This document shows, piece after piece, positions 1-64,000 of a stretch of DNA of 64,000 nt (within the stretch, counting starts at the first letter, position 1; every line of letters begins with the position of its first letter). The position numbers were made by a program, and so were the translations under genes. Under the pieces are notes generated by a model. That model had not been told where the DNA came from and made no database searches. It saw only the letters and a list, made by a program, of their open reading frames with translations. The stretch is taken from the NCBI GenBank assembly GCA_963666975.2, contig CAXVYR010000004.1:2240001-2304000 (forward strand), given 5' to 3'. The stretch is from Terriglobia bacterium (GTDB lineage: Bacteria; Acidobacteriota; Terriglobia; 2-12-FULL-54-10).

Positions 1-1260
1 ATTGACATTATCAGAGAGCACTACGCGGACCAACTGGCAAATTTTGTTGATCCCAATATCCCGCTGCCACAGGATATTGATGAAACAGGAGTCTGCGGCA
101 CCTGCTATCGCTATCCGGAGCAGGACATTATTTACCCGCCGGAGGTGTTGCGGGAGCTCTACCGCCTGGGTTTGTCCTGGATGACAGGTTATGGGATGAC
201 CTTGAACGGATCGAGCCTTTACACGGCCGGAGCCATTGCGGCTTACACATCGCTGGATGAGGCTGGAGAAATGGCTCAGCGCTTCGCTTGGGACTGGTAC
301 TGGCCGCCACGAAAGGATTTCTTCCTGGATACCTATTTTGCTACCGCTGTGAGCGCGATGGTGGGGAAAGGATCCGATTACCTCTGGATGAACGGAGCAG
401 TTCCTGCTCTGAATGGCCGGGCCTGCACTACCCTGCCAGGCACTTCTCCCGAAGTGAAAGAGCGGGAGCGGCGAGGCGGCTGCGCCTATGATCCGGACAC
501 TGCCGCCGGCAGGCTGAATCGGCAAGTCTTGTATAGCTTCATCAAGGCGGGAGGGCGGTTGGCCGGCGATCATACCATCGGCGATAAGGACATCGACCAC
601 ACGCTGGATATCATTGAGAAGGCCAGCCTCGACGCGGGGATGAGTTTGGAGCAGATTCGGGCCAAGCGGCATGCTTATGACCACATGGCGATGAGTCCCC
701 GTCCGGATCAGGTCCCGCGGATCAAGCATCTGGGCATGCAAACCAGCGGCTGGGACATCTCCATTTGGGAAGGCAGAGGGCAACAGATCTTACGGGACTA
801 CGGAGAGGAGGCGGCTCAATGGGTGGTCCCGCGGAAAAGCCTCCTCGATGCCGGAATCAGAAATAGTGTCGAGATTGACCGGCCCATTGGCTACACGAAC
901 CTGACCTTCTTCCACGTCCTTTATTCCGGGATTACCCGGAAGGACCAAGACGGGGTAGTCACAGCGCCGCAACAGGCGGTGAGCCGGGAAGCCATGTTAA
1001 AGTCGGCAACGCTTTGGGGGGCTTATTACGGCAAACACGAGGATACGAATGGTTCGCTGGAACCAGGTAAGTTTGCCGACTTGACCGTGCTGGACCGGGA
1101 TTATCTGACTATCCCCGTGGAAGAAATTCTGAAGATCCGGGTCTTGATGACCCTAGTGGGAGGCAAAGTAGAACACTTGGCGCCATCGCTGGCGAAAGAG
1201 CTTGGCATGCAGCCTACCGGAGCTCAGGTGGAACTCGGTGGACCTGCCTCGCAATGGTGA
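1..1260 (+). CDS. Amidohydrolase-3 (YtcJ-like) family protein, paralog 1, 5'-partial
   Basis: Frame is open from base 1 (IDIIREHYADQ...CGTCYRYPEQDIIYPPEVLRELYRLGLSW). Contains GDHTIGD, HAYDHM, GSLEPGKFADLTVLDRD and the C-tail shared with the other paralogs. Confidence 0.9.
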   Translation: MDIIREHYADQLANFVDPNIPLPQDIDETGVCGTCYRYPEQDIIYPPEVLRELYRLGLSWMTGYGMTLNGSSLYTAGAIAAYTSLDEAGEMAQRFAWDWYWPPRKDFFLDTYFATAVSAMVGKGSDYLWMNGAVPALNGRACTTLPGTSPEVKERERRGGCAYDPDTAAGRLNRQVLYSFIKAGGRLAGDHTIGDKDIDHTLDIIEKASLDAGMSLEQIRAKRHAYDHMAMSPRPDQVPRIKHLGMQTSGWDISIWEGRGQQILRDYGEEAAQWVVPRKSLLDAGIRNSVEIDRPIGYTNLTFFHVLYSGITRKDQDGVVTAPQQAVSREAMLKSATLWGAYYGKHEDTNGSLEPGKFADLTVLDRDYLTIPVEEILKIRVLMTLVGGKVEHLAPSLAKELGMQPTGAQVELGGPASQW

Positions 1261-1416
1261 AACATCGCGGCGGGACCGCGCCGATTCAGCCGGTTTTGAA
1301 ATTTGAGTGCCAGCTAATTGTATGGCGATACTTGTCAGAACGAAGAGGCAATAGGCTGTTCTGACCGACAAGCACAGCACGGCTAACATTAACAATCCGA
1401 AAGGGTGGGTAAATGT

Positions 1417-3279
1417 ATGATGGGTCAATGGGTGTTGCGAATAGGAGTGCTGCTGGGAGTAATCTGGGCTGGAGGAGGTCTCCTCCGGGCCCAACAGACG
1501 CCGGATACGATTCTCTACAACGGGAAGATCGTTACGATAGACAACCATGAGGTCAATGGGGATTTAGGCACCATTGCTCAGGCACTGGCGATCCAGGACA
1601 ATGAGATCGTGGCTGTGGGAACCAACGCCCAGGTGCGTGCTTTGGCCGGCGGTAACACGAAATCCATCGACCTGAAAGGGCGGACTGTGGTGCCGGGTTT
1701 TGGCGGCACGCACGATCACCCCATGGACTGGGACACGATCAATCCGTCCATCGTAAAAAAAGTAGTCACCGACGACATGCACATTGAGCGGTTTTTGAAT
1801 GATTCTCCGGATGAGCAGTTGCGACAGTTTCCGCGGGTTTTAGAGGAAGCGGTACGGACGGCCAAACCCGGCCAATGGATTCGGATTAGTCTGCTGTTTG
1901 GCGAGGAATATCGGGGGGGGCCTGAGATTCGGCAGTTTTTTGGGAGGCAGATCAACAAGGAGATGCTGGACCTGGCGGCTCCCAACAATCCGGTGCAGAT
2001 CCGCGGCGGTTTTACCGGAATGGTGGTGAACCAAAGAGCGATTGACCTGACCAAACAGTTCTACGGGGATCAATGGGATGCGTTCGTCTGGAATCCGTAT
2101 GGAGAAGTTGAGAAAACAGGCGTCGGAGGCACCGCCTATCGGTGGTTGGAGCAGGACGTGCTCTACCCGCAGGAGGTCTTGCAGGAGATCTATCGCCTGG
2201 GTTTGTCCTGGATGGCGGGTTATGGAGTGACCCTGAACGCCTCGGGTCTTTACACGCCGGGAGCGGTTGCTGCCTACCATGCATTGGACGAGAGGGGAGA
2301 GCTGGCCATTCGAATGCCGTGGAGTTGGCAGTGGAGGCCGCGTCCTGATTTATGGTCCGATCCTTATTTTCCCAAGGTGATGGCCGGCATGTTGGACAAA
2401 GGGTCAGATCACCTCTGGCTGACCGGGTTGTGGCCTTCTGACAACGGGGCCGGTTGCTCCACTCTGCCCGGCACCTCTCCGGAGGTAAAAGAGCGGGAAG
2501 TTTGCCACTTCAGTCAGGATTATCGGAACGGGGAAACAGCCACGGCCTTGTACCATATGGTCAAGGCAGGCGGTCGATTAGCCGGGATACACACCGGCGG
2601 CGACAAGGACATCGATTACCTTCTCGACACCATTGAGAGGGCCAGCAAGGACGCCGGGATGAGTCTGGACCAGATTCGGGCCAAACGGCACGCGTATGAC
2701 CATATGGGGATGAGCCCTCGTAAGGACCAGATTGAACGGCTCAAGAATCTCGGTATGATCGTGGGCGGTTATAATATGCAACTCTGGGAAGGAGGAGGCG
2801 AGCGGTTGCTTGCGAATTACGGAGAGCAGGCGGTCGAATGGATGCAACCGCGGAAAGACCTCCTCGATGCGGGATTGATGAATAGCGTGGAGATCGACCG
2901 CCCCATTGGATACACCAATCTCACCTATTTCACCGTCCTCTATGCGGGCATTACCCGGAAGGATCAGAACGGCAAGATCTGGGGGCCGCGTCAGGCGATC
3001 GGTCGGGAAGCCATGTTAAAGTTCGCCTCGCTTGGCGGAGCTTATTACGCCAAACGCGAGGATAAGCTGGGGTCGCTCGAGCCCGGCAAGTGGGCCGACC
3101 TGGTCGTATTGGACCGCGATTATCTGACGATTCCCGTGGATGACATTCTAAATGTCAGGGTCCTGATGACTATGGTGGGAGGCAAGGTGGTGCACTTGGT
3201 TCCCTCCATGGCCCGAGAAAACGGGATGCAGCCCACCGGGGCGCAAGTGGAGCTCGGCGGGGCGGCGGCTCAATGGTAG
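1417..3279 (+). CDS. Secreted amidohydrolase-3 family protein, paralog 2
   Basis: Signal peptide ending LLRA|QQ, then PDTILYNGKIVT, DLKGRTVVPGFGGTHDHP (HxH), IHTGGD, HAYDHM and GSLEPGKWADLVVLDRD. Start taken at ATG 1417 (GTG 1405 is possible). Confidence 0.92.
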   Translation: MMGQWVLRIGVLLGVIWAGGGLLRAQQTPDTILYNGKIVTIDNHEVNGDLGTIAQALAIQDNEIVAVGTNAQVRALAGGNTKSIDLKGRTVVPGFGGTHDHPMDWDTINPSIVKKVVTDDMHIERFLNDSPDEQLRQFPRVLEEAVRTAKPGQWIRISLLFGEEYRGGPEIRQFFGRQINKEMLDLAAPNNPVQIRGGFTGMVVNQRAIDLTKQFYGDQWDAFVWNPYGEVEKTGVGGTAYRWLEQDVLYPQEVLQEIYRLGLSWMAGYGVTLNASGLYTPGAVAAYHALDERGELAIRMPWSWQWRPRPDLWSDPYFPKVMAGMLDKGSDHLWLTGLWPSDNGAGCSTLPGTSPEVKEREVCHFSQDYRNGETATALYHMVKAGGRLAGIHTGGDKDIDYLLDTIERASKDAGMSLDQIRAKRHAYDHMGMSPRKDQIERLKNLGMIVGGYNMQLWEGGGERLLANYGEQAVEWMQPRKDLLDAGLMNSVEIDRPIGYTNLTYFTVLYAGITRKDQNGKIWGPRQAIGREAMLKFASLGGAYYAKREDKLGSLEPGKWADLVVLDRDYLTIPVDDILNVRVLMTMVGGKVVHLVPSMARENGMQPTGAQVELGGAAAQW

Positions 3280-3310
3280 CCTTCGAGGCTTGGTTTTTTG
3301 CCTAACCGAA

Positions 3311-3564
3311 GAGGTTGTTGGAAAACTGGTGTATGGGTCCGCTTGCTAATCCCTCGGCTTCGCTCCCTTCGGCTATGCTCCCTTCGACTTCGCTCAGGGC
3401 AGGCAGGGCAGGCGCGCGCGGCTCTGCAACTGCAGCCCAATCAGCACGCCCATTCCGAGCCGCGATAGCCTGCCCCGAGCGAAGCCGAGGGGTGAGGGAG
3501 CGGACAAATGGCGTTTTTCAACAACCTTCTGCTTTTCAACAACCTTCTACTTTTCAACAACCTC
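3311..3564. mobile_element. MITE-like element with (G)AGGTTGTTG(G/A)AAAA...TTTTCAACAACCT(C) ends and internal REP-like palindromes; right end triplicated
   Basis: Terminal inverted repeats and three tandem TTTTCAACAACCT copies (about 3515-3564). The left half matches the reverse complement of 59433-59534. Confidence 0.7.
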
Positions 3565-3598
3565 CTAAATGCGGCAACACTTCCCGCGGAGTAAATTT

Positions 3599-5524
3599 AT
3601 GAACAGCCGGTCGGTTTTGCGACTTGTGGTGACGGCGTGGGCATTCTGGGCTGGAGCAGTCCTCCTCCATGCCCAACAGACGCCCGACACCATTCTCTAC
3701 AATGGCAAGATCGTCACCGTGGATGACCACAGTTTCAATTCCCGCTTGGGGACAATCGCGCAAGCGATGCATGTCCGGAATGGCAAAATCCTGCACCTGG
3801 GCAACGATGCGGAAATTCGTGCGATGGCAGGGGCCAACACCAGAGTAATGGATCTGAAAGGACGTACGGTGATTCCGGGGATCATTCTCACCCATGAACA
3901 TCCATACGATTGGGGGTCGGTTGACATCTATGCGCTGAAAAAATATCTCACCGACGACCAGGTTGTTGTCAGGATTCTGGAAGATAGTCCCCAGGAAAAT
4001 GTGAAGGCATTCCCTGGAGTGCTGGCGGAGGCTGTTTCGAAGGCGAAGCCTGGCCAGTGGATATACATTGTTATCACTTCTGGAAAGAACTTCGAATATC
4101 ACGCGATGAGCAACGGTGGTTTGGGACGCAGTTTGCTGGACCCCTCCCTGCGAATACCCGAAGAGATGCAAATCACAAAAGAACAATTAGACGCGGCGGC
4201 GCCCAATAATCCAGTCTATGTCGGTGGCTGGCTTTCGGTAACGGGTGTTCGTCGCGGAGAAGGGTTGAACCAGAGAGGGATTGAGGAAGCCGAGAAGGTG
4301 TTGCCCCCCGGCCCAGCCTACCAATCTGAGGAGATTAGCGGCCGCACCATTTTCGCAGAAGTGATTATGAAGGACTATTACCCGCAGCTCGTCCAGATCA
4401 TGCGGAGTGGTCTGGAGTGGTGGGCGGGATACGGGATGACGACCTATGCATCGCACCTCTATACCCCTTCCAATCTCAGGATCTGGCGGGAACTGGACCG
4501 CAAAGGACAGATGCCGGTCCGGAATATGTGGACCTTTCGATGGAACTCCGAGTACTTGCTTTCCGATCTATTTTTCATCACTGACATAGCTACCCGGTTA
4601 GGCGAAGGATCGGATTACTTCTGGAATGGAGGAGCGGCTTTTAGAACTCTCGGTGGCGGCGGTGACTGCACGTCTGCGCAGCCTGTGCCTTCCTCGAAAA
4701 TAATGCAGGAAGAGGAATTCGCTGCGGAAATGAGGGAACGCCGGCAAAGAAACTGCCGGTTCGCCCCCAACTCAAAGGAATTTGAGATCCTCGAGAAGTT
4801 TATCCGCGCGGGGGGACGGTTCGTGAATCTGCATACGACGGGAGACGGCACGGTGGACGGTATGCTGATGGCTATTGAACAGGCCAGTAAAGCCGCTGGC
4901 ATGACCGAGGAGGAGATTCGCGCCAAGCGGCATGGGGCGGACCATACGGTGATGTGGCCCCGGCCCGATCAGATTCCGGTTCTAAAACGGCTGGGTATGG
5001 TTGTCAGCAGTGATGGCTATGAGATTGTGATGGCCTCCCCGTCCGTTTTTGACCTTTACGGGGAACGATCTGCCAGGTGGGTTGCGCCCAAGAAAAGCCT
5101 CACGCAGGCAGGAATCTACAACTCTCTAGAGATAGATCGCCCCCTTCAGACGACTACAAACCTGACAATTTTCTCCGCCGGCATTGACCCGATCATCACG
5201 CGGAGAGCCTGGGATGGCAAGGTGTACGCACAAAATGAGGCGGTGGATCGGGAATCGGCTCTAAAGATCGCCACTTACTATGGAGCCTACTATGTCTTGC
5301 GGGAAAACGTCCTGGGTTCCCTGGAGCCGGGGAAATGGGCGGATATGCTTGTGCTCGACCGGGATTATCTGACCATTCCAGAGGATGACATCAGGAACAT
5401 CCGCGTTTTGATGACGATGGTAGGTGGAAAGGTCGTTCACCTGGTGCCCTCTCTGGCCCGAGAAATCGGGATAGAGCCGGCGGGGGCGCAGGTAGAACTC
5501 GGCGGTCCTGCGGCTCAATGGTGA
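3599..5524 (+). CDS. Secreted amidohydrolase-3 family protein, paralog 3 (divergent)
   Basis: GGAG before ATG 3599. Signal peptide LLHA|QQ, PGIILTHEHP, NLHTTGD, HGADHT, SLEIDRP, GSLEPGKWAD and the shared C-tail. Confidence 0.92.
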   Translation: MNSRSVLRLVVTAWAFWAGAVLLHAQQTPDTILYNGKIVTVDDHSFNSRLGTIAQAMHVRNGKILHLGNDAEIRAMAGANTRVMDLKGRTVIPGIILTHEHPYDWGSVDIYALKKYLTDDQVVVRILEDSPQENVKAFPGVLAEAVSKAKPGQWIYIVITSGKNFEYHAMSNGGLGRSLLDPSLRIPEEMQITKEQLDAAAPNNPVYVGGWLSVTGVRRGEGLNQRGIEEAEKVLPPGPAYQSEEISGRTIFAEVIMKDYYPQLVQIMRSGLEWWAGYGMTTYASHLYTPSNLRIWRELDRKGQMPVRNMWTFRWNSEYLLSDLFFITDIATRLGEGSDYFWNGGAAFRTLGGGGDCTSAQPVPSSKIMQEEEFAAEMRERRQRNCRFAPNSKEFEILEKFIRAGGRFVNLHTTGDGTVDGMLMAIEQASKAAGMTEEEIRAKRHGADHTVMWPRPDQIPVLKRLGMVVSSDGYEIVMASPSVFDLYGERSARWVAPKKSLTQAGIYNSLEIDRPLQTTTNLTIFSAGIDPIITRRAWDGKVYAQNEAVDRESALKIATYYGAYYVLRENVLGSLEPGKWADMLVLDRDYLTIPEDDIRNIRVLMTMVGGKVVHLVPSLAREIGIEPAGAQVELGGPAAQW

Positions 5525-5640
5525 GCGTCAGGGTGGCGCCGTGACCTTTGCTGTCACGATCCGCCGGACAGGCGGCAGCGGCCTTCCGCTTCGCTTGCCT
5601 TTCTTATTTAATCTTCTGAAAATAACCGTGGGGTGAATTG

Positions 5641-7503
5641 ATGAAAACTCGATGGATTTTGCGACTGGCAGTGACGGCATGGGTAATCTGGGCCGGAGAG
5701 GGCCTCCTCCGGGCCCAACAGACGCCCGATACCATTCTTTACAATGGGAAGATCGTTACGGTGGACAACCATGAGGTCAATGAGCAGTTAGGCACTGTCA
5801 CCCAGGCTCTGGCCATCACAGGCGATACGATTGTGGCCGTGGGAGACAACTCTCGAATTCGAGCTATGGCTGGCCCCAGCACCAAGAGCATTGATCTGAG
5901 GGGACGGACGGTGGTGCCGGGCTTTAGCGGCACGCACGATCACCCCATGGACTGGGACACGATCAATCCGTTCATCGTAAAAAAAGTAGTCAGCGATGAC
6001 ATGCACATTGAGCGGTTTTTGAATGTTGCTCCGGATGAGGCATTGCAACAGTTTCCGCAGGTTTTAGAGGAAGCGGTACGGACGGCCAGACCCGGCCAAT
6101 GGATTCGGATTAGTCTGCTTTATGGAAAGGAATATCGCTGGGGAAGTCAGATCATGGCGTTTTTCGGGCGGCAGATTAACAAGCAAATGCTGGATCTGGC
6201 TGCACCCGACAATCCGGTGGAAATTCGCGGCGGTTTTATTGGATTGGTGTTGAACCAAAGAGCGATTGAGCTGACCAAGGCGCACTATGGGGACCAATGG
6301 GATAAGTTTGTCTGGAATCCCTATGGTGACATTGAGAACACAGGAACCGGAGCCACCGCCTATAGGTGGTTGGAACAGGATGTGCTCTATCCGCCCGAGG
6401 TCTTGCAGGAGATCTATCGGCTAGGTCTGTCCTGGATGGCGGGCTATGGGGTGACGCTGAACGCATCGGGTCTTTACACCCCCGGAGCCGTTGCCGCCTA
6501 CCGCGCATTGGACCAGGGAGGGAAAATGGCTATCCGAGTCCCCTGGAGCTGGCAGTGGAGGCCGCGCCCTGACTTCTGGTCCGATCCATATCTTCCGGAG
6601 GTGATGGCAACCATGGTGGGAAGCGGGTCGGACCACCTCTGGCTGAATGGACTGTGGCCCTCAGACAACGCCTCGAGTTGTTCCACACTGCCCGGTACCT
6701 CCCCGGAGGTGAAGCAGCGGGAAGTCTGCCACTTTGGTTCTGACTTTCGCGACGGTGAGAATGCGGTAGCATTGTACAACATGGTCAAGGCGGGCGGCCG
6801 ATTAGCAGGGATACACACCGAGGCCGACAAGGATATAGACCTTATTCTGGACATCATCGAGAAGGCGAGCAAAGACGCCGGGATGACTTTGGACCAGATT
6901 CGGGCCAAGCGGCACGTCTATGACCATATGGGGATGAGTCCTCGGCCGGATCAGATCCCTCGGATCAAAAATCTGGGCATGATGACGGGCGGTTACAACA
7001 TGTTCCTTTGGGAAGGGGCAGGGGCGCAGGTGTTGAAGGATTACGGAGAACAGGCGGCTCAATGGGTGCAACCACGCAAGAGCCTCCTCAATGCCGGAGT
7101 GATGAATAGCGTAGAGATCGACCGGCCCATTGGATACACCGACCTGACTTACTTTACCGTCCTCTATGCAGGGATTACGCGGAAGGATCAAGACGGAAGG
7201 ATCATCGCGCCGAGTGAGGCCGTGAGCCGGGAAGCTATGCTGAAGTCGGCAACGATTTGGGGAGGGTACTACTCCAAGCGCGAGGATAAACTAGGGTCGA
7301 TCGAGCCCGGCAAGTGGGCTGACCTGGTCGTGCTGGACCGGGATTACCTGACCATTCCCGTGGACGACATTTTGAATATCCGGGTTTTGATGACCATGGT
7401 GGGAGGCGAGGTTGTGCACCTGGTGCCCTCCCTGGCCCGCGAAATCGGGATGCCGCCTGCTGGGGCGCAAGTGGAGCTCGGCGGGCTGGCGGCGCAATGG
7501 TAA
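5641..7503 (+). CDS. Secreted amidohydrolase-3 family protein, paralog 4 (closest to paralog 2)
   Basis: Signal peptide LLRA|QQ, PGFSGTHDHP, GIHTEAD, HVYDHM, SVEIDRP and the shared C-tail. Confidence 0.92.
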   Translation: MKTRWILRLAVTAWVIWAGEGLLRAQQTPDTILYNGKIVTVDNHEVNEQLGTVTQALAITGDTIVAVGDNSRIRAMAGPSTKSIDLRGRTVVPGFSGTHDHPMDWDTINPFIVKKVVSDDMHIERFLNVAPDEALQQFPQVLEEAVRTARPGQWIRISLLYGKEYRWGSQIMAFFGRQINKQMLDLAAPDNPVEIRGGFIGLVLNQRAIELTKAHYGDQWDKFVWNPYGDIENTGTGATAYRWLEQDVLYPPEVLQEIYRLGLSWMAGYGVTLNASGLYTPGAVAAYRALDQGGKMAIRVPWSWQWRPRPDFWSDPYLPEVMATMVGSGSDHLWLNGLWPSDNASSCSTLPGTSPEVKQREVCHFGSDFRDGENAVALYNMVKAGGRLAGIHTEADKDIDLILDIIEKASKDAGMTLDQIRAKRHVYDHMGMSPRPDQIPRIKNLGMMTGGYNMFLWEGAGAQVLKDYGEQAAQWVQPRKSLLNAGVMNSVEIDRPIGYTDLTYFTVLYAGITRKDQDGRIIAPSEAVSREAMLKSATIWGGYYSKREDKLGSIEPGKWADLVVLDRDYLTIPVDDILNIRVLMTMVGGEVVHLVPSLAREIGMPPAGAQVELGGLAAQW

Positions 7504-7607
7504 GCGGCCAGAAGGGACAACCCCAACTGGAATTCCGCTTTGTCGGCCGCCGCTAGCGCTCGTCAGGTTCGGTTCGCACTCAGGTTTGAATAAGGAGGTA
7601 ATAATCC

Positions 7608-9557
7608 ATGAGAAAAATTTCTTTTTTGAACTGTTCGTTTTTCTTCGTCCTCGTTTTTCTTTTGCTGCCGGTGAAGGGAGCACAAGGGCAAAACGCTGCC
7701 GATTTAGCCAGGAAGCTGGAGCGGCTCCAGGCTTATCCGGAGTTGATCGTCGTCAACGGCAAGATATCCACCATGGATGAACGGCTTACCGAGGTGGAAG
7801 CTATGGCCGTTAAGAACACACGGATTCTGGCGCTGGGAAGCAATGATGATATCCAGTTTCTGGCCGGTCCGAACACGAGGGTGCTGGACGCGAAGGGGCG
7901 GAGGGTGTTGCCGGGCCTAATAGATGGTCACACTCATCCGCATCTTTGGGCCGTAGAGCACTGGCTCGGGGCGGAAGGAGATTTTACCTCCCAGAAATAC
8001 AACGACCCGCAGCTGAAGATCACCTACGCCAAGGGGAATGACGGGGCCGAAGTGTTGCAGTCGCTGGAACGGGCCGTTCGCCAGAGGGCCCAGGAATTAG
8101 GTCCCGGCAAGTGGATTTGGATCGGCTTGTTTGGGAAAAACACGCTCGTCGAATCCAGAGAGGTTGTCTACCCCCTCTTCCAGCGGGCAACCGGAGAACC
8201 GGGAACGATTACCCGAGAGTTTTTGGACACGCTGGCCCCCGACAACCCCCTGATGGTGTTTGGAAGCGAAGCCATCGGGCCGGCCGCCAACAATACCAAA
8301 GCCAAGGAGGAGATGGAAAAATATCTGGGCGTGGAAGTGAGGGGGTTGTCGGCCCGCAATTCGGTAACCTACGACATTCTGTTCCGCGGAAAAACAGAGG
8401 AAAAGCTGGACTTCCTCAAGCGCGAGTTGCTCGAATGCGTGGTGGCCCAAGGGATCACCACTTTTAGCAACCATTATTACAACTCCCCCTCCATTATGAA
8501 TATCTACCGTTTACTGTACGAACGGGACGAACTGCCCGTGCGGTGGGCTTGGTGGGTGGGCGGAGGCCTCGGCGCTAGCCGTGTGCAAAGTGATTCCTCC
8601 TTCAGCGCCCAATATCCCAGTCTCTTTTATAACGATCTGGGAGACTTCCGGGGAATCGGAAACGATTACATATGGAATGTCGGTGTTTCCAACGAAGGCT
8701 GGGAAGGCGGGATTTCGTGCACCAAAGCCACTTTGCCGGCTAACGCGCAAGCGCCTAGCTCCGGGATTGCCCGGGTGCATCGGGATGGCATTCTTCGCCC
8801 ATCCTGTTCCGAGCCGATTGACTATGACAATCAGCCGGGATACCGGCGGGTGAAGGCGGCAATGGAAGCCGGCCTGCGCATCGGGTTCCTGCACCATTAC
8901 AGCGATGGAACGTTCGATGCTTTATTTCACATGATCGAAGAGGCGATTGCCGAGGGTAAGATGACCCTGGAGCAGGTGCGAGCGCTTCGGATCAGCACGG
9001 AGCATACCCCGATGGTTCGCCCGGATCAGGTGGAGAAGATAGCCCGCTATGGGATCATGCCGGCTTTTAATGGTTACCAGGTTCAGGGGAACATTAAAGG
9101 TGGCGCGTTCCTGAAGGCCTTTGGCGAGCAATACATGAGCTGGATGGCGCCCATGAAGAGCCTGGTCGATGCCGGGGCGCATCCGGTGTTCAACACCGAT
9201 GCCCACTTGCATAAGGTTCCGATCGAATCCAAGGACATGGACTACCCGCCGCAGTGGGATGGCAACATCTGGGGGTTCATTGAATTTTTTGTAACCCGCC
9301 GGATGCCCCATGACGGGATCACTTACGCCAGCCAGGAGGCAATGGATCGGACTGCCCTGATGAAGGCGGCTACCATTTGGGGAGCTGAGCAGGTCCTGCG
9401 CGAGGACCACATTGGTTCGCTGGAGGTGGGAAAGCTGGCCGATTTTATCGTCATTGACAAGGACTACTTCGCAATTCCCGGAGACCAAATTGGCACCATC
9501 AAGACATTACTGACCGCCGTGGGTGGAAAGACAGTGTTCCAGGCTCCAAACTACTAA
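7608..9557 (+). CDS. Secreted amidohydrolase-3 family protein, paralog 5 (different subclade, lacks the shared C-tail)
   Basis: AAGGAGG RBS. Signal peptide, DAKGRRVLPGLIDGHTHPH, LHHYSDG, STEHT, FNTDAH, GSLEVGKLADFIVIDKD; ends GGKTVFQAPNY. Confidence 0.92.
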   Translation: MRKISFLNCSFFFVLVFLLLPVKGAQGQNAADLARKLERLQAYPELIVVNGKISTMDERLTEVEAMAVKNTRILALGSNDDIQFLAGPNTRVLDAKGRRVLPGLIDGHTHPHLWAVEHWLGAEGDFTSQKYNDPQLKITYAKGNDGAEVLQSLERAVRQRAQELGPGKWIWIGLFGKNTLVESREVVYPLFQRATGEPGTITREFLDTLAPDNPLMVFGSEAIGPAANNTKAKEEMEKYLGVEVRGLSARNSVTYDILFRGKTEEKLDFLKRELLECVVAQGITTFSNHYYNSPSIMNIYRLLYERDELPVRWAWWVGGGLGASRVQSDSSFSAQYPSLFYNDLGDFRGIGNDYIWNVGVSNEGWEGGISCTKATLPANAQAPSSGIARVHRDGILRPSCSEPIDYDNQPGYRRVKAAMEAGLRIGFLHHYSDGTFDALFHMIEEAIAEGKMTLEQVRALRISTEHTPMVRPDQVEKIARYGIMPAFNGYQVQGNIKGGAFLKAFGEQYMSWMAPMKSLVDAGAHPVFNTDAHLHKVPIESKDMDYPPQWDGNIWGFIEFFVTRRMPHDGITYASQEAMDRTALMKAATIWGAEQVLREDHIGSLEVGKLADFIVIDKDYFAIPGDQIGTIKTLLTAVGGKTVFQAPNY

Positions 9558-9639
9558 ATCCGGAACCGCCAAGTCTGGATTCGTTCTACATACGTCGCCT
9601 GCGGGCAAAGCGCAAAAGAAACGATGAATCGGGCGTGAA

Positions 9640-9816
9640 GCCGTATCCCCCGGACTGACTGGGTAAGCCAGACGCAGAACGGGTTGGAACTGGATGCAGG
9701 TCAGTTGGGGAACCTAGAGTTCGTGCTGGAACGTTCTAAACCCCAGCAGGGAGGGGTTCAAGGCACGGTCGAGGAAGCGGCAGAGTCGCCCTCCGCCACC
9801 ACTGCCTGGCAGGTTT
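9640..9816 (+). pseudogene. Relic of a TonB-dependent receptor gene (N-terminal domain/linker fragment)
   Basis: Manual translation WVSQTQNGLELDAGQLGNLEFVLERSKPQQGGVQGTVEEAAESPSATTAWQV aligns with FVSRLQEGLELGAEQLVTLDLVLERDSGDQERTAQSTGEGADKESSATNAGQI in the receptor at 39443-42685. Confidence 0.7.
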
Positions 9817-9930
9817 GGTTGGCCTTGCGATTGTCGTTCTAGCATTACAGATTCCGAATCCGATAGAATTCCCACGTCTCATGGAGTCCAACACAGGCGG
9901 GAGACATTACCGAAGGGGGTATTCATTCAA

Positions 9931-11064
9931 ATGTTGTCACGAATTTTTTGCCTGGCTGCCCTGAGTTTAGCTTTTCTACTCCAGAGTGCTTGCACCGGGG
10001 AGATAAGTCCTGAGCTGATTTGGGTTCCTCCTGATGACACCCGGTTGCAGTGGTTGAATGTTGCCGGTTGGGAACAGGAAGGAGAAGCATTTCGTCCGGC
10101 GCGCGTACCCCGAGATTGGCGAGACCGATTCCCGGAGAGGACCGCCCAGACAGCCATGGCACCTGCCGGGGTCGTATTACGAGTTGCAACAGACGCCCGG
10201 AAAGTAGCCCTGCGCATCAGTGTAGATCCACCCCGGCCAAGGCCGGCAGGCGCTCCGACGAGGCCACCGTCTGTAACTGCAACTGCCTTTGATGTTTACC
10301 GGAATAACGAATTTCTACTCAGCGCGGACACTTCGGGAGAACCCGGTGCCCAGGAAATCACGCTTTATGAAAACCCTCCGAATGGCAGCGGCGAAATCGC
10401 CGTTTTGTTTCCTGCTGGCCTCTCGTTCGTGGTGCAGAGTGTGGGCTTTTCGAGCGACGCACAGTTTGCTCCTCCGAACCGGCCGGCCCAACCACGGGTT
10501 CTCTTCCATGGCGATTCGATTACGCAGGGAACCGGCGCCACCCACAGCAGAAATACGTACGCGTGGGTGACCTGCGAGAAGATCGGGTGCGAGCCGATCA
10601 ATCTGGGTTTTGGGGGAAGCGCTTGGGGCGATCAACCCGTGGCAGAATATATCGCCAGCCGAAACGATTGGAATGCGCTTGTGGTCGCTTACGGCACAAA
10701 CACCTACCGTCGAGCCCACGAGGATCCGGAACAGTTTGCTCAAACCTACGATACTTTCCTGGCCACGGTTCGGGCCGAACACCCCGACGCACCGATCCTG
10801 TGCATCACGCCCCTGTGGCGCATCCAAGACACGACGAACGAGAAAAACGAGGGCGGATACACCCAACAACAGTATCGGGAGGCAGTCACACAGGTCGTCA
10901 GCCGCCGCCAGAGCTCCGATTCTAACCTGCACCTATTAGAAGGCAAAGATTTGGTCCCGGAAAATCTTTTCACTGCCGACCAGGTTCATCCCAACAATGA
11001 AGGTGCGGCACAAATGGCCGAAGCTATCGCGAACGCATTAAGACCACTGCTCGGACCCTTGTAG
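9931..11064 (+). CDS. Exported SGNH/GDSL hydrolase (probable lipoprotein) with N-terminal accessory domain
   Basis: SGNH blocks FHGDSITQG, NLGFGG, YGTN and DQVHPN. N-terminal hydrophobic stretch with a lipobox-like LQSAC. Confidence 0.85.
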   Translation: MLSRIFCLAALSLAFLLQSACTGEISPELIWVPPDDTRLQWLNVAGWEQEGEAFRPARVPRDWRDRFPERTAQTAMAPAGVVLRVATDARKVALRISVDPPRPRPAGAPTRPPSVTATAFDVYRNNEFLLSADTSGEPGAQEITLYENPPNGSGEIAVLFPAGLSFVVQSVGFSSDAQFAPPNRPAQPRVLFHGDSITQGTGATHSRNTYAWVTCEKIGCEPINLGFGGSAWGDQPVAEYIASRNDWNALVVAYGTNTYRRAHEDPEQFAQTYDTFLATVRAEHPDAPILCITPLWRIQDTTNEKNEGGYTQQQYREAVTQVVSRRQSSDSNLHLLEGKDLVPENLFTADQVHPNNEGAAQMAEAIANALRPLLGPL

Positions 11065-11124
11065 GCCCATTGGGGATTGCAAGAGATTGTGGCGTGTCCA
11101 CTGGTTATTAAAACCCTGTTGCAG

Positions 11125-11228
11125 GCCACCCAGGCGTTCGGCCGTGCGGCTTTTTTCTAATCCGGGGCCACTGCTGTTTCACCCAGCGTTAGATCACTTC
11201 CTCATCCCGTTCGATGGCCCGTCGCTCC
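11125..11228 (-). pseudogene. IS630-family transposase N-terminal (winged HTH) fragment
   Basis: Minus strand reads ERRAIERDEEVI*RWVKQQWPRIRKK, typical of the end of IS630 OrfA; has an internal stop. Confidence 0.6.
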
Positions 11229-11318
11229 GTCAGTCTATTCCTGTTTGGGGTGAACCAAACCTTAAACCGTGTAACTTCCGCTCCGCCTCATGGCGCTCCC
11301 ATTTCCGCTGATGTCCAA

Positions 11319-11607
11319 CACTGCGAAGCGGCAGGGTTACCGGGTCACTGGCTGCACGATCTCCGAAGGAGTTGTGTCCGGCGTATGGAGCAAAGAGGTA
11401 TCCCCCGATCTTGCGATGAAGTTAATTGGGCACAAGACAGAGAGTATCTACCGACGCAACGCCATCGTTAGCGAATCGGATCATGCTGAGGGAGTGGCCA
11501 GGCTGGCAGCCCCGTATGAATCCCAAACGGATGGCCATGGCCACAATGCCGTCGCGCATTTTCCACTGCGTTCCGTCAAAGCACCGTCAAACCAAGGGCA
11601 AAGTTGA
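11319..11607 (+). pseudogene. Tyrosine integrase C-terminal relic next to the tRNA-Leu 3' end
   Basis: CEAAGLPGHWLHDLRRSCVRRMEQRGIP (HxLRR box), then after a frameshift LAMKLIGHKTESIYRRNAIVSESD. The position expected for the catalytic Tyr reads N. Confidence 0.8.
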
Positions 11608-11650
11608 CAATGTGCCCTGGATGTCAGCCAGCGCTAAATATAACGAAAGA

Positions 11651-11739
11651 TGGTGCCCGGGGCCGGAATCGAACCGGCACGGACTTTACAGTCCGAGGGA
11701 TTTTAAGTCCCTTGCGTCTACCAGTTCCGCCACCCGGGC
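11651..11739 (-). tRNA. tRNA-Leu (anticodon TAA)
   Basis: GCCCGGG acceptor stem, TGGTAGAC D-loop, AGGGA-CTTAAAA-TCCCT anticodon arm, long variable arm, GTTCGA T-loop and encoded CCA. Confidence 0.97.
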
Positions 11740-11970
11740 ATAAACCGGATGTCCAATTATATCAGTTTATTACGAAATCTGGCTGAGCCGCCTTGGACCT
11801 TGAAGCAGCCGGAAGTGTCCCCAAAGCGTCCATCACCTTCACGGCTTCATGCGTATCAGCCCGCGAAAGGTGAGCGTAACGCTGCGTCATCAGGATCTGT
11901 ACGTCGTCAGATAATGTTGGACACAGAGCATAAAAAGATAAGGTGGCGTTCAGGCTCCTCTGGGTTGATG

Positions 11971-12954
11971 TTAGGCTGCCCTTCTTTTGAAGTGCAACCG
12001 TTTTCTTAAGATCATAGTTTTCTCTTTGATGCGATCCCGTTTTTGCAGGATGGCACTGCCTTGGCCTGTAAAAACGTCATACGGTGTCAGGTTGTTCAGG
12101 CTTTCATGGTATCGGTTGGTGTTGTAGTGGTTGACGAAGGCATCGATCTGCCGCTCCAGCTCTTCTGGCAGGTAATAGTTGTTGAGCAGGATGCGGTCTT
12201 TCAGAGTTCGGTGCCAGCGTTCGATCTTGCCCTGCGTCATGGGGTGATAGGGCTTGCCGCGAGTATGCGGCACGCTGTTTTCTGCCAGCCATGATTGCAG
12301 TTCGGAAGAGACGTAGCACGGCCCGTTGTCGCTCAGGAGGCGAGGTCTGTGCCGGGCGCCCACGCGGTCGAGGCCGGTGGCTTGCAAAGCATCCCGCAAC
12401 GTGGCCGAGACGTCACTTGCGCTCATGGTTTTGCACAGCCGCCAGGCGATGATATAGCGCGAGAAGTCGTCCAGCACCGTGGACAGGTAGAACCAGCCCC
12501 AACCGATGACTTTCAGGTAGGTGAAGTCGGTCTGCCAGAGCTGGTTGACCGCCGTGGTCGGGTTGGCGAACCGTTCCGCCGCTTTCAGGACAATAAAGGC
12601 TGGCGCGGTAATCAGGTCATGGCTTTTCAGGACGCGGTAAACCGTCGATTCAGAAAGGTAATACCGCCTTTCCTCGGTAAAACGCACCGCCAGCTCGCGT
12701 GACGACAGATCGGGCTCGGCCAGGGCTAACGTCACCAACTGCTGAGTTATCTCCTCCGGCACCTTGTTCCAGACAGGGCCAGGATCGGGTTTTTTGTCTT
12801 CCAGCCCATCAAAGCCTTCCGACACATAGCGGTCGTACCAGTTGTAAAACGTCGATCTGGGAATGCCAACCTGCTGCAGCGTCCGGCGCACCCCCAGGGC
12901 AGATTGCTCCACCGTGCAGATGATCTCCAGCTTCTCCGAGGCAGGGTATCTCAT
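11971..12954 (-). CDS. IS3-family transposase OrfB (DDE integrase core)
   Basis: LWQTDFTY, LDDFSRYI, LSDNGPCY and QGKIERWHRTLK DDE motifs. Confidence 0.93.
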   Translation of the reverse strand: MRYPASEKLEIICTVEQSALGVRRTLQQVGIPRSTFYNWYDRYVSEGFDGLEDKKPDPGPVWNKVPEEITQQLVTLALAEPDLSSRELAVRFTEERRYYLSESTVYRVLKSHDLITAPAFIVLKAAERFANPTTAVNQLWQTDFTYLKVIGWGWFYLSTVLDDFSRYIIAWRLCKTMSASDVSATLRDALQATGLDRVGARHRPRLLSDNGPCYVSSELQSWLAENSVPHTRGKPYHPMTQGKIERWHRTLKDRILLNNYYLPEELERQIDAFVNHYNTNRYHESLNNLTPYDVFTGQGSAILQKRDRIKEKTMILRKRLHFKRRAA

Positions 12955-13322
12955 GTATGTTCCTCCCCATCCCCGATCACGCTTTTTTTTAGCAGGCGAT
13001 TTTCCAGCATAGCCTCGGCCAGGGCCTCTTTCAGCTGTACGGCCTGCTCCCGCAGAGTCTTGACTTCGCCACTGGTTGCCTCACGGTCTATGTCGCCCGC
13101 CAGCCGCTTGCGGCCAGCCTCCAGAAACTCCTTGCTCCAGCGGTAATACTGGTTCTGGTGCAGCCCCTCGCGGCGGCACAGCTCCGCGATGCTGTCCTCG
13201 CCGCGAAGTCCCTGCAATACAATGCGGATTTTGTCTTCCGGGCTGAACCTGCGCCGCGTCCTGCGTTTGATCTCCCGGACGGCCTTCTCGACCGCCCCCC
13301 TGTCGTCTTGTTTTTGTCTCAT
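12951..13322 (-). CDS. IS3-family transposase OrfA (HTH), probably joined to OrfB by -1 frameshift
   Basis: RRFSPEDKIRIVLQGLRGEDSIAELCRREG HTH. An A-run slippery site (CTAAAAAAAAGC) lies near the 3' end, about 12982-12992. Confidence 0.9.
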   Translation of the reverse strand: MRQKQDDRGAVEKAVREIKRRTRRRFSPEDKIRIVLQGLRGEDSIAELCRREGLHQNQYYRWSKEFLEAGRKRLAGDIDREATSGEVKTLREQAVQLKEALAEAMLENRLLKKSVIGDGEEHT

Positions 13323-13409
13323 CTTCGTTCCTTTCAGTCTCTACGATGAGCCAAAAACATCACCTTAACTATTACCCTCTACCTGTCCAACAAGCCCTGA
13401 CGGGGCACA

Positions 13410-14040
13410 ATCGCCGTCTGTGGGAGACTCCACCGTCATGCTGGCGAGCATGCCTTGCGTGGTCATCGCCCCCAGTAGCGTGAGGGTGCGCTAGTGACCG
13501 GCGGGCGTGGCTTCCCGCACCCGTTCCCCGCGAGGGGCGCGTCCATACCGCCGGGTCATCTGGGTGGTCGCGCCTCGCTCGTCCACAAACACCCACTGCC
13601 GGGGATCCATCAGCTGGCTCTGCTCCTGCCACGCCTCGCGGCGCTCCCGGTTTTCCGGCCTGTCCTGCTCTTGAGCGTGGAGCGACTTTTTTTGAGCGGC
13701 AGTTGGAGGTCCCGGAGCACCTCCCAGAGCCGCCCGATGCTGACTTGTAACCGCATCGTCCTCCGGAGCCGCTGCTGCAACTCGGCCAACGTCAACTCGG
13801 GCTGCTGACGAATCCAGGAACGCAGATGGCTTTCCGCCACCCCCGTGACCTTGCGGACCGGCCCATACCGCTGCTCCGCCCTCTCGATCTGACCCGTTCG
13901 CCGCCGCTGCCAGGAAATCTTCCATGCCCACGGGCAACTCACCCCAAATCGACTCGCCAGTTCCCGCAAGCTTCCCTCTCCCCGGTCCTGCGCCTCCAAA
14001 ATCTTCCGACGCAAATCGTCCGAGTATGCTTTCGCCAGGG
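13410..14040 (-). pseudogene. IS630-family transposase, truncated by the IS3 element and carrying an internal stop
   Basis: AKAYSDDLRRKIL...LTLAELQ...LKKS, frameshift, WVFVDERGATTQMTRRYGRAPRGERV...GH*RTLTLLGAM...SPTDGD, then ends at the IS3 IR. Confidence 0.85.
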
Positions 14041-14190
14041 TGTGCTTGGATCGCCAGAGAACCTCGCTCCATGGTATACACCATCGGGAGAAATGCTCTA
14101 AGGGTGCTGACAGTGATGGGTGTGGCATTGATCGGGTATGGTTCGGCTGGTGTGCCGAGGTAAGGGTAAAAGCAAAGTCAGACGGCGGAA

Positions 14191-14454
14191 TCAGGCCGAT
14201 TTGCGGGCTTTCAAACGGGCAAGACTTTCCCGGCGGATTTCATCCCACTCCGCATCCATCATCTCGGTGGCTTCCCCGCTTCCCAGACCTCCCACCAAGC
14301 GTGCTTCGAGTTGTTCTTGAGCTTTTCGTTTTTGGTCTTCTCGCACGAGCGTCCGAATGTACTCGCTGATGCTGCTGTACCCGCCAGCGGATACCTGCTC
14401 TTCAATAAACTGCTTCATGGTTTCCGGCAGGGAGATATCTCTCAGAAGGATCAC
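14191..14454 (-). CDS. ParD-family ribbon-helix-helix antitoxin (no toxin in view)
   Basis: ISLPETMKQFIEEQVSAGGYSSISEYIRTLVREDQKRK...L..GL.SG is the ParD/CC2985-like signature. Confidence 0.8.
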   Translation of the reverse strand: MILLRDISLPETMKQFIEEQVSAGGYSSISEYIRTLVREDQKRKAQEQLEARLVGGLGSGEATEMMDAEWDEIRRESLARLKARKSA

Positions 14455-15590
14455 AGCCCCTTCTCCATCCGCAGCACGCGGAACGCTTCCCCCATCCCTT
14501 GGGGAAGGATCAGCGTCTTCAGCAGTTGGGAGCGGCGGAGGCGCGCCGCCTCCGAATCGCAGTCGGCGAACACCTCTCCGAACTCATCCTCCTCGCCGAG
14601 TTCCATCAGGAAGCTGGCCTGTGATTGCAAGCCGTGCACGCGCATGCCGGAGTGCTCTGCCGCCGCCGTTAATTGCGAAAAGTTCACGTGCGCCGTGAGG
14701 TCCTGTTCGCCGGGGCACGAGAGCAGATCATAAACCGCCCGATGCTTGCGATAGCCCAGGGCGCTTCCCTGGGGAAAACGGCCCCGCTGCCACTCCTCCA
14801 GGGTGTATCCGTAGTCGATCAGCAGAATCTCGCCCCTGCGCATGCACCCGCCGATTCTTTCGATCCACGTTCCAGCCTGGGGAGAGATTTCGGCGACCCA
14901 CCCGTCTTTACTTTCTCCTTCCGGGCTTTCTCCATCCGGCAACTCCATACCGGGAGCGAAGCGCAGGTCGGCCTCCTGCGCCAAATCCGGCGTGCTCGGC
15001 TCGCCTTCGCTCCACTGCAACTGGTCGTCGCGGAGCGACACATATTGTTCCCTCCAGCGGTCATCCCTCCAGACCAGCAGATGAACGGGAAGGGCGTCGA
15101 AGAATTCATTGGCGAAGACGCAGCCTTGGAATCCCGCTTCGGACGCTGCCGCCAAGTCCGCAACGATTCTGGTTCGGTCGCTGTAATGGCTAAGGCTTTC
15201 CTCTAAGCGTTTCCGGAAGTGCGCGCTCTGCTCCACTGCGGTATAGCGCAGGCAGGCGGACATCTCGGGGAACCGCTGGCCGATCCGGGATAACAGCTCG
15301 CTTGCCAGCAGTCCGTCACCGGGTCCCAACTCTACAAGGTCAAAGGTTGCCGGCCTGCCGAGCGAAACCCATGTCCGTTGGAAGTGCCGCGACAGAATGC
15401 GCGCGAACACCGGAGCGACGTGCGCACTGGTGTAGAAATCTCCGGCGGCTCCCAGCCGGACCTTGCCGGCGTTGTAGTATCCGTGTTGCGGATGATAGAG
15501 GCATTGCTCCATGAAGCGATGAAACGTGATGGGACCGGAGGCGCGGATCAGGTCTCGAATGACCGGCAACAGAGGCGGTGGGGAGGCCAT
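14451..15590 (-). CDS. SAM-dependent methyltransferase, MidA/NDUFAF7 family
   Basis: GPITFHRFMEQCLYHPQHGYY, GDFYTS, ELGPGDG, ANEFFDALPV, IDYG and PGEQDLTAHVNF. Confidence 0.93.
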   Translation of the reverse strand: MASPPPLLPVIRDLIRASGPITFHRFMEQCLYHPQHGYYNAGKVRLGAAGDFYTSAHVAPVFARILSRHFQRTWVSLGRPATFDLVELGPGDGLLASELLSRIGQRFPEMSACLRYTAVEQSAHFRKRLEESLSHYSDRTRIVADLAAASEAGFQGCVFANEFFDALPVHLLVWRDDRWREQYVSLRDDQLQWSEGEPSTPDLAQEADLRFAPGMELPDGESPEGESKDGWVAEISPQAGTWIERIGGCMRRGEILLIDYGYTLEEWQRGRFPQGSALGYRKHRAVYDLLSCPGEQDLTAHVNFSQLTAAAEHSGMRVHGLQSQASFLMELGEEDEFGEVFADCDSEAARLRRSQLLKTLILPQGMGEAFRVLRMEKGL

Positions 15591-15608
15591 AGATCACTTC
15601 ATCTACTT

Positions 15609-15887
15609 TTACTTCGTGTTGGGTGTGCGGGTGAACATCTCCACGATGTAATCATGCAGGCAATCGTAGATCTGCCGCTCGAAGGTCCAGGGGAACTGCG
15701 CGTGGGCCAGGTCGCGGGGGTGGACTTCGTAATAGTATGTATGAATCCCCATGTCCTGATTCCGAAAATCGATCACCACCTCCACCGCTTCGCCCTTCTC
15801 CCTGGCGGAAAATTCAAACAGCGGGTGCTCGTACCGCGCCAGTTCCCGGCGCACCTTTTCGATGCCGGAGTTTTCGTTCATCTTCAT
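15609..15887 (-). CDS. Hypothetical protein (92 aa)
   Basis: Co-oriented, tightly spaced ORF inside the minus-strand operon, with protein-like composition. Confidence 0.75.
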   Translation of the reverse strand: MKMNENSGIEKVRRELARYEHPLFEFSAREKGEAVEVVIDFRNQDMGIHTYYYEVHPRDLAHAQFPWTFERQIYDCLHDYIVEMFTRTPNTK

Positions 15888-15914
15888 TGGACCCTTTCAA
15901 GGTTTCCTTAGCAG

Positions 15915-16436
15915 CTATTGCTTCGCGAGCGCCTTCCATGTCTCCTCAAAAATCTCACGGCTCTGGCTGTCGAACAGGATAAAGACAACCCGTTCGAGAG
16001 AGGTCTCTCCCTTCATGTGTTCTGTAACGGTCCGCAGCATGATCCCGGCACAGCGCCGGGTGTCAAAGCCTGCAATCCCGGTTCCGACGGCAGGGAAGGC
16101 AATGCTTCGGATTTTTTTCTCCTCGGCCCGCAGCATGCTGTTGCGGGTGGAGGCTTCCAGGTTTTCCGCCGTCGTCTGCCCGCCGAGTTGCATGCTGGCG
16201 GCGTGGATCACGTAGGCGGCTTTTAGCTGCCCCCCGCCGGTGATGGCCGCCTCGCCCAGGGGCACGCGGCCGATGCGGTCGCACTCCTCCTGTATGGACG
16301 GCCCGCCTTTCCGCCGGATGGCCCCGGCGACGCCGCCGCCCAGTTGCAGGTCATTGTTGGCGGCGTTCACCACGGCATCGACGTCAGCCTCGGTGATGTC
16401 TCCCTGGAGAATGATAACTTCGACCTGCGGCGTCAT
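15915..16436 (-). CDS. Macro-domain protein (O-acetyl-ADP-ribose deacetylase / Appr-1-p processing family)
   Basis: QGDITEADVDAVVNAANNDLQLGGGVAGAI, VIHA and SIAFPAVGTGIAG. Start moved to ATG 16436. Confidence 0.93.
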   Translation of the reverse strand: MTPQVEVIILQGDITEADVDAVVNAANNDLQLGGGVAGAIRRKGGPSIQEECDRIGRVPLGEAAITGGGQLKAAYVIHAASMQLGGQTTAENLEASTRNSMLRAEEKKIRSIAFPAVGTGIAGFDTRRCAGIMLRTVTEHMKGETSLERVVFILFDSQSREIFEETWKALAKQ

Positions 16437-16557
16437 TCCTTGTTCCTTGTTCCTTGCTCCTTGTTCCTTTTCACCATCATCCGTGCCCACCTGACGATTG
16501 CAAATAGCGCGCCAGCGAGTGTGAGAGCTACCTTACTTACCACTACCCGACTTACCA

Positions 16558-17364
16558 CTACTCGCCGGTAAAATGAGATTTGCGCTTTTCGAGATATGCG
16601 GTCATCCCTTCGTACTTGTCCTTGGATTCAAACAGGATGCCCTGCGCCAGCATCTCAATCGTCAGACCGCTGTCGAGCGGAGTGCGAGAGGAGGCGTTGA
16701 GTGCGAGTTTGGCCAGCCGCACGGCCAGAGGCGCGCGGCTCAGGATTTTGCGCGCCAGCTCCTTGGCCGTCTCCATCAGTTTTTCCTGCGGCACCACGCG
16801 GCTGATCAATCCCAGGCGCTCGGCCTCCTTGGCGTCATAGATATCGCCGGTCAGGATCCATTCCTTGGCGCGCGCCAGGCCCATCAGCCGGGGCAGACGC
16901 TGCGTGCCTCCGGCGCCGGGGATGATCCCCAGGCTGGTCTCCGGAAAACCGAAGCGGGCGTTCTCGCTGGCGATCCGGATGTCGCAGGCCAGCGTCAGCT
17001 CGCAGCCTCCCCCCAGCGCATATCCGTTGATGGCGCCGATCACCGGCCATGCGAAATTCTCCACCTCCGCAAACAGGCCGGTGTTGATGGCCTCGAGCGC
17101 CTGTTTTTTGGTGCGCCCGCGCAGGTCGCCGATGTCCGCTCCGGAAACAAATGCCTTGTTGCCCGACCCGGTCAGGATCAAGACCCCGGCTTTTCCCGTG
17201 TCCAAACTGCCGAGCGCTTCCCGAAACTCCTTTACCGTGGGCGCGTCGAGCGCGTTGCGCATCTCGGGGCGGTTGATCGTCAGGGTCCAAATTCCATTGT
17301 CCTGTTCGAGCTTAATGTTTTCCCACGCCACAGAGAGCCTCCTCGTCATCATCAGTTCCGACAA
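16558..17364 (-). CDS. Enoyl-CoA hydratase (crotonase family)
   Basis: TINRPEMRNAL, AFVSGADI, AINGYALGGGCEL and PETSLGIIPGAGGTQRLPRL. Confidence 0.95.
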   Translation of the reverse strand: MSELMMTRRLSVAWENIKLEQDNGIWTLTINRPEMRNALDAPTVKEFREALGSLDTGKAGVLILTGSGNKAFVSGADIGDLRGRTKKQALEAINTGLFAEVENFAWPVIGAINGYALGGGCELTLACDIRIASENARFGFPETSLGIIPGAGGTQRLPRLMGLARAKEWILTGDIYDAKEAERLGLISRVVPQEKLMETAKELARKILSRAPLAVRLAKLALNASSRTPLDSGLTIEMLAQGILFESKDKYEGMTAYLEKRKSHFTGE

Positions 17365-17370
17365 AACGGA

Positions 17371-18246
17371 TCAGGATTTTTTCTGAGCCTTTGCCTGGGG
17401 ATATTCATGCACCCCCCGGCCGGTTTTGCGGCCCAGCCGCCCGGCCTTCACGTACTGCACCATCAGCGGGGAGGGGCGGAACTTCTCTCCCAGCGTTTTG
17501 TGGAGATACTCGAGCACGTGCAGGCGCGTATCCAGGCCCACCAAGTCCGCCATCTCAAAAGGCCCCATGGGATGGTTCAGCCCGAGCTTGCAGGCCTTGT
17601 CGATGTCCTCAGCGGTGGCGACGCCTTCCTGCAGCATATAAAACGCTTCGTTGCCGATCATGGCGTTGATGCGGCTGGTGATGAACCCCGGCGCTTCGTT
17701 CACCACGACGGTCTCTTTGCCCATCTGTTTTCCCACCTGCTCGGCGATCTGGATCGTTTCCTTTGTGGTCTCGAGACCCGCCACAATCTCCAGCAGCTTC
17801 ATCTTGTGGACGGGATTGAAAAAGTGCATCCCCAAGAAGCGCGAGGCGCGGCCGGTCACCGCAGCCATCTCCGTGACGCTCATCGAGGAGGTGTTCGAGG
17901 CCAGGATCGTATGCGTGGGCGCGGCCTTGTCCAGGCGCGTGAAGGTGTCGGTCTTGATCTTCATATCTTCCGGGACGGCTTCGATGATCAGGTCGGCGTC
18001 TTGGGCGGCCTTTTCCGGGCTGGTTTCAAGCGTCAGTTGCGCCAGCGCCTTGTCTTTGGCCTCCGCAGCCAGCTTGCCGCGCGCAACCCCCTTTTCCATC
18101 TCGCTTTTTATGTTCGACAGCGCGGCTTGCAGAATTTCGTCGGTGACATCCACCATCGTGGTCCGGTAGCCGCCGAGCGCCGCCACGTGCGCGATGCCGC
18201 GGCCCATCAGGCCGGCTCCGATTACGGTTACGTTATGAATGGCCAT
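17371..18246 (-). CDS. 3-hydroxyacyl-CoA (3-hydroxybutyryl-CoA) dehydrogenase
   Basis: VIGAGLMGRGIA Rossmann motif, IEAVPE, ASNTSS, GMHFFNPV and NHPMGPF..ADLVGLD. Confidence 0.95.
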   Translation of the reverse strand: MAIHNVTVIGAGLMGRGIAHVAALGGYRTTMVDVTDEILQAALSNIKSEMEKGVARGKLAAEAKDKALAQLTLETSPEKAAQDADLIIEAVPEDMKIKTDTFTRLDKAAPTHTILASNTSSMSVTEMAAVTGRASRFLGMHFFNPVHKMKLLEIVAGLETTKETIQIAEQVGKQMGKETVVVNEAPGFITSRINAMIGNEAFYMLQEGVATAEDIDKACKLGLNHPMGPFEMADLVGLDTRLHVLEYLHKTLGEKFRPSPLMVQYVKAGRLGRKTGRGVHEYPQAKAQKKS

Positions 18247-18494
18247 GGGTCCTCCGAGTGTGTCGATGATTTAATGATCGTGAATCGATGATTGCTTCCC
18301 AGCCGGTCTTGTTGCGGCGTCAGCTTCTGCGGACTGATCCAGACAGCAATGTCAAAAACAAAAGGCGGCCGGATTGCAGAGAGAAATTAAAACATATTTC
18401 GTGCTCTGGTTGCACGGACCAAAGTTCATCTGTCCAGCAGAGTACACGTAAGGTAAGGTCACCGATGGAATTTATTAGAAGCGGTCCTGCGCGC

Positions 18495-20402
18495 TTACTC
18501 CACGGCCAGGGTCAGGCCGGGCTGGCTGCTGGCGTTGCCGATGGTGAGCGTTACCGGAACGGCGACACCGGGAACTACACCAGCAGGAATCCGCGCATTG
18601 ACCTGTAACAGTCCCGCAAGGCCGGGAGCGGCGGCGGCAAACAGTATCTCCTCAGCCAGCAAGCCGCCGATCATCACAGACACCGGAAGAAGAGGCGGCG
18701 GGAAAGGTTCTTCTGCCAGCTTGCCGTCTATCCCGGCAGGATTGGTTTGTCCTTCTCCTGTGGCATAGAACACCACGATGGAATCTCTCGGCGCGGGGTT
18801 GGCGGATGAGTTGAGCGTCATGTCCTGGTTGAAGATCACTCCCTGGCCTGTTCCGCCGGCCAGGGCGAAGATGGCCGGGGCGCTCTCGGTGACCGGCAGC
18901 GTCACCGGGTTCGTCGGTACCCCCTTGTAGTGAACTTGCATGGCGGTGCTGGTTTGTCCCGCTACGGCGTAAGGAACCTGGGCGTTGATTTGATCGGTCC
19001 GGACAAAAAACAGCGGGGCCGGGACGCCGTCAAACAGCACCAACGTTTCGGCTAACAAGCTGTCCACACGCCCGAAGGAGTCCAGACGGGTGCCTACTCC
19101 CTGGCTGGGCCCGATGCTCGACCCGAATATGCTCGCGATCTGGCCGGGAGCAACCGGCGTAGGAAGGAAGCTGGCGGCATTGACCACGCCCCCGGCATTC
19201 ACGGCAGGCTGGGGCGCGCCGGGCTCAACGATCCGCCAGACGCTGCCGCCGAGGTCCACCACATAGACCTCGCCGTTGTCGTCTTCCCCGAACGAGCTGA
19301 TCGAAAGTCCGGTCGCCAGCAGTTGTTCTCTTTGCCACTGGCCGGGCGAGACCTCCGTCAGCGCCCATAGGCGCCCTGAGCCGAAGTCGGCAAATACGTA
19401 TTTCCCCCATAGCGAAGGGGCGGAAGGTCCCCGATAGACATAGCCTCCAGTGACCGAGAAACCGAGGCCCCGGCCGTATTCGTCGATGGGAAGAATCAGG
19501 CCAGCCGTGTTGCAGTTGCTGGAGGGAGAAAAGCACAGCGTGCCCTCCATGGTATTCCAGCCGTAGTTGCCGCCTTTGACAATGACATCCACCTCCTCCC
19601 GGCTGTTCTGGCCCACATCGGCTGCGAACAAGCGGCTCGTCATGCGGTCGAAGGAAAAACGCCAGGGATTGCGGAGGCCGTAGGCCCAGACCTCAGCGCG
19701 TCCCGGTGATCCTACAAAAGGGTTGTCGGGCGGCACGGCGAACAGGCTGCCGGAACCGGCGTCGAGATCAATATCAATTCGCAGGATTTTGCCCAGCAGC
19801 GTTTCCAGGTTTTGGCCGTTGCCCTGCGGATCGCCGCCCGATCCGCCGTCCCCGGTTCCGATGTAAAGAAAACCGTCCGGCCCGAAGGCAATCATCCCGC
19901 CATTGTGGTTGGAGAAGGGCTGCCCAAAGCTGAGAAGAATCTGTTCCGACGCCGGAAGGGCCAGATTGGCGTTTCCCGGCGAGACGGCGAATTCCGCTAC
20001 CACTGTCTCAAGACCTCCCGGACCGTCGCGGGTATAGTTGACAAAGAAGCGCCCGTTGACAGGGTAGCTTGGATGGAAGGCCAGCCCCAGCAGTCCGCGC
20101 TCGCCGCCGAAGCGCACACGGCCGGAGATATCGAGAAAGGGCGTGTCGGGTAATTCGCCGCCGGAAAGAATTCGAATGCGGCCCGCTTGTTCCACAATAA
20201 ACAACCGCCCGCTCCCGTCCCCGGCCGAGGTGAGATAGAGCGGAGAGGAGAGTCCGTCTGCCACAGGTTGGAGTTCGATGGCCGCTGCGGCATCGCCTGC
20301 CGCTGTGGTGAGCGAAATCAACACCAGCCAAAGGAGGGAGCGCGCGCAAGTAGAGCGGGAATGTATCGCAGACCTCAATTCCGCGTTTAGTTCACTGACC
20401 AA
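18495..20402 (-). CDS. Secreted PQQ-dependent sugar dehydrogenase-like (GSDH) beta-propeller with C-terminal TIGR03437-type domain
   Basis: ERGLLGLAFHP, NHNGG.IAFGPDG.LY, GLRNPWRFSFD and DVGQN..EE. C-terminus has GVVNAASF...VAPGQIASIFG...QINAQVP...GLLQVN. Confidence 0.9.
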   Translation of the reverse strand: MVSELNAELRSAIHSRSTCARSLLWLVLISLTTAAGDAAAAIELQPVADGLSSPLYLTSAGDGSGRLFIVEQAGRIRILSGGELPDTPFLDISGRVRFGGERGLLGLAFHPSYPVNGRFFVNYTRDGPGGLETVVAEFAVSPGNANLALPASEQILLSFGQPFSNHNGGMIAFGPDGFLYIGTGDGGSGGDPQGNGQNLETLLGKILRIDIDLDAGSGSLFAVPPDNPFVGSPGRAEVWAYGLRNPWRFSFDRMTSRLFAADVGQNSREEVDVIVKGGNYGWNTMEGTLCFSPSSNCNTAGLILPIDEYGRGLGFSVTGGYVYRGPSAPSLWGKYVFADFGSGRLWALTEVSPGQWQREQLLATGLSISSFGEDDNGEVYVVDLGGSVWRIVEPGAPQPAVNAGGVVNAASFLPTPVAPGQIASIFGSSIGPSQGVGTRLDSFGRVDSLLAETLVLFDGVPAPLFFVRTDQINAQVPYAVAGQTSTAMQVHYKGVPTNPVTLPVTESAPAIFALAGGTGQGVIFNQDMTLNSSANPAPRDSIVVFYATGEGQTNPAGIDGKLAEEPFPPPLLPVSVMIGGLLAEEILFAAAAPGLAGLLQVNARIPAGVVPGVAVPVTLTIGNASSQPGLTLAVE

Positions 20403-20480
20403 GCTTTGTGTTCCTCTTCATAATATATCGATTCTAGGCCGCACGGGTCTCGATTCCGAGTTGATACTGCAAGACCCTTG

Positions 20481-20508
20481 TTGACACTATAAAACTAGGG
20501 AGTAGAAT
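20481..20508 (+). promoter_or_regulatory. Putative sigma70 promoter for the Zn-dehydrogenase / ferritin-like operon
   Basis: TTGACA-16 bp-TAGAAT. Confidence 0.55.
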
Positions 20509-20592
20509 CTTCCCTCGGTCGGAAAGTCACATTACCGGGAGGGCTAGGTATTGATTTTCCCCTGCGGCTTTTCTGCCCGGAGGTTGTTCGCC

Positions 20593-20661
20593 GAGACAGG
20601 TAAATAGCGAGACAGGTAAACAGAAAGATTAGGTAAAAAGAAAGCTAGGTAAACAGAAAGA
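20593..20661 (+). repeat. Four imperfect tandem 16-18 bp repeats (core AGGTAAA.AG) in the 5' leader
   Basis: gagacaggtaaatagc / gagacaggtaaacagaaa / gattaggtaaaaagaaa / gctaggtaaacagaaaga. Confidence 0.75.
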
Positions 20662-20671
20662 CGGGAGGGTA

Positions 20672-21796
20672 TTGGTGGCAGAGTTACCCAAAAAAAGCAG
20701 GGCGGCGGTACTGAAGGCTCCTCGCGAGCGGGTGGAGATCCGCGAGATTGAGATACTGCCTCCCGAGCCGGGAGCCATTGTCGTCCAAGTGGAGGCGGCG
20801 ACCGTTTGCGGCACCGACGTCCACATCTGGCAGGGCGACCTGGTGCCGGAATGGCCCGTCGGCATGGGCCATGAGATGGTAGGCCGCATCGCCGCGCTCG
20901 GCAAGGGGGTGGTGCGCGATGCCGGCGATCAGCCCTTGCATGAAGGCGACCGGATCGTGTGGGCCTATGCATGGTGCGGGAAGTGCTACTACTGCACAGT
21001 CGCCCGCCAGCCCTCCCTATGCCCCTACGCGAACAAGAATGGATGGCGCAGCGCGGAAAAGTACCCTTATCTGTGCGGCGGCTTTGCCGACTATTGCTAC
21101 GTCCTGCCGGAATGCCGGCCGGTTCGCGTCCCCGACGATGTGGACGCCAGAGTGGCCGCCTCGGCGACCTGCGCCCTGCGGACCGTGGTCCACGGCTTTG
21201 AGCGTCTGCACGCCATGGGTGGCCTCGGCGTACAGCCCACGGTGGTTGTGCTGGGGACGGGCCCGGTGGGGCTCTATGCGGTGGCCATGAGCATCGCTTC
21301 CGGGGCGGGACAGACCATCAGCATCGGCGCGCCCGCTGCCAGGGTTGATCTCGCCCAAAAATGGGGCGCCGCCCGCACCATCAACCTGGAAGAGGTCGCC
21401 GACCCGCGCGAGCGCATTGAGATGGTCAAGCAGTGGACCGGAGGCCGTGGCGCGGATATCGTGATTGAGGCTGCCGGACCTGCAGCGGCTTTCCAGGAAG
21501 GGCTGGAGATGATCCGCCGCGGAGGACAGTATCTGGTCATCGGGCAGACATCCAAACAAACCATCGAGTTCTCTCCGCGCAGGATCAATCTGGACATGCT
21601 GCAGATCGTCGGGGTCCTCTCCGCGCACGTGGAGCACTTCTACAAGGCCATTGAGTTTCTGAAGAACAACCGGGACCGGTTCCGCTTTGACGATATGATC
21701 ACCAACACCTATCCGCTGGAACAAGTGAACGAGGCGCTGGAGTCGATGGCGGCGCTGCGGGAGATCAAGCCGGCGATTGTCCCTGCGCTCGGGTAG
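20672..21796 (+). CDS. Zinc-dependent medium-chain alcohol dehydrogenase
   Basis: VCGTDVH, GHEMVG, structural Zn site CGKCYYC...C and GTGPVG. Confidence 0.93.
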   Translation: MVAELPKKSRAAVLKAPRERVEIREIEILPPEPGAIVVQVEAATVCGTDVHIWQGDLVPEWPVGMGHEMVGRIAALGKGVVRDAGDQPLHEGDRIVWAYAWCGKCYYCTVARQPSLCPYANKNGWRSAEKYPYLCGGFADYCYVLPECRPVRVPDDVDARVAASATCALRTVVHGFERLHAMGGLGVQPTVVVLGTGPVGLYAVAMSIASGAGQTISIGAPAARVDLAQKWGAARTINLEEVADPRERIEMVKQWTGGRGADIVIEAAGPAAAFQEGLEMIRRGGQYLVIGQTSKQTIEFSPRRINLDMLQIVGVLSAHVEHFYKAIEFLKNNRDRFRFDDMITNTYPLEQVNEALESMAALREIKPAIVPALG

Positions 21797-21847
21797 CGGC
21801 GAGGCGGCATTGGAGATGAAAGGAATTTGGAGAGGAGGGAGGCGAGT

Positions 21848-22603
21848 ATGTCATTCACGGAGAAGGGTGTCCAGGAGGAACTGGCGGGGTTGATGGATGT
21901 CTTTACGGGAGCTGTGTATCGGGTGGCGTGGGCGTATTCGGAGCGGAGAAACCGCGACCGGGATATTTATTGGCTGGCTTTGCAGGCCACCAAAGAATAT
22001 GGCGCGATGGTCTACCACTCCCGTGTAATGTTCCGCAAGGCAAAGGAGATGGACGCGCTCGACAGCATCCAGAAGTCCAGCGCCGACAGCTTTGAGGAGG
22101 CCGAGCATTACTGGGGTTACATGAAGATTCTGGATTGGTATCTGGAAGGCAAGCCTTGCGAAGTGCCGGAGATGTGGGGCTATGGAGATTTTACCGAAGC
22201 ACTCGGGCCGGGGCCGGGCATGAAAAAATCCCTCTGGCCGGAGAGTCACTGCTATTTTGATCTGGCCCAGCAGCAGATGCAGCAGACTCGCTCCCCCTGG
22301 GTCCAGAGGGTGATCGCCACCAACATTGAAGGGGCGGCGGTGGGCTTCCACTACGTGATGACGAAGCTTTCCGTGACCGATGAATTCACCGAGCGATTTA
22401 TCCGGCACGAGCGCACCGTCGTCCAAGACGAGTTGCACCACGGCCCCGAATTGATTCAGGAACTGGCCAAAACCCTGGAATCACAGGAAGAGTTGGAAGA
22501 GGCCAAACAGAAAGTCACCGAGCTGCGCGTGCAGGAGTTGCGCCAACGCAACGAGCAGTTCCTGCATCCTTTGACAGAGGCGGAGATGAATCAGCTCGAG
22601 TAG
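21848..22603 (+). CDS. Ferritin-like (di-iron carboxylate) hypothetical protein
   Basis: Helical protein with E (KEYG), EEAEH, E (NIEG) and DELHH spacing. GGAGG before ATG 21848. Confidence 0.65.
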   Translation: MSFTEKGVQEELAGLMDVFTGAVYRVAWAYSERRNRDRDIYWLALQATKEYGAMVYHSRVMFRKAKEMDALDSIQKSSADSFEEAEHYWGYMKILDWYLEGKPCEVPEMWGYGDFTEALGPGPGMKKSLWPESHCYFDLAQQQMQQTRSPWVQRVIATNIEGAAVGFHYVMTKLSVTDEFTERFIRHERTVVQDELHHGPELIQELAKTLESQEELEEAKQKVTELRVQELRQRNEQFLHPLTEAEMNQLE

Positions 22604-22643
22604 GATTTTCGCCAAAGGCGGATCGAACCCATTCCCTTGTTCT

Positions 22644-23672
22644 CTACGGGGGTAGCGACGTAGCGGCTGCATCCGGCTCGTGGAAGTAGCCGGGGCGGGT
22701 GCGCACCGTCAACTTTCCTCTCTTTGCAGCCCGCACCTTCACCTGGATAGAGCGAAATCCGGGTTTCGATCCGGAAGGGACGGGATAGGCCAGCACATAT
22801 TGATTTCGGATATCGCGGGCGATGCCGCCCGCCACGGCCGCTACCTGATGCAGGCTGGCGGGGAAGTAAGCCTCTCCGCCGGAAACTTCGGCGATCGCTT
22901 GGAGCATTTTCTCTGCGTTGCGCCGCGCACGCGACCGCTGCTGGCTCAAGATGCCGATGGCGTAGACGGTGACATCGGCCTTTTGCAGGCGGACCAGCAG
23001 GTCCTGGAGCTCGAAGCTGCTGGCGTCGTCCTCTCCATCGGTGATGGCCAGCAGAACTTTTTTGTCCCGGCTTGCTTGGAGTGAATGTTCCACTGCCAGA
23101 TAGAGCGAATCGACCAGCGCCGTCCCTCCCCACATCCGGACTTCGGACAAGCCCCGCTCCAGGGCGGCAATATCGCTGGTATAGTCCTGCGCCAGTTCCG
23201 GGGTGTCCCGGAAGTTCAGGATGAAGACTTCGTCCTCCGGGTTGCTGGCCCTCACAAGCTGCAACGCCGCAGCGTTTACAGAAGCGCGCTTGTCGATCAT
23301 GCTGGCGCTCGAGTCCATCACGATGCCCATCGAGACGGGGATGTCGCGGTTGGAGAACTGCGTTACGCGCTGCTCGTTCCCGTCCTGAAAAACCTGGAAA
23401 GCTTCCTGCGGCAGGCCCGTTACCAGACGGCGGTTGCGGTCGTGCACCGTGGCATGCAGAACCACCAAGTTAACTTGAGTCTTAAAGAGGGCTTCTGCGG
23501 TGGCCGCCGTGTCATTGCCAGATTGGGGGCCAGAATGGGGGGCAGTAGAGGCAGGGGCGGATTGCTGACGGCGCGGTGCCGCCAGCGCCGTGACCAAAAG
23601 CAGCAGCCCGGCAACAACGGTCAGCCTGCCCAGTGTCCCCGGCACCTGAATAAGACGTCGGTTTTCCTGCAT
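22644..23672 (-). CDS. VWA-domain protein, acidobacterial type (TIGR03436-like)
   Basis: FKTQVNLVVLHATVHD, GIVMDSSASM (MIDAS), GGTALVD, ITDGEDD, IRNQYVLAY and RTRPGY. Confidence 0.9.
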   Translation of the reverse strand: MQENRRLIQVPGTLGRLTVVAGLLLLVTALAAPRRQQSAPASTAPHSGPQSGNDTAATAEALFKTQVNLVVLHATVHDRNRRLVTGLPQEAFQVFQDGNEQRVTQFSNRDIPVSMGIVMDSSASMIDKRASVNAAALQLVRASNPEDEVFILNFRDTPELAQDYTSDIAALERGLSEVRMWGGTALVDSLYLAVEHSLQASRDKKVLLAITDGEDDASSFELQDLLVRLQKADVTVYAIGILSQQRSRARRNAEKMLQAIAEVSGGEAYFPASLHQVAAVAGGIARDIRNQYVLAYPVPSGSKPGFRSIQVKVRAAKRGKLTVRTRPGYFHEPDAAATSLPP

Positions 23673-23939
23673 CGGCTTACCTTATCTGCAAAAGTTCTCA
23701 TCCCGCAACTAGATCCGGCAACCAGATTCCATAACCGGTCGGGATAAAGCGAACACGGCCTGAGCTTCCAAAATTGACATACACGGCCAACAGTGTGCAA
23801 GGGTTAGCCGTATGCTCCCAGTCCACTGAAAAGTTCCCCCCATTCAGAAATACTGTTCGCAGGATTCACTATCCGCTGGCGGCAGGCGGCGCGGACGCGG
23901 TGGAACCAGGACCGGCGACGACGCGCGACCGGAAGGCGA

Positions 23940-24104
23940 CTAGGCGTCGGAGAGGTCTTCTTGTGGTTCGGAATCTTCCTGTGGCTCGGATTCTCCCATC
24001 TCGCTTGTTTCGAAGATCTCTTTGCAGTCCAGGCATTCGACAAACTCGCCATTGTCGTCATGGGCGATTACCTGGAGGCGAGCATGGTTGCAAGAGGGTT
24101 TCAT
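23940..24104 (-). CDS. Small 54-aa protein with CxH...CxxC and an acidic tail (absent from the ORF track)
   Basis: Manual translation MKPSCNHARLQVIAHDDNGEFVECLDCKEIFETSEMGESEPQEDSEPQEDLSDA*, with AAAGAG upstream. Confidence 0.65.
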   Translation of the reverse strand: MKPSCNHARLQVIAHDDNGEFVECLDCKEIFETSEMGESEPQEDSEPQEDLSDA

Positions 24105-24424
24105 CGGTCAGTTCTCTTTATCGCCGGCGAAGACGGCTTGACGCTCCCAACCGGCAGTTCGGCAAAGAAGATTTTCCGCAGGGCGCGCAGCGCCAAGGAG
24201 CAAACGGAGAGTGGTGTTCCGTGTGGTCACCATAGCTAAGAGAGAATGGCGGTACCAAAACAGCCTTTGTCCTCTGTCCTCCAGGAAATTTTCTAAAAAC
24301 AGCGGGTGATTTGTCAAGCGGTTCGAGGCGGGCGGCAGTGGGGTTTTGCAATCTCGGCGGGCCAAAAGGAAATAATGGTGATGAACTAGAGCGTTTTCAC
24401 AGTGGGTGTAAATCACAACGCGCT

Positions 24425-24540
24425 GTCATACCGAGCCCCTTCGCTGTCATCATGAGGAACCTTTCGACTGCGCCCAGGGTAAACTCCGCGACGAAGGATC
24501 TGCTTTCCCCGCTCAGGGCAGGCGCGGCGAGGAATCTGTT
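24425..24540. repeat. REP-like palindromic repeat cluster (CTTCG...CTCAGGGCAGG family)
   Basis: Contains gagcccctttcg-like, ttcgactgcgcccagggtaaac and cgctcagggcaggcgcg units like those inside 3311-3564. Confidence 0.5.
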
Positions 24541-24601
24541 TTTCCGCCGGGATAAGGACCAATCCCAGGCACTGCTTCACTCATCAACCGGGCGATTACA
24601 A

Positions 24602-24700
24602 AATCTTGACTTATTTGTATACATTCCATAAGTTGGTTTCAGGATATAGAAAAGAGGAACACATTTCAATCTTGACAGAATTGTATAGATTATATAGTAT
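24602..24700 (+). promoter_or_regulatory. suf promoter with two copies of a 24-bp imperfect palindrome (candidate Rrf2 operators)
   Basis: AATCTTGACTTATTTGTATACATT (24602-24625) and AATCTTGACAGAATTGTATAGATT (24668-24691). The second contains the -35 TTGACA and is followed by TATAGT/TAGTAT. Confidence 0.6.
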
Positions 24701-24738
24701 GCCACTGAGAGAAGGCTTTTCAGCCTATAGGAGGACCC

Positions 24739-26187
<1,449 letters not shown>

Positions 26188-26212
26188 TTCCAAACGCACG
26201 ACGAGAAACCAT

Positions 26213-26998
26213 ATGCTATCGATCCGAAACCTGCATGCCCGTGTAAGCGGCCGGGAAATCCTGCGAGGAATTGATCTCGAGGTCAAGGCGGGAGAAGTCC
26301 ACGCCATTATGGGCCCGAACGGCTCCGGCAAGAGCACGCTGGCGCAGGTGCTGGCTGGGCGGGACACTTACGAAGTCACGGCTGGCGAGGTGGTCTTTGA
26401 GAAACACAACCTGGAAAAACAGGACCTGCTGGCGATGAAGCCGGAGGACCGCGCGCGGGAAGGAATCTTCATGGCGTTTCAGTATCCGGTGGAGATTCCC
26501 GGCGTCAGCAATATGTATTTCCTGAGGGCGGCGCTCAATGCCACCCGCAAGCACCGCGGGCAGGAGGAGTTGGACGCGGTGGATTTCCTGGATGTGGTCG
26601 GCAAGAAGATGAAGGCGCTCGCAATGGATTCCGATTTCCGGGAGCGGCAAGTCAACGTGGGATTTTCGGGCGGAGAGAAGAAGCGCAACGAGATTTTCCA
26701 GATGGCGGTGCTGGAGCCGAAGCTTGCCCTGCTCGATGAAACCGACTCGGGGCTCGATATCGACGCCTTGAAGGTGGTGGCCAAAGGCGTCAACGCCATG
26801 CGCAGTCCGGAACGGGCCATTATCGTCATCACGCACTACCAGCGCCTGCTCGACTACATCGTCCCGGATTTCGTGCATGTGCTGTTAAACGGCCGGATTG
26901 CGAAGTCAGGGAGCAAGGAACTGGCGTTGGAACTGGAGCAGAAGGGCTACGCGGAATTGGAAGGCGCGGCTGAGAAGGCCCAGTCAGTGAGCATCTGA
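26213..26998 (+). CDS. sufC: Fe-S cluster assembly ATPase SufC
   Basis: HAIMGPNGSGKST, AFQYPVEIPGV, NVGFSGGEKKRNE and LDETDSGLDID. Confidence 0.98.
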   Translation: MLSIRNLHARVSGREILRGIDLEVKAGEVHAIMGPNGSGKSTLAQVLAGRDTYEVTAGEVVFEKHNLEKQDLLAMKPEDRAREGIFMAFQYPVEIPGVSNMYFLRAALNATRKHRGQEELDAVDFLDVVGKKMKALAMDSDFRERQVNVGFSGGEKKRNEIFQMAVLEPKLALLDETDSGLDIDALKVVAKGVNAMRSPERAIIVITHYQRLLDYIVPDFVHVLLNGRIAKSGSKELALELEQKGYAELEGAAEKAQSVSI

Positions 26999-27015
26999 AA
27001 CAGAGGGGATTTGCG

Positions 27016-28446
27016 GTGACGGCAGCAATGGAACGGGATGTGAGGGAACAAAAAGTGCCAGGAAGAAGTTTGCCGGAACGAAATGAGAATGAACAGCAGG
27101 ATATTTTTATGGTGAGCTTTCGCGAGCTGGGAAAAAGGCTCGCCGGAAAGCAGCCCGCCTGGCTCAGCCGAATCCGCCGGGAGGCGATCGAGCGCTTCGC
27201 GGAACTTGGCTTTCCCACGACCCGGAATGAAGAATGGAAGTTCACTAGCGTCGCACCGCTTGCCAAAATTTCCTTCAGCCCGGCAGCGCAAGAATCCTTG
27301 GCGGGGTTCTCGAAAGACATGTCGCAAGAGTGGCTGGGAGAGGGCTTGCGCAACCGTCTGGTATTCGTCAACGGGCACTACTCTGAATCGCTTTCTTCCA
27401 TAGGGAATCTGCCGCGCGGGGTCCTGGGGGGCAGTCTGGCGGCTGCCCTCCAGCAGACCGATAGCCAGTTGGAGGCGCACCTGGCGCGCTATGCGAACTA
27501 CCGCAACCACGCTTTTGCGGCCCTGAACACGGCGCTCTGGGAAGATGGCGCCTATCTGCGGATTCCCCAAGGGACCGTCGTGGAAGAGCCGGTCCATGTG
27601 CTCTATATCTCGACCGCGGGAAAACAAGCCATCGTTTCCCATCCCCGCACCCTGGTCGTGGCGGACCGGGATGCGCAGGTGACTCTCATCGAGAGCTACG
27701 TTGGCTTGCCGGAGGGCGTCTGCTTTTCCAACGCCGTAACCGAGATTGTGGCCGGCGAAAACTCCGCCATCGACCATTACAAGCTGCAAAAGGAAAACGG
27801 GCAGTCCTTTCATGTTGCCATGCTTCAGGTGCATCAGGAACAGAGCGCGCGGGTTTCTTCCTGTTCCATTTCTCTCGACGGCGCCCTGGTTCGCAACGAT
27901 GTCAACGTGGCGCTCGATGCGGAAGGCGCCGAGTGCACCCTGAATGGCCTCTATATGGCGGGCGACCGGCAGCATGTGGACAACCACACGACCATTGACC
28001 ACGCCAAGCCGCACGGCACCAGCCGGCAGCTCTACAAGGGCATTCTGAGCGGCCGGGCCGCTGGAGTTTTCAACGGCAAGATCATTGTGCGGAAGGACGC
28101 GCAGAAGACCAACGCCGTCCAAAACAACAAGAACTTATTGTTGTCCGAGAACGCCGCTGTGAACACCAAGCCGCAGTTGGAAATTCTTGCCAACGACGTC
28201 CGATGCACCCACGGGGCGACCGTCGGCCAGATTGACCCGGAAGCGGTCTTCTACCTGCGTTCTCGCGGCATCGCACAGCAAGAGGCGCAGAACCTGCTGA
28301 CCTACGCCTTTGCCGGCGAGATCATCGAGCGCATCCGGCCCGAGCCGGTCCGGACGCAGGTGCAAAACGCTTTGTTCGCCCGTTTGTCCGCGACTACGTC
28401 TATAACTGCGTCTCTCACCCCGTCTCTCGGGGGGGAGGCCGTATGA
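27016..28446 (+). CDS. sufD: Fe-S cluster assembly protein SufD
   Basis: GFPTTRNEEWKFT, GVFNGKI.V..DAQKT, KPQLEI..DVRCTHGATVG and FYLRSRGI. Confidence 0.97.
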   Translation: MTAAMERDVREQKVPGRSLPERNENEQQDIFMVSFRELGKRLAGKQPAWLSRIRREAIERFAELGFPTTRNEEWKFTSVAPLAKISFSPAAQESLAGFSKDMSQEWLGEGLRNRLVFVNGHYSESLSSIGNLPRGVLGGSLAAALQQTDSQLEAHLARYANYRNHAFAALNTALWEDGAYLRIPQGTVVEEPVHVLYISTAGKQAIVSHPRTLVVADRDAQVTLIESYVGLPEGVCFSNAVTEIVAGENSAIDHYKLQKENGQSFHVAMLQVHQEQSARVSSCSISLDGALVRNDVNVALDAEGAECTLNGLYMAGDRQHVDNHTTIDHAKPHGTSRQLYKGILSGRAAGVFNGKIIVRKDAQKTNAVQNNKNLLLSENAAVNTKPQLEILANDVRCTHGATVGQIDPEAVFYLRSRGIAQQEAQNLLTYAFAGEIIERIRPEPVRTQVQNALFARLSATTSITASLTPSLGGEAV

Positions 28447-29729
28447 CGACTCCCGCAACCGCGAAAGACGCCGCTGCCGCCTCCGTAGCAACGCAGGAAA
28501 CGCCGTCGCGCGGGTTCGACGCCCAGAAAATCCGGGAAGACTTTCCCATCCTGAAGCAAACGGTTCATGGCAAGCCGCTCGTTTATCTGGACAACGCCGC
28601 CACCGCCCAGACACCGCAAACGGTCATCGATGCCATTGATCGGTTCTATCTAGCCCAGTGCGCCAACATTCATCGCGGGATTCATCTGTTGAGCGAGCGC
28701 TCGACGGCCGAGTACGAGGAGACCCGCGCGAAAGCACAGAGGTTTCTCGGGGCGGCGGAGACCTGGGAAATTGTTTTCGTCCGGGGGACCACCGAGGCCA
28801 TCAATCTGGTTGCCAGCAGTTACGGCCGGAAACACGTCGGAGCCGGAGACGAAATTCTCATCACGGCCATGGAGCACCACTCGAACATCGTTCCCTGGCA
28901 GTTGTTGTGCGAGGAAAAGGGAGCGGTGTTGCGCGTGGCGCCGATCAACGATGCCGGAGAACTGGTGCTGGATGAGTTTGAAAAGCTGCTGAATCGCCGG
29001 ACCCGTTTGGTCTCCGTAAGCCATGTTTCAAACGCCCTGGGGACCGTCAACCCGGTCGAGCGGATGATCGAGATGGCTCACGGAAAGGGCGTGCCGGTGA
29101 TGATCGACGGGGCCCAGGCCGCCCCGCACAGGAAGGTAAACGTCCAGGAGTTGGATTGCGACTTCTATGCTTTTTCCGGACACAAGCTCTATGGACCCAC
29201 CGGCATCGGCATCCTGTACGGCAAAGCCGGCCTGCTCGAGGCGATGCCTCCCTACCAGGGAGGCGGCGACATGATCCTCTCCGTTTCTTTTGAGAAAACG
29301 ACATACAACGCGCTGCCCTACAAGTTTGAAGCGGGGACACCGAACATCGCCGGGACGATTGGATTAGGCGCCGCAATCGATTACCTGAGCCATCTCGGCC
29401 TGGAACAGGCTGCCGCTTACGAACACGAGTTGCTGGCCTATGCCACGAAGAAAGTTTCCCAACTCCCCGGCTTGCGAATCATCGGAACCGCGCGGGAAAA
29501 GGCGAGCGTGCTCTCGTTTGTCATTGATGGAGTGCATCCGCACGATGCCGGCACCATCCTGGACCAGCAGGGCATCGCGGTGCGCGCCGGCCACCACTGC
29601 GCCATGCCGGTGATGGAGCGCTTCGGGATTGCGGCCACCACGCGGGCCTCGTTCGCCTTTTACAATACCACCGAAGAGGTGGACGCATTGGTGTCGGGAA
29701 TCGAAAAGGTCCGGGAGGTTTTTTCCTGA
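28443..29729 (+). CDS. sufS: Cysteine desulfurase SufS
   Basis: LVYLDNAATAQ, MEHHSNIVPWQ, SGHKLYGPTG and VRAGHHCAMP. Confidence 0.97.
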   Translation: MTTPATAKDAAAASVATQETPSRGFDAQKIREDFPILKQTVHGKPLVYLDNAATAQTPQTVIDAIDRFYLAQCANIHRGIHLLSERSTAEYEETRAKAQRFLGAAETWEIVFVRGTTEAINLVASSYGRKHVGAGDEILITAMEHHSNIVPWQLLCEEKGAVLRVAPINDAGELVLDEFEKLLNRRTRLVSVSHVSNALGTVNPVERMIEMAHGKGVPVMIDGAQAAPHRKVNVQELDCDFYAFSGHKLYGPTGIGILYGKAGLLEAMPPYQGGGDMILSVSFEKTTYNALPYKFEAGTPNIAGTIGLGAAIDYLSHLGLEQAAAYEHELLAYATKKVSQLPGLRIIGTAREKASVLSFVIDGVHPHDAGTILDQQGIAVRAGHHCAMPVMERFGIAATTRASFAFYNTTEEVDALVSGIEKVREVFS

Positions 29730-30181
29730 TGTCGGACCTGGGCGAACTCTATCAAGAGCTGATTGTGGACCACAGCAGAAGGCCCCGGAACTTTCGGAAA
29801 ATTGCGGGAGCCGATCACCAGGCGGAGGGGTATAATCCGCTTTGCGGGGATAAGGTCACAATCTATTTGAAACTGAAAGACGACGTAGTTCAGGAGATCG
29901 GCTTCCAGGGCTCGGGCTGCGCTATTTCCACAGCCTCGGCCTCGCTGATGACGGAGAGGGCCAAGGGCAAGACGCCGGCCGAGGCCGAAGCGCTTTTCGA
30001 TGTCTTTCACAAACTGGTAACGGAGGGGCCGACGGAAGAGTTGGACACGTCGCAGTTGGGAAAGCTGGCCGTGTTCTCCGGTGTCTGCGAGTATCCCACT
30101 CGCGTCAAGTGCGCCATCCTGGCGTGGCACGCTTTGCGGGCAGCTCTCCAGGGCGCTGCAGAGGTTGTATCAACAGAGTGA
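29729..30181 (+). CDS. sufU: SufU / NifU-like sulfur transfer protein
   Basis: LYQELIVDH, NPLCGD, GCAISTAS and PTRVKCA.L.WH. Confidence 0.95.
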   Translation: MSDLGELYQELIVDHSRRPRNFRKIAGADHQAEGYNPLCGDKVTIYLKLKDDVVQEIGFQGSGCAISTASASLMTERAKGKTPAEAEALFDVFHKLVTEGPTEELDTSQLGKLAVFSGVCEYPTRVKCAILAWHALRAALQGAAEVVSTE

Positions 30182-30190
30182 GGTGAGGAA

Positions 30191-30529
30191 ATGGCCGACA
30201 GCAATTCTCTGGGGTTCATGGAAATCATAACGATCGAAGAAAAGGTAGTGGAGGCACTGCGGACTTGTTACGATCCGGAGATTCCCGTCAATATTTATGA
30301 ACTGGGACTGATCTACGAGGTCAAAGTGCAGCCCTCCGGAGAGGTGGACATCAAGATGACGCTCACCTCGCCCAACTGTCCGGTGGCGGGCTCCCTGCCC
30401 AAGGATGTGGAGACCAAGGCGAAGGGTGTTTCGGGTGTGACCGACGCCAAGGTGGATCTGGTCTGGGATCCCCCCTGGGATCCCAAAAAGATGTCCGAAG
30501 CAGCCAGGCTGCAGCTCGGCATGTTGTGA
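30191..30529 (+). CDS. DUF59 / SufT-like Fe-S maturation protein
   Basis: YDPEIPVNIYELGLIY, MTLTSPNCPVA and WDPPW...MSEAARL.LG. Confidence 0.93.
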   Translation: MADSNSLGFMEIITIEEKVVEALRTCYDPEIPVNIYELGLIYEVKVQPSGEVDIKMTLTSPNCPVAGSLPKDVETKAKGVSGVTDAKVDLVWDPPWDPKKMSEAARLQLGML

Positions 30530-30588
30530 GGATTGATGTGAGGATGAAGGGCAAACCCTGCGCGGCATACCGTGGGAGGTTTTAGGCT

Positions 30589-31074
30589 GTGAAATTCAGC
30601 GCTCAGGAAGAATACGGACTGCGTTGCCTGCTACAGATCGGGAGGCAAGGCGAAGGAGACAGCCGCACCATCCCCGAGATCAGCTCGGCGGAAGGGCTCT
30701 CGGGTCCCTATGTGGCGAAACTGATGCGGGTGCTGCGGCAGGGCGGGTTCGTCCAAAGCACGCGCGGCCAAGCCGGGGGCTATGTTCTTTCCCGCCCGCC
30801 GGGGCAGATTGTGGTTGGCGAGGTTCTGAATCTGCTGGGGGGGCGTTTCTATGAGCCGGAGTTTTGCGAGCGCTATCCCGGGAGCGAAGAAACCTGCACG
30901 CACACGGTGGATTGTTCCGTTCGTTCTCTGTGGAGCGCGGTTCAGGGCGTCGTGGACAGGGTGCTGAGCAAGACGACACTCCAGGACCTTCTCGGCAATG
31001 AACAGGAGACCGTCGCATTGGTGAGCGGTCTGATTCAGATTGACGAAATCCCCACCCGGCCGCCCGTCTGCTAG
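30589..31074 (+). CDS. Rrf2-family (IscR-like) transcriptional regulator
   Basis: EEYGLRCLL, STRGQAGGYVL and three C-terminal Cys (C-x9-C-x5-C). Confidence 0.92.
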   Translation: MKFSAQEEYGLRCLLQIGRQGEGDSRTIPEISSAEGLSGPYVAKLMRVLRQGGFVQSTRGQAGGYVLSRPPGQIVVGEVLNLLGGRFYEPEFCERYPGSEETCTHTVDCSVRSLWSAVQGVVDRVLSKTTLQDLLGNEQETVALVSGLIQIDEIPTRPPVC

Positions 31075-31310
31075 GATAATTGGCAAGTGAAGCAGCGGCG
31101 TGAAAACTTTCCTCCTGCACGGATCAGTCAGCAGAACATTCCCTTTTCCATCCCTGTTTCCATTTCCTGCCAAAGTAGATCATCGGACTTGCTGCCAAAC
31201 GAAGGTCCCAAAACGCTAGTACTCAGGTCCGGCCCTGTAAATGTGGCTTGCGTTCCATTGTCATGGATTCGCCGGTGTTCTAACCTTGTGACTGTAACGA
31301 GGAGGCTGTC

Positions 31311-31535
31311 ATGAGCAACACGCCGGTAGAAGTCCTGGAACTGATAAAAATTCGAAGGAATGTTCGGCGGAGCGTAGAATCGCTGGAACTCTGCTGGGCC
31401 TGCCAAAGGATCTGCGAATGCGAGCATCGGATGGTGGAAAACGGCCCTGCGGTATGGCTCTGCCAGGCGTGCCTGCAAAGACTGCAAATCCGGAGCCGGA
31501 AAATAGCTTCGGCTGCGCTGGCACCCGTCAGCTAG
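31311..31535 (+). CDS. Small Cys-rich hypothetical protein (possible zinc finger)
   Basis: GAGGAGG RBS; CWACQRICEC...WLCQAC. Confidence 0.65.
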   Translation: MSNTPVEVLELIKIRRNVRRSVESLELCWACQRICECEHRMVENGPAVWLCQACLQRLQIRSRKIASAALAPVS

Positions 31536-31704
31536 ACGGCCACCGCAAGCTCGCGGCTCCGCGAGCGGAAATTCCCGCCTAAATTTCAGAACACAAAATT
31601 CTCTTTCCTCTCTGTTTCCAGTTTTTGGTATAGTTTCATCATAGGTCAGCAGGCGAAAAGCTGCTGACGAGCAGATTTGTTCATTGGGTGCTTTGGAAAC
31701 GCAT

Positions 31705-32115
31705 ATGCAAGAAACCGCAAAAGCTTCTGAAAGAAGGCGCGTCCCCCGTATTTCGGTCGATCTTCCGGCTACCGTCACATGGAGCCGTAAACGGCGTCCG
31801 TGGAGGGCCAGGGAACTGAGCGAATTCGGGGTGTTTCTCGCCCCCAAACGAAAAGAACCGGCGAAAGAGAAAGGGACGAAAGAGCAGGGGACGAAAGAGA
31901 AGGGGGCGAAAGAGGAAGCAACGATAAAAGAAAGGGAAGAGGTGCTGGTTGATTTGGGTTTGGAACCGAAGACCTCCCCGCTTTCTCTGGCAGGAGTTGT
32001 CATCAGCGCCACCGCGGATGGAATCGCGGTCCGCTTCAAGAACCTCGCCCTGGAACATCATGCCTTGCTGAGAAACTACGTCCTGGCCCGCGGCATAGGG
32101 ATCGAAAAACCGTAG
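31705..32115 (+). CDS. PilZ-domain protein with an in-frame repeat insertion
   Basis: ERRRVPR (RxxxR), ELSEFG (variant of D/NxSxxG) and GIAVRF. Confidence 0.75.
   Translation: MQETAKASERRRVPRISVDLPATVTWSRKRRPWRARELSEFGVFLAPKRKEPAKEKGTKEQGTKEKGAKEEATIKEREEVLVDLGLEPKTSPLSLAGVVISATADGIAVRFKNLALEHHALLRNYVLARGIGIEKP
31859..31935 (+). repeat. 15-bp imperfect tandem repeat (about 4-5 copies) inside the PilZ gene
   Basis: gcgaaagagaaaggg / acgaaagagcagggg / acgaaagagaagggg / gcgaaagaggaagca. Confidence 0.8.
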
Positions 32116-32253
32116 CCGTCATCGGACGCTCATCGCACAGTGCCCCTTTGGTCCGAAAACCGTCACCGGGCCGTGCCGCTGGCAACAGAAAGAAGTTGTT
32201 CGCCTTGCTTGCAGGCGATAGGAAGATGCTTGCAAGAAAAAACAGCGGGTGAT

Positions 32254-32532
32254 TTATTCGCTGTGTCCCCCAGACGGCTTCACGAATTCCGCCTCCAGCC
32301 GTTCAAAAAACTCGTCGAACTCTCGAAAGAGACGATCCGCGTCATTCAGATTCAGGGGACGGCTGGCTGGGTTGCTCAGTGTCTCGTAGACCTTCTTTAG
32401 AAACCGGAGGTTTTCCGAATCGCCTCCGGCGTTCGGGAGGAGTTACTTTGCCTGGCGGCGGTAAGCGGCACGCACCTCATCCTGCGATGCGCCGGGATGC
32501 AAGCCGAGTACGCGATAATAATCCCGCACCAT
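32254..32532 (-). pseudogene. Small DnaJ J-domain protein pseudogene
   Basis: MVRDYYRVLGLHPGASQDEVRAAYRRQAK*LLPNAGGDSENLRFLKKVYETLSNPASR...; internal TAA at 32443-32445 and HPD degenerated to LPN. Confidence 0.75.
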
Positions 32533-32569
32533 GGAATTCTGGTCTTCGGTTGAAGGCAAAGCGGCGGGC

Positions 32570-33067
32570 TTAGCGCAGGTATCGGGTGGGCCGGGGGCCT
32601 TCCTCCAGCGCCTGGCGGTCCCAAATGGCCGCTTCGCGGGTGTAGTTGGCTAGTTCAAAGTCCTGCGTCAGCTCCAGAGCGTCCACCGGACAGGCATCCT
32701 CGCACAGCCCGCAGAACATACAACGCGACAGATCATAGGTGAAGGTGGTCAGCACCTTGCGGCGCGTCTTTTCGTCCCGGGCGCTGCCCACGACGATCAG
32801 GTTTTCCGGGCACGCCACAGCGCAAAGATTGCAGGCGATGCAAAGCGTTTCGGCGGACTCCGGGTTGATATTGAGCCGCGGCGCTCCCCGGTACCGTTCG
32901 GCCACCTGCGGCCGCTCCAGCGGATATTGCTCGGTGTAAAGCTCCTTGGGTTTGCCTGCATGAGCGCCCACCGCCAGGTTGTAGCGCATGGTCACCCACA
33001 GCCCTTGGAGCAAGTCCACCATGAATATTTTCTTCAGGAAGCTTTTTTCGTTGCTGTTGCCGTTCAC
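32570..33067 (-). CDS. nuoI: NADH-quinone oxidoreductase subunit I (stand-alone)
   Basis: TEQYP.E...RYRG, CIACNLCAVACP and RCMFCGLCEDACPVDALELT. Confidence 0.9.
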   Translation of the reverse strand: MNGNSNEKSFLKKIFMVDLLQGLWVTMRYNLAVGAHAGKPKELYTEQYPLERPQVAERYRGAPRLNINPESAETLCIACNLCAVACPENLIVVGSARDEKTRRKVLTTFTYDLSRCMFCGLCEDACPVDALELTQDFELANYTREAAIWDRQALEEGPRPTRYLR

Positions 33068-33284
33068 AACTCCCCCCGTCCTCTGGAAACTCCGGTGGCA
33101 GGTCTGCTAACCCGGTTTGCAAACAAGGTCTATTTCTCCGCCAAACATCAACCTATCGTAAATTACCTGTTTTGGCAACAAAGATGTATCCAAATGCGGA
33201 GCGGAAGCAAGTGACTGGTTTCCGCCCGCCTCTGCTTTACAGGACGCGGGTAATTTTTGCGAAGGAGGAAGGACAGGCGCAGCC

Positions 33285-34319
33285 TTACCATTCACTGCCT
33301 TCAACGAGTTCGGCCTCCGCTTCGTTGGAGCGGCGTGCGCCAGCTTCAATCCACACGGGGACAGTCCCTGGGTCCAGGCCCGGAGGGAGCGGCGTGTTGA
33401 TTTGCTTGAAGCCGGGATATTGGGAGTCGCCCACATGGACGGGGTTGATGCCGAAGCTTCCCGCGTGGACGCGGAGCGAGTCGCGGGTCACATCGTCCGG
33501 TAACCCCCTCGCATACATCCCCAGGAAGGCGTGCCGTCCGGTGACCGGGATGGGCCGTTCCCAGGTTACAGGATTGAACACCGCAGGAACGTGGAGAGAG
33601 GGGGGGGATTCCAAAGGCGTTCTGCCGTTCCAATTGCGAAAGGCTTTGAGCAGCGTCCGTGTTTCCTCGCGTTGCAGCAGATCGGCCCGCGCAAACCCGG
33701 AGGCGCGGGTCATTCCAATCAGGCACGCCGTGTTCGGTCCCCACCAGTTGTCGTACTGCCCGGCCAGTTCGTCTAGTTCGTAGAATTCCAGGATGGGCCG
33801 GCCGATCTGAGAAGGGAAAAAATTGTCGCTCACCGTGGATTCGATCACGGCCACGTCGCGCGTCATTTCGCAGATGCGCTCCAGTCCCAGCAGCGGGTGG
33901 CGGAGATGATAGACCACGTTCAGGAACAGCACGATGTCAAAAGTCCCCAGCTTCTTGCGGTCCAGCGCATAGACGCTCATCTCATGGAATTCTACATTTG
34001 ACCGCAGCGCCTGACGCGCTCGGAAGAAGTTTTCCGGGCGGAAACAGTCCACCGCCACCACCTCGGCGCCGTGCCGCTCCGCCTCGAAGCTGTAGAACCC
34101 GTCCCAACAACCCATGTCCAGGACCCGCTTGCCGGTGAGATCGTCCGGCAGTCCGAAACTTGCATAGATTTTCCGCAACTCTCCCAGTTTGCGAACCCCT
34201 GGGGTAACGTTGCCGCCGCCGAGATCAATGCTGTGCCACCAGGAGCCGGATTCCATCGCCGCGCGGTGCTCGCCTGCTCGTTGGCGGATTCGTTCCTGGG
34301 GCGACTCTGGTTCCCTCAC
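33285..34319 (-). CDS. Class I SAM methyltransferase (CmoB/DUF1698-like) with C-terminal Ig-like domain
   Basis: WWHSIDLG..VTPG, GKRVLDMGCWDGFYSFEAE, FDIVLFL.V.YHL.HP and NWWGPN..CL. The GTG start overlaps the upstream TGA. Confidence 0.8.
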   Translation of the reverse strand: MREPESPQERIRQRAGEHRAAMESGSWWHSIDLGGGNVTPGVRKLGELRKIYASFGLPDDLTGKRVLDMGCWDGFYSFEAERHGAEVVAVDCFRPENFFRARQALRSNVEFHEMSVYALDRKKLGTFDIVLFLNVVYHLRHPLLGLERICEMTRDVAVIESTVSDNFFPSQIGRPILEFYELDELAGQYDNWWGPNTACLIGMTRASGFARADLLQREETRTLLKAFRNWNGRTPLESPPSLHVPAVFNPVTWERPIPVTGRHAFLGMYARGLPDDVTRDSLRVHAGSFGINPVHVGDSQYPGFKQINTPLPPGLDPGTVPVWIEAGARRSNEAEAELVEGSEW

Positions 34320-35677
34320 GGACGGAATCTCCCGGGCGTAATCGGCTGCCGCCCTTGCCGAACGAAGGGAGCGCGCGGAAGAGACGCGGGCGGGCGGAGC
34401 CATCTTTGGAAAGCTTCTCTTTGCGGCGTCAGGGTGCGATCCAAAAAGTACTTGCCGAAGTGGGAGGCGTCCCTGCCCCACTCGTCCTTTTCGCCCGGCT
34501 GCTCGTAGAGAACCCAGTTGAAGAGGAACGCCACGCCTTCCTCGATGGACGCATCGATGATCGCCTGGAGCCGTTCCGCTGTGGGGTACAGATCCCAGTA
34601 CTCTCCAAACTCCCCTACGATGATGCGCTGGGGGAGTCCGGTTTTCTCGGCAAAACGGCGGACGATCCGGATACCCTCCCGAAAGGGAATTTCCACGTTC
34701 CCGGCATCCAGGTCCCACGCAATAGACCACCAGGCGCTGTAGCTCAGGTAATCCAGCCCTTGCAACTTGCTTCCGAGTCTCCACCAGTCCCGTTTTTGCT
34801 GACGGCCTTCCCTGGAATCCAGGAACAATGGTGAACTCGAAGGCTGTGAAGACCCTTCCTGGATATCCTGTTGCCTGGCGCGCTTCCCGCCTGCCCGGCA
34901 AGGACTCCATCGATGCGAGCCTGGAGGTAACGGGCAAATCCAGGCCAGGTCATGGTTTGCGTCCGGAACGGTCAGCTCGCGTGACGACAGATTCGGCCGC
35001 TTCCTGCTGAATTCCGGGTTCCAAAGAGGATGAAAATCCGGGTCCAGTTGTTCGATTGGAAAGCGTCCGGGCAAAAGAAGAATCCAGCTCTCCGAGGCAG
35101 GGAAATTCTTCACGCCCGAACGCCTCAGGGCGGTAGAGAACTCGATCCGTCTATGTCTGCCGCTTGCTCCAGCCTGGTTCTGGTGAGCCCCTTCGCCTGT
35201 TCGCCGCCCCGCAATACAATGCGGCGGGCAACCTGCGCCGCGTCCTGCGTTTGATCCAGGCCTTCTACTGCTCATCTCGTTCCTTTGACGAAACCAGTCC
35301 AACAAGTCAATCCACTTGCTTGGATCTAACGGCCTTCCCATGATGACGAAGGCTGGAAACTATCCTTGCTGGCGCGCTTCCCGCCTCCCGGGAAGGAAGA
35401 TCGCCTGAGGATAGTCGGCTCTGGTCATCTTTTCATCCAGAGGCCGCAAATCCTTCTCAAACGGCGGCGGGTCCCACCGGGGACCGATAAAGATTCGGGT
35501 CACCTGGTCCGCACCCAGCCTTTTGGCGTCGGACGCGGCAGAAATTAGATCGGGCATCTGCCCCCAAATATAAATGCCGACTTTCCGCTGGATCGTTTCA
35601 GGAGATGCTGCCGCAAGGAGGGAAGTCGAAAGAAAGAAGACGACCGTAACAAAAAATCGGGCATCCTTAGCCTTCAA
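34316..35677 (-). pseudogene. Fragmented gene for a secreted protein (glycoside-hydrolase-like TIM barrel?)
   Basis: The signal-peptide N-terminus (35360-35677) and the C-terminal block (DYLSYSAW...IIVGEFGE...FLFNWVLY) are separated by several frameshifts and a displaced duplicated segment. Confidence 0.55.
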
Positions 35678-36077
35678 GAAGACCTCCGTAACCAGGAACG
35701 CGTATGGGCTCGGGCTGAAAGTTCATTTTCTCACATTTAGGAGTTGTATTGTTGGCTATGAGCCCGAGCAAATTGAGGGCTGATAACAAGCTGGCGAGAG
35801 ATGCATTCCCCAGAGTGAATAGAACGGCGACAGCAACAAGGATGGGAAAACGCCTCATGGCAATTTTCTGCTCGCTCTCCTGAGTTGGCCGAGGCGCTCG
35901 GTCAGCCGTCCAAACCAGCGTCCGGGAAGCCCTTCGCGGGGTTTGTAGTGGGATAAGGGCAAAATCTACCGTATATTGTTCGTTTTGACAACTAGAGATG
36001 TATCCGTATGCGGAGTGTTTGCCTGCCAGCGCCGCAGGCGCAGATGATGCAATCTGCCGTGCTATATTCGAAATGCC

Positions 36078-36581
36078 ATGCCAGATGAAATGCCAGATGA
36101 AATGCTAGATGCGATGAAGGGCGCAATGAAGGAAGCGGACATACGTTTCATGCAAGCGGCTCTGGAGGAAGCACGGCTGGCCGAAGCGGAAGGAGAGGTC
36201 CCCGTGGGGGCCGTCGTGGTGCGGGGCACGGAGATCATCGGTCGCGGTGGAAACCGGAATATCAGCCGGAAGGACCCCACAGCGCACGCCGAGATGGTGG
36301 CCATGCGCCAGGCGGCCGAACGGCTGGGCCACCACCGTCTGGAGGGTTGCACCCTGTACGTCACATTGGAGCCCTGCGCGATGTGCGCCGGGGCCGCCGT
36401 GCTGGCCCGCCTGGAGCGGATGGTGTATGGTTGCGATGATCCGAAAGGCGGCGCGGTGCGCACGCTGTTTCGCGTGGCTGACGACAACCGCCTCAACCAC
36501 AGGTTGCAGGTGGAACGAGGCGTTCTCGAGCAGGAGTGCGCCGCCTGCCTCCGGGAGTTTTTCCAGAAAAAACGAGAGTAG
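36078..36581 (+). CDS. tadA: tRNA-specific adenosine deaminase
   Basis: GEVPVGAVVV, DPTAHAE, LYVTLEPCAMCAGA, DPKGGA and LNH. Confidence 0.95.
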   Translation: MPDEMPDEMLDAMKGAMKEADIRFMQAALEEARLAEAEGEVPVGAVVVRGTEIIGRGGNRNISRKDPTAHAEMVAMRQAAERLGHHRLEGCTLYVTLEPCAMCAGAAVLARLERMVYGCDDPKGGAVRTLFRVADDNRLNHRLQVERGVLEQECAACLREFFQKKRE

Positions 36582-36668
36582 CGGGAAGGATTTCTCCGTT
36601 GCTTACCCGTCACCCCTGACATCGTGATAAACTGAACAAAGACCCCGAGTTCAGCAACCAAGGTAGAC

Positions 36669-37934
36669 ATGCTAAAACCCCAACTCTAGAGAAACATTCA
36701 ATATGTTCGAAACATTGAGATCGAGGGATTTCGCAGCTTCCGGCATGTAGATTTAGATATCCCGTCTCTTGCCGTTCTCATCGGACCCAATGGCAGCGGC
36801 AAGTCAAATTTTCTCGATCTTCTTTCTCTTATGGCTGAAGCTGCACGCGGAGGTTTGGCCGAAGGTATAGCCTCGCGAGGTGGGTTTAACAATCTGGCTT
36901 TTAGGGGAGACCCCGGAGACATTTTCTTAGGACTTCGTTTCCAAGCTACAGGGGTATTCGAAGAAGAAAGAGAAAACGTTACCTTCAAGCTCAAACTAAA
37001 AAAATTCGGTCCAAATCCAAAGGTTTGGTTCGAGCAAGTTTCCAAAGCCCCGCGACCCCCTTTCCACCGGGCACCACTCATGCTTATGCATCGGGATAAG
37101 GATGGATGTATGTTTCGGTCAATTAAAACCGGAATGAAAGAGGAACTGGAGGAAAATGAAGAGGGAAAAGCCTTGGAGTCCGACTCTGAACTAGCAATTT
37201 CACAGGTTAAAGACCAAGAAAAATATCCGACGCCATATAAACTTTTGCGGCTATTACAGGAGTGGACTCTCTGCCGGGATATCAATGTGGATGCCAACGC
37301 TCCTGTCCGGCAACCTTCGCTAATTCGCGCGACCCTACGTCTTGGTCCAAACGGTACAAACCTGGCTTCAGTTCTCTACTCGATCCAACAACAACATCCT
37401 TCGAAGAAATCCTTGAAACAGCGTATCCCAATCTCCATTGCTATTTGGAAGGAGATCGAAGAAATCCTTGAAACAGCGTATCCCAATCTCCATTCCATTA
37501 CGTTTCCCCCAGAAGGTGGTGACGGAAAGGTTCTTCTTCGGTGGTGGGAACGGCCATATGAAAAGGAGAGCGGATTTTCTGCCAACCTCTTGTCTGACGG
37601 CACTCTTAAGTTTCTTTGTCTGATAGCGATTCTGAAAAGCCCTGACCCGCCCCCGCTCATCTGTATCGACGAACCTGAACTTGGTCTCCATCCGGACTGG
37701 ATCAAATTGGTTGCGGAATTGATGCAATCGGCAGCTAGCCGAACCCAACTGGTAGTTGCTACTCACTCCCCTCAACTAGTGGCAAAACTCCGCCCTGATC
37801 AGGTCATTGTGGCAGAAAAGGTGGACGGAGAAACTCAACTGAAGCGGCTTTCGGAAGAGAAACTGGGGAAATGGCTAGAGGAATTTAATCTGGGCGACCT
37901 CTGGATTGCTGGCCATTTCGGTGGTCGGCCTTGA
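36669..37934 (+). CDS. ABC/SMC-like AAA ATPase (AAA_21/COG4637-like); start uncertain, in-frame TAG at codon 7
   Basis: Upstream of the ORF-track start the same frame reads IEIEGFRSF...VLIGPNGSGKSNFLD (Walker A), followed by LSDGT, ICIDEPELGLHP and VATHSP. ATG 36669 is followed by TAG 36687-36689; ATT 36696 is an alternative start. Confidence 0.85.
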
Positions 37935-38578
37935 GAACCAACACTCCGAAGAAAGGGGGGAGAATCGTTATTTTATGTGAAGGCGAGACTGAAGAACTTG
38001 CTGTGAGACATTCCATTGCGAGGCGATGGCAGACAGAAGATCACCAAACTGTTGGGTTAAAAGCAATAGGTTTAAGAGGTAGGATACAGGATGTCGCCGT
38101 TAAGAGTAGGCTTTTCCTTGACGAGCAAAACGTTCTTGGAGTTTTTACGCTCGTTGACCTTTACAGGATGGATCGAGTTGATCACCCAGTTGGCGACTCC
38201 CTCAATACAAAAGTGCAGCGAGTCCGTGATTGGTTAAAAGCGCAAGTGAGTCATACTCGATCTAATGATTTTTACCCTCACGTCAGTGTGCACGAGACCG
38301 AAGCCTGGATTTTGGCTGAAGGTTCTGCCTTAGCAGGGCGGTTAAATGACAACAGCCTTAGACCAGACCCCAATGCCGAATTGAAAAATTTCCAACTGCC
38401 TCCTTCTAAACATATTAACGAACTCTTCCTCACGAGAAAACACGGTGACCGATATCAGAAGATTAGAGATGGCACTCCTCTTTTCAAAGCAATAAAGTTC
38501 GACGTGGTTTATAACTCATGTCAATACTTCCGAGCTTTCTACGAAGATCTAAAAGCCGCAGGTCGTAGTTCGGAGTGA
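37931..38578 (+). CDS. DUF4276-like / TOPRIM-fold putative nuclease
   Basis: IVILCEGETEE, LVDLY and VHETEAWILA; 4-bp overlap with the ATPase stop. Confidence 0.8.
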   Translation: MRTNTPKKGGRIVILCEGETEELAVRHSIARRWQTEDHQTVGLKAIGLRGRIQDVAVKSRLFLDEQNVLGVFTLVDLYRMDRVDHPVGDSLNTKVQRVRDWLKAQVSHTRSNDFYPHVSVHETEAWILAEGSALAGRLNDNSLRPDPNAELKNFQLPPSKHINELFLTRKHGDRYQKIRDGTPLFKAIKFDVVYNSCQYFRAFYEDLKAAGRSSE

Positions 38579-38761
38579 TTCCGAGTCCTCATATCTTTAC
38601 AGGCGCTTTTTTTGTTTAGAATGTCCTCTGATCCGGGTCGCGGGCTGTGTGCCTTAGCTGCCCGGTCCCTGGCAGCCGGACGGAGTCTGAGCGAAATCCA
38701 CCACAGTAACCGGTTGTGCACCTATGTCCGTTGCTGCTAATCTATTGAAAACACGGCATGC

Positions 38762-38851
38762 GGTGAGGTGCGAGAGTGGTTGAATCGGGCGGTCTCGAAA
38801 ACCGTTGAGCCTTTGCGGGCTCCGTGGGTTCGAATCCCACCCTCACCGCCA
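38762..38851 (+). tRNA. tRNA-Ser (anticodon CGA)
   Basis: GGTGAGG/CCTCACC acceptor stem, GCGGT-CTCGAAA-ACCGT anticodon arm, long variable arm, GTTCGAATCC and CCA. Confidence 0.97.
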
Positions 38852-38872
38852 TTTTTATCCTTTTATTTCCTG

Positions 38873-39061
38873 TCAATTAACAGTGGCCTTTTCGTCGCGT
38901 ACCTCATACGTACCCTTCGTCAGAGAAAACGCCAGGGCGTCTCTTTGCCAACTGCGCGCCACGTCTGCTTCCAACTGCTCCTGTCTAGCACGTACCCAGG
39001 GTGCATAATGCTTCTCCGTCACCCGGATGCTTGTATGTCCCAATAACACCGATACTCTCTC
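38873..39061 (-). pseudogene. Tyrosine integrase C-terminal relic next to the tRNA-Ser 3' end
   Basis: Manual translation ERVSVLLGHTSIRVTEKHYAPWVRARQEQLEADVARSW... has the box II LLGH...T..Y motif; no N-terminus is present. Confidence 0.8.
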
Positions 39062-39442
39062 ACTTTAGGTGGTACAAAAAGAGCCGGTCAGGTCAGGACC
39101 GTCTCCAAACCGGCATTTCCAGCCTGTTCGTGTTCCAATCGCGGCAAAGCAAAAAACGAAACAAATCTCTACCCGACAATCAGTTGCCGCTCGTGCACCG
39201 AGCGTTAACCGGACGGCAGTGGTTTTAAATTTACAAAAGGCTGGCGTCTCTCTTCGAGAGGATCGACAACTGGTCGCTGAGGAACTTGCAGTCACGTTTA
39301 GTGAAGACCGGTGAGCAGCCGGTTATAAGCCATCAGCGCGAGTTGGGTAGCGCTTTTCTGTATCAACCGGTTTCATCGCCCCAGGCTGTAATGTAAACTT
39401 TCTCAGTCACGCTGGTACAAAAGATCGGTCTGGTCAATTCGC

Positions 39443-42400
39443 TTAGAACGAGAATCGCAACGCAAACTGAATCTGCCGGGCGGTAGTGACGGTACTTCGT
39501 ATTCTTCCCGCGGTGGGATTGGGACGGCCGGAAGCTCCTGAAAAGACGATGGCCTGAGCAAGACCGAAATTGGCATGGTTCGGCAGATTGAAAAATTCCG
39601 CCCGAAATTGCAGGCGCCTCTTCGCATCCAAGACAAATTCTCTCTGGAGGGAGACGTCCACATTGAACACGCTTGGTCCAATGACAGTGTTGCGCCCGAC
39701 ATTCCCGAGGGTACCCGGTTCCGGCACGCTATACACGGAAGGATCGAAATATTGGTCAGGGCCACCCTGAGTGGAGTTATTGCTCCGCCCGGGAAGCAAG
39801 TTAGGCCGAGTGGCTGCAAACAGGTAGCCCGGGGTAAGAACATTGATTCGCGCGGTGAAAGGGGTCCCCGTACGAAACCGCACAATGCCTCCCAGCCGCC
39901 AGCCTTCGAAAACGTGCGCCAGGACGCCGGAGTTCCACCAGCGCAGCCCGCTCCCCAAGGGAAGAGTGTAAAAGTAATTGAACACCAGACGATGGCGGAT
40001 GTCGAAATTCGAAAGGCCCCGTTCCAGAGTCCGCATCAGCCCATACTGAGTGGGATTACCATGAAAGGAAAAAGTGGAGGCGTCATCCACGGACTTACTG
40101 TAAGTATAGCTGGCTTGCAAGGAAATCCCTCGGCTGAGGCTCTTGTTGGCAGAAAGCTGCAAAGAGTTATAGAAGGATTGTGCGTCACTACTCATGATTA
40201 AAATCCCTCCGAAAGCAGGATTAACCGGGCCTGCCTCGGAGGTTGGCACTGGCGGGCAAGTAGGATTCGCAACCAGATCCTCCTGGGCCACATCGGGAGG
40301 AAAACAGAGCGACTCGTCCGCCCTAGTGATGGGGAGTGGGAACAAGTTGGATTCATAGCCACGGAACAAATGGTTGCCCCTTGCTCCTACATAGGATGCC
40401 CGGGTACGCCAGCCTCCGGGCAGCTGCTGTTGGAGCGCGAAGCTGTAGCGCAACACCATAGGGGTGGTGAAGTGATGGTAATCCAGGATCCGAGCTTCGA
40501 GGGGTATTCCGGCGGCGGCCGTCACCGCGTCGGGAAAGATTGTAGAGGAGTCAAAGTTGGTTCTCACTACTTGCTTGTAAAAAGGAGCCGTGCTTTTTGC
40601 CTGGTCCACCACATATTTGAGCATTTGATCGTAGTAAATCCCAAAGCCGGCACGCAGCACCGTATTCTGGCTGCCCCAAGGGGACCAGGTAATGCCCAGG
40701 CGTGGGGAAAGATTGCGCGGGGAAGGGTTTTTCTCTAGAAGCGGTCCAATCTGCACTGCTGGGTCCCGCACCGGATCGGGGAGGAAAGTGGTTTTGCCGT
40801 CCCTGTCGTGGATGAGCGTGGCAAATTCATAGCGGACGCCCAGATTGAGTTGGAAACGGGGACTGACCGTATAGGCATCCTGAAGATAGAATCCCAGCAA
40901 GGTCTGGCGGTAAGCCTTTCTACTATCTGCGCCCGGCAAAGCAGTCTTCAAGGTGGTTCCCTCCGGCCCGCCCTGCAGAAAGCTTTCCAGGCTATTGAAA
41001 AGCCAAGTGCCTCCCTTAAACGAACTGGAGAACAGATCCCAGCGATAGCGATGAACTTCGACTCCCATCTTCAGCGCGTGGGCTCCCCTCTGAGCCACCA
41101 CATCGTCGGCGAATTGAAAGGTATTCGTAATATTGGCTAATGGGTTGGTGGACATAGGGCCGAAATTACTTAAACCGGGAACGGAGATCTGCCCAAGCTG
41201 GGGAGCGTCTGGAATAAAGAACAACGAAGGGTCAATCTCAATAGAGGAAAGACTCTCTGCGGCATTCACTGGCCGGGTGTACCCCAAGCGGAATGAGTTC
41301 AAAAGACTGGGGTTAAAAATATGGGTTCCCACCAGGGTCAAATACTGCTGACGGCTATTATTCAGCCTCGTGAAGAGAACAGTGGACTCCGCGGAATGAC
41401 TGGTGGCGTCGTCAAAGGTATAGCGAGCGAAGAGGCTGTCCCGCTCGGAAATCTGGTGATCCAGGCGAACGGTGAAAAAATTTTCATCGGTGGGCAAGAA
41501 CTGGGAGTCGATGTATTCGCCTATTCCCCTCCCTACACTGACCGAGTTGGGTAGAGGATAAAGCTCAAGGTAAGGTACCACCCTCGGGTTCACCGGAACG
41601 GTCTGAATCACTGCTCCGGAAGCGTCGGTGATCATCCCCTGCCGGGCCAGTTCGTCTGGAAAGAAGTCAATTTCCGTCTTGGTCAGCCGGTCGCGCAGCC
41701 CCTCAAAGCTGCCCATAAAAAAGGTTCTATCCTTCACCACCGGACCCGTGAGCGTGAATCCGAACTGGTTGCGCTTGAAGGGCGGCGGCTCCGGGCCGGG
41801 GTCATAGAAATTCCGCGCATCCAGCTTGCTGTTGCGAAAGTACTCGAAGAAGGTGCCGTGGAACTCCGGAGTCCCGGAGCGAGTGATGGAGTTCAACACA
41901 CCGCCGCTGCCCCGGCCATAATCGGCCCCGGTTATTGTTAATATCTGAACCTGCAATACCGCCTCCGAGCCGAGTTGCACGCCTGCCGCGCTCCGCGGGA
42001 CCTGATTTCTGTGATCCATGATGTTGGTCCCATCCAGCAAAAAATTGTTGGAGGTGGACCGCCCTCCCGATATAGTGAGCCCCCCGCCGCCAATTCCCCG
42101 GGACCCCGAAGCGGCAGAAGGATCGCTCACACCGCTCTGGAGGGTCGCCAGTTGGCTGTAACTGCGGCCGTTGAGAGGTAGTCCGACTAGCTGGCTTTCA
42201 CTGATCTGGCCTGCATTGGTGGCAGAGGACTCCTTATCTGCACCCTCGCCCGTGCTCTGGGCTGTTCGTTCCTGATCTCCGGAATCTCGTTCCAACACCA
42301 AATCCAAAGTCACCAACTGCTCTGCGCCTAGTTCCAACCCTTCCTGCAACCGGCTGACAAAACCAGCCTGGGAAGCCTGGACTTCGTAAGTACCGGGAAC

Positions 42401-42685
42401 CAATCGTTGGATTTCAAACTGTCCCTCTGCGTCGCTGCTGACGGTACGGCTCAATCCCGTCTCCAGATGCTTCACCATCACCGCCGTCCCCGCGAGGGGC
42501 GCTCCTGACTGATCCTGCACCGTACCCCGCAGCGTCGCCATGCTCCCCTGTGCCAGCGCCCCTGTCCTTGCCCAGAAAAGCAGCGTGATCAGAAGCGCTG
42601 CCGAAAGAATCAACCGCTGCATTATTGATTTGCATGCGCACATGCCCCGCACTTTCTTGAAAAAAGCTGACTGCATGGTCTGCAA
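39443..42685 (-). CDS. TonB-dependent receptor with N-terminal carboxypeptidase-regulatory-like domain (acidobacterial type)
   Basis: Signal peptide, GTVQDQSGA, LPLNGRSY.QL, NNFLLDG, RNQFG, SPRLG and C-terminal RQIQFALRFSF. Confidence 0.93.
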   Translation of the reverse strand: MQTMQSAFFKKVRGMCACKSIMQRLILSAALLITLLFWARTGALAQGSMATLRGTVQDQSGAPLAGTAVMVKHLETGLSRTVSSDAEGQFEIQRLVPGTYEVQASQAGFVSRLQEGLELGAEQLVTLDLVLERDSGDQERTAQSTGEGADKESSATNAGQISESQLVGLPLNGRSYSQLATLQSGVSDPSAASGSRGIGGGGLTISGGRSTSNNFLLDGTNIMDHRNQVPRSAAGVQLGSEAVLQVQILTITGADYGRGSGGVLNSITRSGTPEFHGTFFEYFRNSKLDARNFYDPGPEPPPFKRNQFGFTLTGPVVKDRTFFMGSFEGLRDRLTKTEIDFFPDELARQGMITDASGAVIQTVPVNPRVVPYLELYPLPNSVSVGRGIGEYIDSQFLPTDENFFTVRLDHQISERDSLFARYTFDDATSHSAESTVLFTRLNNSRQQYLTLVGTHIFNPSLLNSFRLGYTRPVNAAESLSSIEIDPSLFFIPDAPQLGQISVPGLSNFGPMSTNPLANITNTFQFADDVVAQRGAHALKMGVEVHRYRWDLFSSSFKGGTWLFNSLESFLQGGPEGTTLKTALPGADSRKAYRQTLLGFYLQDAYTVSPRFQLNLGVRYEFATLIHDRDGKTTFLPDPVRDPAVQIGPLLEKNPSPRNLSPRLGITWSPWGSQNTVLRAGFGIYYDQMLKYVVDQAKSTAPFYKQVVRTNFDSSTIFPDAVTAAAGIPLEARILDYHHFTTPMVLRYSFALQQQLPGGWRTRASYVGARGNHLFRGYESNLFPLPITRADESLCFPPDVAQEDLVANPTCPPVPTSEAGPVNPAFGGILIMSSDAQSFYNSLQLSANKSLSRGISLQASYTYSKSVDDASTFSFHGNPTQYGLMRTLERGLSNFDIRHRLVFNYFYTLPLGSGLRWWNSGVLAHVFEGWRLGGIVRFRTGTPFTARINVLTPGYLFAATRPNLLPGRSNNSTQGGPDQYFDPSVYSVPEPGTLGNVGRNTVIGPSVFNVDVSLQREFVLDAKRRLQFRAEFFNLPNHANFGLAQAIVFSGASGRPNPTAGRIRSTVTTARQIQFALRFSF

Positions 42686-42709
42686 TATCTGTAACTTCCT
42701 CTTCGCACA

Positions 42710-44563
42710 TTACCATTGAGCTGCTGGACCGCCGAGTTCCACCTGGGCTCCAGTGGCCTGCATGCCGATTTCGCGGGCCAGCGACGGAACCAGGTGCTGG
42801 ACCTTGCCGCCCACCATGGTCATCAACACCCGGACATTCAGAATGTCATCCACAGGAATGGCCAAGTAGTCTCGGTCCAGGACGATTAAGTCGGCAAGTT
42901 TACCAGGCTCCAGCGAACCGAGCACGTCTTCCTTCATCGAACCGTAGGCTCCGAACAAGGTAGCCGATTTCACCATCGCTTCGCGATTCACCGCCTGTTG
43001 CGGTGCTGTTGCATTCCCGTCCCAATCCTTCCGGGTAATCCCAGAATAAATAACGTGGAAGAGGGTTATGTTGGTGGCCGCGATTGCCCGGTCCAGTTCC
43101 ATACTGTTCATGATCCCAGCATCGTAAAGACTCTTGCGAGGAACTACCATCATCGCACCGCGTTCCCCGTAGTCTCTCAGAATATCCTGGCCTCTAGATT
43201 CCCAGAGGTAGAAGTCCCAACCGCTGGTCATTATGCCCAGGTTCTTAAGGCGAGGGATCTGGTCTGGGCGAGGATACATGGCCATGTGCTCGGTGACGTG
43301 ACGTTTTGCCCGGATATCATCCAGCGTCATGCCAGCATCTTTACCCGCCCTCTCGATGATGTCCAGGATGAGGTCTATCTCTCCGTCCGCCATGATGTGG
43401 TCCCCGGAGAGCCTTCCACCGGCTTTTACATACTCGTACAGGGCTCGCGAGACGTCATCATCCGTGTAGCCGCACTTGGACTCCCGCTCTTTGACTTCAG
43501 GCGACGTCCCCGGCAACTGGCTGCAGTTGGCTCCCATATGCGGGACCATTCCGTTCACCCAAAAATAGTCAGAACCCCTACCTTCCTGAGCAACGACAGC
43601 CTCAACGAAGTAAGGATCCTGAAAAAAGTCGTTCCTGTAGGGCCAAAACCAAGCCCAACCCATCCGCATAGCCATCTGTCCTTTGCGATCCAGCGTGGAG
43701 TAGGCCCGAATCGCACCCCCTGTATAGAGAGCGGTGGCGTTTAGAGTTTGACCATACCCAGTCATCCAGGACAAGCCCAGGCGATAAATCTCCGCCAACA
43801 CATCCGGCGGGAAAGCCACATCCTGCTCCACCTCTCGATAGCAGACGGCACAGGTTCCGGCCCGTTCGACCTGCTCATTTAGCGGCTTGTTGAGATACTT
43901 CTCCCACTGATCCCCATGGTACTTCTTGACCTCATCAAACGCTTTCTGGTTCATCAGGACTCCGACAAAGTTGGTGCGAACAATCACCGGGTTGTTCGGC
44001 GCGGCCATGTCTAACATTTCTTTCGTAATCTGCCGCCCTAAGAAACTGGTAATTTCCGTTCTCCATCGGTATTCCTTTCCAAATAACATCACGATCCGGA
44101 CCCACTGGCCTGGCTTCGCTTTGAGAACTGCCTCTTCCAACACCCGAGGGAACTGCTCAAGCTGCTGCTGCGGAGGCGAATCGAGGAAACGGTGAACCAT
44201 GATGTCATCGGTAACAACTTTCTTCATGATATAAGGATTCAATGGGTCCCAGTCCTGAGGGTGATCGTGCGTGAGCGCGATGCCTGGCATCACCGTTCGG
44301 CCTTTCAAGTCAATCGCCTTTGTATTGGAACCTCCCAGGGGACGAATTTGGTCGTTCGCTCCCACGGCTACGATTTTCCCATCTCGGATTGCAATCGCCT
44401 GCGCGACGGTGCCCAGGTTCGAATTCACCTCATGGTTGTCCACCGTCACGATCTTCCCATTGTAGAGAATCGTGTCCGGGGCTTGTTGAGCCCACAGGAG
44501 AGCCTGTCCAGTCCAGCTTACCCACATCATTACCACCAATCCCAAAACCCATCGGCTTTTCAT
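42710..44563 (-). CDS. Secreted amidohydrolase-3 family protein, paralog 6
   Basis: Signal peptide LLWA|QQ, PGIALTHDHP, GDHIMAD, HVTEHM, SMELDRA and the shared C-tail GAQVELGGPAAQW. Confidence 0.92.
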   Translation of the reverse strand: MKSRWVLGLVVMMWVSWTGQALLWAQQAPDTILYNGKIVTVDNHEVNSNLGTVAQAIAIRDGKIVAVGANDQIRPLGGSNTKAIDLKGRTVMPGIALTHDHPQDWDPLNPYIMKKVVTDDIMVHRFLDSPPQQQLEQFPRVLEEAVLKAKPGQWVRIVMLFGKEYRWRTEITSFLGRQITKEMLDMAAPNNPVIVRTNFVGVLMNQKAFDEVKKYHGDQWEKYLNKPLNEQVERAGTCAVCYREVEQDVAFPPDVLAEIYRLGLSWMTGYGQTLNATALYTGGAIRAYSTLDRKGQMAMRMGWAWFWPYRNDFFQDPYFVEAVVAQEGRGSDYFWVNGMVPHMGANCSQLPGTSPEVKERESKCGYTDDDVSRALYEYVKAGGRLSGDHIMADGEIDLILDIIERAGKDAGMTLDDIRAKRHVTEHMAMYPRPDQIPRLKNLGIMTSGWDFYLWESRGQDILRDYGERGAMMVVPRKSLYDAGIMNSMELDRAIAATNITLFHVIYSGITRKDWDGNATAPQQAVNREAMVKSATLFGAYGSMKEDVLGSLEPGKLADLIVLDRDYLAIPVDDILNVRVLMTMVGGKVQHLVPSLAREIGMQATGAQVELGGPAAQW

Positions 44564-44886
44564 GATTCACCCCCTCGGCTATTTTTAGCGGGAATTTCTA
44601 TTTTGAGCTTTACCTTCACCCGAAAACCTATGCCTCCTACCCTGTCATGTCAAGCGCAAATCGCTCTGGCCCCTTTGAGGTGGTAGCGCGGCTCATTTTG
44701 CCGATTTGTCTGTTGTTCTCATGAAGAATGTAGTGATGCTCGAACCAGCATCAATATTGACGTTGGAGGTTAGCAGATGGTTGCAGCTGTGTTTTCAAAC
44801 TGGAAATTCGGTATTAAATAGTATTGCTGAAAGACTTTAATTAAGCTACCATGTCGTTCCGCTATTCAGCCTATTCAGGAGGAGAG

Positions 44887-45117
44887 ATGCCCGCTTCAGG
44901 AATCGATGCAGCTATTCGCGAGCTCCAGCACGAACAGGAAGGAATCCAGGGACTAATATCGGCTCTCAAGAGCCTCCGCCCCGGAAGCGGCTCTGGAAAG
45001 CGCACAAGGCGCGGCAAACCTAAACGCACTGGAAGGAAGCTCTCGCAGGCTGCCCGCAAGAAGATTTCCATGGCCGCGAAAAAGCGGTGGGCAGCTCGGC
45101 GTGCTGCCAAGAAGTGA
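44887..45117 (+). CDS. Small basic protein, putative nucleoid-associated protein
   Basis: AGGAGG RBS; N-terminal coiled coil plus RKLSQAARKKISMAAKKRWAARR. Confidence 0.7.
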   Translation: MPASGIDAAIRELQHEQEGIQGLISALKSLRPGSGSGKRTRRGKPKRTGRKLSQAARKKISMAAKKRWAARRAAKK

Positions 45118-45176
45118 TCCTTTAGTTTCCGTTCCCCATCCTTAATTAACAAAATCAGATTAGCAGCCAAGTTTAG

Positions 45177-45724
45177 CAGTTTGTTGAAAAATCCGAGTTT
45201 GTGATGATTTCCGTTTCTATTTTCGTTTCGGATCGAGTTAAAACAAGGGTAAAGAGGTTTCCGGCCAGAGATCAGAGGTCTATCCCAGGTCCCGCTGGGG
45301 ACTTTCGGAGCGCCTTTGCAGCTGGGCGGTCATGCGCCACCGCCTCCGCCCGCAGTCGTCGCAACCGAACCAAGTTGTAGGCCGCCCCGACGAAGGTGAA
45401 CCACCAACCCACTTTCTCCCGGCCTCGCCACTTCACTTTCCTCAGCAGGCCGATGATCTTCCTCTCCCGCGCCGTGCCGACGAACTCGCGCGTGTCATAG
45501 TTGTTGTCCGCTCCCAGGGTGAGGCGCCGGGTTCCAGAAATCTTCGACGCCATCAGCAAGGCTGCATCCCGTTCCGCTGTCCCATCGGCCTGCGTCAGCA
45601 TCGTCTGCACCAGCAGCCCGTTGCGGTTCTCCATCAGCACGTGTCCCAGGTAGCTCAGCCGGGCCTCGGCCCCCTTCGACTTCTTATACAGCCGGGCGTC
45701 GGGGTATGGATTATTTCCGGGCAA
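45177..45724 (-). pseudogene. IS5-family transposase relic with one terminal IR
   Basis: PDARLYKKSKG.EARLSYLGHVLMENRNGL, TLGAD..YDT and AAYNLVRL with an internal deletion. End sequence CAGTTTGTTGAAAAA at 45177 is preceded by TTAG. Confidence 0.8.
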
Positions 45725-45972
45725 CCCGGCGGGTCAAAAACACATGGTTTCTGCACCCTTCATTCTTCCCAATTTCGTCTCGCGTGGTGTTATACTAAAA
45801 AAAGTATTTGAAAAAGTCGGTTTGCATACAACCATTCACAACAGTTGTTTGCTTCCTGCCTAGTTGACTCCATCAAATGCCAATAACCGTTACGGGGCAA
45901 CCCGCTCTAGGGCTGGCTGACCTTACCGCTTCACAATAGCGGTGCGGCAACTTAAGAAGAAAAGAGAGAAAA

Positions 45973-46296
45973 ATGAAGAATTTGTTTGTAGGAAACATGA
46001 GTTTCCAAACCACGGAAAGTGAACTGCGGTCGATCTTTGAACCGTATGGAGAGATCACGCGCATTCAGGTAATGACGGACCGCGACACAGGCCGGGCCCG
46101 CGGCTTTGGTTTCGTGGAATTGGCCGATGACGGTGAAGCGGCCAAGGCAATTACGGAATTGAATGGCAAAGAGCTGGACGGACGCGCCTTGAACGTGAAT
46201 GAAGCGCGTCCCAAACCGGAACGCGGTGGACCGAGGGACGGGGGCGGAGGAGGCCGCGGTCGTGGCGGTTACGAATCACGCGAACCGCGCTGGTAG
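45973..46296 (+). CDS. RRM RNA-binding protein with Gly-rich tail
   Basis: RNP2 LFVGNM, RNP1 RGFGFVEL and GRALNVNEARPK. Confidence 0.95.
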   Translation: MKNLFVGNMSFQTTESELRSIFEPYGEITRIQVMTDRDTGRARGFGFVELADDGEAAKAITELNGKELDGRALNVNEARPKPERGGPRDGGGGGRGRGGYESREPRW

Positions 46297-46360
46297 CAAG
46301 GAAAGAGATTTTCTCTGGGGGCGATTTCCGTCGCCCCCAACACCATCCCAGGAGGGGCCT

Positions 46361-46543
46361 ATGGTAACCAAGGCGCGAACCACGTTTCAAAAGCGGCAGA
46401 AAGAGATGGCGAGGAAAGAGAAACGGCAAATGAAAGTGGAACGCCGATCGCAAAGAAAACTTGCGCACGAAGGTGGGGCTATGTCCGAGGAGGCAATCTC
46501 CCCTTCAGAATCGGAACCGGAGAGCGGATCGCAGGCGACTTGA
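46361..46543 (+). CDS. Small basic hypothetical protein (TFQKRQKEMARKEK type)
   Basis: GGAGG RBS before ATG 46361; 60 aa with a basic helix and an acidic tail. Confidence 0.65.
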   Translation: MVTKARTTFQKRQKEMARKEKRQMKVERRSQRKLAHEGGAMSEEAISPSESEPESGSQAT

Positions 46544-46680
46544 GCCCGTCGTCCGTTTCAGCACAAGGTGTTCTCCTCTGCGGGCTTTGGTCCGAGTCGT
46601 AGTGGCACGGTTCGGCTAGCTTGTATTTTTACGGCAGCCAAAATCATTCCCTTTTGAGGTGCTTACGCCATCGAGTGTTG

Positions 46681-47146
46681 TTAAGCCGTCATAGGCATGC
46701 GTGTGTCGTCCACAAGGTCTGGGATGGCGGGTTGAATGAATATCACCGTGACCTTCTCGAAGACTAAAACCATTACCGTTGGCGAGAAGATCTCCCTGAA
46801 TGTTAGCCGCTGCCGGGTCAGACCCGCCTGCATGGCCGGAGTCCTGACTTCGCAGCCGAATTTCAGCGCCCGGTGAGGCCTGACGAAGTTGTAATAGCAT
46901 CGCAGCAACGGGAGGTGATCTTCCAGACGTTGCTCCCGCCGCGCGTAACAGATCGTCCGCCGAAAAAGATACGCCGAACCCTGCCGGATCGTGAGATTCA
47001 ATCGTTCAACATAGGAAGTGTTCAGTTTCGCGGAATCTTCGGAGTTGCGCCCCGCCTGTTCCTATCGCCATGCTGCACCAGTTCTGGCTCTGCGCTCCAC
47101 TCTGACAACGCGATCATTCCCCCGTGTCTTGGTCACTTGGCCGTAC
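46681..47146 (-). pseudogene. IS1-like transposase relic
   Basis: YGQVTKTR...*...NTSYVERLNLTIRQ...RRT...YYNFVRPH.AL...TPAM.AGL. Confidence 0.7.
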
Positions 47147-47553
47147 TGAGGGGCCCTGGATTTTTGTACCAGTTTCAGGGTGAGTTTTGGGCTGTTTCCA
47201 GGCCTTTCCGATTGCAGCGAGCTGCAATCTGAAAGGCGAACTCGTTCGGCGTCCTCTCCCCCAGGGCCCTGTGAGGACGACTCTCGTTGTACTCCCTCCG
47301 CCAAGCCTCGATGATCTGCCTGGCTTCTCCCAGTGTTGTGAACCAATGTACATTCAGGCACTCATCCCGAAACGTCTGCTCCGAGATCCCTACCTTCCGG
47401 ATCAGTTCCCCCACCGGCGCCCCCACCTCAGCCTGCTTCAGTATCCCTACAATCTGCTCCACGCTGAATCGCTTTTGTATCCCCCTTCTTCTGGTCATAG
47501 ATTTTGCCGCAAAACTCACTCTCAACTTGGATCAAAAAACCGGGGGCCGGTCA
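47147..47553 (-). mobile_element. Internally deleted IS3-family element (407 bp) with both IRs
   Basis: IRs TGAGGGGCCCTGGATTTTTGTACCAG...GTGAG and TGACCGGCCCCCGGTTTTTTGATCCAAG...GTGAG. The OrfA start (KRFSVEQIVGIL...GISEQTF) is fused in frame to the OrfB end (RDECLN..WF...YN..RPH.AL). Confidence 0.8.
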
Positions 47554-47695
47554 TGCCCAGCAAGTTTTCCAGTACTCATATGCCGCGCAAAACCGGAGAG
47601 GTCCGGTTGGCGCGCGAGGTCACCGTCAGGATGCTTTCCTTGCCCAGCCCCGGGGGTAAGAATCGTGTATATAGCCGGGTCGGAAGGTGTTATAA

Positions 47696-48559
47696 ATGAA
47701 GCTGGATATGTCACAACACGCTGGCAGCATTGAAATTAGCCTGGCTCTGGAGGTTGCGGCACGCGCGGCGCGCGCAGGCGGGAAGATAGCTAAGGCACGG
47801 CTGGGCGACCCCGGCTATGTGAAGTGGAAGGGCGACCGGGACGTCGTTTCGGAGGCTTCGCTCCAGGTTCAGGAGGCAATCGTCTCGAACCTCCTGGCGG
47901 AATTTCCCCACTCCGGGATTCTGGCCGAGGAGGGGCCCGAGGATGCTCCCCTGCCGGTGGATGCCGAGCATCTCTGGATCGTGGACCCCATCTGCGGCAG
48001 TCTGAACTTCGTCCAGGGCATTCCGTATTTCGGAATCTCTATTGCTCTGCGCTCGGAGGGCAGCATCCGCGCAGGCGTCGTCTATGATCCTTGTCATGAC
48101 GAGATGTTCGAGGCAACGACTGAAGCTACGACGACCCTCAACGGCAAAAAGATTGCCGTTCAGCAAATTTCAGAGGGTGCGGAAGCCTGGGAAAGCGCCA
48201 TCGTGGGAACCGACTGGCCCCACAGCGGCACGCGCCGCGAACAGTCCAGGCGGATTGTAGGGGTGATGACCGGCCAGGTCACCGAGTGCAACCTGATGGG
48301 CTCGCCGTCGCTCGGGATCGCCAGCGTTGCCGCCGGACGCCTGCACGCTTACTGGCATCTTGATTTGAAGATCTGGGACATCGCCGCAGCGAGCCTGATC
48401 CTGGAGCGCGCGGGCGGCATCCTGACCGACGCGCAGGGCACGACCTGGCTCGACTCCGACGGCGGCTACATCGCCAGCAACGATGTGATCCACGGCTGGG
48501 TGCTGGACTGCATGCAGTCGGTTTCAAGTCCTCCGACCCGTCCCCATGGATTCCGCTGA
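47696..48559 (+). CDS. Inositol monophosphatase family protein (variant motif)
   Basis: ILAEEG, WIVDPICGSLNF (canonical DPIDGT) and KIWDIAAA.LI...AGG. Confidence 0.9.
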   Translation: MKLDMSQHAGSIEISLALEVAARAARAGGKIAKARLGDPGYVKWKGDRDVVSEASLQVQEAIVSNLLAEFPHSGILAEEGPEDAPLPVDAEHLWIVDPICGSLNFVQGIPYFGISIALRSEGSIRAGVVYDPCHDEMFEATTEATTTLNGKKIAVQQISEGAEAWESAIVGTDWPHSGTRREQSRRIVGVMTGQVTECNLMGSPSLGIASVAAGRLHAYWHLDLKIWDIAAASLILERAGGILTDAQGTTWLDSDGGYIASNDVIHGWVLDCMQSVSSPPTRPHGFR

Positions 48560-48855
48560 AGACGAGCAGCCACGACGAATGGGCGTCTCAGATTTGCTGT
48601 GAGTTCGTAAATTCGAGAAAAGCCCACGGCGAGGAAAAGCGCTCACCGTGGCTGCCAACGCAAATCCGAGCCGCGAGCGTGAGCGACCGGGCACACACGC
48701 TGATCTGACGTCAAGGTTTGGATGACCACTCCCTAACGGTCGTGGCTCGGACTGGGTTTTCTATGCCGGAGCCAATTCGCCCGCAAAACGCTGCGCAGGA
48801 AACCAAAACAATAAAGCCACGGCGAAAGAACTCATTCACCATGGCTGCCAGCTTT

Positions 48856-49332
48856 TCAAGATTTCTTTGGACGCCGAGCGGGAACCCCGTGAAGCATTCC
48901 TGCAACACTGATGTCTTCGTCCACTACAGGCCAGTGCACTCCGTGACCATCGCCAATAATCTCGAATTGGCTGCGCTGCGCCGGAGTAGCTTCGCTTAAG
49001 CGCCATGACCATGCCAATGGAACGCTGATCACTCGTCCGTCAACGAGGTGAAACGTGATCAACTCCTCCGTAACCGAGACATTGTTGACCCGAGCATCTG
49101 CGCTAACCGCAATGTTCACGCCATGCCTCCTGCTCAGATTTGCGTGAATGATTGCCCGAATTCGGTTGGGCTCCCGTGCAGAAAATCCGTGGTTCTCGGC
49201 GAGGGCCAAAGGCTCCAGCCAGAACTTGCAGACTATTCGCTCCCTTCGGACGTGAACGTGCGCCGGTTCGTTGCAGTCAAAGCTATAGAAGTAGAACCGA
49301 TGCGGCCCTGGAATGTCTGCAACAGTAGGCAC
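48856..49332 (-). CDS. DUF4160 + DUF2442 putative toxin-antitoxin pair fused into one ORF
   Basis: MPTV...RFYFYSFD.NEP.HVHV...KFWL (DUF4160-like) runs into L.DGR.ISVPLAW.WRL..ATP.QR...G.GVHWP.VDEDISV (DUF2442-like). Confidence 0.75.
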   Translation of the reverse strand: MPTVADIPGPHRFYFYSFDCNEPAHVHVRRERIVCKFWLEPLALAENHGFSAREPNRIRAIIHANLSRRHGVNIAVSADARVNNVSVTEELITFHLVDGRVISVPLAWSWRLSEATPAQRSQFEIIGDGHGVHWPVVDEDISVAGMLHGVPARRPKKS

Positions 49333-49508
49333 AGCCGACGCCCACTTGCTACCCTACAACAAAAACGACCGTCAGTCGATAGCTCGCCTCCTCCAGACCC
49401 CGGCACAATGTTCAGCCGGGCGGATCGGTCCGCCGTGGGTTTTTTAATTCGGGAAAAGCCCACAGCGAGAGAAAACGCTCGCCGTGATGGCTACCAATCC
49501 CTTCCTCA

Positions 49509-50821
49509 TTACGGCACAATGCGGACCGAATCGCTCCCCTGGATCGCCTGGCCGGAGAAGGTCTGGCCGGTCAGGATGGCCTGGATGTCGCCGTCGCTCA
49601 GTTCCGAGGCTTCCGTCGAGACGTGGACGACCAGGTCTAAGAGACCATCATCGTTAACATCCTGGGCGGAGGCCATCGGCGTGCCCTTTCCCTTGAGCTT
49701 CACGCTAGCCCCAGCCAGCGTAACGCTCAAGGGGTCCACCGTGGTGGCGTCAAAGAAATTGGGCGCGGGCGTGCTGAGGATCGCCACCGGAACCGTGCCC
49801 CCGGATCCCAGGTTGATGCTGTTCGGATCGCTCCCCGGCTTGATGTCAATGGAAACCTGCAAGGGAGGAACTACGGCTACGCACTGCGGATCAACGAAGA
49901 AACCGCCCGAAGAAATCGCGGTCTGGGTACCGTTAGCGGGATCAACCCTTATGACGCCTCCAGGACCTCCAAAGGCGTCGCCATCTGCGACGATAATGTT
50001 GCCCGAAGCGTCTATGGCGACACCATTAGGCTGAACAAGCGGCGGCCCCGAAGTGATGACTGTCTGACCGCCGGATAATGGGTTGACCTTGATGATGCCA
50101 TTACTAGTTCCATTGAAACCCCGACTGGCCACGATGATGTTCCCGGCTGTGTCTATGGTCAAGTGAATAAGACGAATTAGGTTTCCTCCAAACGCAACGA
50201 CGGTTTGGGCGCCGGTGACCGGGTCAACCCTTATGATGGCGCCAATATCCCCACCATCAATGTGGTGTTCGGGGACACCACTATATCGCCGACCGCGTCA
50301 ATGGCGACGCCAAGGGGGTCAACGAAGAAACCGCCAGAGGAGATAAGAGTCTGGGCACCGGTGGTTGGATTGACTTTTATGACGCTGCCAGAGTTGAGCG
50401 AGGGGCCAGCGTCTGCGACGATGATGTTGCCTGCAACGTCCAACGTTACAGCCTTCGGATCAACGAAGAATCCTCCTGAAGAGATCGCCGTTTGGGAACC
50501 CGTCGTCGGGTCGACCCTTATTAGTCCCCCCCCACCCAAGGCGTTGTCGTCTGCCACGATGATCTGGCCGGCTGCATCTATCGCGCACCCCCTGGGGACA
50601 GAAAACAACCCCCCCGTTAAGTCTCCCGCCGATGAGATGACTTCTTGAACACCCGTGATCGGGTCCACCTTTATCACACCACCCCGGCCGCCAAAGGAGT
50701 TTGCGTCGACCACAATTATGTCGCCAGGTTTCAGAGTCACGGCCTGGGCTGCGGGAATGAGGATGGCCGCAGCGAACAAGGCCAGCGCAACGCGTAGCAG
50801 TTTAGGAAGAATTGATACCAT
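49509..50821 (-). pseudogene. Secreted NHL-like beta-propeller protein with C-terminal Ca-binding-like domain, split by one frameshift near 50270
   Basis: Repeats of AIDAAG.IIVAD...G.IRVDP.TG.QT.ISSGG. The alternative frame bridges both ORFs (EHHIDGGDIGAIIRVDPVTGAQ). C-terminus IDIKPGSDPNSIN...DVNDDGLLDLV. Confidence 0.75.
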
Positions 50822-50956
50822 GACTAGCTCCCTCCAGCATGATAATCCGCAACTTTTTACACGGGGAAAAATTACACTAACCCCCTATGACTGTCAACAA
50901 AAAATGTTGCTTATCGCCGGTTTGTTGCTCAAAGACCACAACGTATGCTTCGGTGG

Positions 50957-51172
50957 ATGGCCGAGGACATTCGCATTCGATTTGGAATCAGGCTGCGGAA
51001 GCTCCGTCTCAAACGGGGCTGGACTCAAGTGCAGATGGCAGAAAGGCTTGGCTTAGATCAGAGTTATCTTGCGGATGTCGAGCGGGGTAAGCGGAACATC
51101 TCCATTTTGAACTTGGAAGTGATTGCCAACGGATTCGGTATTTCGATTTCCCAATTGTTTTCCCGTCTTTAG
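50957..51172 (+). CDS. XRE-family HTH regulator (controller/C-protein-like)
   Basis: FG.RLRKLR...TQ..MAERLGL..SY.ADVERGKRNIS..NL..IA. Confidence 0.88.
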   Translation: MAEDIRIRFGIRLRKLRLKRGWTQVQMAERLGLDQSYLADVERGKRNISILNLEVIANGFGISISQLFSRL

Positions 51173-51244
51173 ACCCACGGCAAAAAAACGCTCGCCATCG
51201 CTACCGGAATTGTAACCGCTTGCTCAGGCGCGTGGCTCTGATGG

Positions 51245-52237
51245 TTATCCCAACGCTTCCAGAATTGTCTGCTCCAGCATGTTCTGAGCGATGTCCACCT
51301 TGTAGGCGTTCATGCTCATCGGGCGGGCGACGGTGCGGATGACGGCGGCGGCCTGCTGGATGCTGCTCTTGATGTTCTTGCCTTTGAGCTGGTTCTCGAC
51401 GACGGTGGCGCGGTAGGGGACCGGCGCTACGCCGCCGAGCACGATGCGGCCATCGGTCCATGTGCCGTTGCTTTCGGTGAAAGCGGCGGCGACGGAGACA
51501 ACGGCAAAGTCATAAACCTGGCGGTTCTTGAGCTTTGCCCAGGCCTGTTTGGCGCCCTGCGCCGGAGTGGGGATGAAGACCTCGGTCATCAGCTCGTTCG
51601 GCTGGAGGACGTTTTCGCGCAGAATATCCTCGCCCGGACTGATGAAGTAGTCGTCGAACGGGATCGTCCGCTCGCCATTCGGTCCGGCGATTTTTGCCTG
51701 GGCGTTGAGGGCCAGCAGCGCGTGGGCCGTGTCAGAAGGATGAACGATGTAGCACTGCTCACCGCCAATGATGGCGTGATAGCGATTGTCGCCGGTCACG
51801 GAAAAGCAGACGTCGCCGCCCTTTTTGTAGCAGTCGAAGTCCGTGCCCCGGAAGAACCAGCAGCGCGGGCGCTGGTTGATGTTGCCGCCCAGCGTCCCGT
51901 AATTGCGGATCAACTGCGACGCCACGCTGCGCGCGGACTGGGTGAGCAGCGGGAAGCGCTCGGTCAACTCTTTCGACTCGACAATTTCGCTCAGGGTGGC
52001 GAGAGCCCCGATGGTGGCTCCGCTGTTGTCGACCTTGACGCCGCGGAGTTGGGGAATGGTGGTCAGATCGACCAGCGCGTCGGGCAAGGGCATGCCTTTG
52101 CCCTGAACCCAGTCTTTCATCACCCCGGCGACGAGGTCGCTGCCGCCCGCCAGAGCCTTGGCCTTGGTTCCGAACTTGGTCAGGACGCCGACGGCTTCCT
52201 GAACGCTTTTGGGCTCGTATAGTTGGAAACTTTTCAT
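51245..52237 (-). CDS. Xanthine-dehydrogenase-family FAD-binding subunit (PaoB/YagS-like, with 4Fe-4S insert)
   Basis: LAGGSDL, ASQLIRN.GT.GGN and QRPRCWFFR...CYKKGG..C...C.IVHPSD. Confidence 0.93.
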   Translation of the reverse strand: MKSFQLYEPKSVQEAVGVLTKFGTKAKALAGGSDLVAGVMKDWVQGKGMPLPDALVDLTTIPQLRGVKVDNSGATIGALATLSEIVESKELTERFPLLTQSARSVASQLIRNYGTLGGNINQRPRCWFFRGTDFDCYKKGGDVCFSVTGDNRYHAIIGGEQCYIVHPSDTAHALLALNAQAKIAGPNGERTIPFDDYFISPGEDILRENVLQPNELMTEVFIPTPAQGAKQAWAKLKNRQVYDFAVVSVAAAFTESNGTWTDGRIVLGGVAPVPYRATVVENQLKGKNIKSSIQQAAAVIRTVARPMSMNAYKVDIAQNMLEQTILEALG

Positions 52238-52243
52238 CTTTAC

Positions 52244-54733
52244 TTACCTCACATTCCTGAGCGCTGCCAGCAATTTCTCGCGTGTAAGCGGCATTCTCTC
52301 CATCCATACGTCTACCGCGTTGTGTACGGCTGCCGCGACTGTAGGCGCGGGGGGAGACATCGGCGGCTCGCCGATTCCGTGAGCGCCGAAAACTCCATAC
52401 GCCTTGGGCCGCTCGATGAGGATGACATCGATCTCCTCGGGGACGTCCTGGATGCTCAGCGGGCGGTAGTCGAGCAGGTTCGGATTGAGCGGCAGGCCCG
52501 TCCCCGCATCGTGCAGCAACTCTTCGGTGAGGGTGGCGCCCAGGGCCATGACCACGCCGCCCTCGATCTGCTGTTCCAGCGCGAACGGATTGATCGCCCG
52601 GCCGACGTCGTGTGCCGCCACGAACTTCGTGACCGTGACGGTGCCGGTTCTGGTGTCGACCTCAACCTCGGCGGCGTGTGACGCCCAGGCCGTTCGCCGC
52701 CAGTCGTTGTCTTGCCTGTAGATCGCCCGTCCGAGGATCGGGAGGCCGTAGGCCCGCACGGTCGTCTCCAGGGTGTATTTGTTGGAGGGGTCGGCCTTCA
52801 CGAAAACATCGCCATTTTTGATATCCAGCTCTTCCGGCGTCACCTGAAACTGCTCGTTTCTCCGCTCGGCATCGTCCGCGAACTTCTGGGCGGCAAACTT
52901 CAGAATCTGGAGCTTGGCATCGACGGCAGCTTCGTACATGCCGCGTCCGCCGGTGTTGGTTTGCCGGCTCCCGGAGGTGCTGGCCGTGTCGGTGGTATTG
53001 TCGGTGTCCACATAGGGGGTGATACTCACCGCATGCAGAGGCACGCCCAGCGCTTCCGCCGCAATCATCGCCATTTGCGTCCGTTGGCCCGGGCCGATCT
53101 CCGTGCTTCCCGAAACGCATTGCACGCTCCCGTCCCGGTTCACAATCACCTGCCCGGTTGCCGGGTTAGAGCCGCCGCCGTGGCTGCATGCGTGAGCGGC
53201 CAGGCCGATCCCGTGGAAAACCCCCGGTCGTATCTCCCTCGCCCGCGGCGCGTGCCACTTCTGCTTCCATCCGATGCGGTCGGCTGCGGCGTGGATGCAA
53301 TCCCGAATGCCCGGGTTGCTGAACGGCCTTCCGGTTTCCGGGTTGCCCTCCTCGTTGAGGTTCATCAGCCGGAATTCGACGGGATCCATCCCGATGGCGT
53401 AAGCCGCCTTCTCCATCATCATCTCCAGGGCGAAGGTGCCGTTCGGATGGCTCACGCAGCGGTAGGCCCCGGACTTGTAGCTGTTGGTGAAGACGTCGGT
53501 AGCCTCCAGCTTCAAGTTCGGGATCTTGTATAGGTTCTGCATGTTGAACCAGGCGCCGTTGGCCCCGCCCGCTCGATGCGCGCCGACGTTGGCGTAGACG
53601 CGAAAATGGCCGAACTGAAGCTTGCCGTCGCGGTTGACGCCCAGCTTCATCTCGTTGCGAAACTCGGGCCGGTGAGTGCGCGTGACGAAGTCTTCCTCGC
53701 GCGTGTACATCGTCTTGACCGGACGCCCGGTGATCTTGGCCAGGATGGCCGCGTGCACCTCCGGCAAATCAATGCCGCTGCGGTAGCCGTACCCTGACCC
53801 CATGTAGCCGGTCTGGATGACCCGAATGTGGTTCGCCGGGATCTTCAGGGCCTGGGAAAAACGGGCCCGGCTGCCGTGCGCGTGCTGGTTGGTGTAGTAC
53901 ACGATCAGGCGGTCCTGGTCCCAGTACATCAGCGAGTTGGTCAGCTCCAGCGCCACATGCTGCTCGGTGGATTTCGTCAGCACCGCGTCGATGGTGGTGT
54001 CGGCGCGCGCCGTATCCGGGTTGCCCCGGACCAGCGGCGGCGTCACGTTGACGATGGTCCCGTTTTCCTTGTTGTCCCACTGCTTGAGCGCGGAGGGCCG
54101 TATGCCCTCCATCATGTCCAGCATGGCGGGCAGCCGCTCGTACTCCACCTCGATCAAGTGGGCCGCATGATCGGCGATGTGCTCGCTTTCGGCCGCGACG
54201 ACGGCGATGGGCGATCCAACCTCAAAGACCTCTTCGTTGAACAGCAAGCGGTCGGGCGGGCCGCTGCCCAGTTTGACGTCGCGGTACTCTACCGGCAGGT
54301 TGCCGCGATGCAGCACGGCCACCACGCCGGCCAGTTTCTCGGCCTTGCTGGTGTCGACTTTTGTGATCTTGGCATGGGGATACGGGCTGCGCAGAGTTCG
54401 TGTATGGAGCATCCCCGGCATGCGCATGTTCTGGGTGAATTTGCCGAGGCTCGTGACGACCCCCAGGCCGTGCAGGCGGGGGACTCGTTTGCCGATCACA
54501 TGGAACTGTTCGGCCGGCGCGGGGGCCGCCGTTGCTGACTGGACTGCCCGGGGAGCGGCCATTCCCAGCTTCGCCGCGTAGAGATCCATTACAGGGGCAG
54601 CCATCTCCTCGAATTCACCGACCACTTCGTCCCATGCCGGGTCATCGGCCAGCGCGTGCCACTGAGCGTCGGTCAGTCTGGCTGCATACGCTGGGTCTTG
54701 AACGACGCGCAGGGCATCGACTTTGAGAGCCAT
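52244..54733 (-). CDS. Xanthine-dehydrogenase-family molybdopterin-binding subunit with AYRC active-site loop
   Basis: LRSPYPHAKI, GSGYGYR, GAYRCVSHP, TEIGPG, TSGSR, DVGRAINP...QIEGG and GIGEPP. Confidence 0.93.
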   Translation of the reverse strand: MALKVDALRVVQDPAYAARLTDAQWHALADDPAWDEVVGEFEEMAAPVMDLYAAKLGMAAPRAVQSATAAPAPAEQFHVIGKRVPRLHGLGVVTSLGKFTQNMRMPGMLHTRTLRSPYPHAKITKVDTSKAEKLAGVVAVLHRGNLPVEYRDVKLGSGPPDRLLFNEEVFEVGSPIAVVAAESEHIADHAAHLIEVEYERLPAMLDMMEGIRPSALKQWDNKENGTIVNVTPPLVRGNPDTARADTTIDAVLTKSTEQHVALELTNSLMYWDQDRLIVYYTNQHAHGSRARFSQALKIPANHIRVIQTGYMGSGYGYRSGIDLPEVHAAILAKITGRPVKTMYTREEDFVTRTHRPEFRNEMKLGVNRDGKLQFGHFRVYANVGAHRAGGANGAWFNMQNLYKIPNLKLEATDVFTNSYKSGAYRCVSHPNGTFALEMMMEKAAYAIGMDPVEFRLMNLNEEGNPETGRPFSNPGIRDCIHAAADRIGWKQKWHAPRAREIRPGVFHGIGLAAHACSHGGGSNPATGQVIVNRDGSVQCVSGSTEIGPGQRTQMAMIAAEALGVPLHAVSITPYVDTDNTTDTASTSGSRQTNTGGRGMYEAAVDAKLQILKFAAQKFADDAERRNEQFQVTPEELDIKNGDVFVKADPSNKYTLETTVRAYGLPILGRAIYRQDNDWRRTAWASHAAEVEVDTRTGTVTVTKFVAAHDVGRAINPFALEQQIEGGVVMALGATLTEELLHDAGTGLPLNPNLLDYRPLSIQDVPEEIDVILIERPKAYGVFGAHGIGEPPMSPPAPTVAAAVHNAVDVWMERMPLTREKLLAALRNVR

Positions 54734-54757
54734 CTCGTACCTCCTCCTTTACCCTTA

Positions 54758-55744
54758 CTACGGCCTGACAGGGTGGCCCAATTCAGCAATGGCCCGCCGC
54801 ACAGCGGCTTCGTCGAGCCTGGCGGGGTCCCAAACGGGCGTGATCGTGCGCTCCGTGCCGGAAACATCCACGATACCGGGCATCTGCTGCAATTCCAGGG
54901 ACAGATCGTCGTACACCTCGATCGTTCCCAGCGGATCCACAAACTCAAACTGCATGGAGACAGCGCCCTCCACGGGGCCAGCCGAAGCGGCTGCCTGTTC
55001 GGCGTAGATCAGCGGCGCTGAGTAGCTGACTTGCTCGCCCCTCATCTCTGCGGCGGCCTTCTTCACCGAAGTGAGTATCTTGGGGTACTCGCCGCAGCGG
55101 CAGATGTTGCCGTCCAGCGCCTCTTTGATCTCGGCGTTCGTGGGGTTCTGGTTGGCCTGCAACAGGGCGTAAGCAGACATCACGAAGCCGCGAGTGCAGA
55201 TGCCGCACTGGAAACCGCCCTCGAGCCAGAAGGCGCGCTGCACGGGATGCAGCCCCCGGAAACCCGGCCCATTGGAGATGCCGGCCACGGTCTGTATCTT
55301 TTGCCCTCGGCCATTCCGTGCGGTCAGCACGGAGCACCCGGTAACCGCTCTGCCGTCCACCAGCACGGTGCAAGCGCCGCACTGCGCGCGGTCACAGCCG
55401 AGGTTGGAGTTCGAGAGCCCCAGCTTGTAGTTCATCGTCTCCCACAGGCTCTCGCGAACATCCACGGTGACGTCGTGCTTCTTGCCGTCGATCTCCAATG
55501 AGACATGGCGCATCGTCACGGGATCGGCGGCGGCTGTTTGAGCCGCCTGCGGAGCGGCCACTGCGGGCTGCACCAGGTTGGCAGCGAAGCCCGTGCCGGC
55601 CATGACGCCGACCGCGACGGCTCCGGTATTGCCCTGGATCAGAAAGTCCCGCCGCGTGATCACCCGTCTGGGTTCTTGGGGTGCGCCCGAACCGGGTTCG
55701 GCCTGGGGAAACTGCTTGTCTTTTGCCATTTCGTCTGCTGCCAT
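54758..55744 (-). CDS. Xanthine-dehydrogenase-family 2x[2Fe-2S] subunit with Tat signal and C-terminal HMA-like domain
   Basis: ITRRDFL twin-arginine motif, GCDRAQCGACTV...C, QCGICTRG and GNICRCG, plus about 65 extra C-terminal residues. Confidence 0.92.
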   Translation of the reverse strand: MAADEMAKDKQFPQAEPGSGAPQEPRRVITRRDFLIQGNTGAVAVGVMAGTGFAANLVQPAVAAPQAAQTAAADPVTMRHVSLEIDGKKHDVTVDVRESLWETMNYKLGLSNSNLGCDRAQCGACTVLVDGRAVTGCSVLTARNGRGQKIQTVAGISNGPGFRGLHPVQRAFWLEGGFQCGICTRGFVMSAYALLQANQNPTNAEIKEALDGNICRCGEYPKILTSVKKAAAEMRGEQVSYSAPLIYAEQAAASAGPVEGAVSMQFEFVDPLGTIEVYDDLSLELQQMPGIVDVSGTERTITPVWDPARLDEAAVRRAIAELGHPVRP

Positions 55745-56218
55745 TGGAAACTCCCTATTCCGGAACTGGAAGCCAAGCGGGCCTTACGCCCGCGCGGAAA
55801 GCGGGTGCGCTGCGATACCATTCAGCGCGGTCCCTTCAACGGAAATTTGCGATTTCAACGCGTGCTCAGTAAAGATTCTATGCCAGCTCCCCGGTGGATT
55901 CAAGCTCGGATCACCGTGGTCTTTTCCGGATGAGATCACAGCTCACAAGCAAGATGAGCGCACAGGGAAGCTGTCCCGTTTTTGCTCCCGCCTAATTGAT
56001 TTTGTTGCAGAAAGATTACGCGAGAGAGGGGGGCAAATCAACTGACCCACTACCCAGGCAGTTGGGAAGTTGGGAATTTACAAGAAGATACTGCCGTCGC
56101 CAAAAGAGGGCATAGCGGTCTGAGATTAGGTGGGCAGGGCGGCGGGGATTGTTTTGTTGATTTAAGGAATGGTTAAAACGGAAATTCCCGCTAAAGGGGA
56201 AAAGGCTAAAAGAAAAAA

Positions 56219-56446
56219 GTGGGCGGTTCTGGCCTCGGTGCTGCCTCGCAGGCTTTTAGGACATCACGTCCCAGTGCTCAGCTATTCTTGCTCCTGAGCT
56301 TGTTGTTATCGCCTCGGTTGCTGTCAACCCTTCTCTGTGGCATCTCAGTCGCCGAACCGAGCAGCATCCTTACTACTATATTGCGGACTAGCTTCTCGGG
56401 CCAGAAGGGCACAGACGGTCAGTTACCGGGGTCCTTAGCCGCCCAC
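56219..56446. ncRNA. Candidate structured non-coding RNA or element (nested stems), identity unknown
   Basis: Nested complementary pairs GTGGGCGG/CCGCCCAC, TTCTGGCC/GGCCAGAA and TGCTGC/GCAGCA, plus inner hairpins; no convincing ORF. Confidence 0.45.
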
Positions 56447-56811
56447 CCTTGAATAGTCAGGTGGTATAGAAGACCTCCTTCCTGACCTTGCGTATTGCTC
56501 AGGCGGTGTTGCACAGCCGCGATTTCTATTGCGGCTCTGGAAGCCAGCCTGAGAACAGCCTCCAGTTTTGATTTTCTCTCAGACGGGAGCAGAACACAAT
56601 CATGGAAAGGAGGGAGGTGAGCAAGAAAACACCACCATTTTTGGCCTTAGAAATCACCAAGCTTTAGAAATCCAGACCGTAGAGATTCCAAAGAAGAAGC
56701 GTTGGCTGAACTATCCCCTCATGGTGTGCAGTTTGGGAGGTTAGGTTATTCCTTTATTTGGGCAAGGCCCAGGCCGCCTGATCCTCACGTTGTAACTACT
56801 GGATCAATCCG

Positions 56812-58701
56812 TCAGTGGACGCTTTCATGAACCACCTCTCGTAGCAGACGCACCAGCGCCTTGTCCTCGTGACCGATGTGTTTGACGATCTCTTCCGCTC
56901 TGGGAGAAAGTCGCCGGTAGCCCCAGCGTGATCGTCGTTTGGTCTCGCTCCAGCCTTCACGCTGATAATAAAGCGGCAGGTTGACATCGAAATAGGAAAT
57001 ACTGTCTGCGTCCTTGAGCAGATCGGAATCTGGATCGCCGCCCACCTCATGGGCTTCCACTAAACGGCAGGCCTCGTACACAATATCCCGCGCCACACCA
57101 CAGACGGTCAGTATCGGGCGCAGTATTTCCGCGCTGTTTCGGGAATGGGCTGCCTTAAAGGCGTCGTAATCCTCGAAGTCCTCTCGCCTGACCTTGCTTT
57201 CCTCGATTGCCCGGTCGATGTCATGGGCCAGCGCCGCCAGTTGCAGGGCATCGCCGGCATCCGGTTGCAGGCGCAACAACCACTCCAGGGTGTTGTCGGC
57301 GTGACGTGAATCCTCCGGCACCTGTGAGTTCACAATGACCAGCCGGATTTTCTGCTTGGCGCGTTCGATGTTAGTCGGTACACTCGCAACCCAAATCCGG
57401 CGCAAGGTCTCAATATTCATCACCAGGGCGATGACCACCAGCCCCGGCAGTATCAGATTCGTCGCTGCACACAGAAAGATGAGAAACACGCGCACATCTC
57501 GTCCCATCCGCAACCCGGCCCGGCCCCCGGCTTTGATGCGCTGGCGCATCACGTGGTCGTACTTGTCGGCCGTGTAACTCAGCATGAACGAGCCGATTAT
57601 GGCCATGAAACCAGTGAAGAGAATCCAGCCGTTGGCTTCTACCGCCAGCAGGTGCCAGGTCAAGCCGAACAGCAGGAAGGCATCGGCATAGCGGTCCAGC
57701 ACTGCATCGAACCAGCCGCCGAAGTCGCTGCGTTGGTACTTCAGCCTGGCCACTTCGCCGTCGCAACCATCGATGATGGAGGCGAACTGTGCCAGAACGC
57801 CGCCCAGGAGCAGAGCGGGATATCCACCCAGAGCAAACAGTCCTGCGGCCAGCAGGGAGCCCAGAAACGAGAACAGGGAAATTTGATTGGGGGTGATATT
57901 CAGTTGAGCCAGACGGCGGGAAAAAAACATGGAGATGGAGCGGTTGAAGTAACGGGACACCGGCCCGTCGGTTGGCTTGTCCCGGAGACGCTCCAGCAGG
58001 GCCTTCTCCGCCCTCTGGATGGCCTCGGGATCGTCCACATCGATCCAGAAACCGCTTACAGGGATCGCTTTGGCGCGTCCATCTGCGGCCAAGATCCGGA
58101 TCGCCCCGGTCAGTGTCGTATCGCCGTCTTTTTCTATGCTCTGTTCCAGTGCCCTAAAGATTTCGGAAGAGCAGAGGAAAATGCCGGTATCGAACCCGTT
58201 GAAATCGGTTATTCCTTTGCCGATATCACAGATCTTCCCGTCTTCCACCTTAACGCGGGTCACATCATCCAAGTCGACGAGGGAGTTGCGAATATCGCCA
58301 TCCACTCCGAGCGCTATCTCCCCCTCCAACAGGGAATGGGACGTCAATGCGCGGGCCAGATTCGGATCAAAGAGGTGATCCGCCATGAGCAGCAAAAACG
58401 GTTCTTGCAAGACCTCCCGCGCCTTGAGTATCGAAAGGCCATTTCCTTTCTCCCAATCGTCATTCACCAGCGGGGTGATCCGAACCGCAAGACGTTCCGC
58501 CAACCGCTCCAGAAAATCGCGGACCTGGTCGCCCCGGTAGCCTGTCACAACATAAAACTGATCCGCCCCGGCTTCCATGGCGGAGCGGATGACGCGTTCG
58601 ATCAGGGGAATGCCCAGCAGGGGGACCAGGGGCTTGCTGTCACCCTTCTGCCGCAGTCGGCTGCCATTGCCCGCCGCGATGATCAGACACTTTATCCCCA
58701 T
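56812..58701 (-). CDS. Three-domain protein: sugar-phosphate nucleotidyltransferase + CDP-alcohol phosphotransferase (IPCT/DIPPS-like) + HD/DUF4202-like domain
   Basis: IIAAGNGSRL...KPL, MADH, DTG.F and WIDVDD; then DGPVSRYFNR, TPNQI and DGCDGEVAR...GGWFD..LDRY.D; then RH...AHDIDR...H...AHE...DADS. Confidence 0.88.
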   Translation of the reverse strand: MGIKCLIIAAGNGSRLRQKGDSKPLVPLLGIPLIERVIRSAMEAGADQFYVVTGYRGDQVRDFLERLAERLAVRITPLVNDDWEKGNGLSILKAREVLQEPFLLLMADHLFDPNLARALTSHSLLEGEIALGVDGDIRNSLVDLDDVTRVKVEDGKICDIGKGITDFNGFDTGIFLCSSEIFRALEQSIEKDGDTTLTGAIRILAADGRAKAIPVSGFWIDVDDPEAIQRAEKALLERLRDKPTDGPVSRYFNRSISMFFSRRLAQLNITPNQISLFSFLGSLLAAGLFALGGYPALLLGGVLAQFASIIDGCDGEVARLKYQRSDFGGWFDAVLDRYADAFLLFGLTWHLLAVEANGWILFTGFMAIIGSFMLSYTADKYDHVMRQRIKAGGRAGLRMGRDVRVFLIFLCAATNLILPGLVVIALVMNIETLRRIWVASVPTNIERAKQKIRLVIVNSQVPEDSRHADNTLEWLLRLQPDAGDALQLAALAHDIDRAIEESKVRREDFEDYDAFKAAHSRNSAEILRPILTVCGVARDIVYEACRLVEAHEVGGDPDSDLLKDADSISYFDVNLPLYYQREGWSETKRRSRWGYRRLSPRAEEIVKHIGHEDKALVRLLREVVHESVH

Positions 58702-59110
58702 TCACTTGCTCCCAGTAAATAGTTCCACTCGAATATTAATTTAGCCGCATCTCTGTTCCTGGGCCGAGAAGCAGATGCCACCCGAACCTAAGAGGCTGGA
58801 AATCCCGTGAGCGCCCATATGGGCATCAGGGGAAATAGCCACGTTATTGGCTATTGCCTGACTGGAAATGCTGGAGAGAGCTTACACGAGGAGAGAGAAG
58901 AATTCAATTGTGTGATGAAACTTCCGGCTGCTAGCCCTTTCATTGAACAAAGTCCATTTTCACAGCCCCAATCTGTGATGTAGACTCTCACCGGCAATGA
59001 CACAAAAAATGCCACAAAAAATCGGCCAGGTCACAGGCAAGCGAGAATTTGGCGTTGCTTCGGGGCCGGGTGGAGCGAACAGGAGTGAAAACAAGCGACA
59101 GGGGGTCAGC

Positions 59111-59424
59111 ATGAAGCGTATAGCGACAGGTTTAGCAATGCTGTTGGCGATGGTGGTCGCCGGTTGTCAGGGCGTGAACGACACGGGTTCCGGGGAAGGA
59201 GCGGCATCTTCATCCGTTGCTCGGACCCGAACGACGTGGGGGCGGCCAATGCTTACGAGGTGAACATCTACGATAAGCGTCCCGATCCGGTTTACCGCAC
59301 CGGCGGCATTGTCAATGTGGCTTCGCCGATGGCGCAGATCGATGCGGCCGGCCAGTGGAACACGTATGAGATCACGGCGGAAGGCTCGCGGCTGGTGGTG
59401 AAGTTGAACGGCACGCTGATTTGA
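59111..59424 (+). pseudogene. DUF1080-like lipoprotein pseudogene (internal deletion, 3' end cut by a MITE)
   Basis: Lipoprotein signal VVAGC, then in another frame SGIFIRC...YEVNI.D...TGGI...GQWNTYEITA.G...VKLNG. Confidence 0.7.
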
Positions 59425-59432
59425 CTGTGCTT

Positions 59433-59534
59433 ACCGAGCCGCGCGCGCCTGCCCCGAGCATTGTCCCGAGCGAAGTCGAGGGGAAAGCCGAGGGATTAGC
59501 AAGCGTACCCATACACAAGTATTTCAACAACCTC
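59433..59534 (-). mobile_element. Partial copy of the 3311-3564 MITE
   Basis: The reverse complement gaggttgttgaaatacttgtgtatgggtacgcttgctaatccctcggc... matches 3311-3425; the flank is TTAA. Confidence 0.75.
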
Positions 59535-59808
59535 TTAAAACTTTACAGAGGAAGATATTACAGCCGGTCTGTCGTCACCGATTCTGATTTGCGCCAAATC
59601 TGACATAAATGCCCTTTTTCGGAGGCAGATGGGGGCGAGTCAGCATCCAAAGGCACGGAGGAAGCATCCAATAGATGAAAAATTGGGTATGCCGTGATTC
59701 GAAATCATGCAGGGTTCCTTGCTCCCGTTCCGCTGTTCATTTGTTCATTCTGGTTACACGCGCTGAAATCTCACATGCGCAATATATAATTGAGGATGGA
59801 GGTAATTC

Positions 59809-60489
59809 ATGTCATCGAAGCTCTTTCTTGGCTTGGTCCTGGGTGTTCTGACTTTCCTTGTTGGCGGGTTTTTCCTGCGTTCGGGCTCGGCTTCTCCAGC
59901 GGTTGAGTCCTTTCCCGATCCGGTGGTCGATATGGATCGCTCCGTCGCGAAAGCGAAGCGAACCGCAGTACTCGCGGGCGGATGCTTTTGGTGCACCGAG
60001 GTGGTCTTCGAACAATTCACCGGTGTGAGCGGTGTCGTCTCCGGTTATGCCGGGGGCAAGCGGGAAACGGCCCGCTATGATGCGGTGAGCTCGGGAAAAT
60101 CGGACCATGCCGAATCCATCCAGATCACGTTCGACGCTTCCCATATCTCTTACGGACAGTTGCTGAAGATTTTCTTTAGCGTGGCGCACGATCCTACCCA
60201 GTTAAACCGGCAAGGCCCCGATTATGGGCGGCAGTACCGCTCAGCGATCTTCTTCGCCGACGCGGAGCAGAAACAGATCGCAGAGGCCTACATCAAGCAA
60301 CTACAGAAGGCCGAAGTTTTCAGCAAACCGATCGTCACCGAGCTGAGAGAACTCAAGGCTTTCTATCCGGCCGAGGAGTATCATCAGGACTTCGTCGAGC
60401 GAAACCCCGACCATCGCTATGTTGTCGTTAACGCGATCCCGAAGGTGAAGAAAACGAGGAAGGCATTCCCGTCGTTAGTGAAGAAGTAG
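59809..60489 (+). CDS. msrA: Peptide methionine sulfoxide reductase MsrA (with N-terminal signal/anchor)
   Basis: AGGCFWC, SGYAGG, HDPTQLNRQGPD.G.QYRSAIF and FYPAE.YHQD. Confidence 0.96.
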   Translation: MSSKLFLGLVLGVLTFLVGGFFLRSGSASPAVESFPDPVVDMDRSVAKAKRTAVLAGGCFWCTEVVFEQFTGVSGVVSGYAGGKRETARYDAVSSGKSDHAESIQITFDASHISYGQLLKIFFSVAHDPTQLNRQGPDYGRQYRSAIFFADAEQKQIAEAYIKQLQKAEVFSKPIVTELRELKAFYPAEEYHQDFVERNPDHRYVVVNAIPKVKKTRKAFPSLVKK

Positions 60490-60533
60490 CTGCACGAGGC
60501 TGAGGGGGGCCCTTGTGATCCGCAGCTCTCTAG

Positions 60534-60732
60534 CAGGTTGTTGAAAAACACCGTTTACCCGCTCCATTACTGTCGCGGCTCTGATGTCGGCACCTTGCGC
60601 TTTAGGTCTTTAATCCGAGCCGCGCGCGTAAGCAAGCGGACACCAAAGCTACCAGTCCCCCCTGTATCCCTTTTCATTGGACCAGTCTCATTTGCAGGCT
60701 GGGTGGCGCTCCCTAACGGTCGCGGATCGGAA
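60534..60732. mobile_element. MITE/REP composite of the same family
   Basis: CTAG followed by CAGGTTGTTGAAAAA; internal ccgagccgcgcgcgtaagcaagcgg and cgctccctaacggtcgcgg units. Confidence 0.6.
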
Positions 60733-60826
60733 CCGGTCGATCGCAAGTGGGACTCACGATAGCTGCTCGCGGAAGAATCACTCCCTTCCGGGAGCTGTTG
60801 CCCGCGTGGTCGTCAAGTTTGTGCCG

Positions 60827-61807
60827 TCACACAAGCACCAAGACGCAGGCAACACAAGCCACAAAGACAGCGGCGGTGGCTGCAATCAGTTTTCCGGCAC
60901 GGATGAAGTCCTGATGGCTGCCGCCCTCCGTGTCGGATTTCTCGCCCAGCCAGACCTCCGTAATCAACCGGCCGCGAAGCCATATGGGACCGGCAAGCCG
61001 GCGTTCGAGCGCTCCGGCGGCGGCGGCTTCGCTCCATCCGGAATTCGGACCCGGCACCACCGCGTGCTGTTGCCAGCCAATGCGCCAAGCCTTCCGGCTG
61101 GAGTAGCCTGGAATTACCGCAGCGGCAATTCCCATCAGCGCCCAGGCCGCACGCGCCGGGACGAAGTGAAGCAGATCGTCCGCGCGAGCGCCAAACCAGC
61201 CGAAGCGCAGGTAGCGAGGCGTCTTAAATCCCACCATCGAATCCATGGTGCTGACTAGCTTCAGAAGAACCACTCCCGGCAATCCGAGCAAGGCGTACCA
61301 GAAGATCGGGCTGATAAACCCATCGACGAGGCCTTCGCTCATGCTCTCGATGGCGGCTCGCCAGCAAGCTGCAGCGTCCATGGAGCCGGTGTCACGGGCG
61401 ACCAGACTGGCAGTGGCCTCGCGGGCCGCCGAGAGGTCGCCGGACTGCGCGGCGCGGTCAATGGCCATCCCGTGCCCCAGCAGGTCGCGGAGCGCAATCA
61501 TGTGGAACAGCACGAACAGATGAAATCCAAAAGCGGCTGCGCGGCTCACATTCGCCAGAACCAGCGCCAGCAGGCTCATGCCCCCCACCCAGATCAGCGA
61601 TAAAATCAAGAAAAGGAGAACCCCGCCAAACCGCCCGTCCAAACCGCCCGCGCGTAGGAGACGTTCCAGCCACCCGAGCGACGCTCCCAGGAGGCGGATG
61701 GGATGCCATCGGTAGACCGGATCTCCGAGAATCGCATCGGCGCCCACCGCCGCCAGCAACAGCAGCGCGCCGGGTTGGAGAACGCTCAGGTCCACTTGGT
61801 TTTCCAC
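60827..61807 (-). CDS. cbiB: Adenosylcobinamide-phosphate synthase CbiB/CobD
   Basis: D.ILGDP...HPIR..G, LVARDT, AAIESMSEG..DG..SP.F, TMDSMVG, AR.DD...F.PAR and PNSGW.EAA.AGAL. Confidence 0.93.
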   Translation of the reverse strand: MENQVDLSVLQPGALLLLAAVGADAILGDPVYRWHPIRLLGASLGWLERLLRAGGLDGRFGGVLLFLILSLIWVGGMSLLALVLANVSRAAAFGFHLFVLFHMIALRDLLGHGMAIDRAAQSGDLSAAREATASLVARDTGSMDAAACWRAAIESMSEGLVDGFISPIFWYALLGLPGVVLLKLVSTMDSMVGFKTPRYLRFGWFGARADDLLHFVPARAAWALMGIAAAVIPGYSSRKAWRIGWQQHAVVPGPNSGWSEAAAAGALERRLAGPIWLRGRLITEVWLGEKSDTEGGSHQDFIRAGKLIAATAAVFVACVACVLVLV

Positions 61808-62940
61808 CCCAGGGCAAGGGCTTCGACCACCGCCGCGGCCGGGTCTTGTTCATCGACGGAAAGCTGCCTCCAATAGTCCGCCCAACGATCGGGTTTGGCG
61901 GCCAGCGCACTGGCGATGTTCGCCGCCTGTTGCCGGAGAACCTCCCTGGCGAGCCCGGAAGGAATCGTTCCGTAGCTCACGCGGTCAAGCACGGCAGCGA
62001 AGGCGTAGGCGCAGGCAGCCACCTGCGGATCGTAAAAAACAGCTTTGTCATTTTGCTGCAACAAAGCCATCTCTTGGGATGACAACAACGGAGCGATTCG
62101 CGCCATCAGTTGGTCTCGCGTCAACCCGAAGCGTCTTAAGGCATGAAAGATGCTCCTGGTGTAGGACGCCTCAAGACCGTTCTGCCAGCGGAGAGCCTCT
62201 TTAGTGGCTTCGAGCACTGCACGGCCAATCATCTCGCCGAGCTTGCCGTGCTGGCTGGTCGATTCCTTCGGCGTTCTGTTCTTGTCCAGGGGCGCGGCAA
62301 TCGAGTATTGGTCCGTGCCCGTGCCGGTTGCCAGGTGTTGCGAGTAGCGGCTCGATACGGCCAGCTCTTGCAGCGCGGCGGACTTTGCCTCAGTCATCGT
62401 GACCACCGCGCGCGCCTGAGCCGCCGGAGTCAGCGGCCAGTTGAAAAACAGCATGGTGTTGATCGTGCCGGTGTGGGCGTGGAGCTTTTGCCATCCGCTG
62501 CCGGTCTCAACCCAATGGGCCGGGTCGCCGGCGCGAACGGCGTTTCCCTCCACTCCCGCTGTGACTACGGCGTCGACGGCGAGTTCCTCATAACTTTCAT
62601 TCCGGTGGACGGCGTAGCGCATGTTCGCCGCCGTTCCCATCAGCGCCACCTCATCGGGAGGGAGGCCCAGTTCCTCGCAGACTTGGTTGTGGTAACCGAG
62701 CTGGCCCAGCTCGCCGAGCAGGACATGACGCGCGGCATGGCCCGCGCCTTCGCAACTTTGATGATTGACTACATACCGGACGGACTCACTCTGCCCGCCG
62801 CCGTGGGCAGAGGTGCTGAGCACACGGTGAGCCTCCTGCAACTCGCCCAGCAGGAACCGCCCGCTACGGTGGACAGCGAAGCCGCTGCCTTGGCAGATCA
62901 TTTCATAACCAGCCTTGTCGATCATCATGGTGTCATCCAT
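61786..62940 (-). CDS. cbiZ: Adenosylcobinamide amidohydrolase CbiZ (long form)
   Basis: LSTS..GG, MGTAANM, VTAGV.GNA.RAGD, GTIN, TEAK.AAL and ATGTGTD. Confidence 0.88.
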   Translation of the reverse strand: MDDTMMIDKAGYEMICQGSGFAVHRSGRFLLGELQEAHRVLSTSAHGGGQSESVRYVVNHQSCEGAGHAARHVLLGELGQLGYHNQVCEELGLPPDEVALMGTAANMRYAVHRNESYEELAVDAVVTAGVEGNAVRAGDPAHWVETGSGWQKLHAHTGTINTMLFFNWPLTPAAQARAVVTMTEAKSAALQELAVSSRYSQHLATGTGTDQYSIAAPLDKNRTPKESTSQHGKLGEMIGRAVLEATKEALRWQNGLEASYTRSIFHALRRFGLTRDQLMARIAPLLSSQEMALLQQNDKAVFYDPQVAACAYAFAAVLDRVSYGTIPSGLAREVLRQQAANIASALAAKPDRWADYWRQLSVDEQDPAAAVVEALALGWKTKWT

Positions 62941-63096
62941 AGGGTGTCATCCATAGCGGTTGATTCACAGGTTGATTCGGACCGACTTGCCGGAGTCCAG
63001 TATGATGCACCACGTTCGAGTTCACGCTGGAAATTTTCAAATTCAGTTTGGGGCTTGACACCGGGATCGGTCTCACTGTAGCCTTGCGTCGATTGA

Positions 63097-63278
63097 CCTT
63101 GGGCGCCCGCTTTGGGCCCAAAAGGGAATTCCGGTGAGAAACCGGAGCGGTCCCGCCACTGTGAGTGTCGAGCTAGACCCAAGAAAGCCACTCGGATCAC
63201 GGATCCGGGGAAGGCTGGGTCAGCGTTGATGGGATTTATATCCCGTCTGAAGCCACGAGCCAGGACACCTGCCCAGGG
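63097..63278 (+). promoter_or_regulatory. Cobalamin (B12) riboswitch
   Basis: AAAAGGGAA.CCGGTG..AA.CCGG.GCGGTCCCGCCACTGT...AGCCAC...GGGAAGG...GAGCCAGGA.ACCTGCC; P1 CCTTGGGC/GCCCAGGG; TTGACA at 63055. Confidence 0.92.
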
Positions 63279-63653
63279 TGGAAGAGGCATGTTTTCCGCG
63301 AGGAGACGGACGAGTTGCCTGCAGCCAGCCCTTATCAGAATCACGACGCCGAGACACCTGCCCGACCGAAGGCAAGCTTTCTTGTCTCAGCGCACCGCTC
63401 TGTTCCTGGCTCTTGCATCCCTTTCCATCGGTTTATTCCCACGGCGATTTAGCCCCACGGTGAACCCCGCGCGGTAACGCGTGATCCTCGGTGACGTGCC
63501 TCCCCGGTCAAAACCCTGATGGGTTTGAGAGATGTGGTTATTGCGAGATGTGGCCATTGAGAGGTGTGACCACTGAAGATGGCAGCGAAGATGGCCACCA
63601 TACGCGGTAACACCCGTCCGGCACTCACACGAAGGGATTTGGTGGATAGAGGC

Positions 63654-64000
63654 ATGCAAATGAAGAAACGTATTGTTGGAACGATGGTTGGAGTGATCAG
63701 TTTTGTTTTCCTATATTCGGCGCTCCTAGGGGCGCAGTCTGCCACCGGTGTCCATGGCAGGGTAACTGATCCCGACGGGGGTGCCGTGCCCAGAGCGATG
63801 GTGCGCCTCTATTCGCGCAACAGCGGCGCAGCCATCACCACCCGGAGCGATGAAAGCGGAGCGTATCGCCTGGAAGCCATTGCTCCCGGCGAGTATTTGC
63901 TCGAAGCCGAAGATCAGAGTTCGATGCTGGCGGTTTCGGAAGGTATTTTGCTTTGGCCCGGTGATGATCTCAATCACAACATTGAGTTGAAAATTCGCAG
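63654..64000 (+). CDS. Probable TonB-dependent (BtuB-like) receptor, 3'-partial
   Basis: MQMKKRIV...LLGA|QS signal peptide and GRVTDPDGGAVP.A.V...T.SD.SG.Y.L..IAPGEY carboxypeptidase-regulatory-like domain. Lies downstream of the B12 riboswitch and is open to the window end. Confidence 0.75.
   Translation, partial: MQMKKRIVGTMVGVISFVFLYSALLGAQSATGVHGRVTDPDGGAVPRAMVRLYSRNSGAAITTRSDESGAYRLEAIAPGEYLLEAEDQSSMLAVSEGILLWPGDDLNHNIELKIR

Follow-up and report, generated by a model that had tools for sequence, protein, structure and literature searches.

A lineage-specific expansion of putatively exported amidohydrolases recurrently adjoining Oar-class TonB-dependent receptors in a Terriglobia bacterium

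The 64,000-nucleotide stretch analyzed here (the window; contig CAXVYR010000004.1, positions 2,240,001 to 2,304,000) is best read as showing two loci of a lineage-specific, genome-wide system in which amidohydrolases of Pfam family PF07969 (Amidohydro_3) recurrently adjoin TonB-dependent receptors (TBDRs) of the Oar class. The 4.23-Mb assembly of this uncultured acidobacterium was found to carry 87 full-length paralogs (ORFs of at least 550 aa scoring at least 100 bits) and about ten fragments, and the 87 ORFs total 165,798 bp, corresponding to 3.9% of the genome bases; tblastn and PF07969 gave 108 and 124 matches genome-wide, respectively. A first-pass annotation of the window had proposed counting the family across the genome and had missed this scale. 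No paper describing the expansion was found in the literature searched.

Window positions 1-9557 hold five Amidohydro_3 ORFs, all on the + strand. Copy 1 (1..1260; subfamily A1) is 5'-open in the window, with 419 codons up to its 3' end, and is whole in the genome as a 627-aa gene (G000:C4:2239377-2241260) starting 624 bp left of the window. Copy 2 (1405..3279; 624 aa, A1) has a signal-peptide-like N-terminus and is 79% identical to copy 4 (5638..7503; 621 aa, A1), from which residue numbers are taken and which was modeled with AlphaFold2 and used for searching. Copy 3 (3569..5524; 651 aa, A1b) shares 48-50% identity with the other A-type window copies and has its nearest paralog (60%) outside the array, and copy 5 (7608..9557; 649 aa, B1) shares 28-32% identity with copies 1-4 and 76% with its nearest paralog, C4:264920-266869. 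The five copies match PF07969 with E values of 3.5e-26 to 1.7e-38, and all six copies in the window, 28-79% identical to one another, score 93-134 bits versus a gathering score of 29.7 bits. Because the gene preceding copy 1 is a 1137-aa Oar-class TBDR (C4:2235781-2239194, + strand, left of the window and 183 bp upstream of copy 1), the array consists of exactly five genes and is TBDR-led; the initial description, at least five co-oriented genes running off the left edge, was right as to the five and their orientation and is amended in that copy 1 is complete and the array ends there. Its remark that the cores are conserved and the loops variable was borne out by a mean column conservation of 0.65-0.72 around residues 61-100 and 541-600, versus 0.12-0.36 at residues 161-180, 221-240, 301-320, and 341-380 (copy 4 numbering).

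Downstream of the array lies a gene for a 377-aa SGNH/GDSL esterase (9931..11064, + strand) with a GxDLY/SsfX3_N-like N-terminal domain and a hydrophobic N-terminus. The esterase is single-copy in the genome, and its ortholog directly follows the orthologous array in a congener, whose locus comprises a TBDR, seven amidohydrolase genes, and the esterase; it is thus particular to one locus and not, as first supposed, part of the general system. Metatranscriptome contigs (three libraries from one study) matched all five array genes and the esterase with at least 99% identity, which weakly supports expression of the array; DNA carry-over could explain such contigs in RNA libraries. The right boundary of the locus is formed by an IS481-like insertion sequence (11971..13322, - strand) encoding a 327-aa rve transposase and a 123-aa ORF, and the same pair also flanks many other amidohydrolase loci of the genome.

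At the second locus, copy 6 (42710..44563, - strand; 617 aa, A1, PF07969 E 8.9e-27) lies upstream of an Oar-class TonB-dependent outer-membrane protein on the same strand (39443..42685; 1080 aa from the longest ORF), as had been reported with a spacing of 25 bp; the gap measured to the longest-ORF start is 24 bp. The nearest paralog of copy 6 (C4:2219789-2221642, 82% identity) is itself inside another TBDR-linked cluster. The 1080-aa protein matches PF13620 (CarboxypepD_reg) at residues 51-132 (E 6.8e-20), the PF25183 barrel (OMP_b-brl_4) at residues 267-1073 (E 7.5e-185), and PF00593 (TonB_dep_Rec_b-barrel; E 1.4e-8). Pfam Plug gave no match to this TBDR at E<=0.001, nor was a TonB box identified; we read residues 133-266, where 15 paralogs share invariant blocks (P170, L171, G173, R174 ... 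S270, G271), as the plug. TonB_C has five matches in the genome. An N-terminal CarboxypepD_reg extension joined to a TonB-dependent barrel places the protein in the Oar subclass. Assignment to the SusC/RagA type was rejected, TIGR04056 scoring 14.2 bits versus a cut-off of 368.

Across the genome, the 87 paralogs show pairwise identities of 23-100% (median 33%) and occur as singletons (38 of 54 clusters) or in tandem arrays that mix subfamilies and reach seven genes, and the nearest paralog resides in the same array for just 13 of 49 array genes. Arrays that mix old subfamilies in this way are what one would expect of assembled panels more than of fresh duplicates. Nearly all paralogs end in subfamily-specific conserved C-terminal tails with an aromatic last residue, and a ~230-bp upstream element accompanies nine dispersed A1 copies.

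A same-strand TBDR within 700 bp adjoins 12 of the 54 clusters (31 genes), versus a mean of 0.36 and never more than 5 when clusters were placed at random 2000 times, so that the enrichment in TonB neighborhoods that the first-pass annotation wished to see tested is evident. These 12 clusters involve 11 of 37 TBDRs, the genome encoding about 37-40 genes of the Oar-class type, and linked members were found in each of the five main subfamilies (A1, 16/33; A1b, 2/7; A2, 4/14; B1, 2/9; B2, 7/15). The other 56 copies, overlooked at first reading, have no adjacent TBDR. The expansion is present in all 13 same-family genomes searched and in one other genome among 150 sampled across the phylum, being near-absent elsewhere. 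The linkage likewise occurs beyond this genome, an outcome on which the original proposal had been staked: 8 of 20 regions picked from nine same-family genomes were positive, representing five of the nine and counting among them the congener locus orthologous to the five-gene array. Among distant relatives (24-36% identity), a TBDR stood beside the gene in 2 of 74 loci, both in one Acidobacteria MAG, as judged with a TBDR profile built from acidobacterial sequences and with Pfam checked on only 19 neighbors. In a second lineage, the arrays adjoin another predicted outer-membrane barrel family. Neighbors of the paralogs were heterogeneous and transposase-rich, and no recurring inner-membrane transporter or regulator appeared among the 111 neighbor proteins scanned (113 further listed neighbors were left out).

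Such surroundings might suggest a selfish or drifting family whose copies were scattered by segmental duplication and insertion sequences, with TBDR adjacency arising merely from abundance and joint duplication. Many copies have IS481-like, IS256-like (Mutator), or DDE_Tnp_1_4 transposases at their flanks, the fragments and the mobility of the ~230-bp element with its A1 copies agree with this view, two paralog pairs are 100% identical and six are at least 90% identical, and some TBDR-amidohydrolase pairs have been duplicated (e.g., C3:1209950 versus C2:245349, 96% identity). Nevertheless, although the median identity is 33%, almost every one of the 87 copies has retained its catalytic residues and signal peptide, the adjacency reaches ~30 times the random expectation and extends over each of the five subfamilies and over two types of TBDR, the expansion is maintained in 13 of 13 genomes of the bacterial family, and the second lineage has its arrays beside a different barrel family. 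An absence of coupling is thus regarded as very improbable.

To place the enzymes, we compared the AlphaFold2 model of copy 4 (pLDDT 95.4, pTM 0.92) with solved structures. Foldseek returned 3icj (E 7e-26, target-normalized TM-score 0.78) and 3igh (0.77), and the predicted model displays the (beta/alpha)8 barrel and adjoining beta-sandwich of solved members; the family profile also matched both entries (E 2.6e-29 and 4.5e-26, respectively), although the paralogs share just 18-19% identity with these uncharacterized Pyrococcus YtcJ-like structures. The metal and catalytic residues are almost invariant (H100, H102, and H430 in 87/87 copies, H393 in 86/87, D495 in 83/87), as is D397 (86/87), and the HxH after beta1, the beta5 His (HAIGD), the beta6 His (EH), and the beta8 Asp align with the 3icj motifs. 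The Lys of the 3icj motif GVKLFVDG, which we take to be the carboxylated lysine in agreement with the ligand spacing, aligns to G338 (Gly in 85/87 copies), and the preceding Trp to W335 (86/87); Lys was absent from the five commonest residues in every column from 333 to 341 over the 87 copies. By this alignment, the paralogs lack the carboxylated lysine that follows beta4 and bridges the two metals of the canonical YtcJ-like binuclear center. With G338 in place of the bridging lysine, they may work by a chemistry unlike that of the YtcJ-like amide hydrolases already known.

Characterized YtcJ-like members of PF07969 include NfdA and aminoacylases. The paralogs stand apart from YtcJ-like enzymes in a conserved Cys pair (C348, C364), in Pfam scores of 90-137 bits versus 298 bits for the one canonical YtcJ-like gene of the genome, and in the combination of 87 copies per genome with frequent TBDR linkage. 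The Bilophila metallo bile-salt hydrolases resemble them in having Sec signal peptides and adjacent paralogs; however, as reported for those enzymes, the bridging KCX373 of BwBSH1 is essential and K373A is inactive, whereas the paralogs have Gly (bioRxiv 10.64898/2026.04.05.716592). All matches to NCBIfam equivalogs were at most 41 bits versus cut-offs of 298-779 and covered terminal segments only; TRZ/ATZ hydrolase, 8-oxoguanine deaminase, SsnA, HutI, and Xaa-Pro dipeptidase were accordingly rejected as scoring below the curated cut-offs, and the best NCBIfam match was to PRK08204, a "hypothetical protein" (61.8 bits, cut-off 391). In the PDB, no close characterized relative was found. NCBIfam, the PDB, and the fold comparisons thus showed no characterized clade close to the paralogs; placement inside such a clade had been named beforehand as a result that would overturn the proposal.

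The same active-site data bear on another possibility, in which location and TBDR coupling are unchanged but the paralogs, instead of cleaving amides or formamides, would be mononuclear hydrolases of the deaminase or dechlorinase kind that attack N-heterocycles (purine-, pterin-, pyridine-, or triazine-like). The bridging lysine is absent and the HxH, beta5 His, and beta8 Asp are kept, which together constitute the ligand set of adenosine-/cytosine-deaminase-type centers; the triazine hydrolase TrzN, imidazolonepropionase, and adenosine-deaminase homologues come next after 3icj and 3igh in the fold ranking; and the partial NCBIfam matches, far below cut-off, are mostly to TRZ/ATZ hydrolases, 8-oxoguanine deaminase, 5'-deoxyadenosine deaminase, and SsnA. 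Anecdotally, molybdopterin-hydroxylase large subunits occur near copies at L117:6431-8644, L035:9173-11407, and L189:12230-14632. On the other hand, the deaminase HxxE motif is missing, HxxxD being conserved as in the YtcJ-like HAIGD, and the partial matches are confined to generic N- and C-terminal segments, so that we judge this chemistry quite unlikely.

Export was assessed by a heuristic seeking a hydrophobic 12-mer, an upstream K/R, and a small-x-small site. Sec-type signal peptides were recognized in 80 of the 87 paralogs, six narrowly failed on hydrophobicity, and one had a short N-terminus. The original statement that all complete window genes bear such signals holds generally, with the exception of copy 3, which falls narrowly under the hydrophobicity threshold and has the same layout as the others. 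In the copy 4 model, residues 3-26 form a separate helix. No lipobox or Tat motif was detected in the 87 paralogs. Together with the conserved metal and catalytic residues and the fold matches, these features make the enzymes look active and exported. This view also bears on whether the paralogs could be non-catalytic, SusD-like substrate-binding partners of the TBDRs, as the TBDR adjacency, the lack of a SusD-like gene among the scanned neighbors, and the variable loops around a conserved scaffold might imply. Almost invariant metal and catalytic residues would be unexpected in a pure binding protein, and no lipobox is available for outer-membrane tethering; such a role is scarcely credible.

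As for the receptors, Oar of Myxococcus xanthus, which founded this TBDR subclass and is the one member known to have been studied, is required for secretion of the protein PopC, that is, for protein export and not import (PMC6434023). As described there, Oar has a signal peptide, a CarboxypepD_reg extension, a plug region, and a large barrel, and the domain architecture of the TBDRs here (~1060-1140 aa, with a putative plug) matches this. The main rival to import accordingly takes the Oar-class TBDRs to be exit channels in the outer membrane, through which the Sec-exported amidohydrolases would leave the periplasm to act extracellularly on polymeric or particle-bound organic matter. This explanation gains from the Oar-defining architecture of the window TBDRs (extension, putative plug, and barrel) and from the precedent of secreted PF07969 enzymes, the Bilophila metallo bile-salt hydrolases being reported in culture supernatants (bioRxiv 10.64898/2026.04.05.716592), and, speculatively, the aromatic-ended C-terminal tails could be recognition tags. 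However, a single TBDR is known as a protein exporter, and the available portion of the Oar account does not describe the cargo gene as adjacent; the cargo, a subtilisin-like protease, has no signal peptide, unlike the amidohydrolases; and 56 copies lack an adjacent TBDR. We hold the export explanation to be unlikely. That a single TBDR would work with as many as seven different enzymes is compatible with import and export alike.

The polysaccharide utilization loci (PULs) of Bacteroidota provide the other comparison. In those loci, as here, a TBDR with a CarboxypepD_reg-type extension heads co-oriented arrays of exported hydrolases, and many loci per genome carry different enzyme mixes. PULs carry CAZymes, whereas the present loci carry amidohydrolases; the same 111 scanned neighbors (with the same 113 left out) included nothing SusD-like, and neither a hybrid two-component nor a sigma/anti-sigma regulator was seen beside the window loci. 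Of the utilization-locus-like reading offered at first, the TBDR-plus-panel architecture stands, recurring 12 times, while the periplasmic site, the import direction, and the cleavage of amide or formamide bonds are proposals.

The reading that we prefer, to which we give slightly better than even chances, is that organic nitrogen compounds imported by the TBDRs are hydrolyzed by a diversified panel of periplasmic amidohydrolases. The cargo of the TBDRs would be organic molecules that porins could not supply because of their size or scarcity, and nitrogenous ones are the likeliest, for example peptides, N-heterocycles, or amino compounds bearing N-acyl or N-formyl groups. Once in the periplasm, these would be cleaved by the Sec-exported enzymes, the variable loops giving each paralog its own pocket; and at the five-gene locus the SGNH esterase would strip ester groups that decorate substrates of this class. 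Such a system would be the functional counterpart of a PUL in which amidohydrolases replace glycoside hydrolases and no SusD partner takes part. More tentatively, it is possible, though doubtful, that the main strategy of nutrient acquisition in this uncultured acidobacterial family consists of Oar-class TBDRs and hyper-diversified, lysine-less, probably mononuclear YtcJ-like enzymes mining the amide and heterocyclic nitrogen of organic matter, dissolved or in soil, and that a second acidobacterial class independently expanded the same enzymes with a DUF5916 barrel as a convergent design.

The Acidobacteriota rank with the most abundant bacteria of soils and sediments and also with the least cultured, and their acquisition of organic nitrogen is poorly known. 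The family represents a PF07969 branch with an altered metal site and without a characterized relative, and its 87 natural variants in one genome constitute a panel for finding new C-N (or other) hydrolytic activities. At these loci it should also be feasible to test whether TBDRs of the Oar class bring substrates in or let enzymes out, a question that dates from the PopC/Oar work. If the more tentative of the two readings above is true, the loci would represent a kind of utilization locus so far undescribed, the nitrogen-side counterpart of Bacteroidota PULs. Because it occupies 3.9% of a 4.2-Mb genome, is kept in all the same-family genomes searched, and is wired to outer-membrane transporters, this enzyme family is likely central to the ecology of the lineage.

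Open reading frames (ORFs) and Pfam matches bore out the first-pass annotation of five co-oriented amidohydrolase genes at the left of the window and a sixth beside a TonB-dependent outer-membrane receptor (TBDR). The array consists of copy 1 (1-1260, + strand, 5'-open in the window), copy 2 (1405-3279, +), copy 3 (3569-5524, +), copy 4 (5638-7503, +), and copy 5 (7608-9557, +), all five matching Amidohydro_3 (PF07969) far over the Pfam cut-off. The array had been thought to run on past the left edge, which our own ORF calls on the assembly (4.23 Mb, four contigs, 98.9% complete) corrected: copy 1 is complete 624 bp beyond the edge as a 627-aa protein (contig C4:2239377-2241260), and 183 bp upstream of it lies a 1137-aa TBDR (C4:2235781-2239194, +) of the same class as the TBDR next to copy 6. 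The array is thus of five genes, and the locus order is TBDR, five amidohydrolases, SGNH esterase, and insertion sequence. The SGNH/GDSL esterase identified by Pfam after copy 5 (9931-11064) occurs once in the genome, and the locus is bounded by an IS481-like element (11971-13322, −) with a 327-aa rve transposase (11971-12954, −, Pfam) and a 123-aa ORF. In a congener, the orthologous locus carries a TBDR, seven amidohydrolases, and an esterase ortholog, and the number of amidohydrolases therefore varies within the genus. Copy 6 (42710-44563, −; Pfam) ends 24 bp before the start of the longest ORF of a 1080-aa TBDR (39443-42685, −), in which Pfam recognises an N-terminal CarboxypepD_reg domain and an OMP_b-brl_4 / TonB-dependent barrel.

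Over 1-11300, neither predicted promoters (8 vs 6.3 in shuffles) nor predicted terminators (10 vs 9.8) were above chance; within this chance-level terminator scan, a hairpin with a T run (3278-3300, +) starts at the copy 2 stop codon and precedes the longest spacer of the array (289 bp). Eleven runs from four studies contained nearly all of the stretch 1-9557, and RNA libraries contained parts of it. In one study, contigs from three metatranscriptome libraries aligned to all five genes and to the esterase (≥99% identity, low depth), and one of these contigs spanned the copy 1-copy 2 spacer. These contigs lend weak support to expression, DNA carry-over being possible, and stretches without such cover do not count as silent.

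A genome-wide count revealed that the initial observation had understated the family. A tblastn search with copy 4 gave 108 matches in its own genome, and phmmer on the ORF set recovered 103 ORFs, 90 of them ≥550 aa. With membership defined as ≥550 aa and ≥100 bits, 87 full-length members were obtained, the remaining three being different amidohydrolases; about ten shorter ORFs were fragments, among them one copy split in two. The 87 genes take up 3.9% of the genome (165,798 bp), which has 3584 non-overlapping ORFs ≥100 aa. Pairwise identity among the paralogs ranged from 23 to 100% (median 33%), and identity to the nearest paralog had a median of 76%, with six pairs at ≥90%. In a FastTree phylogeny of 177 sequences, the main subfamilies in this genome were A1 (33 members), A1b (7), A2 (14), B1 (9), and B2 (15), plus 9 others, and the window array reads A1-A1-A1b-A1-B1. 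Since the closest paralog lay within the same array for only 13 of 49 array genes, the arrays are mixed panels rather than fresh tandem duplicates. Two pairs across contigs were 100% identical (C3:308601-310439 with C4:577921-579759, and C3:880557-882392 with C4:773381-775216), a sign of very recent segmental duplication or, possibly, of an assembly repeat.

The proposed enrichment of TBDRs beside these genes was confirmed. The family forms 54 clusters, of which 38 are singletons and the others comprise eight pairs, three triplets, three four-gene clusters, one five-gene cluster, and one seven-gene cluster. A same-strand TBDR lay within 700 bp of 12 of the 54 (31 genes); when the 37 TBDRs were randomly placed in 2000 trials, linked clusters averaged 0.36 and numbered at most 5. 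The genome yielded five TonB_C matches, and its 49 OMP_b-brl_4 matches are estimated to represent about 38-40 genes. In seven of the 12 clusters the receptor gene preceded the array, and in the other five it followed; two receptor sequence types were involved, and all five main subfamilies had receptor-linked members. Direct adjacency recurred in eight of 20 regions picked for strong matches from nine further genomes of this family, the eight coming from five genomes; they included arrays in which a single TBDR leads eight amidohydrolases, or in which two TBDRs have five and more amidohydrolases on either side. In distant taxa, a TBDR lay by the gene in two of 74 loci as judged by our own TBDR profile, which is insensitive to other TBDR types, and none was found among 19 neighbour proteins put through Pfam.

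Of the uptake-and-hydrolysis interpretation in the first-pass annotation, the TBDR/amidohydrolase architecture thus stood, and the remainder is a reading that we regard as moderately probable and as the most economical one, namely a utilisation locus combining TBDR import with a periplasmic hydrolase panel. The TBDR would import scarce or bulky organic compounds, which would be cleaved by periplasmic hydrolases each with a different pocket, while in the five-gene locus alone the SGNH esterase might take off a decoration. Both TBDR-linked utilisation loci and YtcJ-like amidohydrolases are known kinds to which this system belongs. The main rival reverses the direction, with the TBDRs exporting the enzymes. 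The window TBDRs are of the Oar subclass, and Oar of Myxococcus xanthus is needed for secretion of the PopC protease across the outer membrane (PMC6434023); secreted PF07969 enzymes are likewise known (bioRxiv 10.64898/2026.04.05.716592). We consider such export fairly unlikely. A complex prediction of copy 6 (25-617) with the N-terminal extension/plug of its TBDR (44-300) scored 0.00, a verdict of no answer that speaks neither way on binding, and a TBDR search against PDB sequences gave no match. Just downstream of the TBDR beside copy 6, PADLOC located a candidate HEC-01 defence pair (36831-38578, +), in which an AAA_21 ATPase (367 aa; HEC-01A, E 2.2e-64) and a DUF4276 protein (215 aa; HEC-01B, E 1.8e-19) overlap by 4 bp.

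The Sec-type signal peptides earlier ascribed to the paralogs were recovered in 80 of the 87 by a heuristic; six narrowly failed on hydrophobicity and one had a short N-terminus. No lipobox or Tat motif was detected in the 87 copies, and residues 3-26 of the copy 4 model form a detached helix. On these grounds, the enzymes are predicted to exit the cytoplasm as soluble proteins. The C-terminal tails of all 87 paralogs were conserved by subfamily, most with an aromatic last residue: the terminal motif is '...GAQVELGGPAAQW' in A-type copies, '...STW.E.IPEGW' in A2 copies, and '...GGK.V[FY].AP[ND][YF]' in B copies. The last 20 residues of the copy 4 model were of low confidence (pLDDT 59-64).

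With regard to the fold, NCBIfam gave nothing near any cut-off and single-sequence PDB searches gave only weak matches. A profile of 86 paralogs matched 3icj (E 2.6e-29) and 3igh (E 4.5e-26), uncharacterised Pyrococcus metal-dependent hydrolases that are the nearest solved structures, all other PDB matches running through generic terminal segments only. The AlphaFold2 model of copy 4 (pLDDT 95.4) likewise retrieved 3icj and 3igh as the top two in Foldseek (target-normalised TM-score 0.78 and 0.77; identity 18-19%), followed at about 0.6 by triazine hydrolase, imidazolonepropionase, and deaminase homologues. In copy 4 numbering, the metal/catalytic residues H100 and H102 (87/87), H393 (86/87), H430 (87/87), and D495 (83/87) were kept. 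A binding-only role of the paralogs is unlikely because these catalytic residues are retained.

The sixth canonical residue was changed: G338 (85/87), three residues past a Trp common to the family and 3icj (W335, 86/87), aligned in the profile alignment with the Lys of 3icj 'GVKLFVDG'. This position corresponds to Lys373 of BwBSH1, a Bilophila metallo bile-salt hydrolase of PF07969 in which this lysine is carboxylated and bridges two metals, and whose K373A variant is inactive (bioRxiv 10.64898/2026.04.05.716592). Moreover, Pfam scores of the family were 90-137 bits, whereas the one canonical YtcJ-like gene of the genome scored 298 bits. Given the Gly in place of the bridging Lys, the need for Lys373 in BwBSH1, and the low Pfam scores, the family is a divergent branch of PF07969, and its metal centre probably differs from the canonical one, perhaps being mononuclear. 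The variable loop after the G338-bearing strand holds C348 (83/87) and C364 (82/87), which may form a disulfide that would suit an exported protein. Variable stretches (161-180, 221-240, 301-320, and 341-380) sit between barrel elements, in the regions that shape the substrate pockets of amidohydrolases.

A second rival concerns the chemistry and proposes ring-opening or deaminating reactions on N-heterocycles. Such reactions would be compatible with the lysine-less metal centre, with the weak resemblance of the enzymes to TRZ/ATZ and deaminase families, and with the molybdopterin hydroxylase genes found close to some copies, but we judge them distinctly unlikely. Molybdopterin hydroxylases often use N-heterocycles as substrates. 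Genes of this kind (xanthine-dehydrogenase family) occur in the window (51245-55744, −) and, as an anecdotal association, near amidohydrolase copies in the source genome, a related-genome locus, and G148, a genome of another class (fetched loci L117:6431-8644, L035:9173-11407, and L189:12230-14632). Pfam scans of 111 of the 224 listed neighbour proteins of the source-genome copies identified transposases, other Amidohydro_1 proteins, alpha/beta hydrolases, an amidase, dienelactone hydrolases, and Vgb-lyase-like propellers; naming a specific substrate from these neighbours was rejected owing to their heterogeneity.

Five more 327-aa transposases, with Pfam scores the same to the decimal, lay beside other amidohydrolase loci, and IS256-like (433 aa, Mutator) and DDE_Tnp_1_4 transposases likewise adjoined such loci. 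Insertion sequences and segmental duplication clearly drive the family dynamics. This activity would fit a purely selfish amplification, which is unlikely, as conservation speaks against it. A conserved element of ~230 bp was also found upstream of nine dispersed A1 copies (e.g., C4:1133446-1135305, C3:296654-298531, and C4:671258-673141), with a 10-mer positioned -59 to -75 relative to the ORF start, nine of whose 14 genomic sites are upstream of an amidohydrolase; it may be a promoter/leader duplicated with the gene, or a mobile-element end.

The count in relatives, also proposed earlier, showed a restricted distribution. Each of the 13 other genomes in the family matched at E≤1e-20; first-look candidates numbered 10 to 135 per genome, of which no more than 31 per genome were scored. 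Across ten other families of the class, only seven of 27 genomes matched at this threshold, with one to three matches each. Among 150 genomes sampled evenly across the phylum, G148 was the sole other match at E≤1e-40, having 67 matches to the family profile. In the tree, 38 G148 copies were interleaved with clades of the source family at six or more places, but lineage-specific bursts were evident (33, 15, 15, and 9 copies in the source genome; 15, 7, and 7 in G148), which suggests an old common toolkit expanded independently. Nine copies from gammaproteobacterial MAGs were sister to three source-genome copies (support 95). Only 254 of 1.84 billion cluster representatives reached E≤1e-30, and the nearest ESM Atlas clusters were all Amidohydro_3, for the most part from Acidobacteriota. 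The closest titled record, at 68% identity, was the MAG 'Acidobacteria bacterium RIFCSPLOWO2_12_FULL_54_10', whose contig carries three copies and a TBDR. We found no publication describing this amidohydrolase expansion, nor any for '2-12-FULL-54-10'.

Other neighbourhoods were observed at distant loci. Arrays at G148 loci L185, L186, and L187 were flanked by ~720-aa DUF5916 proteins, not Oar-class TBDRs; DUF5916 was found in five of 16 large G148 neighbours scanned, and these proteins carry signal peptides, while the hydrophobic-aromatic motifs at their C-terminal ends resemble outer-membrane barrel signals. The source genome also has a 950-aa DUF5916 gene beside a singleton copy. At gammaproteobacterial loci L042-L050, tandem sets of 3-5 distant homologues were interleaved with a ~477-aa protein of no Pfam family and adjoined a VWA protein and a HupE/UreJ_2 protein; the latter, of a nickel/cobalt transporter family, may hint at the metal used. 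Six tandem homologues followed by a CopC-domain protein (L032, a Candidatus Acidiferrales MAG) and four followed by a Peptidase_M64 protein (L094, an Acidimicrobiaceae MAG) had no detected TBDR. Taken together, the scale of the family, the altered active site, and the restriction by lineage make experimental follow-up well worthwhile.

Follow-up and report, generated by a model that had tools for sequence, protein, structure and literature searches.

The window, a 64,000-nucleotide stretch of a Terriglobia genome, carries on its minus strand three genes, S, L and M, which follow one another in this order with intergenic gaps of 24 nt (S-L) and 6 nt (L-M) and constitute a single operon (Table 1). 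Pfam assigns Fer2_2 (2.4e-27) and Fer2 domains to S, Ald_Xan_dh_C (1e-25), MoCoBD_1 (1.4e-56) and MoCoBD_2 (1.9e-58) domains to L, all above gathering scores, and FAD_binding_5 and CO_deh_flav_C domains to M. The domain content of L, together with its retained active-site residues Gln, Arg and Glu, identifies it as a Mo-binding subunit of the xanthine oxidase family. The preliminary description of this DNA could assign the enzyme to no characterised group, which agrees with our finding that neither the window proteins nor those of 11 relatives reach the cut-off of any NCBIfam model.

Table 1. Positions of the S-L-M operon, its principal motifs and its conserved neighbour in the window
Feature	Position	Strand	Basis or remark
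M, FAD subunit, 330 aa	51245-52237	-	ORF
L, molybdopterin-binding Mo subunit, 829 aa	52244-54733	-	ORF
S, Fe-S subunit, 328 aa	54758-55744	-	ORF
Tat motif TRRDFL, S residues 30-35	55640-55657	-	aligned with PaoA TRRD-L
HMA-fold C-terminal domain of S, residues 266-328, Cys-free	54761-54949	-	AF2 and Foldseek
N-terminal extension of L, residues 1-75, helical module	54509-54733	-	outside solved structures
First Mo loop GSGYGYR, L residues 312-318	53780-53800	-	aligned with CoxL GGGFGNK and PaoC GGGFGGK
Active-site loop AYRCVSHP of L	53444-53467	-	translated; Cys426 codon 53456-53458
HACSH of L (His514, Cys516, His518), second active-site segment	53180-53194	-	co-varies with Cys426
Glu789 of L, catalytic Glu of GIGEPP	52367-52369	-	aligned with CoxL E763 and PaoC E692
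Four-Cys insert of M, residues 123-169, putative [4Fe-4S] site	51731-51871	-	alignment with PaoB
Inositol-monophosphatase-family gene, conserved convergent neighbour	47696-48559	+	Pfam Inositol_P 8.8e-50

The enzyme resembles Escherichia coli PaoABC (YagTSR, PDB 5g5g) in that its Fe-S subunit bears a Tat signal and its FAD subunit a four-Cys [4Fe-4S] insert. An RRDF[LF] motif is present in all 19 family S sequences that reach the N-terminus, and the eight Cys residues of S (117, 122, 125, 137, 180, 183, 215 and 217), which align with those of PaoA and CoxS, are predicted to serve two [2Fe-2S] clusters. M, for which the closest solved relative is 5y6q_B (9.3e-50), holds exactly four Cys residues (126, 136, 144 and 162), all of them inside the insert and matching the four of the PaoB insert, whereas CoxM has no insert. 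The earlier view of the operon as encoding a Tat-exported PaoABC-like trimer, with a 4Fe-4S insert in its FAD subunit, is therefore sustained. In contrast to PaoABC, where the gene order is S-M-L, the window has the order S-L-M and no paoD; its active-site loop reads RCVSH rather than the RAPGE of PaoC, a HACSH segment occupies the place of PaoC Arg440, and L and S carry an extra N-terminal module and an HMA-fold tail, respectively. The PaoC (NF041671) and PaoA (NF008514) cut-offs are missed by L and S (296.9 of 1180 bits and 137 of 322 bits). 4-Hydroxybenzoyl-CoA reductase HcrCAB (1rm6), the FAD subunit of which also has a [4Fe-4S] insert, provides the best PDB sequence match of L (2.2e-78), and HcrB the best NCBIfam match of M, but the alpha, beta and gamma cut-offs are again missed (371.7 of 994.55, 169.8 of 404.55 and 120.8 of 257.8 bits). 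The reductase has an RGHG loop and acts on CoA esters in the cytoplasm, unlike the Tat-exported window enzyme; its genes, hcrCAB, likewise stand in the order S-L-M.

The AF2 model of L (pLDDT 93.5) has as its best structural matches by VIA two periplasmic aldehyde oxidases, that of Methylobacillus sp. KY4400 (5y6q_C, Z 49.0) and PaoC (5g5g_C, Z 48.2, rmsd 2.1 Å over 706 residues), yet the sequences are only 23% and 27% identical to L, respectively. Solved structures align with L only from about residue 58-80, in keeping with the unusual N-terminal extension of about 70 residues noted before. Five short helices are predicted within residues 7-52 of this extension, and Trp25 and Trp34 are retained in 113 and 105, respectively, of 121 sequences (the window and its 120 best homologs, 65-95% identical). 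In one related locus, L003, an extra copy of the N-terminal module is inserted within L itself.

The C-terminal domain of S, which an approximately 25-residue linker connects to the rest of the subunit, is modelled at pLDDT above 90 with a β-α-β-β-α-β topology (DSSP of the AF2 model). Foldseek gave domains of ATP7B, CopA, MerP and CopZ as top matches (E 5e-4, TMt 0.82, rmsd 1.5 Å), and the top 30 are HMA domains almost throughout. The fold is as in these domains (TMt ~0.8, rmsd 1.5-2 Å over 68-70 columns), whereas identity is 10-22%, PLGTIE stands at the place of their CxxC motif, and the HMA profile (PF00403) gives no match at E ≤ 10; indeed, at this threshold Pfam returns nothing for either the S tail or the L extension. 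No CxxC motif is present in the tail, and there are zero Cys residues across 19 aligned domains. Of 20 family S sequences, 19 have the tail and that of L003 lacks it; its 70 matches all come from S subunits of this type. Its fold points towards metal handling.

Translation of L gives the loop AYRCVSHP where the preliminary description had read it, and alignment by MAFFT with CoxL of A. carboxidovorans pHCG3 places Arg425 and Cys426 opposite Arg387 and Cys388, so the proposal that the Cys occupies the Cu-anchoring position of CoxL is correct in terms of alignment. Gln283, Arg425 and Glu789 align with Gln240, Arg387 and Glu763 of CoxL and with Gln211, Arg350 and Glu692 of PaoC. The catalytic Glu is thus kept, and the first Mo loop differs from the GGGFGxK of CoxL and PaoC, both as previously described. 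HMMER alignments place Cys426 opposite the Gly of an Arg-Gly pair in nicotinate dehydrogenase (3hrd), xanthine dehydrogenase (1jro), quinoline oxidoreductase (1t3q), 4-hydroxybenzoyl-CoA reductase, Desulfovibrio gigas aldehyde oxidoreductase (1sij) and mouse AOX3 (3zyv), and opposite an Ala in 7dqx. The best 150 of 37,932 homologs (E ≤ 0.001) were taken in. Conservation of the Cys in close homologs, proposed earlier as a check, is complete: Cys426 and His429 are each present in 121/121 of the sequences defined above. More widely, among 145 rows (the window and 144 representatives at 50% identity, over 600 aa in length), Arg425 is invariant (145/145), whereas the adjacent column holds Gly in 108, Ala in 16, Cys in 13, Ser in 4, Asp in 3 and Met in 1.

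A second segment, HACSH, varies together with this loop. His514, Cys516 and His518 are each found in 121/121 close homologs; His518 lies opposite PaoC Arg440, with a gap beside this position in the alignment. Across 153 rows Cys426 and Cys516 occur jointly in 13, Cys426 alone in 6 and Cys516 alone in 1, such that Cys426 is mostly found together with Cys516-x-His518. One of the six Cys426 rows lacking an aligned Cys516 is CoxL itself, and another (P0136) probably reflects an alignment offset. When Cys426 was tested against Cys516, His518 and His/Asp/Glu429 with phylogenetic independence taken into account, the 6 available pairs gave no significant result (median p 0.25-0.5). In P0130, P0207 and P0211, relatives from three sister pairs, the Cys/Cys/His triad is replaced by Asp, by Ser or Asn, and by Lys, respectively, while GxGEP and the remainder of the site are retained; this is more easily reconciled with a polar pair open to substitution than with a metal centre that is obligatory.

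The L family is an unnamed, Tat-exported and uncharacterised clade within the xanthine oxidase family. In both trees it is the sister of the PaoC-like proteins (support 94-97) rather than lying inside the PaoC clade, and CoxL falls among CoxL-like paralogs, on the far side of a branch of support 100. Monophyly of the L clade with CoxL is rejected (AU test, p-AU 6.8e-8), and Cys426 arose independently of the CoxL Cys. The designation “CO-dehydrogenase-like” in the preliminary description consequently does not hold, and three further observations count against it: the residues following the Cys, the lack of tblastn matches to CoxD and CoxE in the loci and the genome, and the Asp at the Cys position in three relatives. 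Form I CoxL (A. carboxidovorans, 1n5w) has its Cys in the same column, preceded by AYR, and has the Mo-site Gln and Glu in common with L, but continues SFRV after the Cys where L has VSH-P, one residue shorter. Criteria for form I CoxL given in PMC13203968 include the motif AYXCSFR and the gene order coxM-S-L; L has the Cys of this motif without SFR, and scores 194.9 bits with TIGR02416 (form I CoxL) against a cut-off of 991.15. The form I FAD subunit has no Fe-S insert, whereas the window enzyme has the insert, is exported, is encoded in the order S-L-M (as also in related loci), and is accompanied by no coxDEFG in the window.

Only S, L, M and the inositol-monophosphatase-family gene recur in more than 7 of 20 neighbourhoods; of the 17 related loci whose sequence continues past M, 12 have a homolog of the last downstream of M. 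Copper-handling genes show no recurrence in the 20 neighbourhoods. An IPCT/DIPPS-like neighbour was considered as a functional partner and rejected, because it is common only to the window and one other locus (L012). Homologs of CoxD/E/F/G, XdhC and PaoD are absent from the 64-kb window (tblastn, E ≤ 1e-3), and tblastn found none of CoxD or CoxE in the 20 loci or the genome. The earlier statement that neither coxDEFG nor xdhC is nearby thus applies to the window. As to xdhC, however, three Chloroflexota relatives (L010, L011 and L013) have an XdhC-family gene (PF02625 and PF13478) directly upstream of the operon, divergent next to S. Beside the operon of the window and of the remaining 17 loci there is no XdhC gene; the genome of the window has one, near a MoaA-like gene. 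Rfam searches, of the whole window at gathering thresholds and of positions 55600-56900 at E ≤ 1, revealed neither a Moco riboswitch nor another RNA upstream of S, and a promoter and terminator scan of 50800-56900 gave one promoter-like site (55903-55875, minus strand) where 1.6 are expected, i.e. no signal.

With moderate confidence, we propose that S-L-M is a Tat-exported periplasmic hydroxylase of the PaoABC type, whose Mo centre is sulfurated in the ordinary way and whose second sphere is rich in thiol and imidazole groups. The Tat signal on S would carry the folded, cofactor-loaded trimer to the periplasm, where a small substrate would undergo hydroxylation or oxidation at a molybdopterin centre of the conventional sulfurated kind. 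By default we take this substrate to be an aldehyde or an N-heteroaromatic compound, a guess by analogy, since the clade (22-23 rows) contains no characterised member. Electrons would pass from the two [2Fe-2S] clusters of S via the FAD/[4Fe-4S] of M to a periplasmic acceptor. Cys426 may lie beside the equatorial sulfur of Mo, with Cys516-x-His518 on a neighbouring strand and with additional contributions from His429 and His514; the role of these residues would be to hold or position the substrate and to modulate or protect the Mo=S group, with neither an additional metal nor a covalent bond to Mo. XdhC-type chaperones supply sulfurated Moco (PMC10609526), and we count the XdhC genes next to S in three loci in favour of a sulfurated centre.

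Judged from sequence, the Cys and His residues at 426, 429, 514, 516 and 518 look equally like a metal site and a substrate pocket. It is nonetheless unlikely, in our estimation, that the clade possesses a second, independently evolved type of Mo centre, bimetallic or of the Cys-S-S-Mo kind, in which Cys426, Cys516 and His518 support the second metal or the bridge at the equatorial sulfur, the chemistry lies outside ordinary hydroxylation and the HMA-fold tail serves for docking or loading. In the bimetallic form, which we consider improbable, Cys426, Cys516 and His518 would bind an additional metal, be it Cu or some other, beside Mo or bridged to it by the sulfido ligand, convergent with the Mo-S-Cu centre of CO dehydrogenase and perhaps loaded after export with the aid of the HMA-fold tail. 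The alignment of Cys426 with CoxL Cys388, the invariance of all five Cys/His residues in close homologs, the joint occurrence of the two Cys residues (13 rows against 6 and 1) and the resemblance of the S tail to copper chaperones and ATPase metal-binding domains are consistent with such a site. However, Cys426 did not descend from the CoxL Cys, and no homolog of CoxD or CoxE, which function in S/Cu insertion, was found in the loci or the genome. The HMA-like domain is Cys-free, has no Pfam HMA match and is absent from L003, copper-handling genes do not recur in the 20 neighbourhoods, and three relatives have Asp426 with Lys518, Asp being a poor Cu(I) ligand.

Alternatively, the Cys426 sulfur might itself be bound to Mo, directly or as a Mo-S-S-Cys persulfide, and so replace or stabilise a labile sulfido ligand in the oxidising periplasm; this we regard as doubtful. 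By homology with CoxL Cys388, which in CO dehydrogenase is near the equatorial sulfur, Cys426 would be directed to that sulfur, and the Cys/Asp alternation across the three sister pairs can be likened to the switching of Cys, Sec, Ser and Asp ligands in enzymes of the DMSO reductase family. PMC13653126 considers Cys-sulfido persulfides for formate dehydrogenase and Nap and notes the ready loss of the Mo sulfido, and the operon has no adjoining XdhC gene in the window and 17 of 20 related loci. Against this, the xanthine oxidase family offers no known precedent, XdhC does adjoin the three Chloroflexota loci and is encoded once in the genome of the window, and direct ligation would require the loop to shift by several angstroms relative to CO dehydrogenase.

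A reversible Cys426-Cys516 disulfide, formed after export and gating or protecting the active site, would account for the co-occurrence of the two Cys residues in a family that, like the P0128 subclade, is exported to the oxidising periplasm, with Asp426 and Lys518 of the relatives forming a salt bridge as a substitute. We think such a redox switch quite unlikely, given that 6 of the 19 rows with Cys426 have no aligned Cys516 (including CoxL and the probably offset P0136) and that the phylogenetically corrected test is non-significant (6 independent pairs, median p 0.25). That the operon encodes a genuine aerobic, form I-like CO dehydrogenase is scarcely credible: the AYRC tetrapeptide shared with CoxL is outweighed by VSH in place of SFR, the order S-L-M rather than M-S-L, the rejected monophyly, the TIGR02416 shortfall, Tat export and the absence of coxDEFG.

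To our knowledge, within the xanthine oxidase family a protein Cys at the Mo site is known only in CO dehydrogenase. The present clade has independently come to carry an invariant Cys at this position, together with a second Cys, a His and a chaperone-like fold fused to S. If a metal or the sulfido ligand is bound by the thiols, the clade would have a Mo centre of a new kind and would offer a natural experiment on the possible origin of the Mo-Cu site; should they only shape the pocket, it would still be an unassigned periplasmic oxidoreductase of abundant soil phyla, found among the “coxL-like” genes. A match to AYRC alone is insufficient for calling CO oxidisers. Many “coxL-like” genes have no known substrate (PMC6784897). 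In the literature covered, which lies largely outside the subscription journals, we found no description of the clade, and no family member other than CO dehydrogenase with a Cys at its active site.

Soil and groundwater metagenomes contain many members of the clade. ESM Atlas yielded generic xanthine dehydrogenase family clusters only, and the best tblastn match in a plasmid collection was 34% identical, indicating that the collection contains no clade member. In a phylum sample of 301 genomes, with three candidates scored per genome, a match at E ≤ 1e-200 was present only in the window's own genome. Four metatranscriptome runs from one study, in which DNA carry-over is uncontrolled, gave 13 short contigs, of which 11 match the operon over their full length with 0-1 differences and the other two over only about 30 bases. 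The P0128 subclade is also Tat-exported (SRRxFLKG in 18 loci), and in one of its loci TctA and TctC transporter genes lie upstream of the operon, as would be expected if a carboxylate product were taken up.

The genes encoding the Fe-S (S), Mo-binding (L), and FAD (M) subunits are closely spaced, all on the minus strand, and Pfam finds standard parts of xanthine-oxidase family (XOF) enzymes across the three. A TRRDFL sequence at S residues 30–35 aligns with TRRD-L of PaoA from the E. coli periplasmic aldehyde oxidoreductase PaoABC. M contains exactly four cysteines, all inside an insert of ~40 residues, and each of them aligns with a cysteine of the PaoB insert; in contrast, CoxM lacks this four-Cys insert. 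The features listed in the preliminary description, among them the Tat signal on S, the insert in M, and the AYRC loop of L, are all present in the sequence.

Features of the operon and its surroundings (positions in the window)
Feature	Position	Strand	Details
IS3-type transposase remnants	46681-47525		just beyond IMPase-family gene, on the far side from M
IMPase-family gene	47696-48559	plus	best NCBIfam HisN, 133 bits, below 275 cut-off
DUF4160/DUF2442 ORF	48856-49332		between IMPase-family gene and M
NHL-repeat ORF 1	49509-50162		tandem; between IMPase-family gene and M
NHL-repeat ORF 2	50231-50821		tandem; between IMPase-family gene and M
M	51245-52237	minus	330 aa; FAD-binding and CO-dehydrogenase flavoprotein C-terminal domains (Pfam)
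L	52244-54733	minus	829 aa; hammerhead and both molybdopterin-binding domains (Pfam)
AYRCVSHP of L	53444-53467		translated motif
S	54758-55744	minus	328 aa; two [2Fe-2S] domains (Pfam)
Interval upstream of S	55745-56811		1067 bp; no Rfam match, no ORF of ≥80 aa with a family match
Fusion gene	56812-58701	minus	629 aa; N-terminal IPCT/DIPPS-like part, C-terminal HD/DUF4202 domain
MsrA	59809-60489	plus	peptide methionine sulfoxide reductase
CobD	60827-61807	opposite to riboswitch	
CbiZ	61786-62940	opposite to riboswitch	
Cobalamin riboswitch	63084-63290	plus	102 bits; adjoins CbiZ and CobD

MAFFT alignment of L with CoxL (the CO dehydrogenase large subunit) of A. carboxidovorans plasmid pHCG3 and with PaoC and XdhA of E. 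coli K-12 pairs R425/C426 with CoxL R387/C388, Q283 with Q240, and E789 with E763 (PaoC counterparts R350/A351, Q211, and E692), confirming the earlier proposal that the Cys occupies the CoxL Cys position. In HMMER alignments to solved structures, the residue facing Cys426 is the Gly of R-G in nicotinate dehydrogenase, R. capsulatus XDH, quinoline oxidoreductase, 4-hydroxybenzoyl-CoA reductase, mouse AOX3, and D. gigas aldehyde oxidoreductase (chain index 534, after Arg533), and Ala in 7dqx. In these structures the Mo site is lined by the flanking Arg together with the residue two places further along. AF2 models L with confidence (pLDDT 93.5, pTM 0.93).

No NCBIfam model reached its cut-off for S, L, or M, and the same was true of 11 relatives; for L the best model was XdhA (442 bits versus a cut-off of 780), with PaoC at 296.9 (cut-off 1180) and form I CoxL at 194.9 (cut-off 991). 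In a FastTree phylogeny of 153 rows, L lies within a 23-row clade (support 99; Cys 17, Asp 3, Gly 2, Ala 1 at position 426) whose sister is the PaoC-like clade. A quick IQ-TREE search (LG+G4, 63 rows, including four CoxL-like paralogs of the same genome) agrees, the corresponding 22-row clade (SH-aLRT 97) joining the PaoC-like clade at 97, and CoxL and its relatives lying on the other side of a branch supported at 100. Constraining CoxL to fall within the clade, a group named after the tree had been seen, cost 207 log-likelihood units (p-AU 6.8e-8). Given this tree position and the constrained-tree test, Cys426 is, on sequence grounds, a convergent feature not inherited in common with CO dehydrogenase, and the CO-dehydrogenase link first suggested for it is not borne out. 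PMC13203968 recognizes form I CoxL by an AYXCSFR motif, by the gene order coxMSL, and by its being monophyletic with CoxL of A. carboxidovorans; L departs from form I on all three counts.

The invariance of the Arg-Cys cysteine raised in the preliminary description holds among close homologs: Cys426 occurs in 121 of 121 sequences (L and its 120 best homologs, 65–95% identity, with source names from Acidobacteriota, Chloroflexota, and one Planctomycetes MAG), in a loop with the consensus G[PA]YRCVSHPNGT. His429, His514, Cys516, and His518 are each likewise present in 121/121. Full-length proteins in a 50%-identity clustered library soon become less similar to L (55, 47, 45, 43%, then ≤39% identity), and the Cys426 column of 145 aligned rows holds G 108, A 16, C 13, S 4, D 3, and M 1. 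The H514-A-C516-S-H518 segment corresponds to the place of PaoC Arg440, with a gap adjoining in the alignment; Arg440 is, by entry title, the residue mutated in PDB 5g5h. Of the 153 rows, 13 have both Cys426 and Cys516, six have only Cys426 (among them CoxL itself, and P0136, in which CCGHG seems to be offset in the alignment), one has only Cys516, and 133 have neither; the full Cys/Cys/His triple is found in 12. Three sisters of Cys-bearing rows (P0130, P0207, and P0211) have Asp426, Ser/Asn at 516, and Lys at 518. An independent-pairs test for Cys426-Cys516 comprised 6 pairs only and was not significant. We read the co-varying side chains at 426, 516, and 518 as likely to touch one another near the Mo sulfur. 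P0123 and P0124 are the nearest relatives lacking the Cys and the nearest two with Gly426; in both, an Asp lies near 516 and the catalytic Glu is replaced by Gln, and they may therefore be non-hydroxylase offshoots. P0123 (971 aa) fuses S and L in one protein and lacks a Tat motif.

At its C-terminus, beyond a variable linker, S carries a conserved ~65-residue tail; 19 of the 20 S sequences of the family have it, the exception being that of locus L003, and Pfam gives no match to it. Its predicted fold is a confident beta-alpha-beta-beta-alpha-beta, matching the HMA domains of ATP7B, CopA, MerP, and CopZ (E 5e-4, TMt 0.82); however, PLGTIE replaces the HMA GMTCxxC, and no Cys occurs in any of the 19 sequences. 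The domain was seen only in Fe-S subunits of this kind (70 matches). L carries a helical N-terminal module of ~75 residues, seen in the AF2 model and outside the coverage of solved structures. The L homolog of L003 (621-3305, plus strand) is interrupted by an insertion of 66 residues that duplicates its N-terminal extension; this and the tail-less S may reflect genuine domain shuffling or an artefact of assembly.

The 4.23 Mb genome encodes about 11 paralogs of the XOF large subunit, and AYRCSFR occurs in none of them; it has one XdhC, near an ORF that is MoaA-like by its CxxxCxxC start, and gives no tblastn match to CoxD or CoxE at 1e-5. As first described, no XdhC or Cox accessory gene lies within the 64-kb window; in the Chloroflexota loci L010, L011, and L013 a divergent XdhC-family gene adjoins S.

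The best-supported picture, toward which we lean on balance, is that of a periplasmic hydroxylase of the PaoABC type, in which an ordinary sulfurated Mo centre matured by XdhC is surrounded by an unusual second sphere of Cys/Cys/His. A second metal bound by Cys426, Cys516, and His518 would fit the invariance of these residues and the HMA-fold tail, but is unlikely, as the tail has no cysteine, CoxD and CoxE are missing, and some relatives carry Asp/Lys variants. We consider equally doubtful a Cys-sulfido or Cys-Mo bond, which would accord with the switching between Cys and Asp and with a labile sulfido but has no known precedent in the XOF; PMC13653126 discusses persulfide states of formate dehydrogenase and Nap. 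Less probable still is a periplasmic disulfide switch, consistent though it is with the Cys pairing and with export. It is very unlikely that the enzyme is a true CO dehydrogenase.

The P0128 sister subclade yielded 33 metagenome loci, with S-L-M order and a shorter S; RCVGHP is found in 29 of the 33 and a C-x-H-G segment in 17. Since S of this subclade bears SRRxFLKG (18 loci), the wider Cys clade is predicted to be likewise exported. At its locus L026 (188-2664, plus strand), the genes immediately upstream of S-L-M encode TctA and TctC of a tripartite tricarboxylate transporter.

S-L-M order is kept in 20 related genome loci, where the sole recurrent neighbor is a convergent inositol-monophosphatase (IMPase)-family gene directly after M, found in 12 of the 17 loci extending beyond M (L003, L004, L006, L007, L009, L010, L013, L015, L016, L017, L018, and L020) and in three phyla, including Chloroflexota and a Gemmatimonadota MAG. 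That a cytoplasmic phosphatase travels with a predicted periplasmic Mo enzyme is a puzzle. In the window this gene is 2.7 kb from M, and the surrounding region (46681-50821) looks disturbed by insertions; the second NHL-repeat ORF begins with a hydrophobic signal-like segment. The fusion gene, whose N-terminal part resembles bifunctional inositol-1-phosphate cytidylyltransferase/DIPP synthase (279 bits versus a cut-off of 580), brackets the operon together with the IMPase-family gene and is common only to L012. A second, different XOF operon lies within 10 kb in L010 (18749-22236, minus) and L017 (16551-19316, minus). MsrA is probably exported or membrane-anchored, as it has an N-terminal hydrophobic segment.

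Short contigs from four metatranscriptome runs of one study match the S, L, and M genes, 11 of them with 0–1 differences, which hints only weakly at expression. The literature searched contained no account of the clade, although coxL trees in papers' supplements may include it. PMC6784897 reports that most coxL-like genes in a soil metagenome fall outside type I and probably have other substrates; judging by their names, several related MAG contigs may derive from the soil site of that study.
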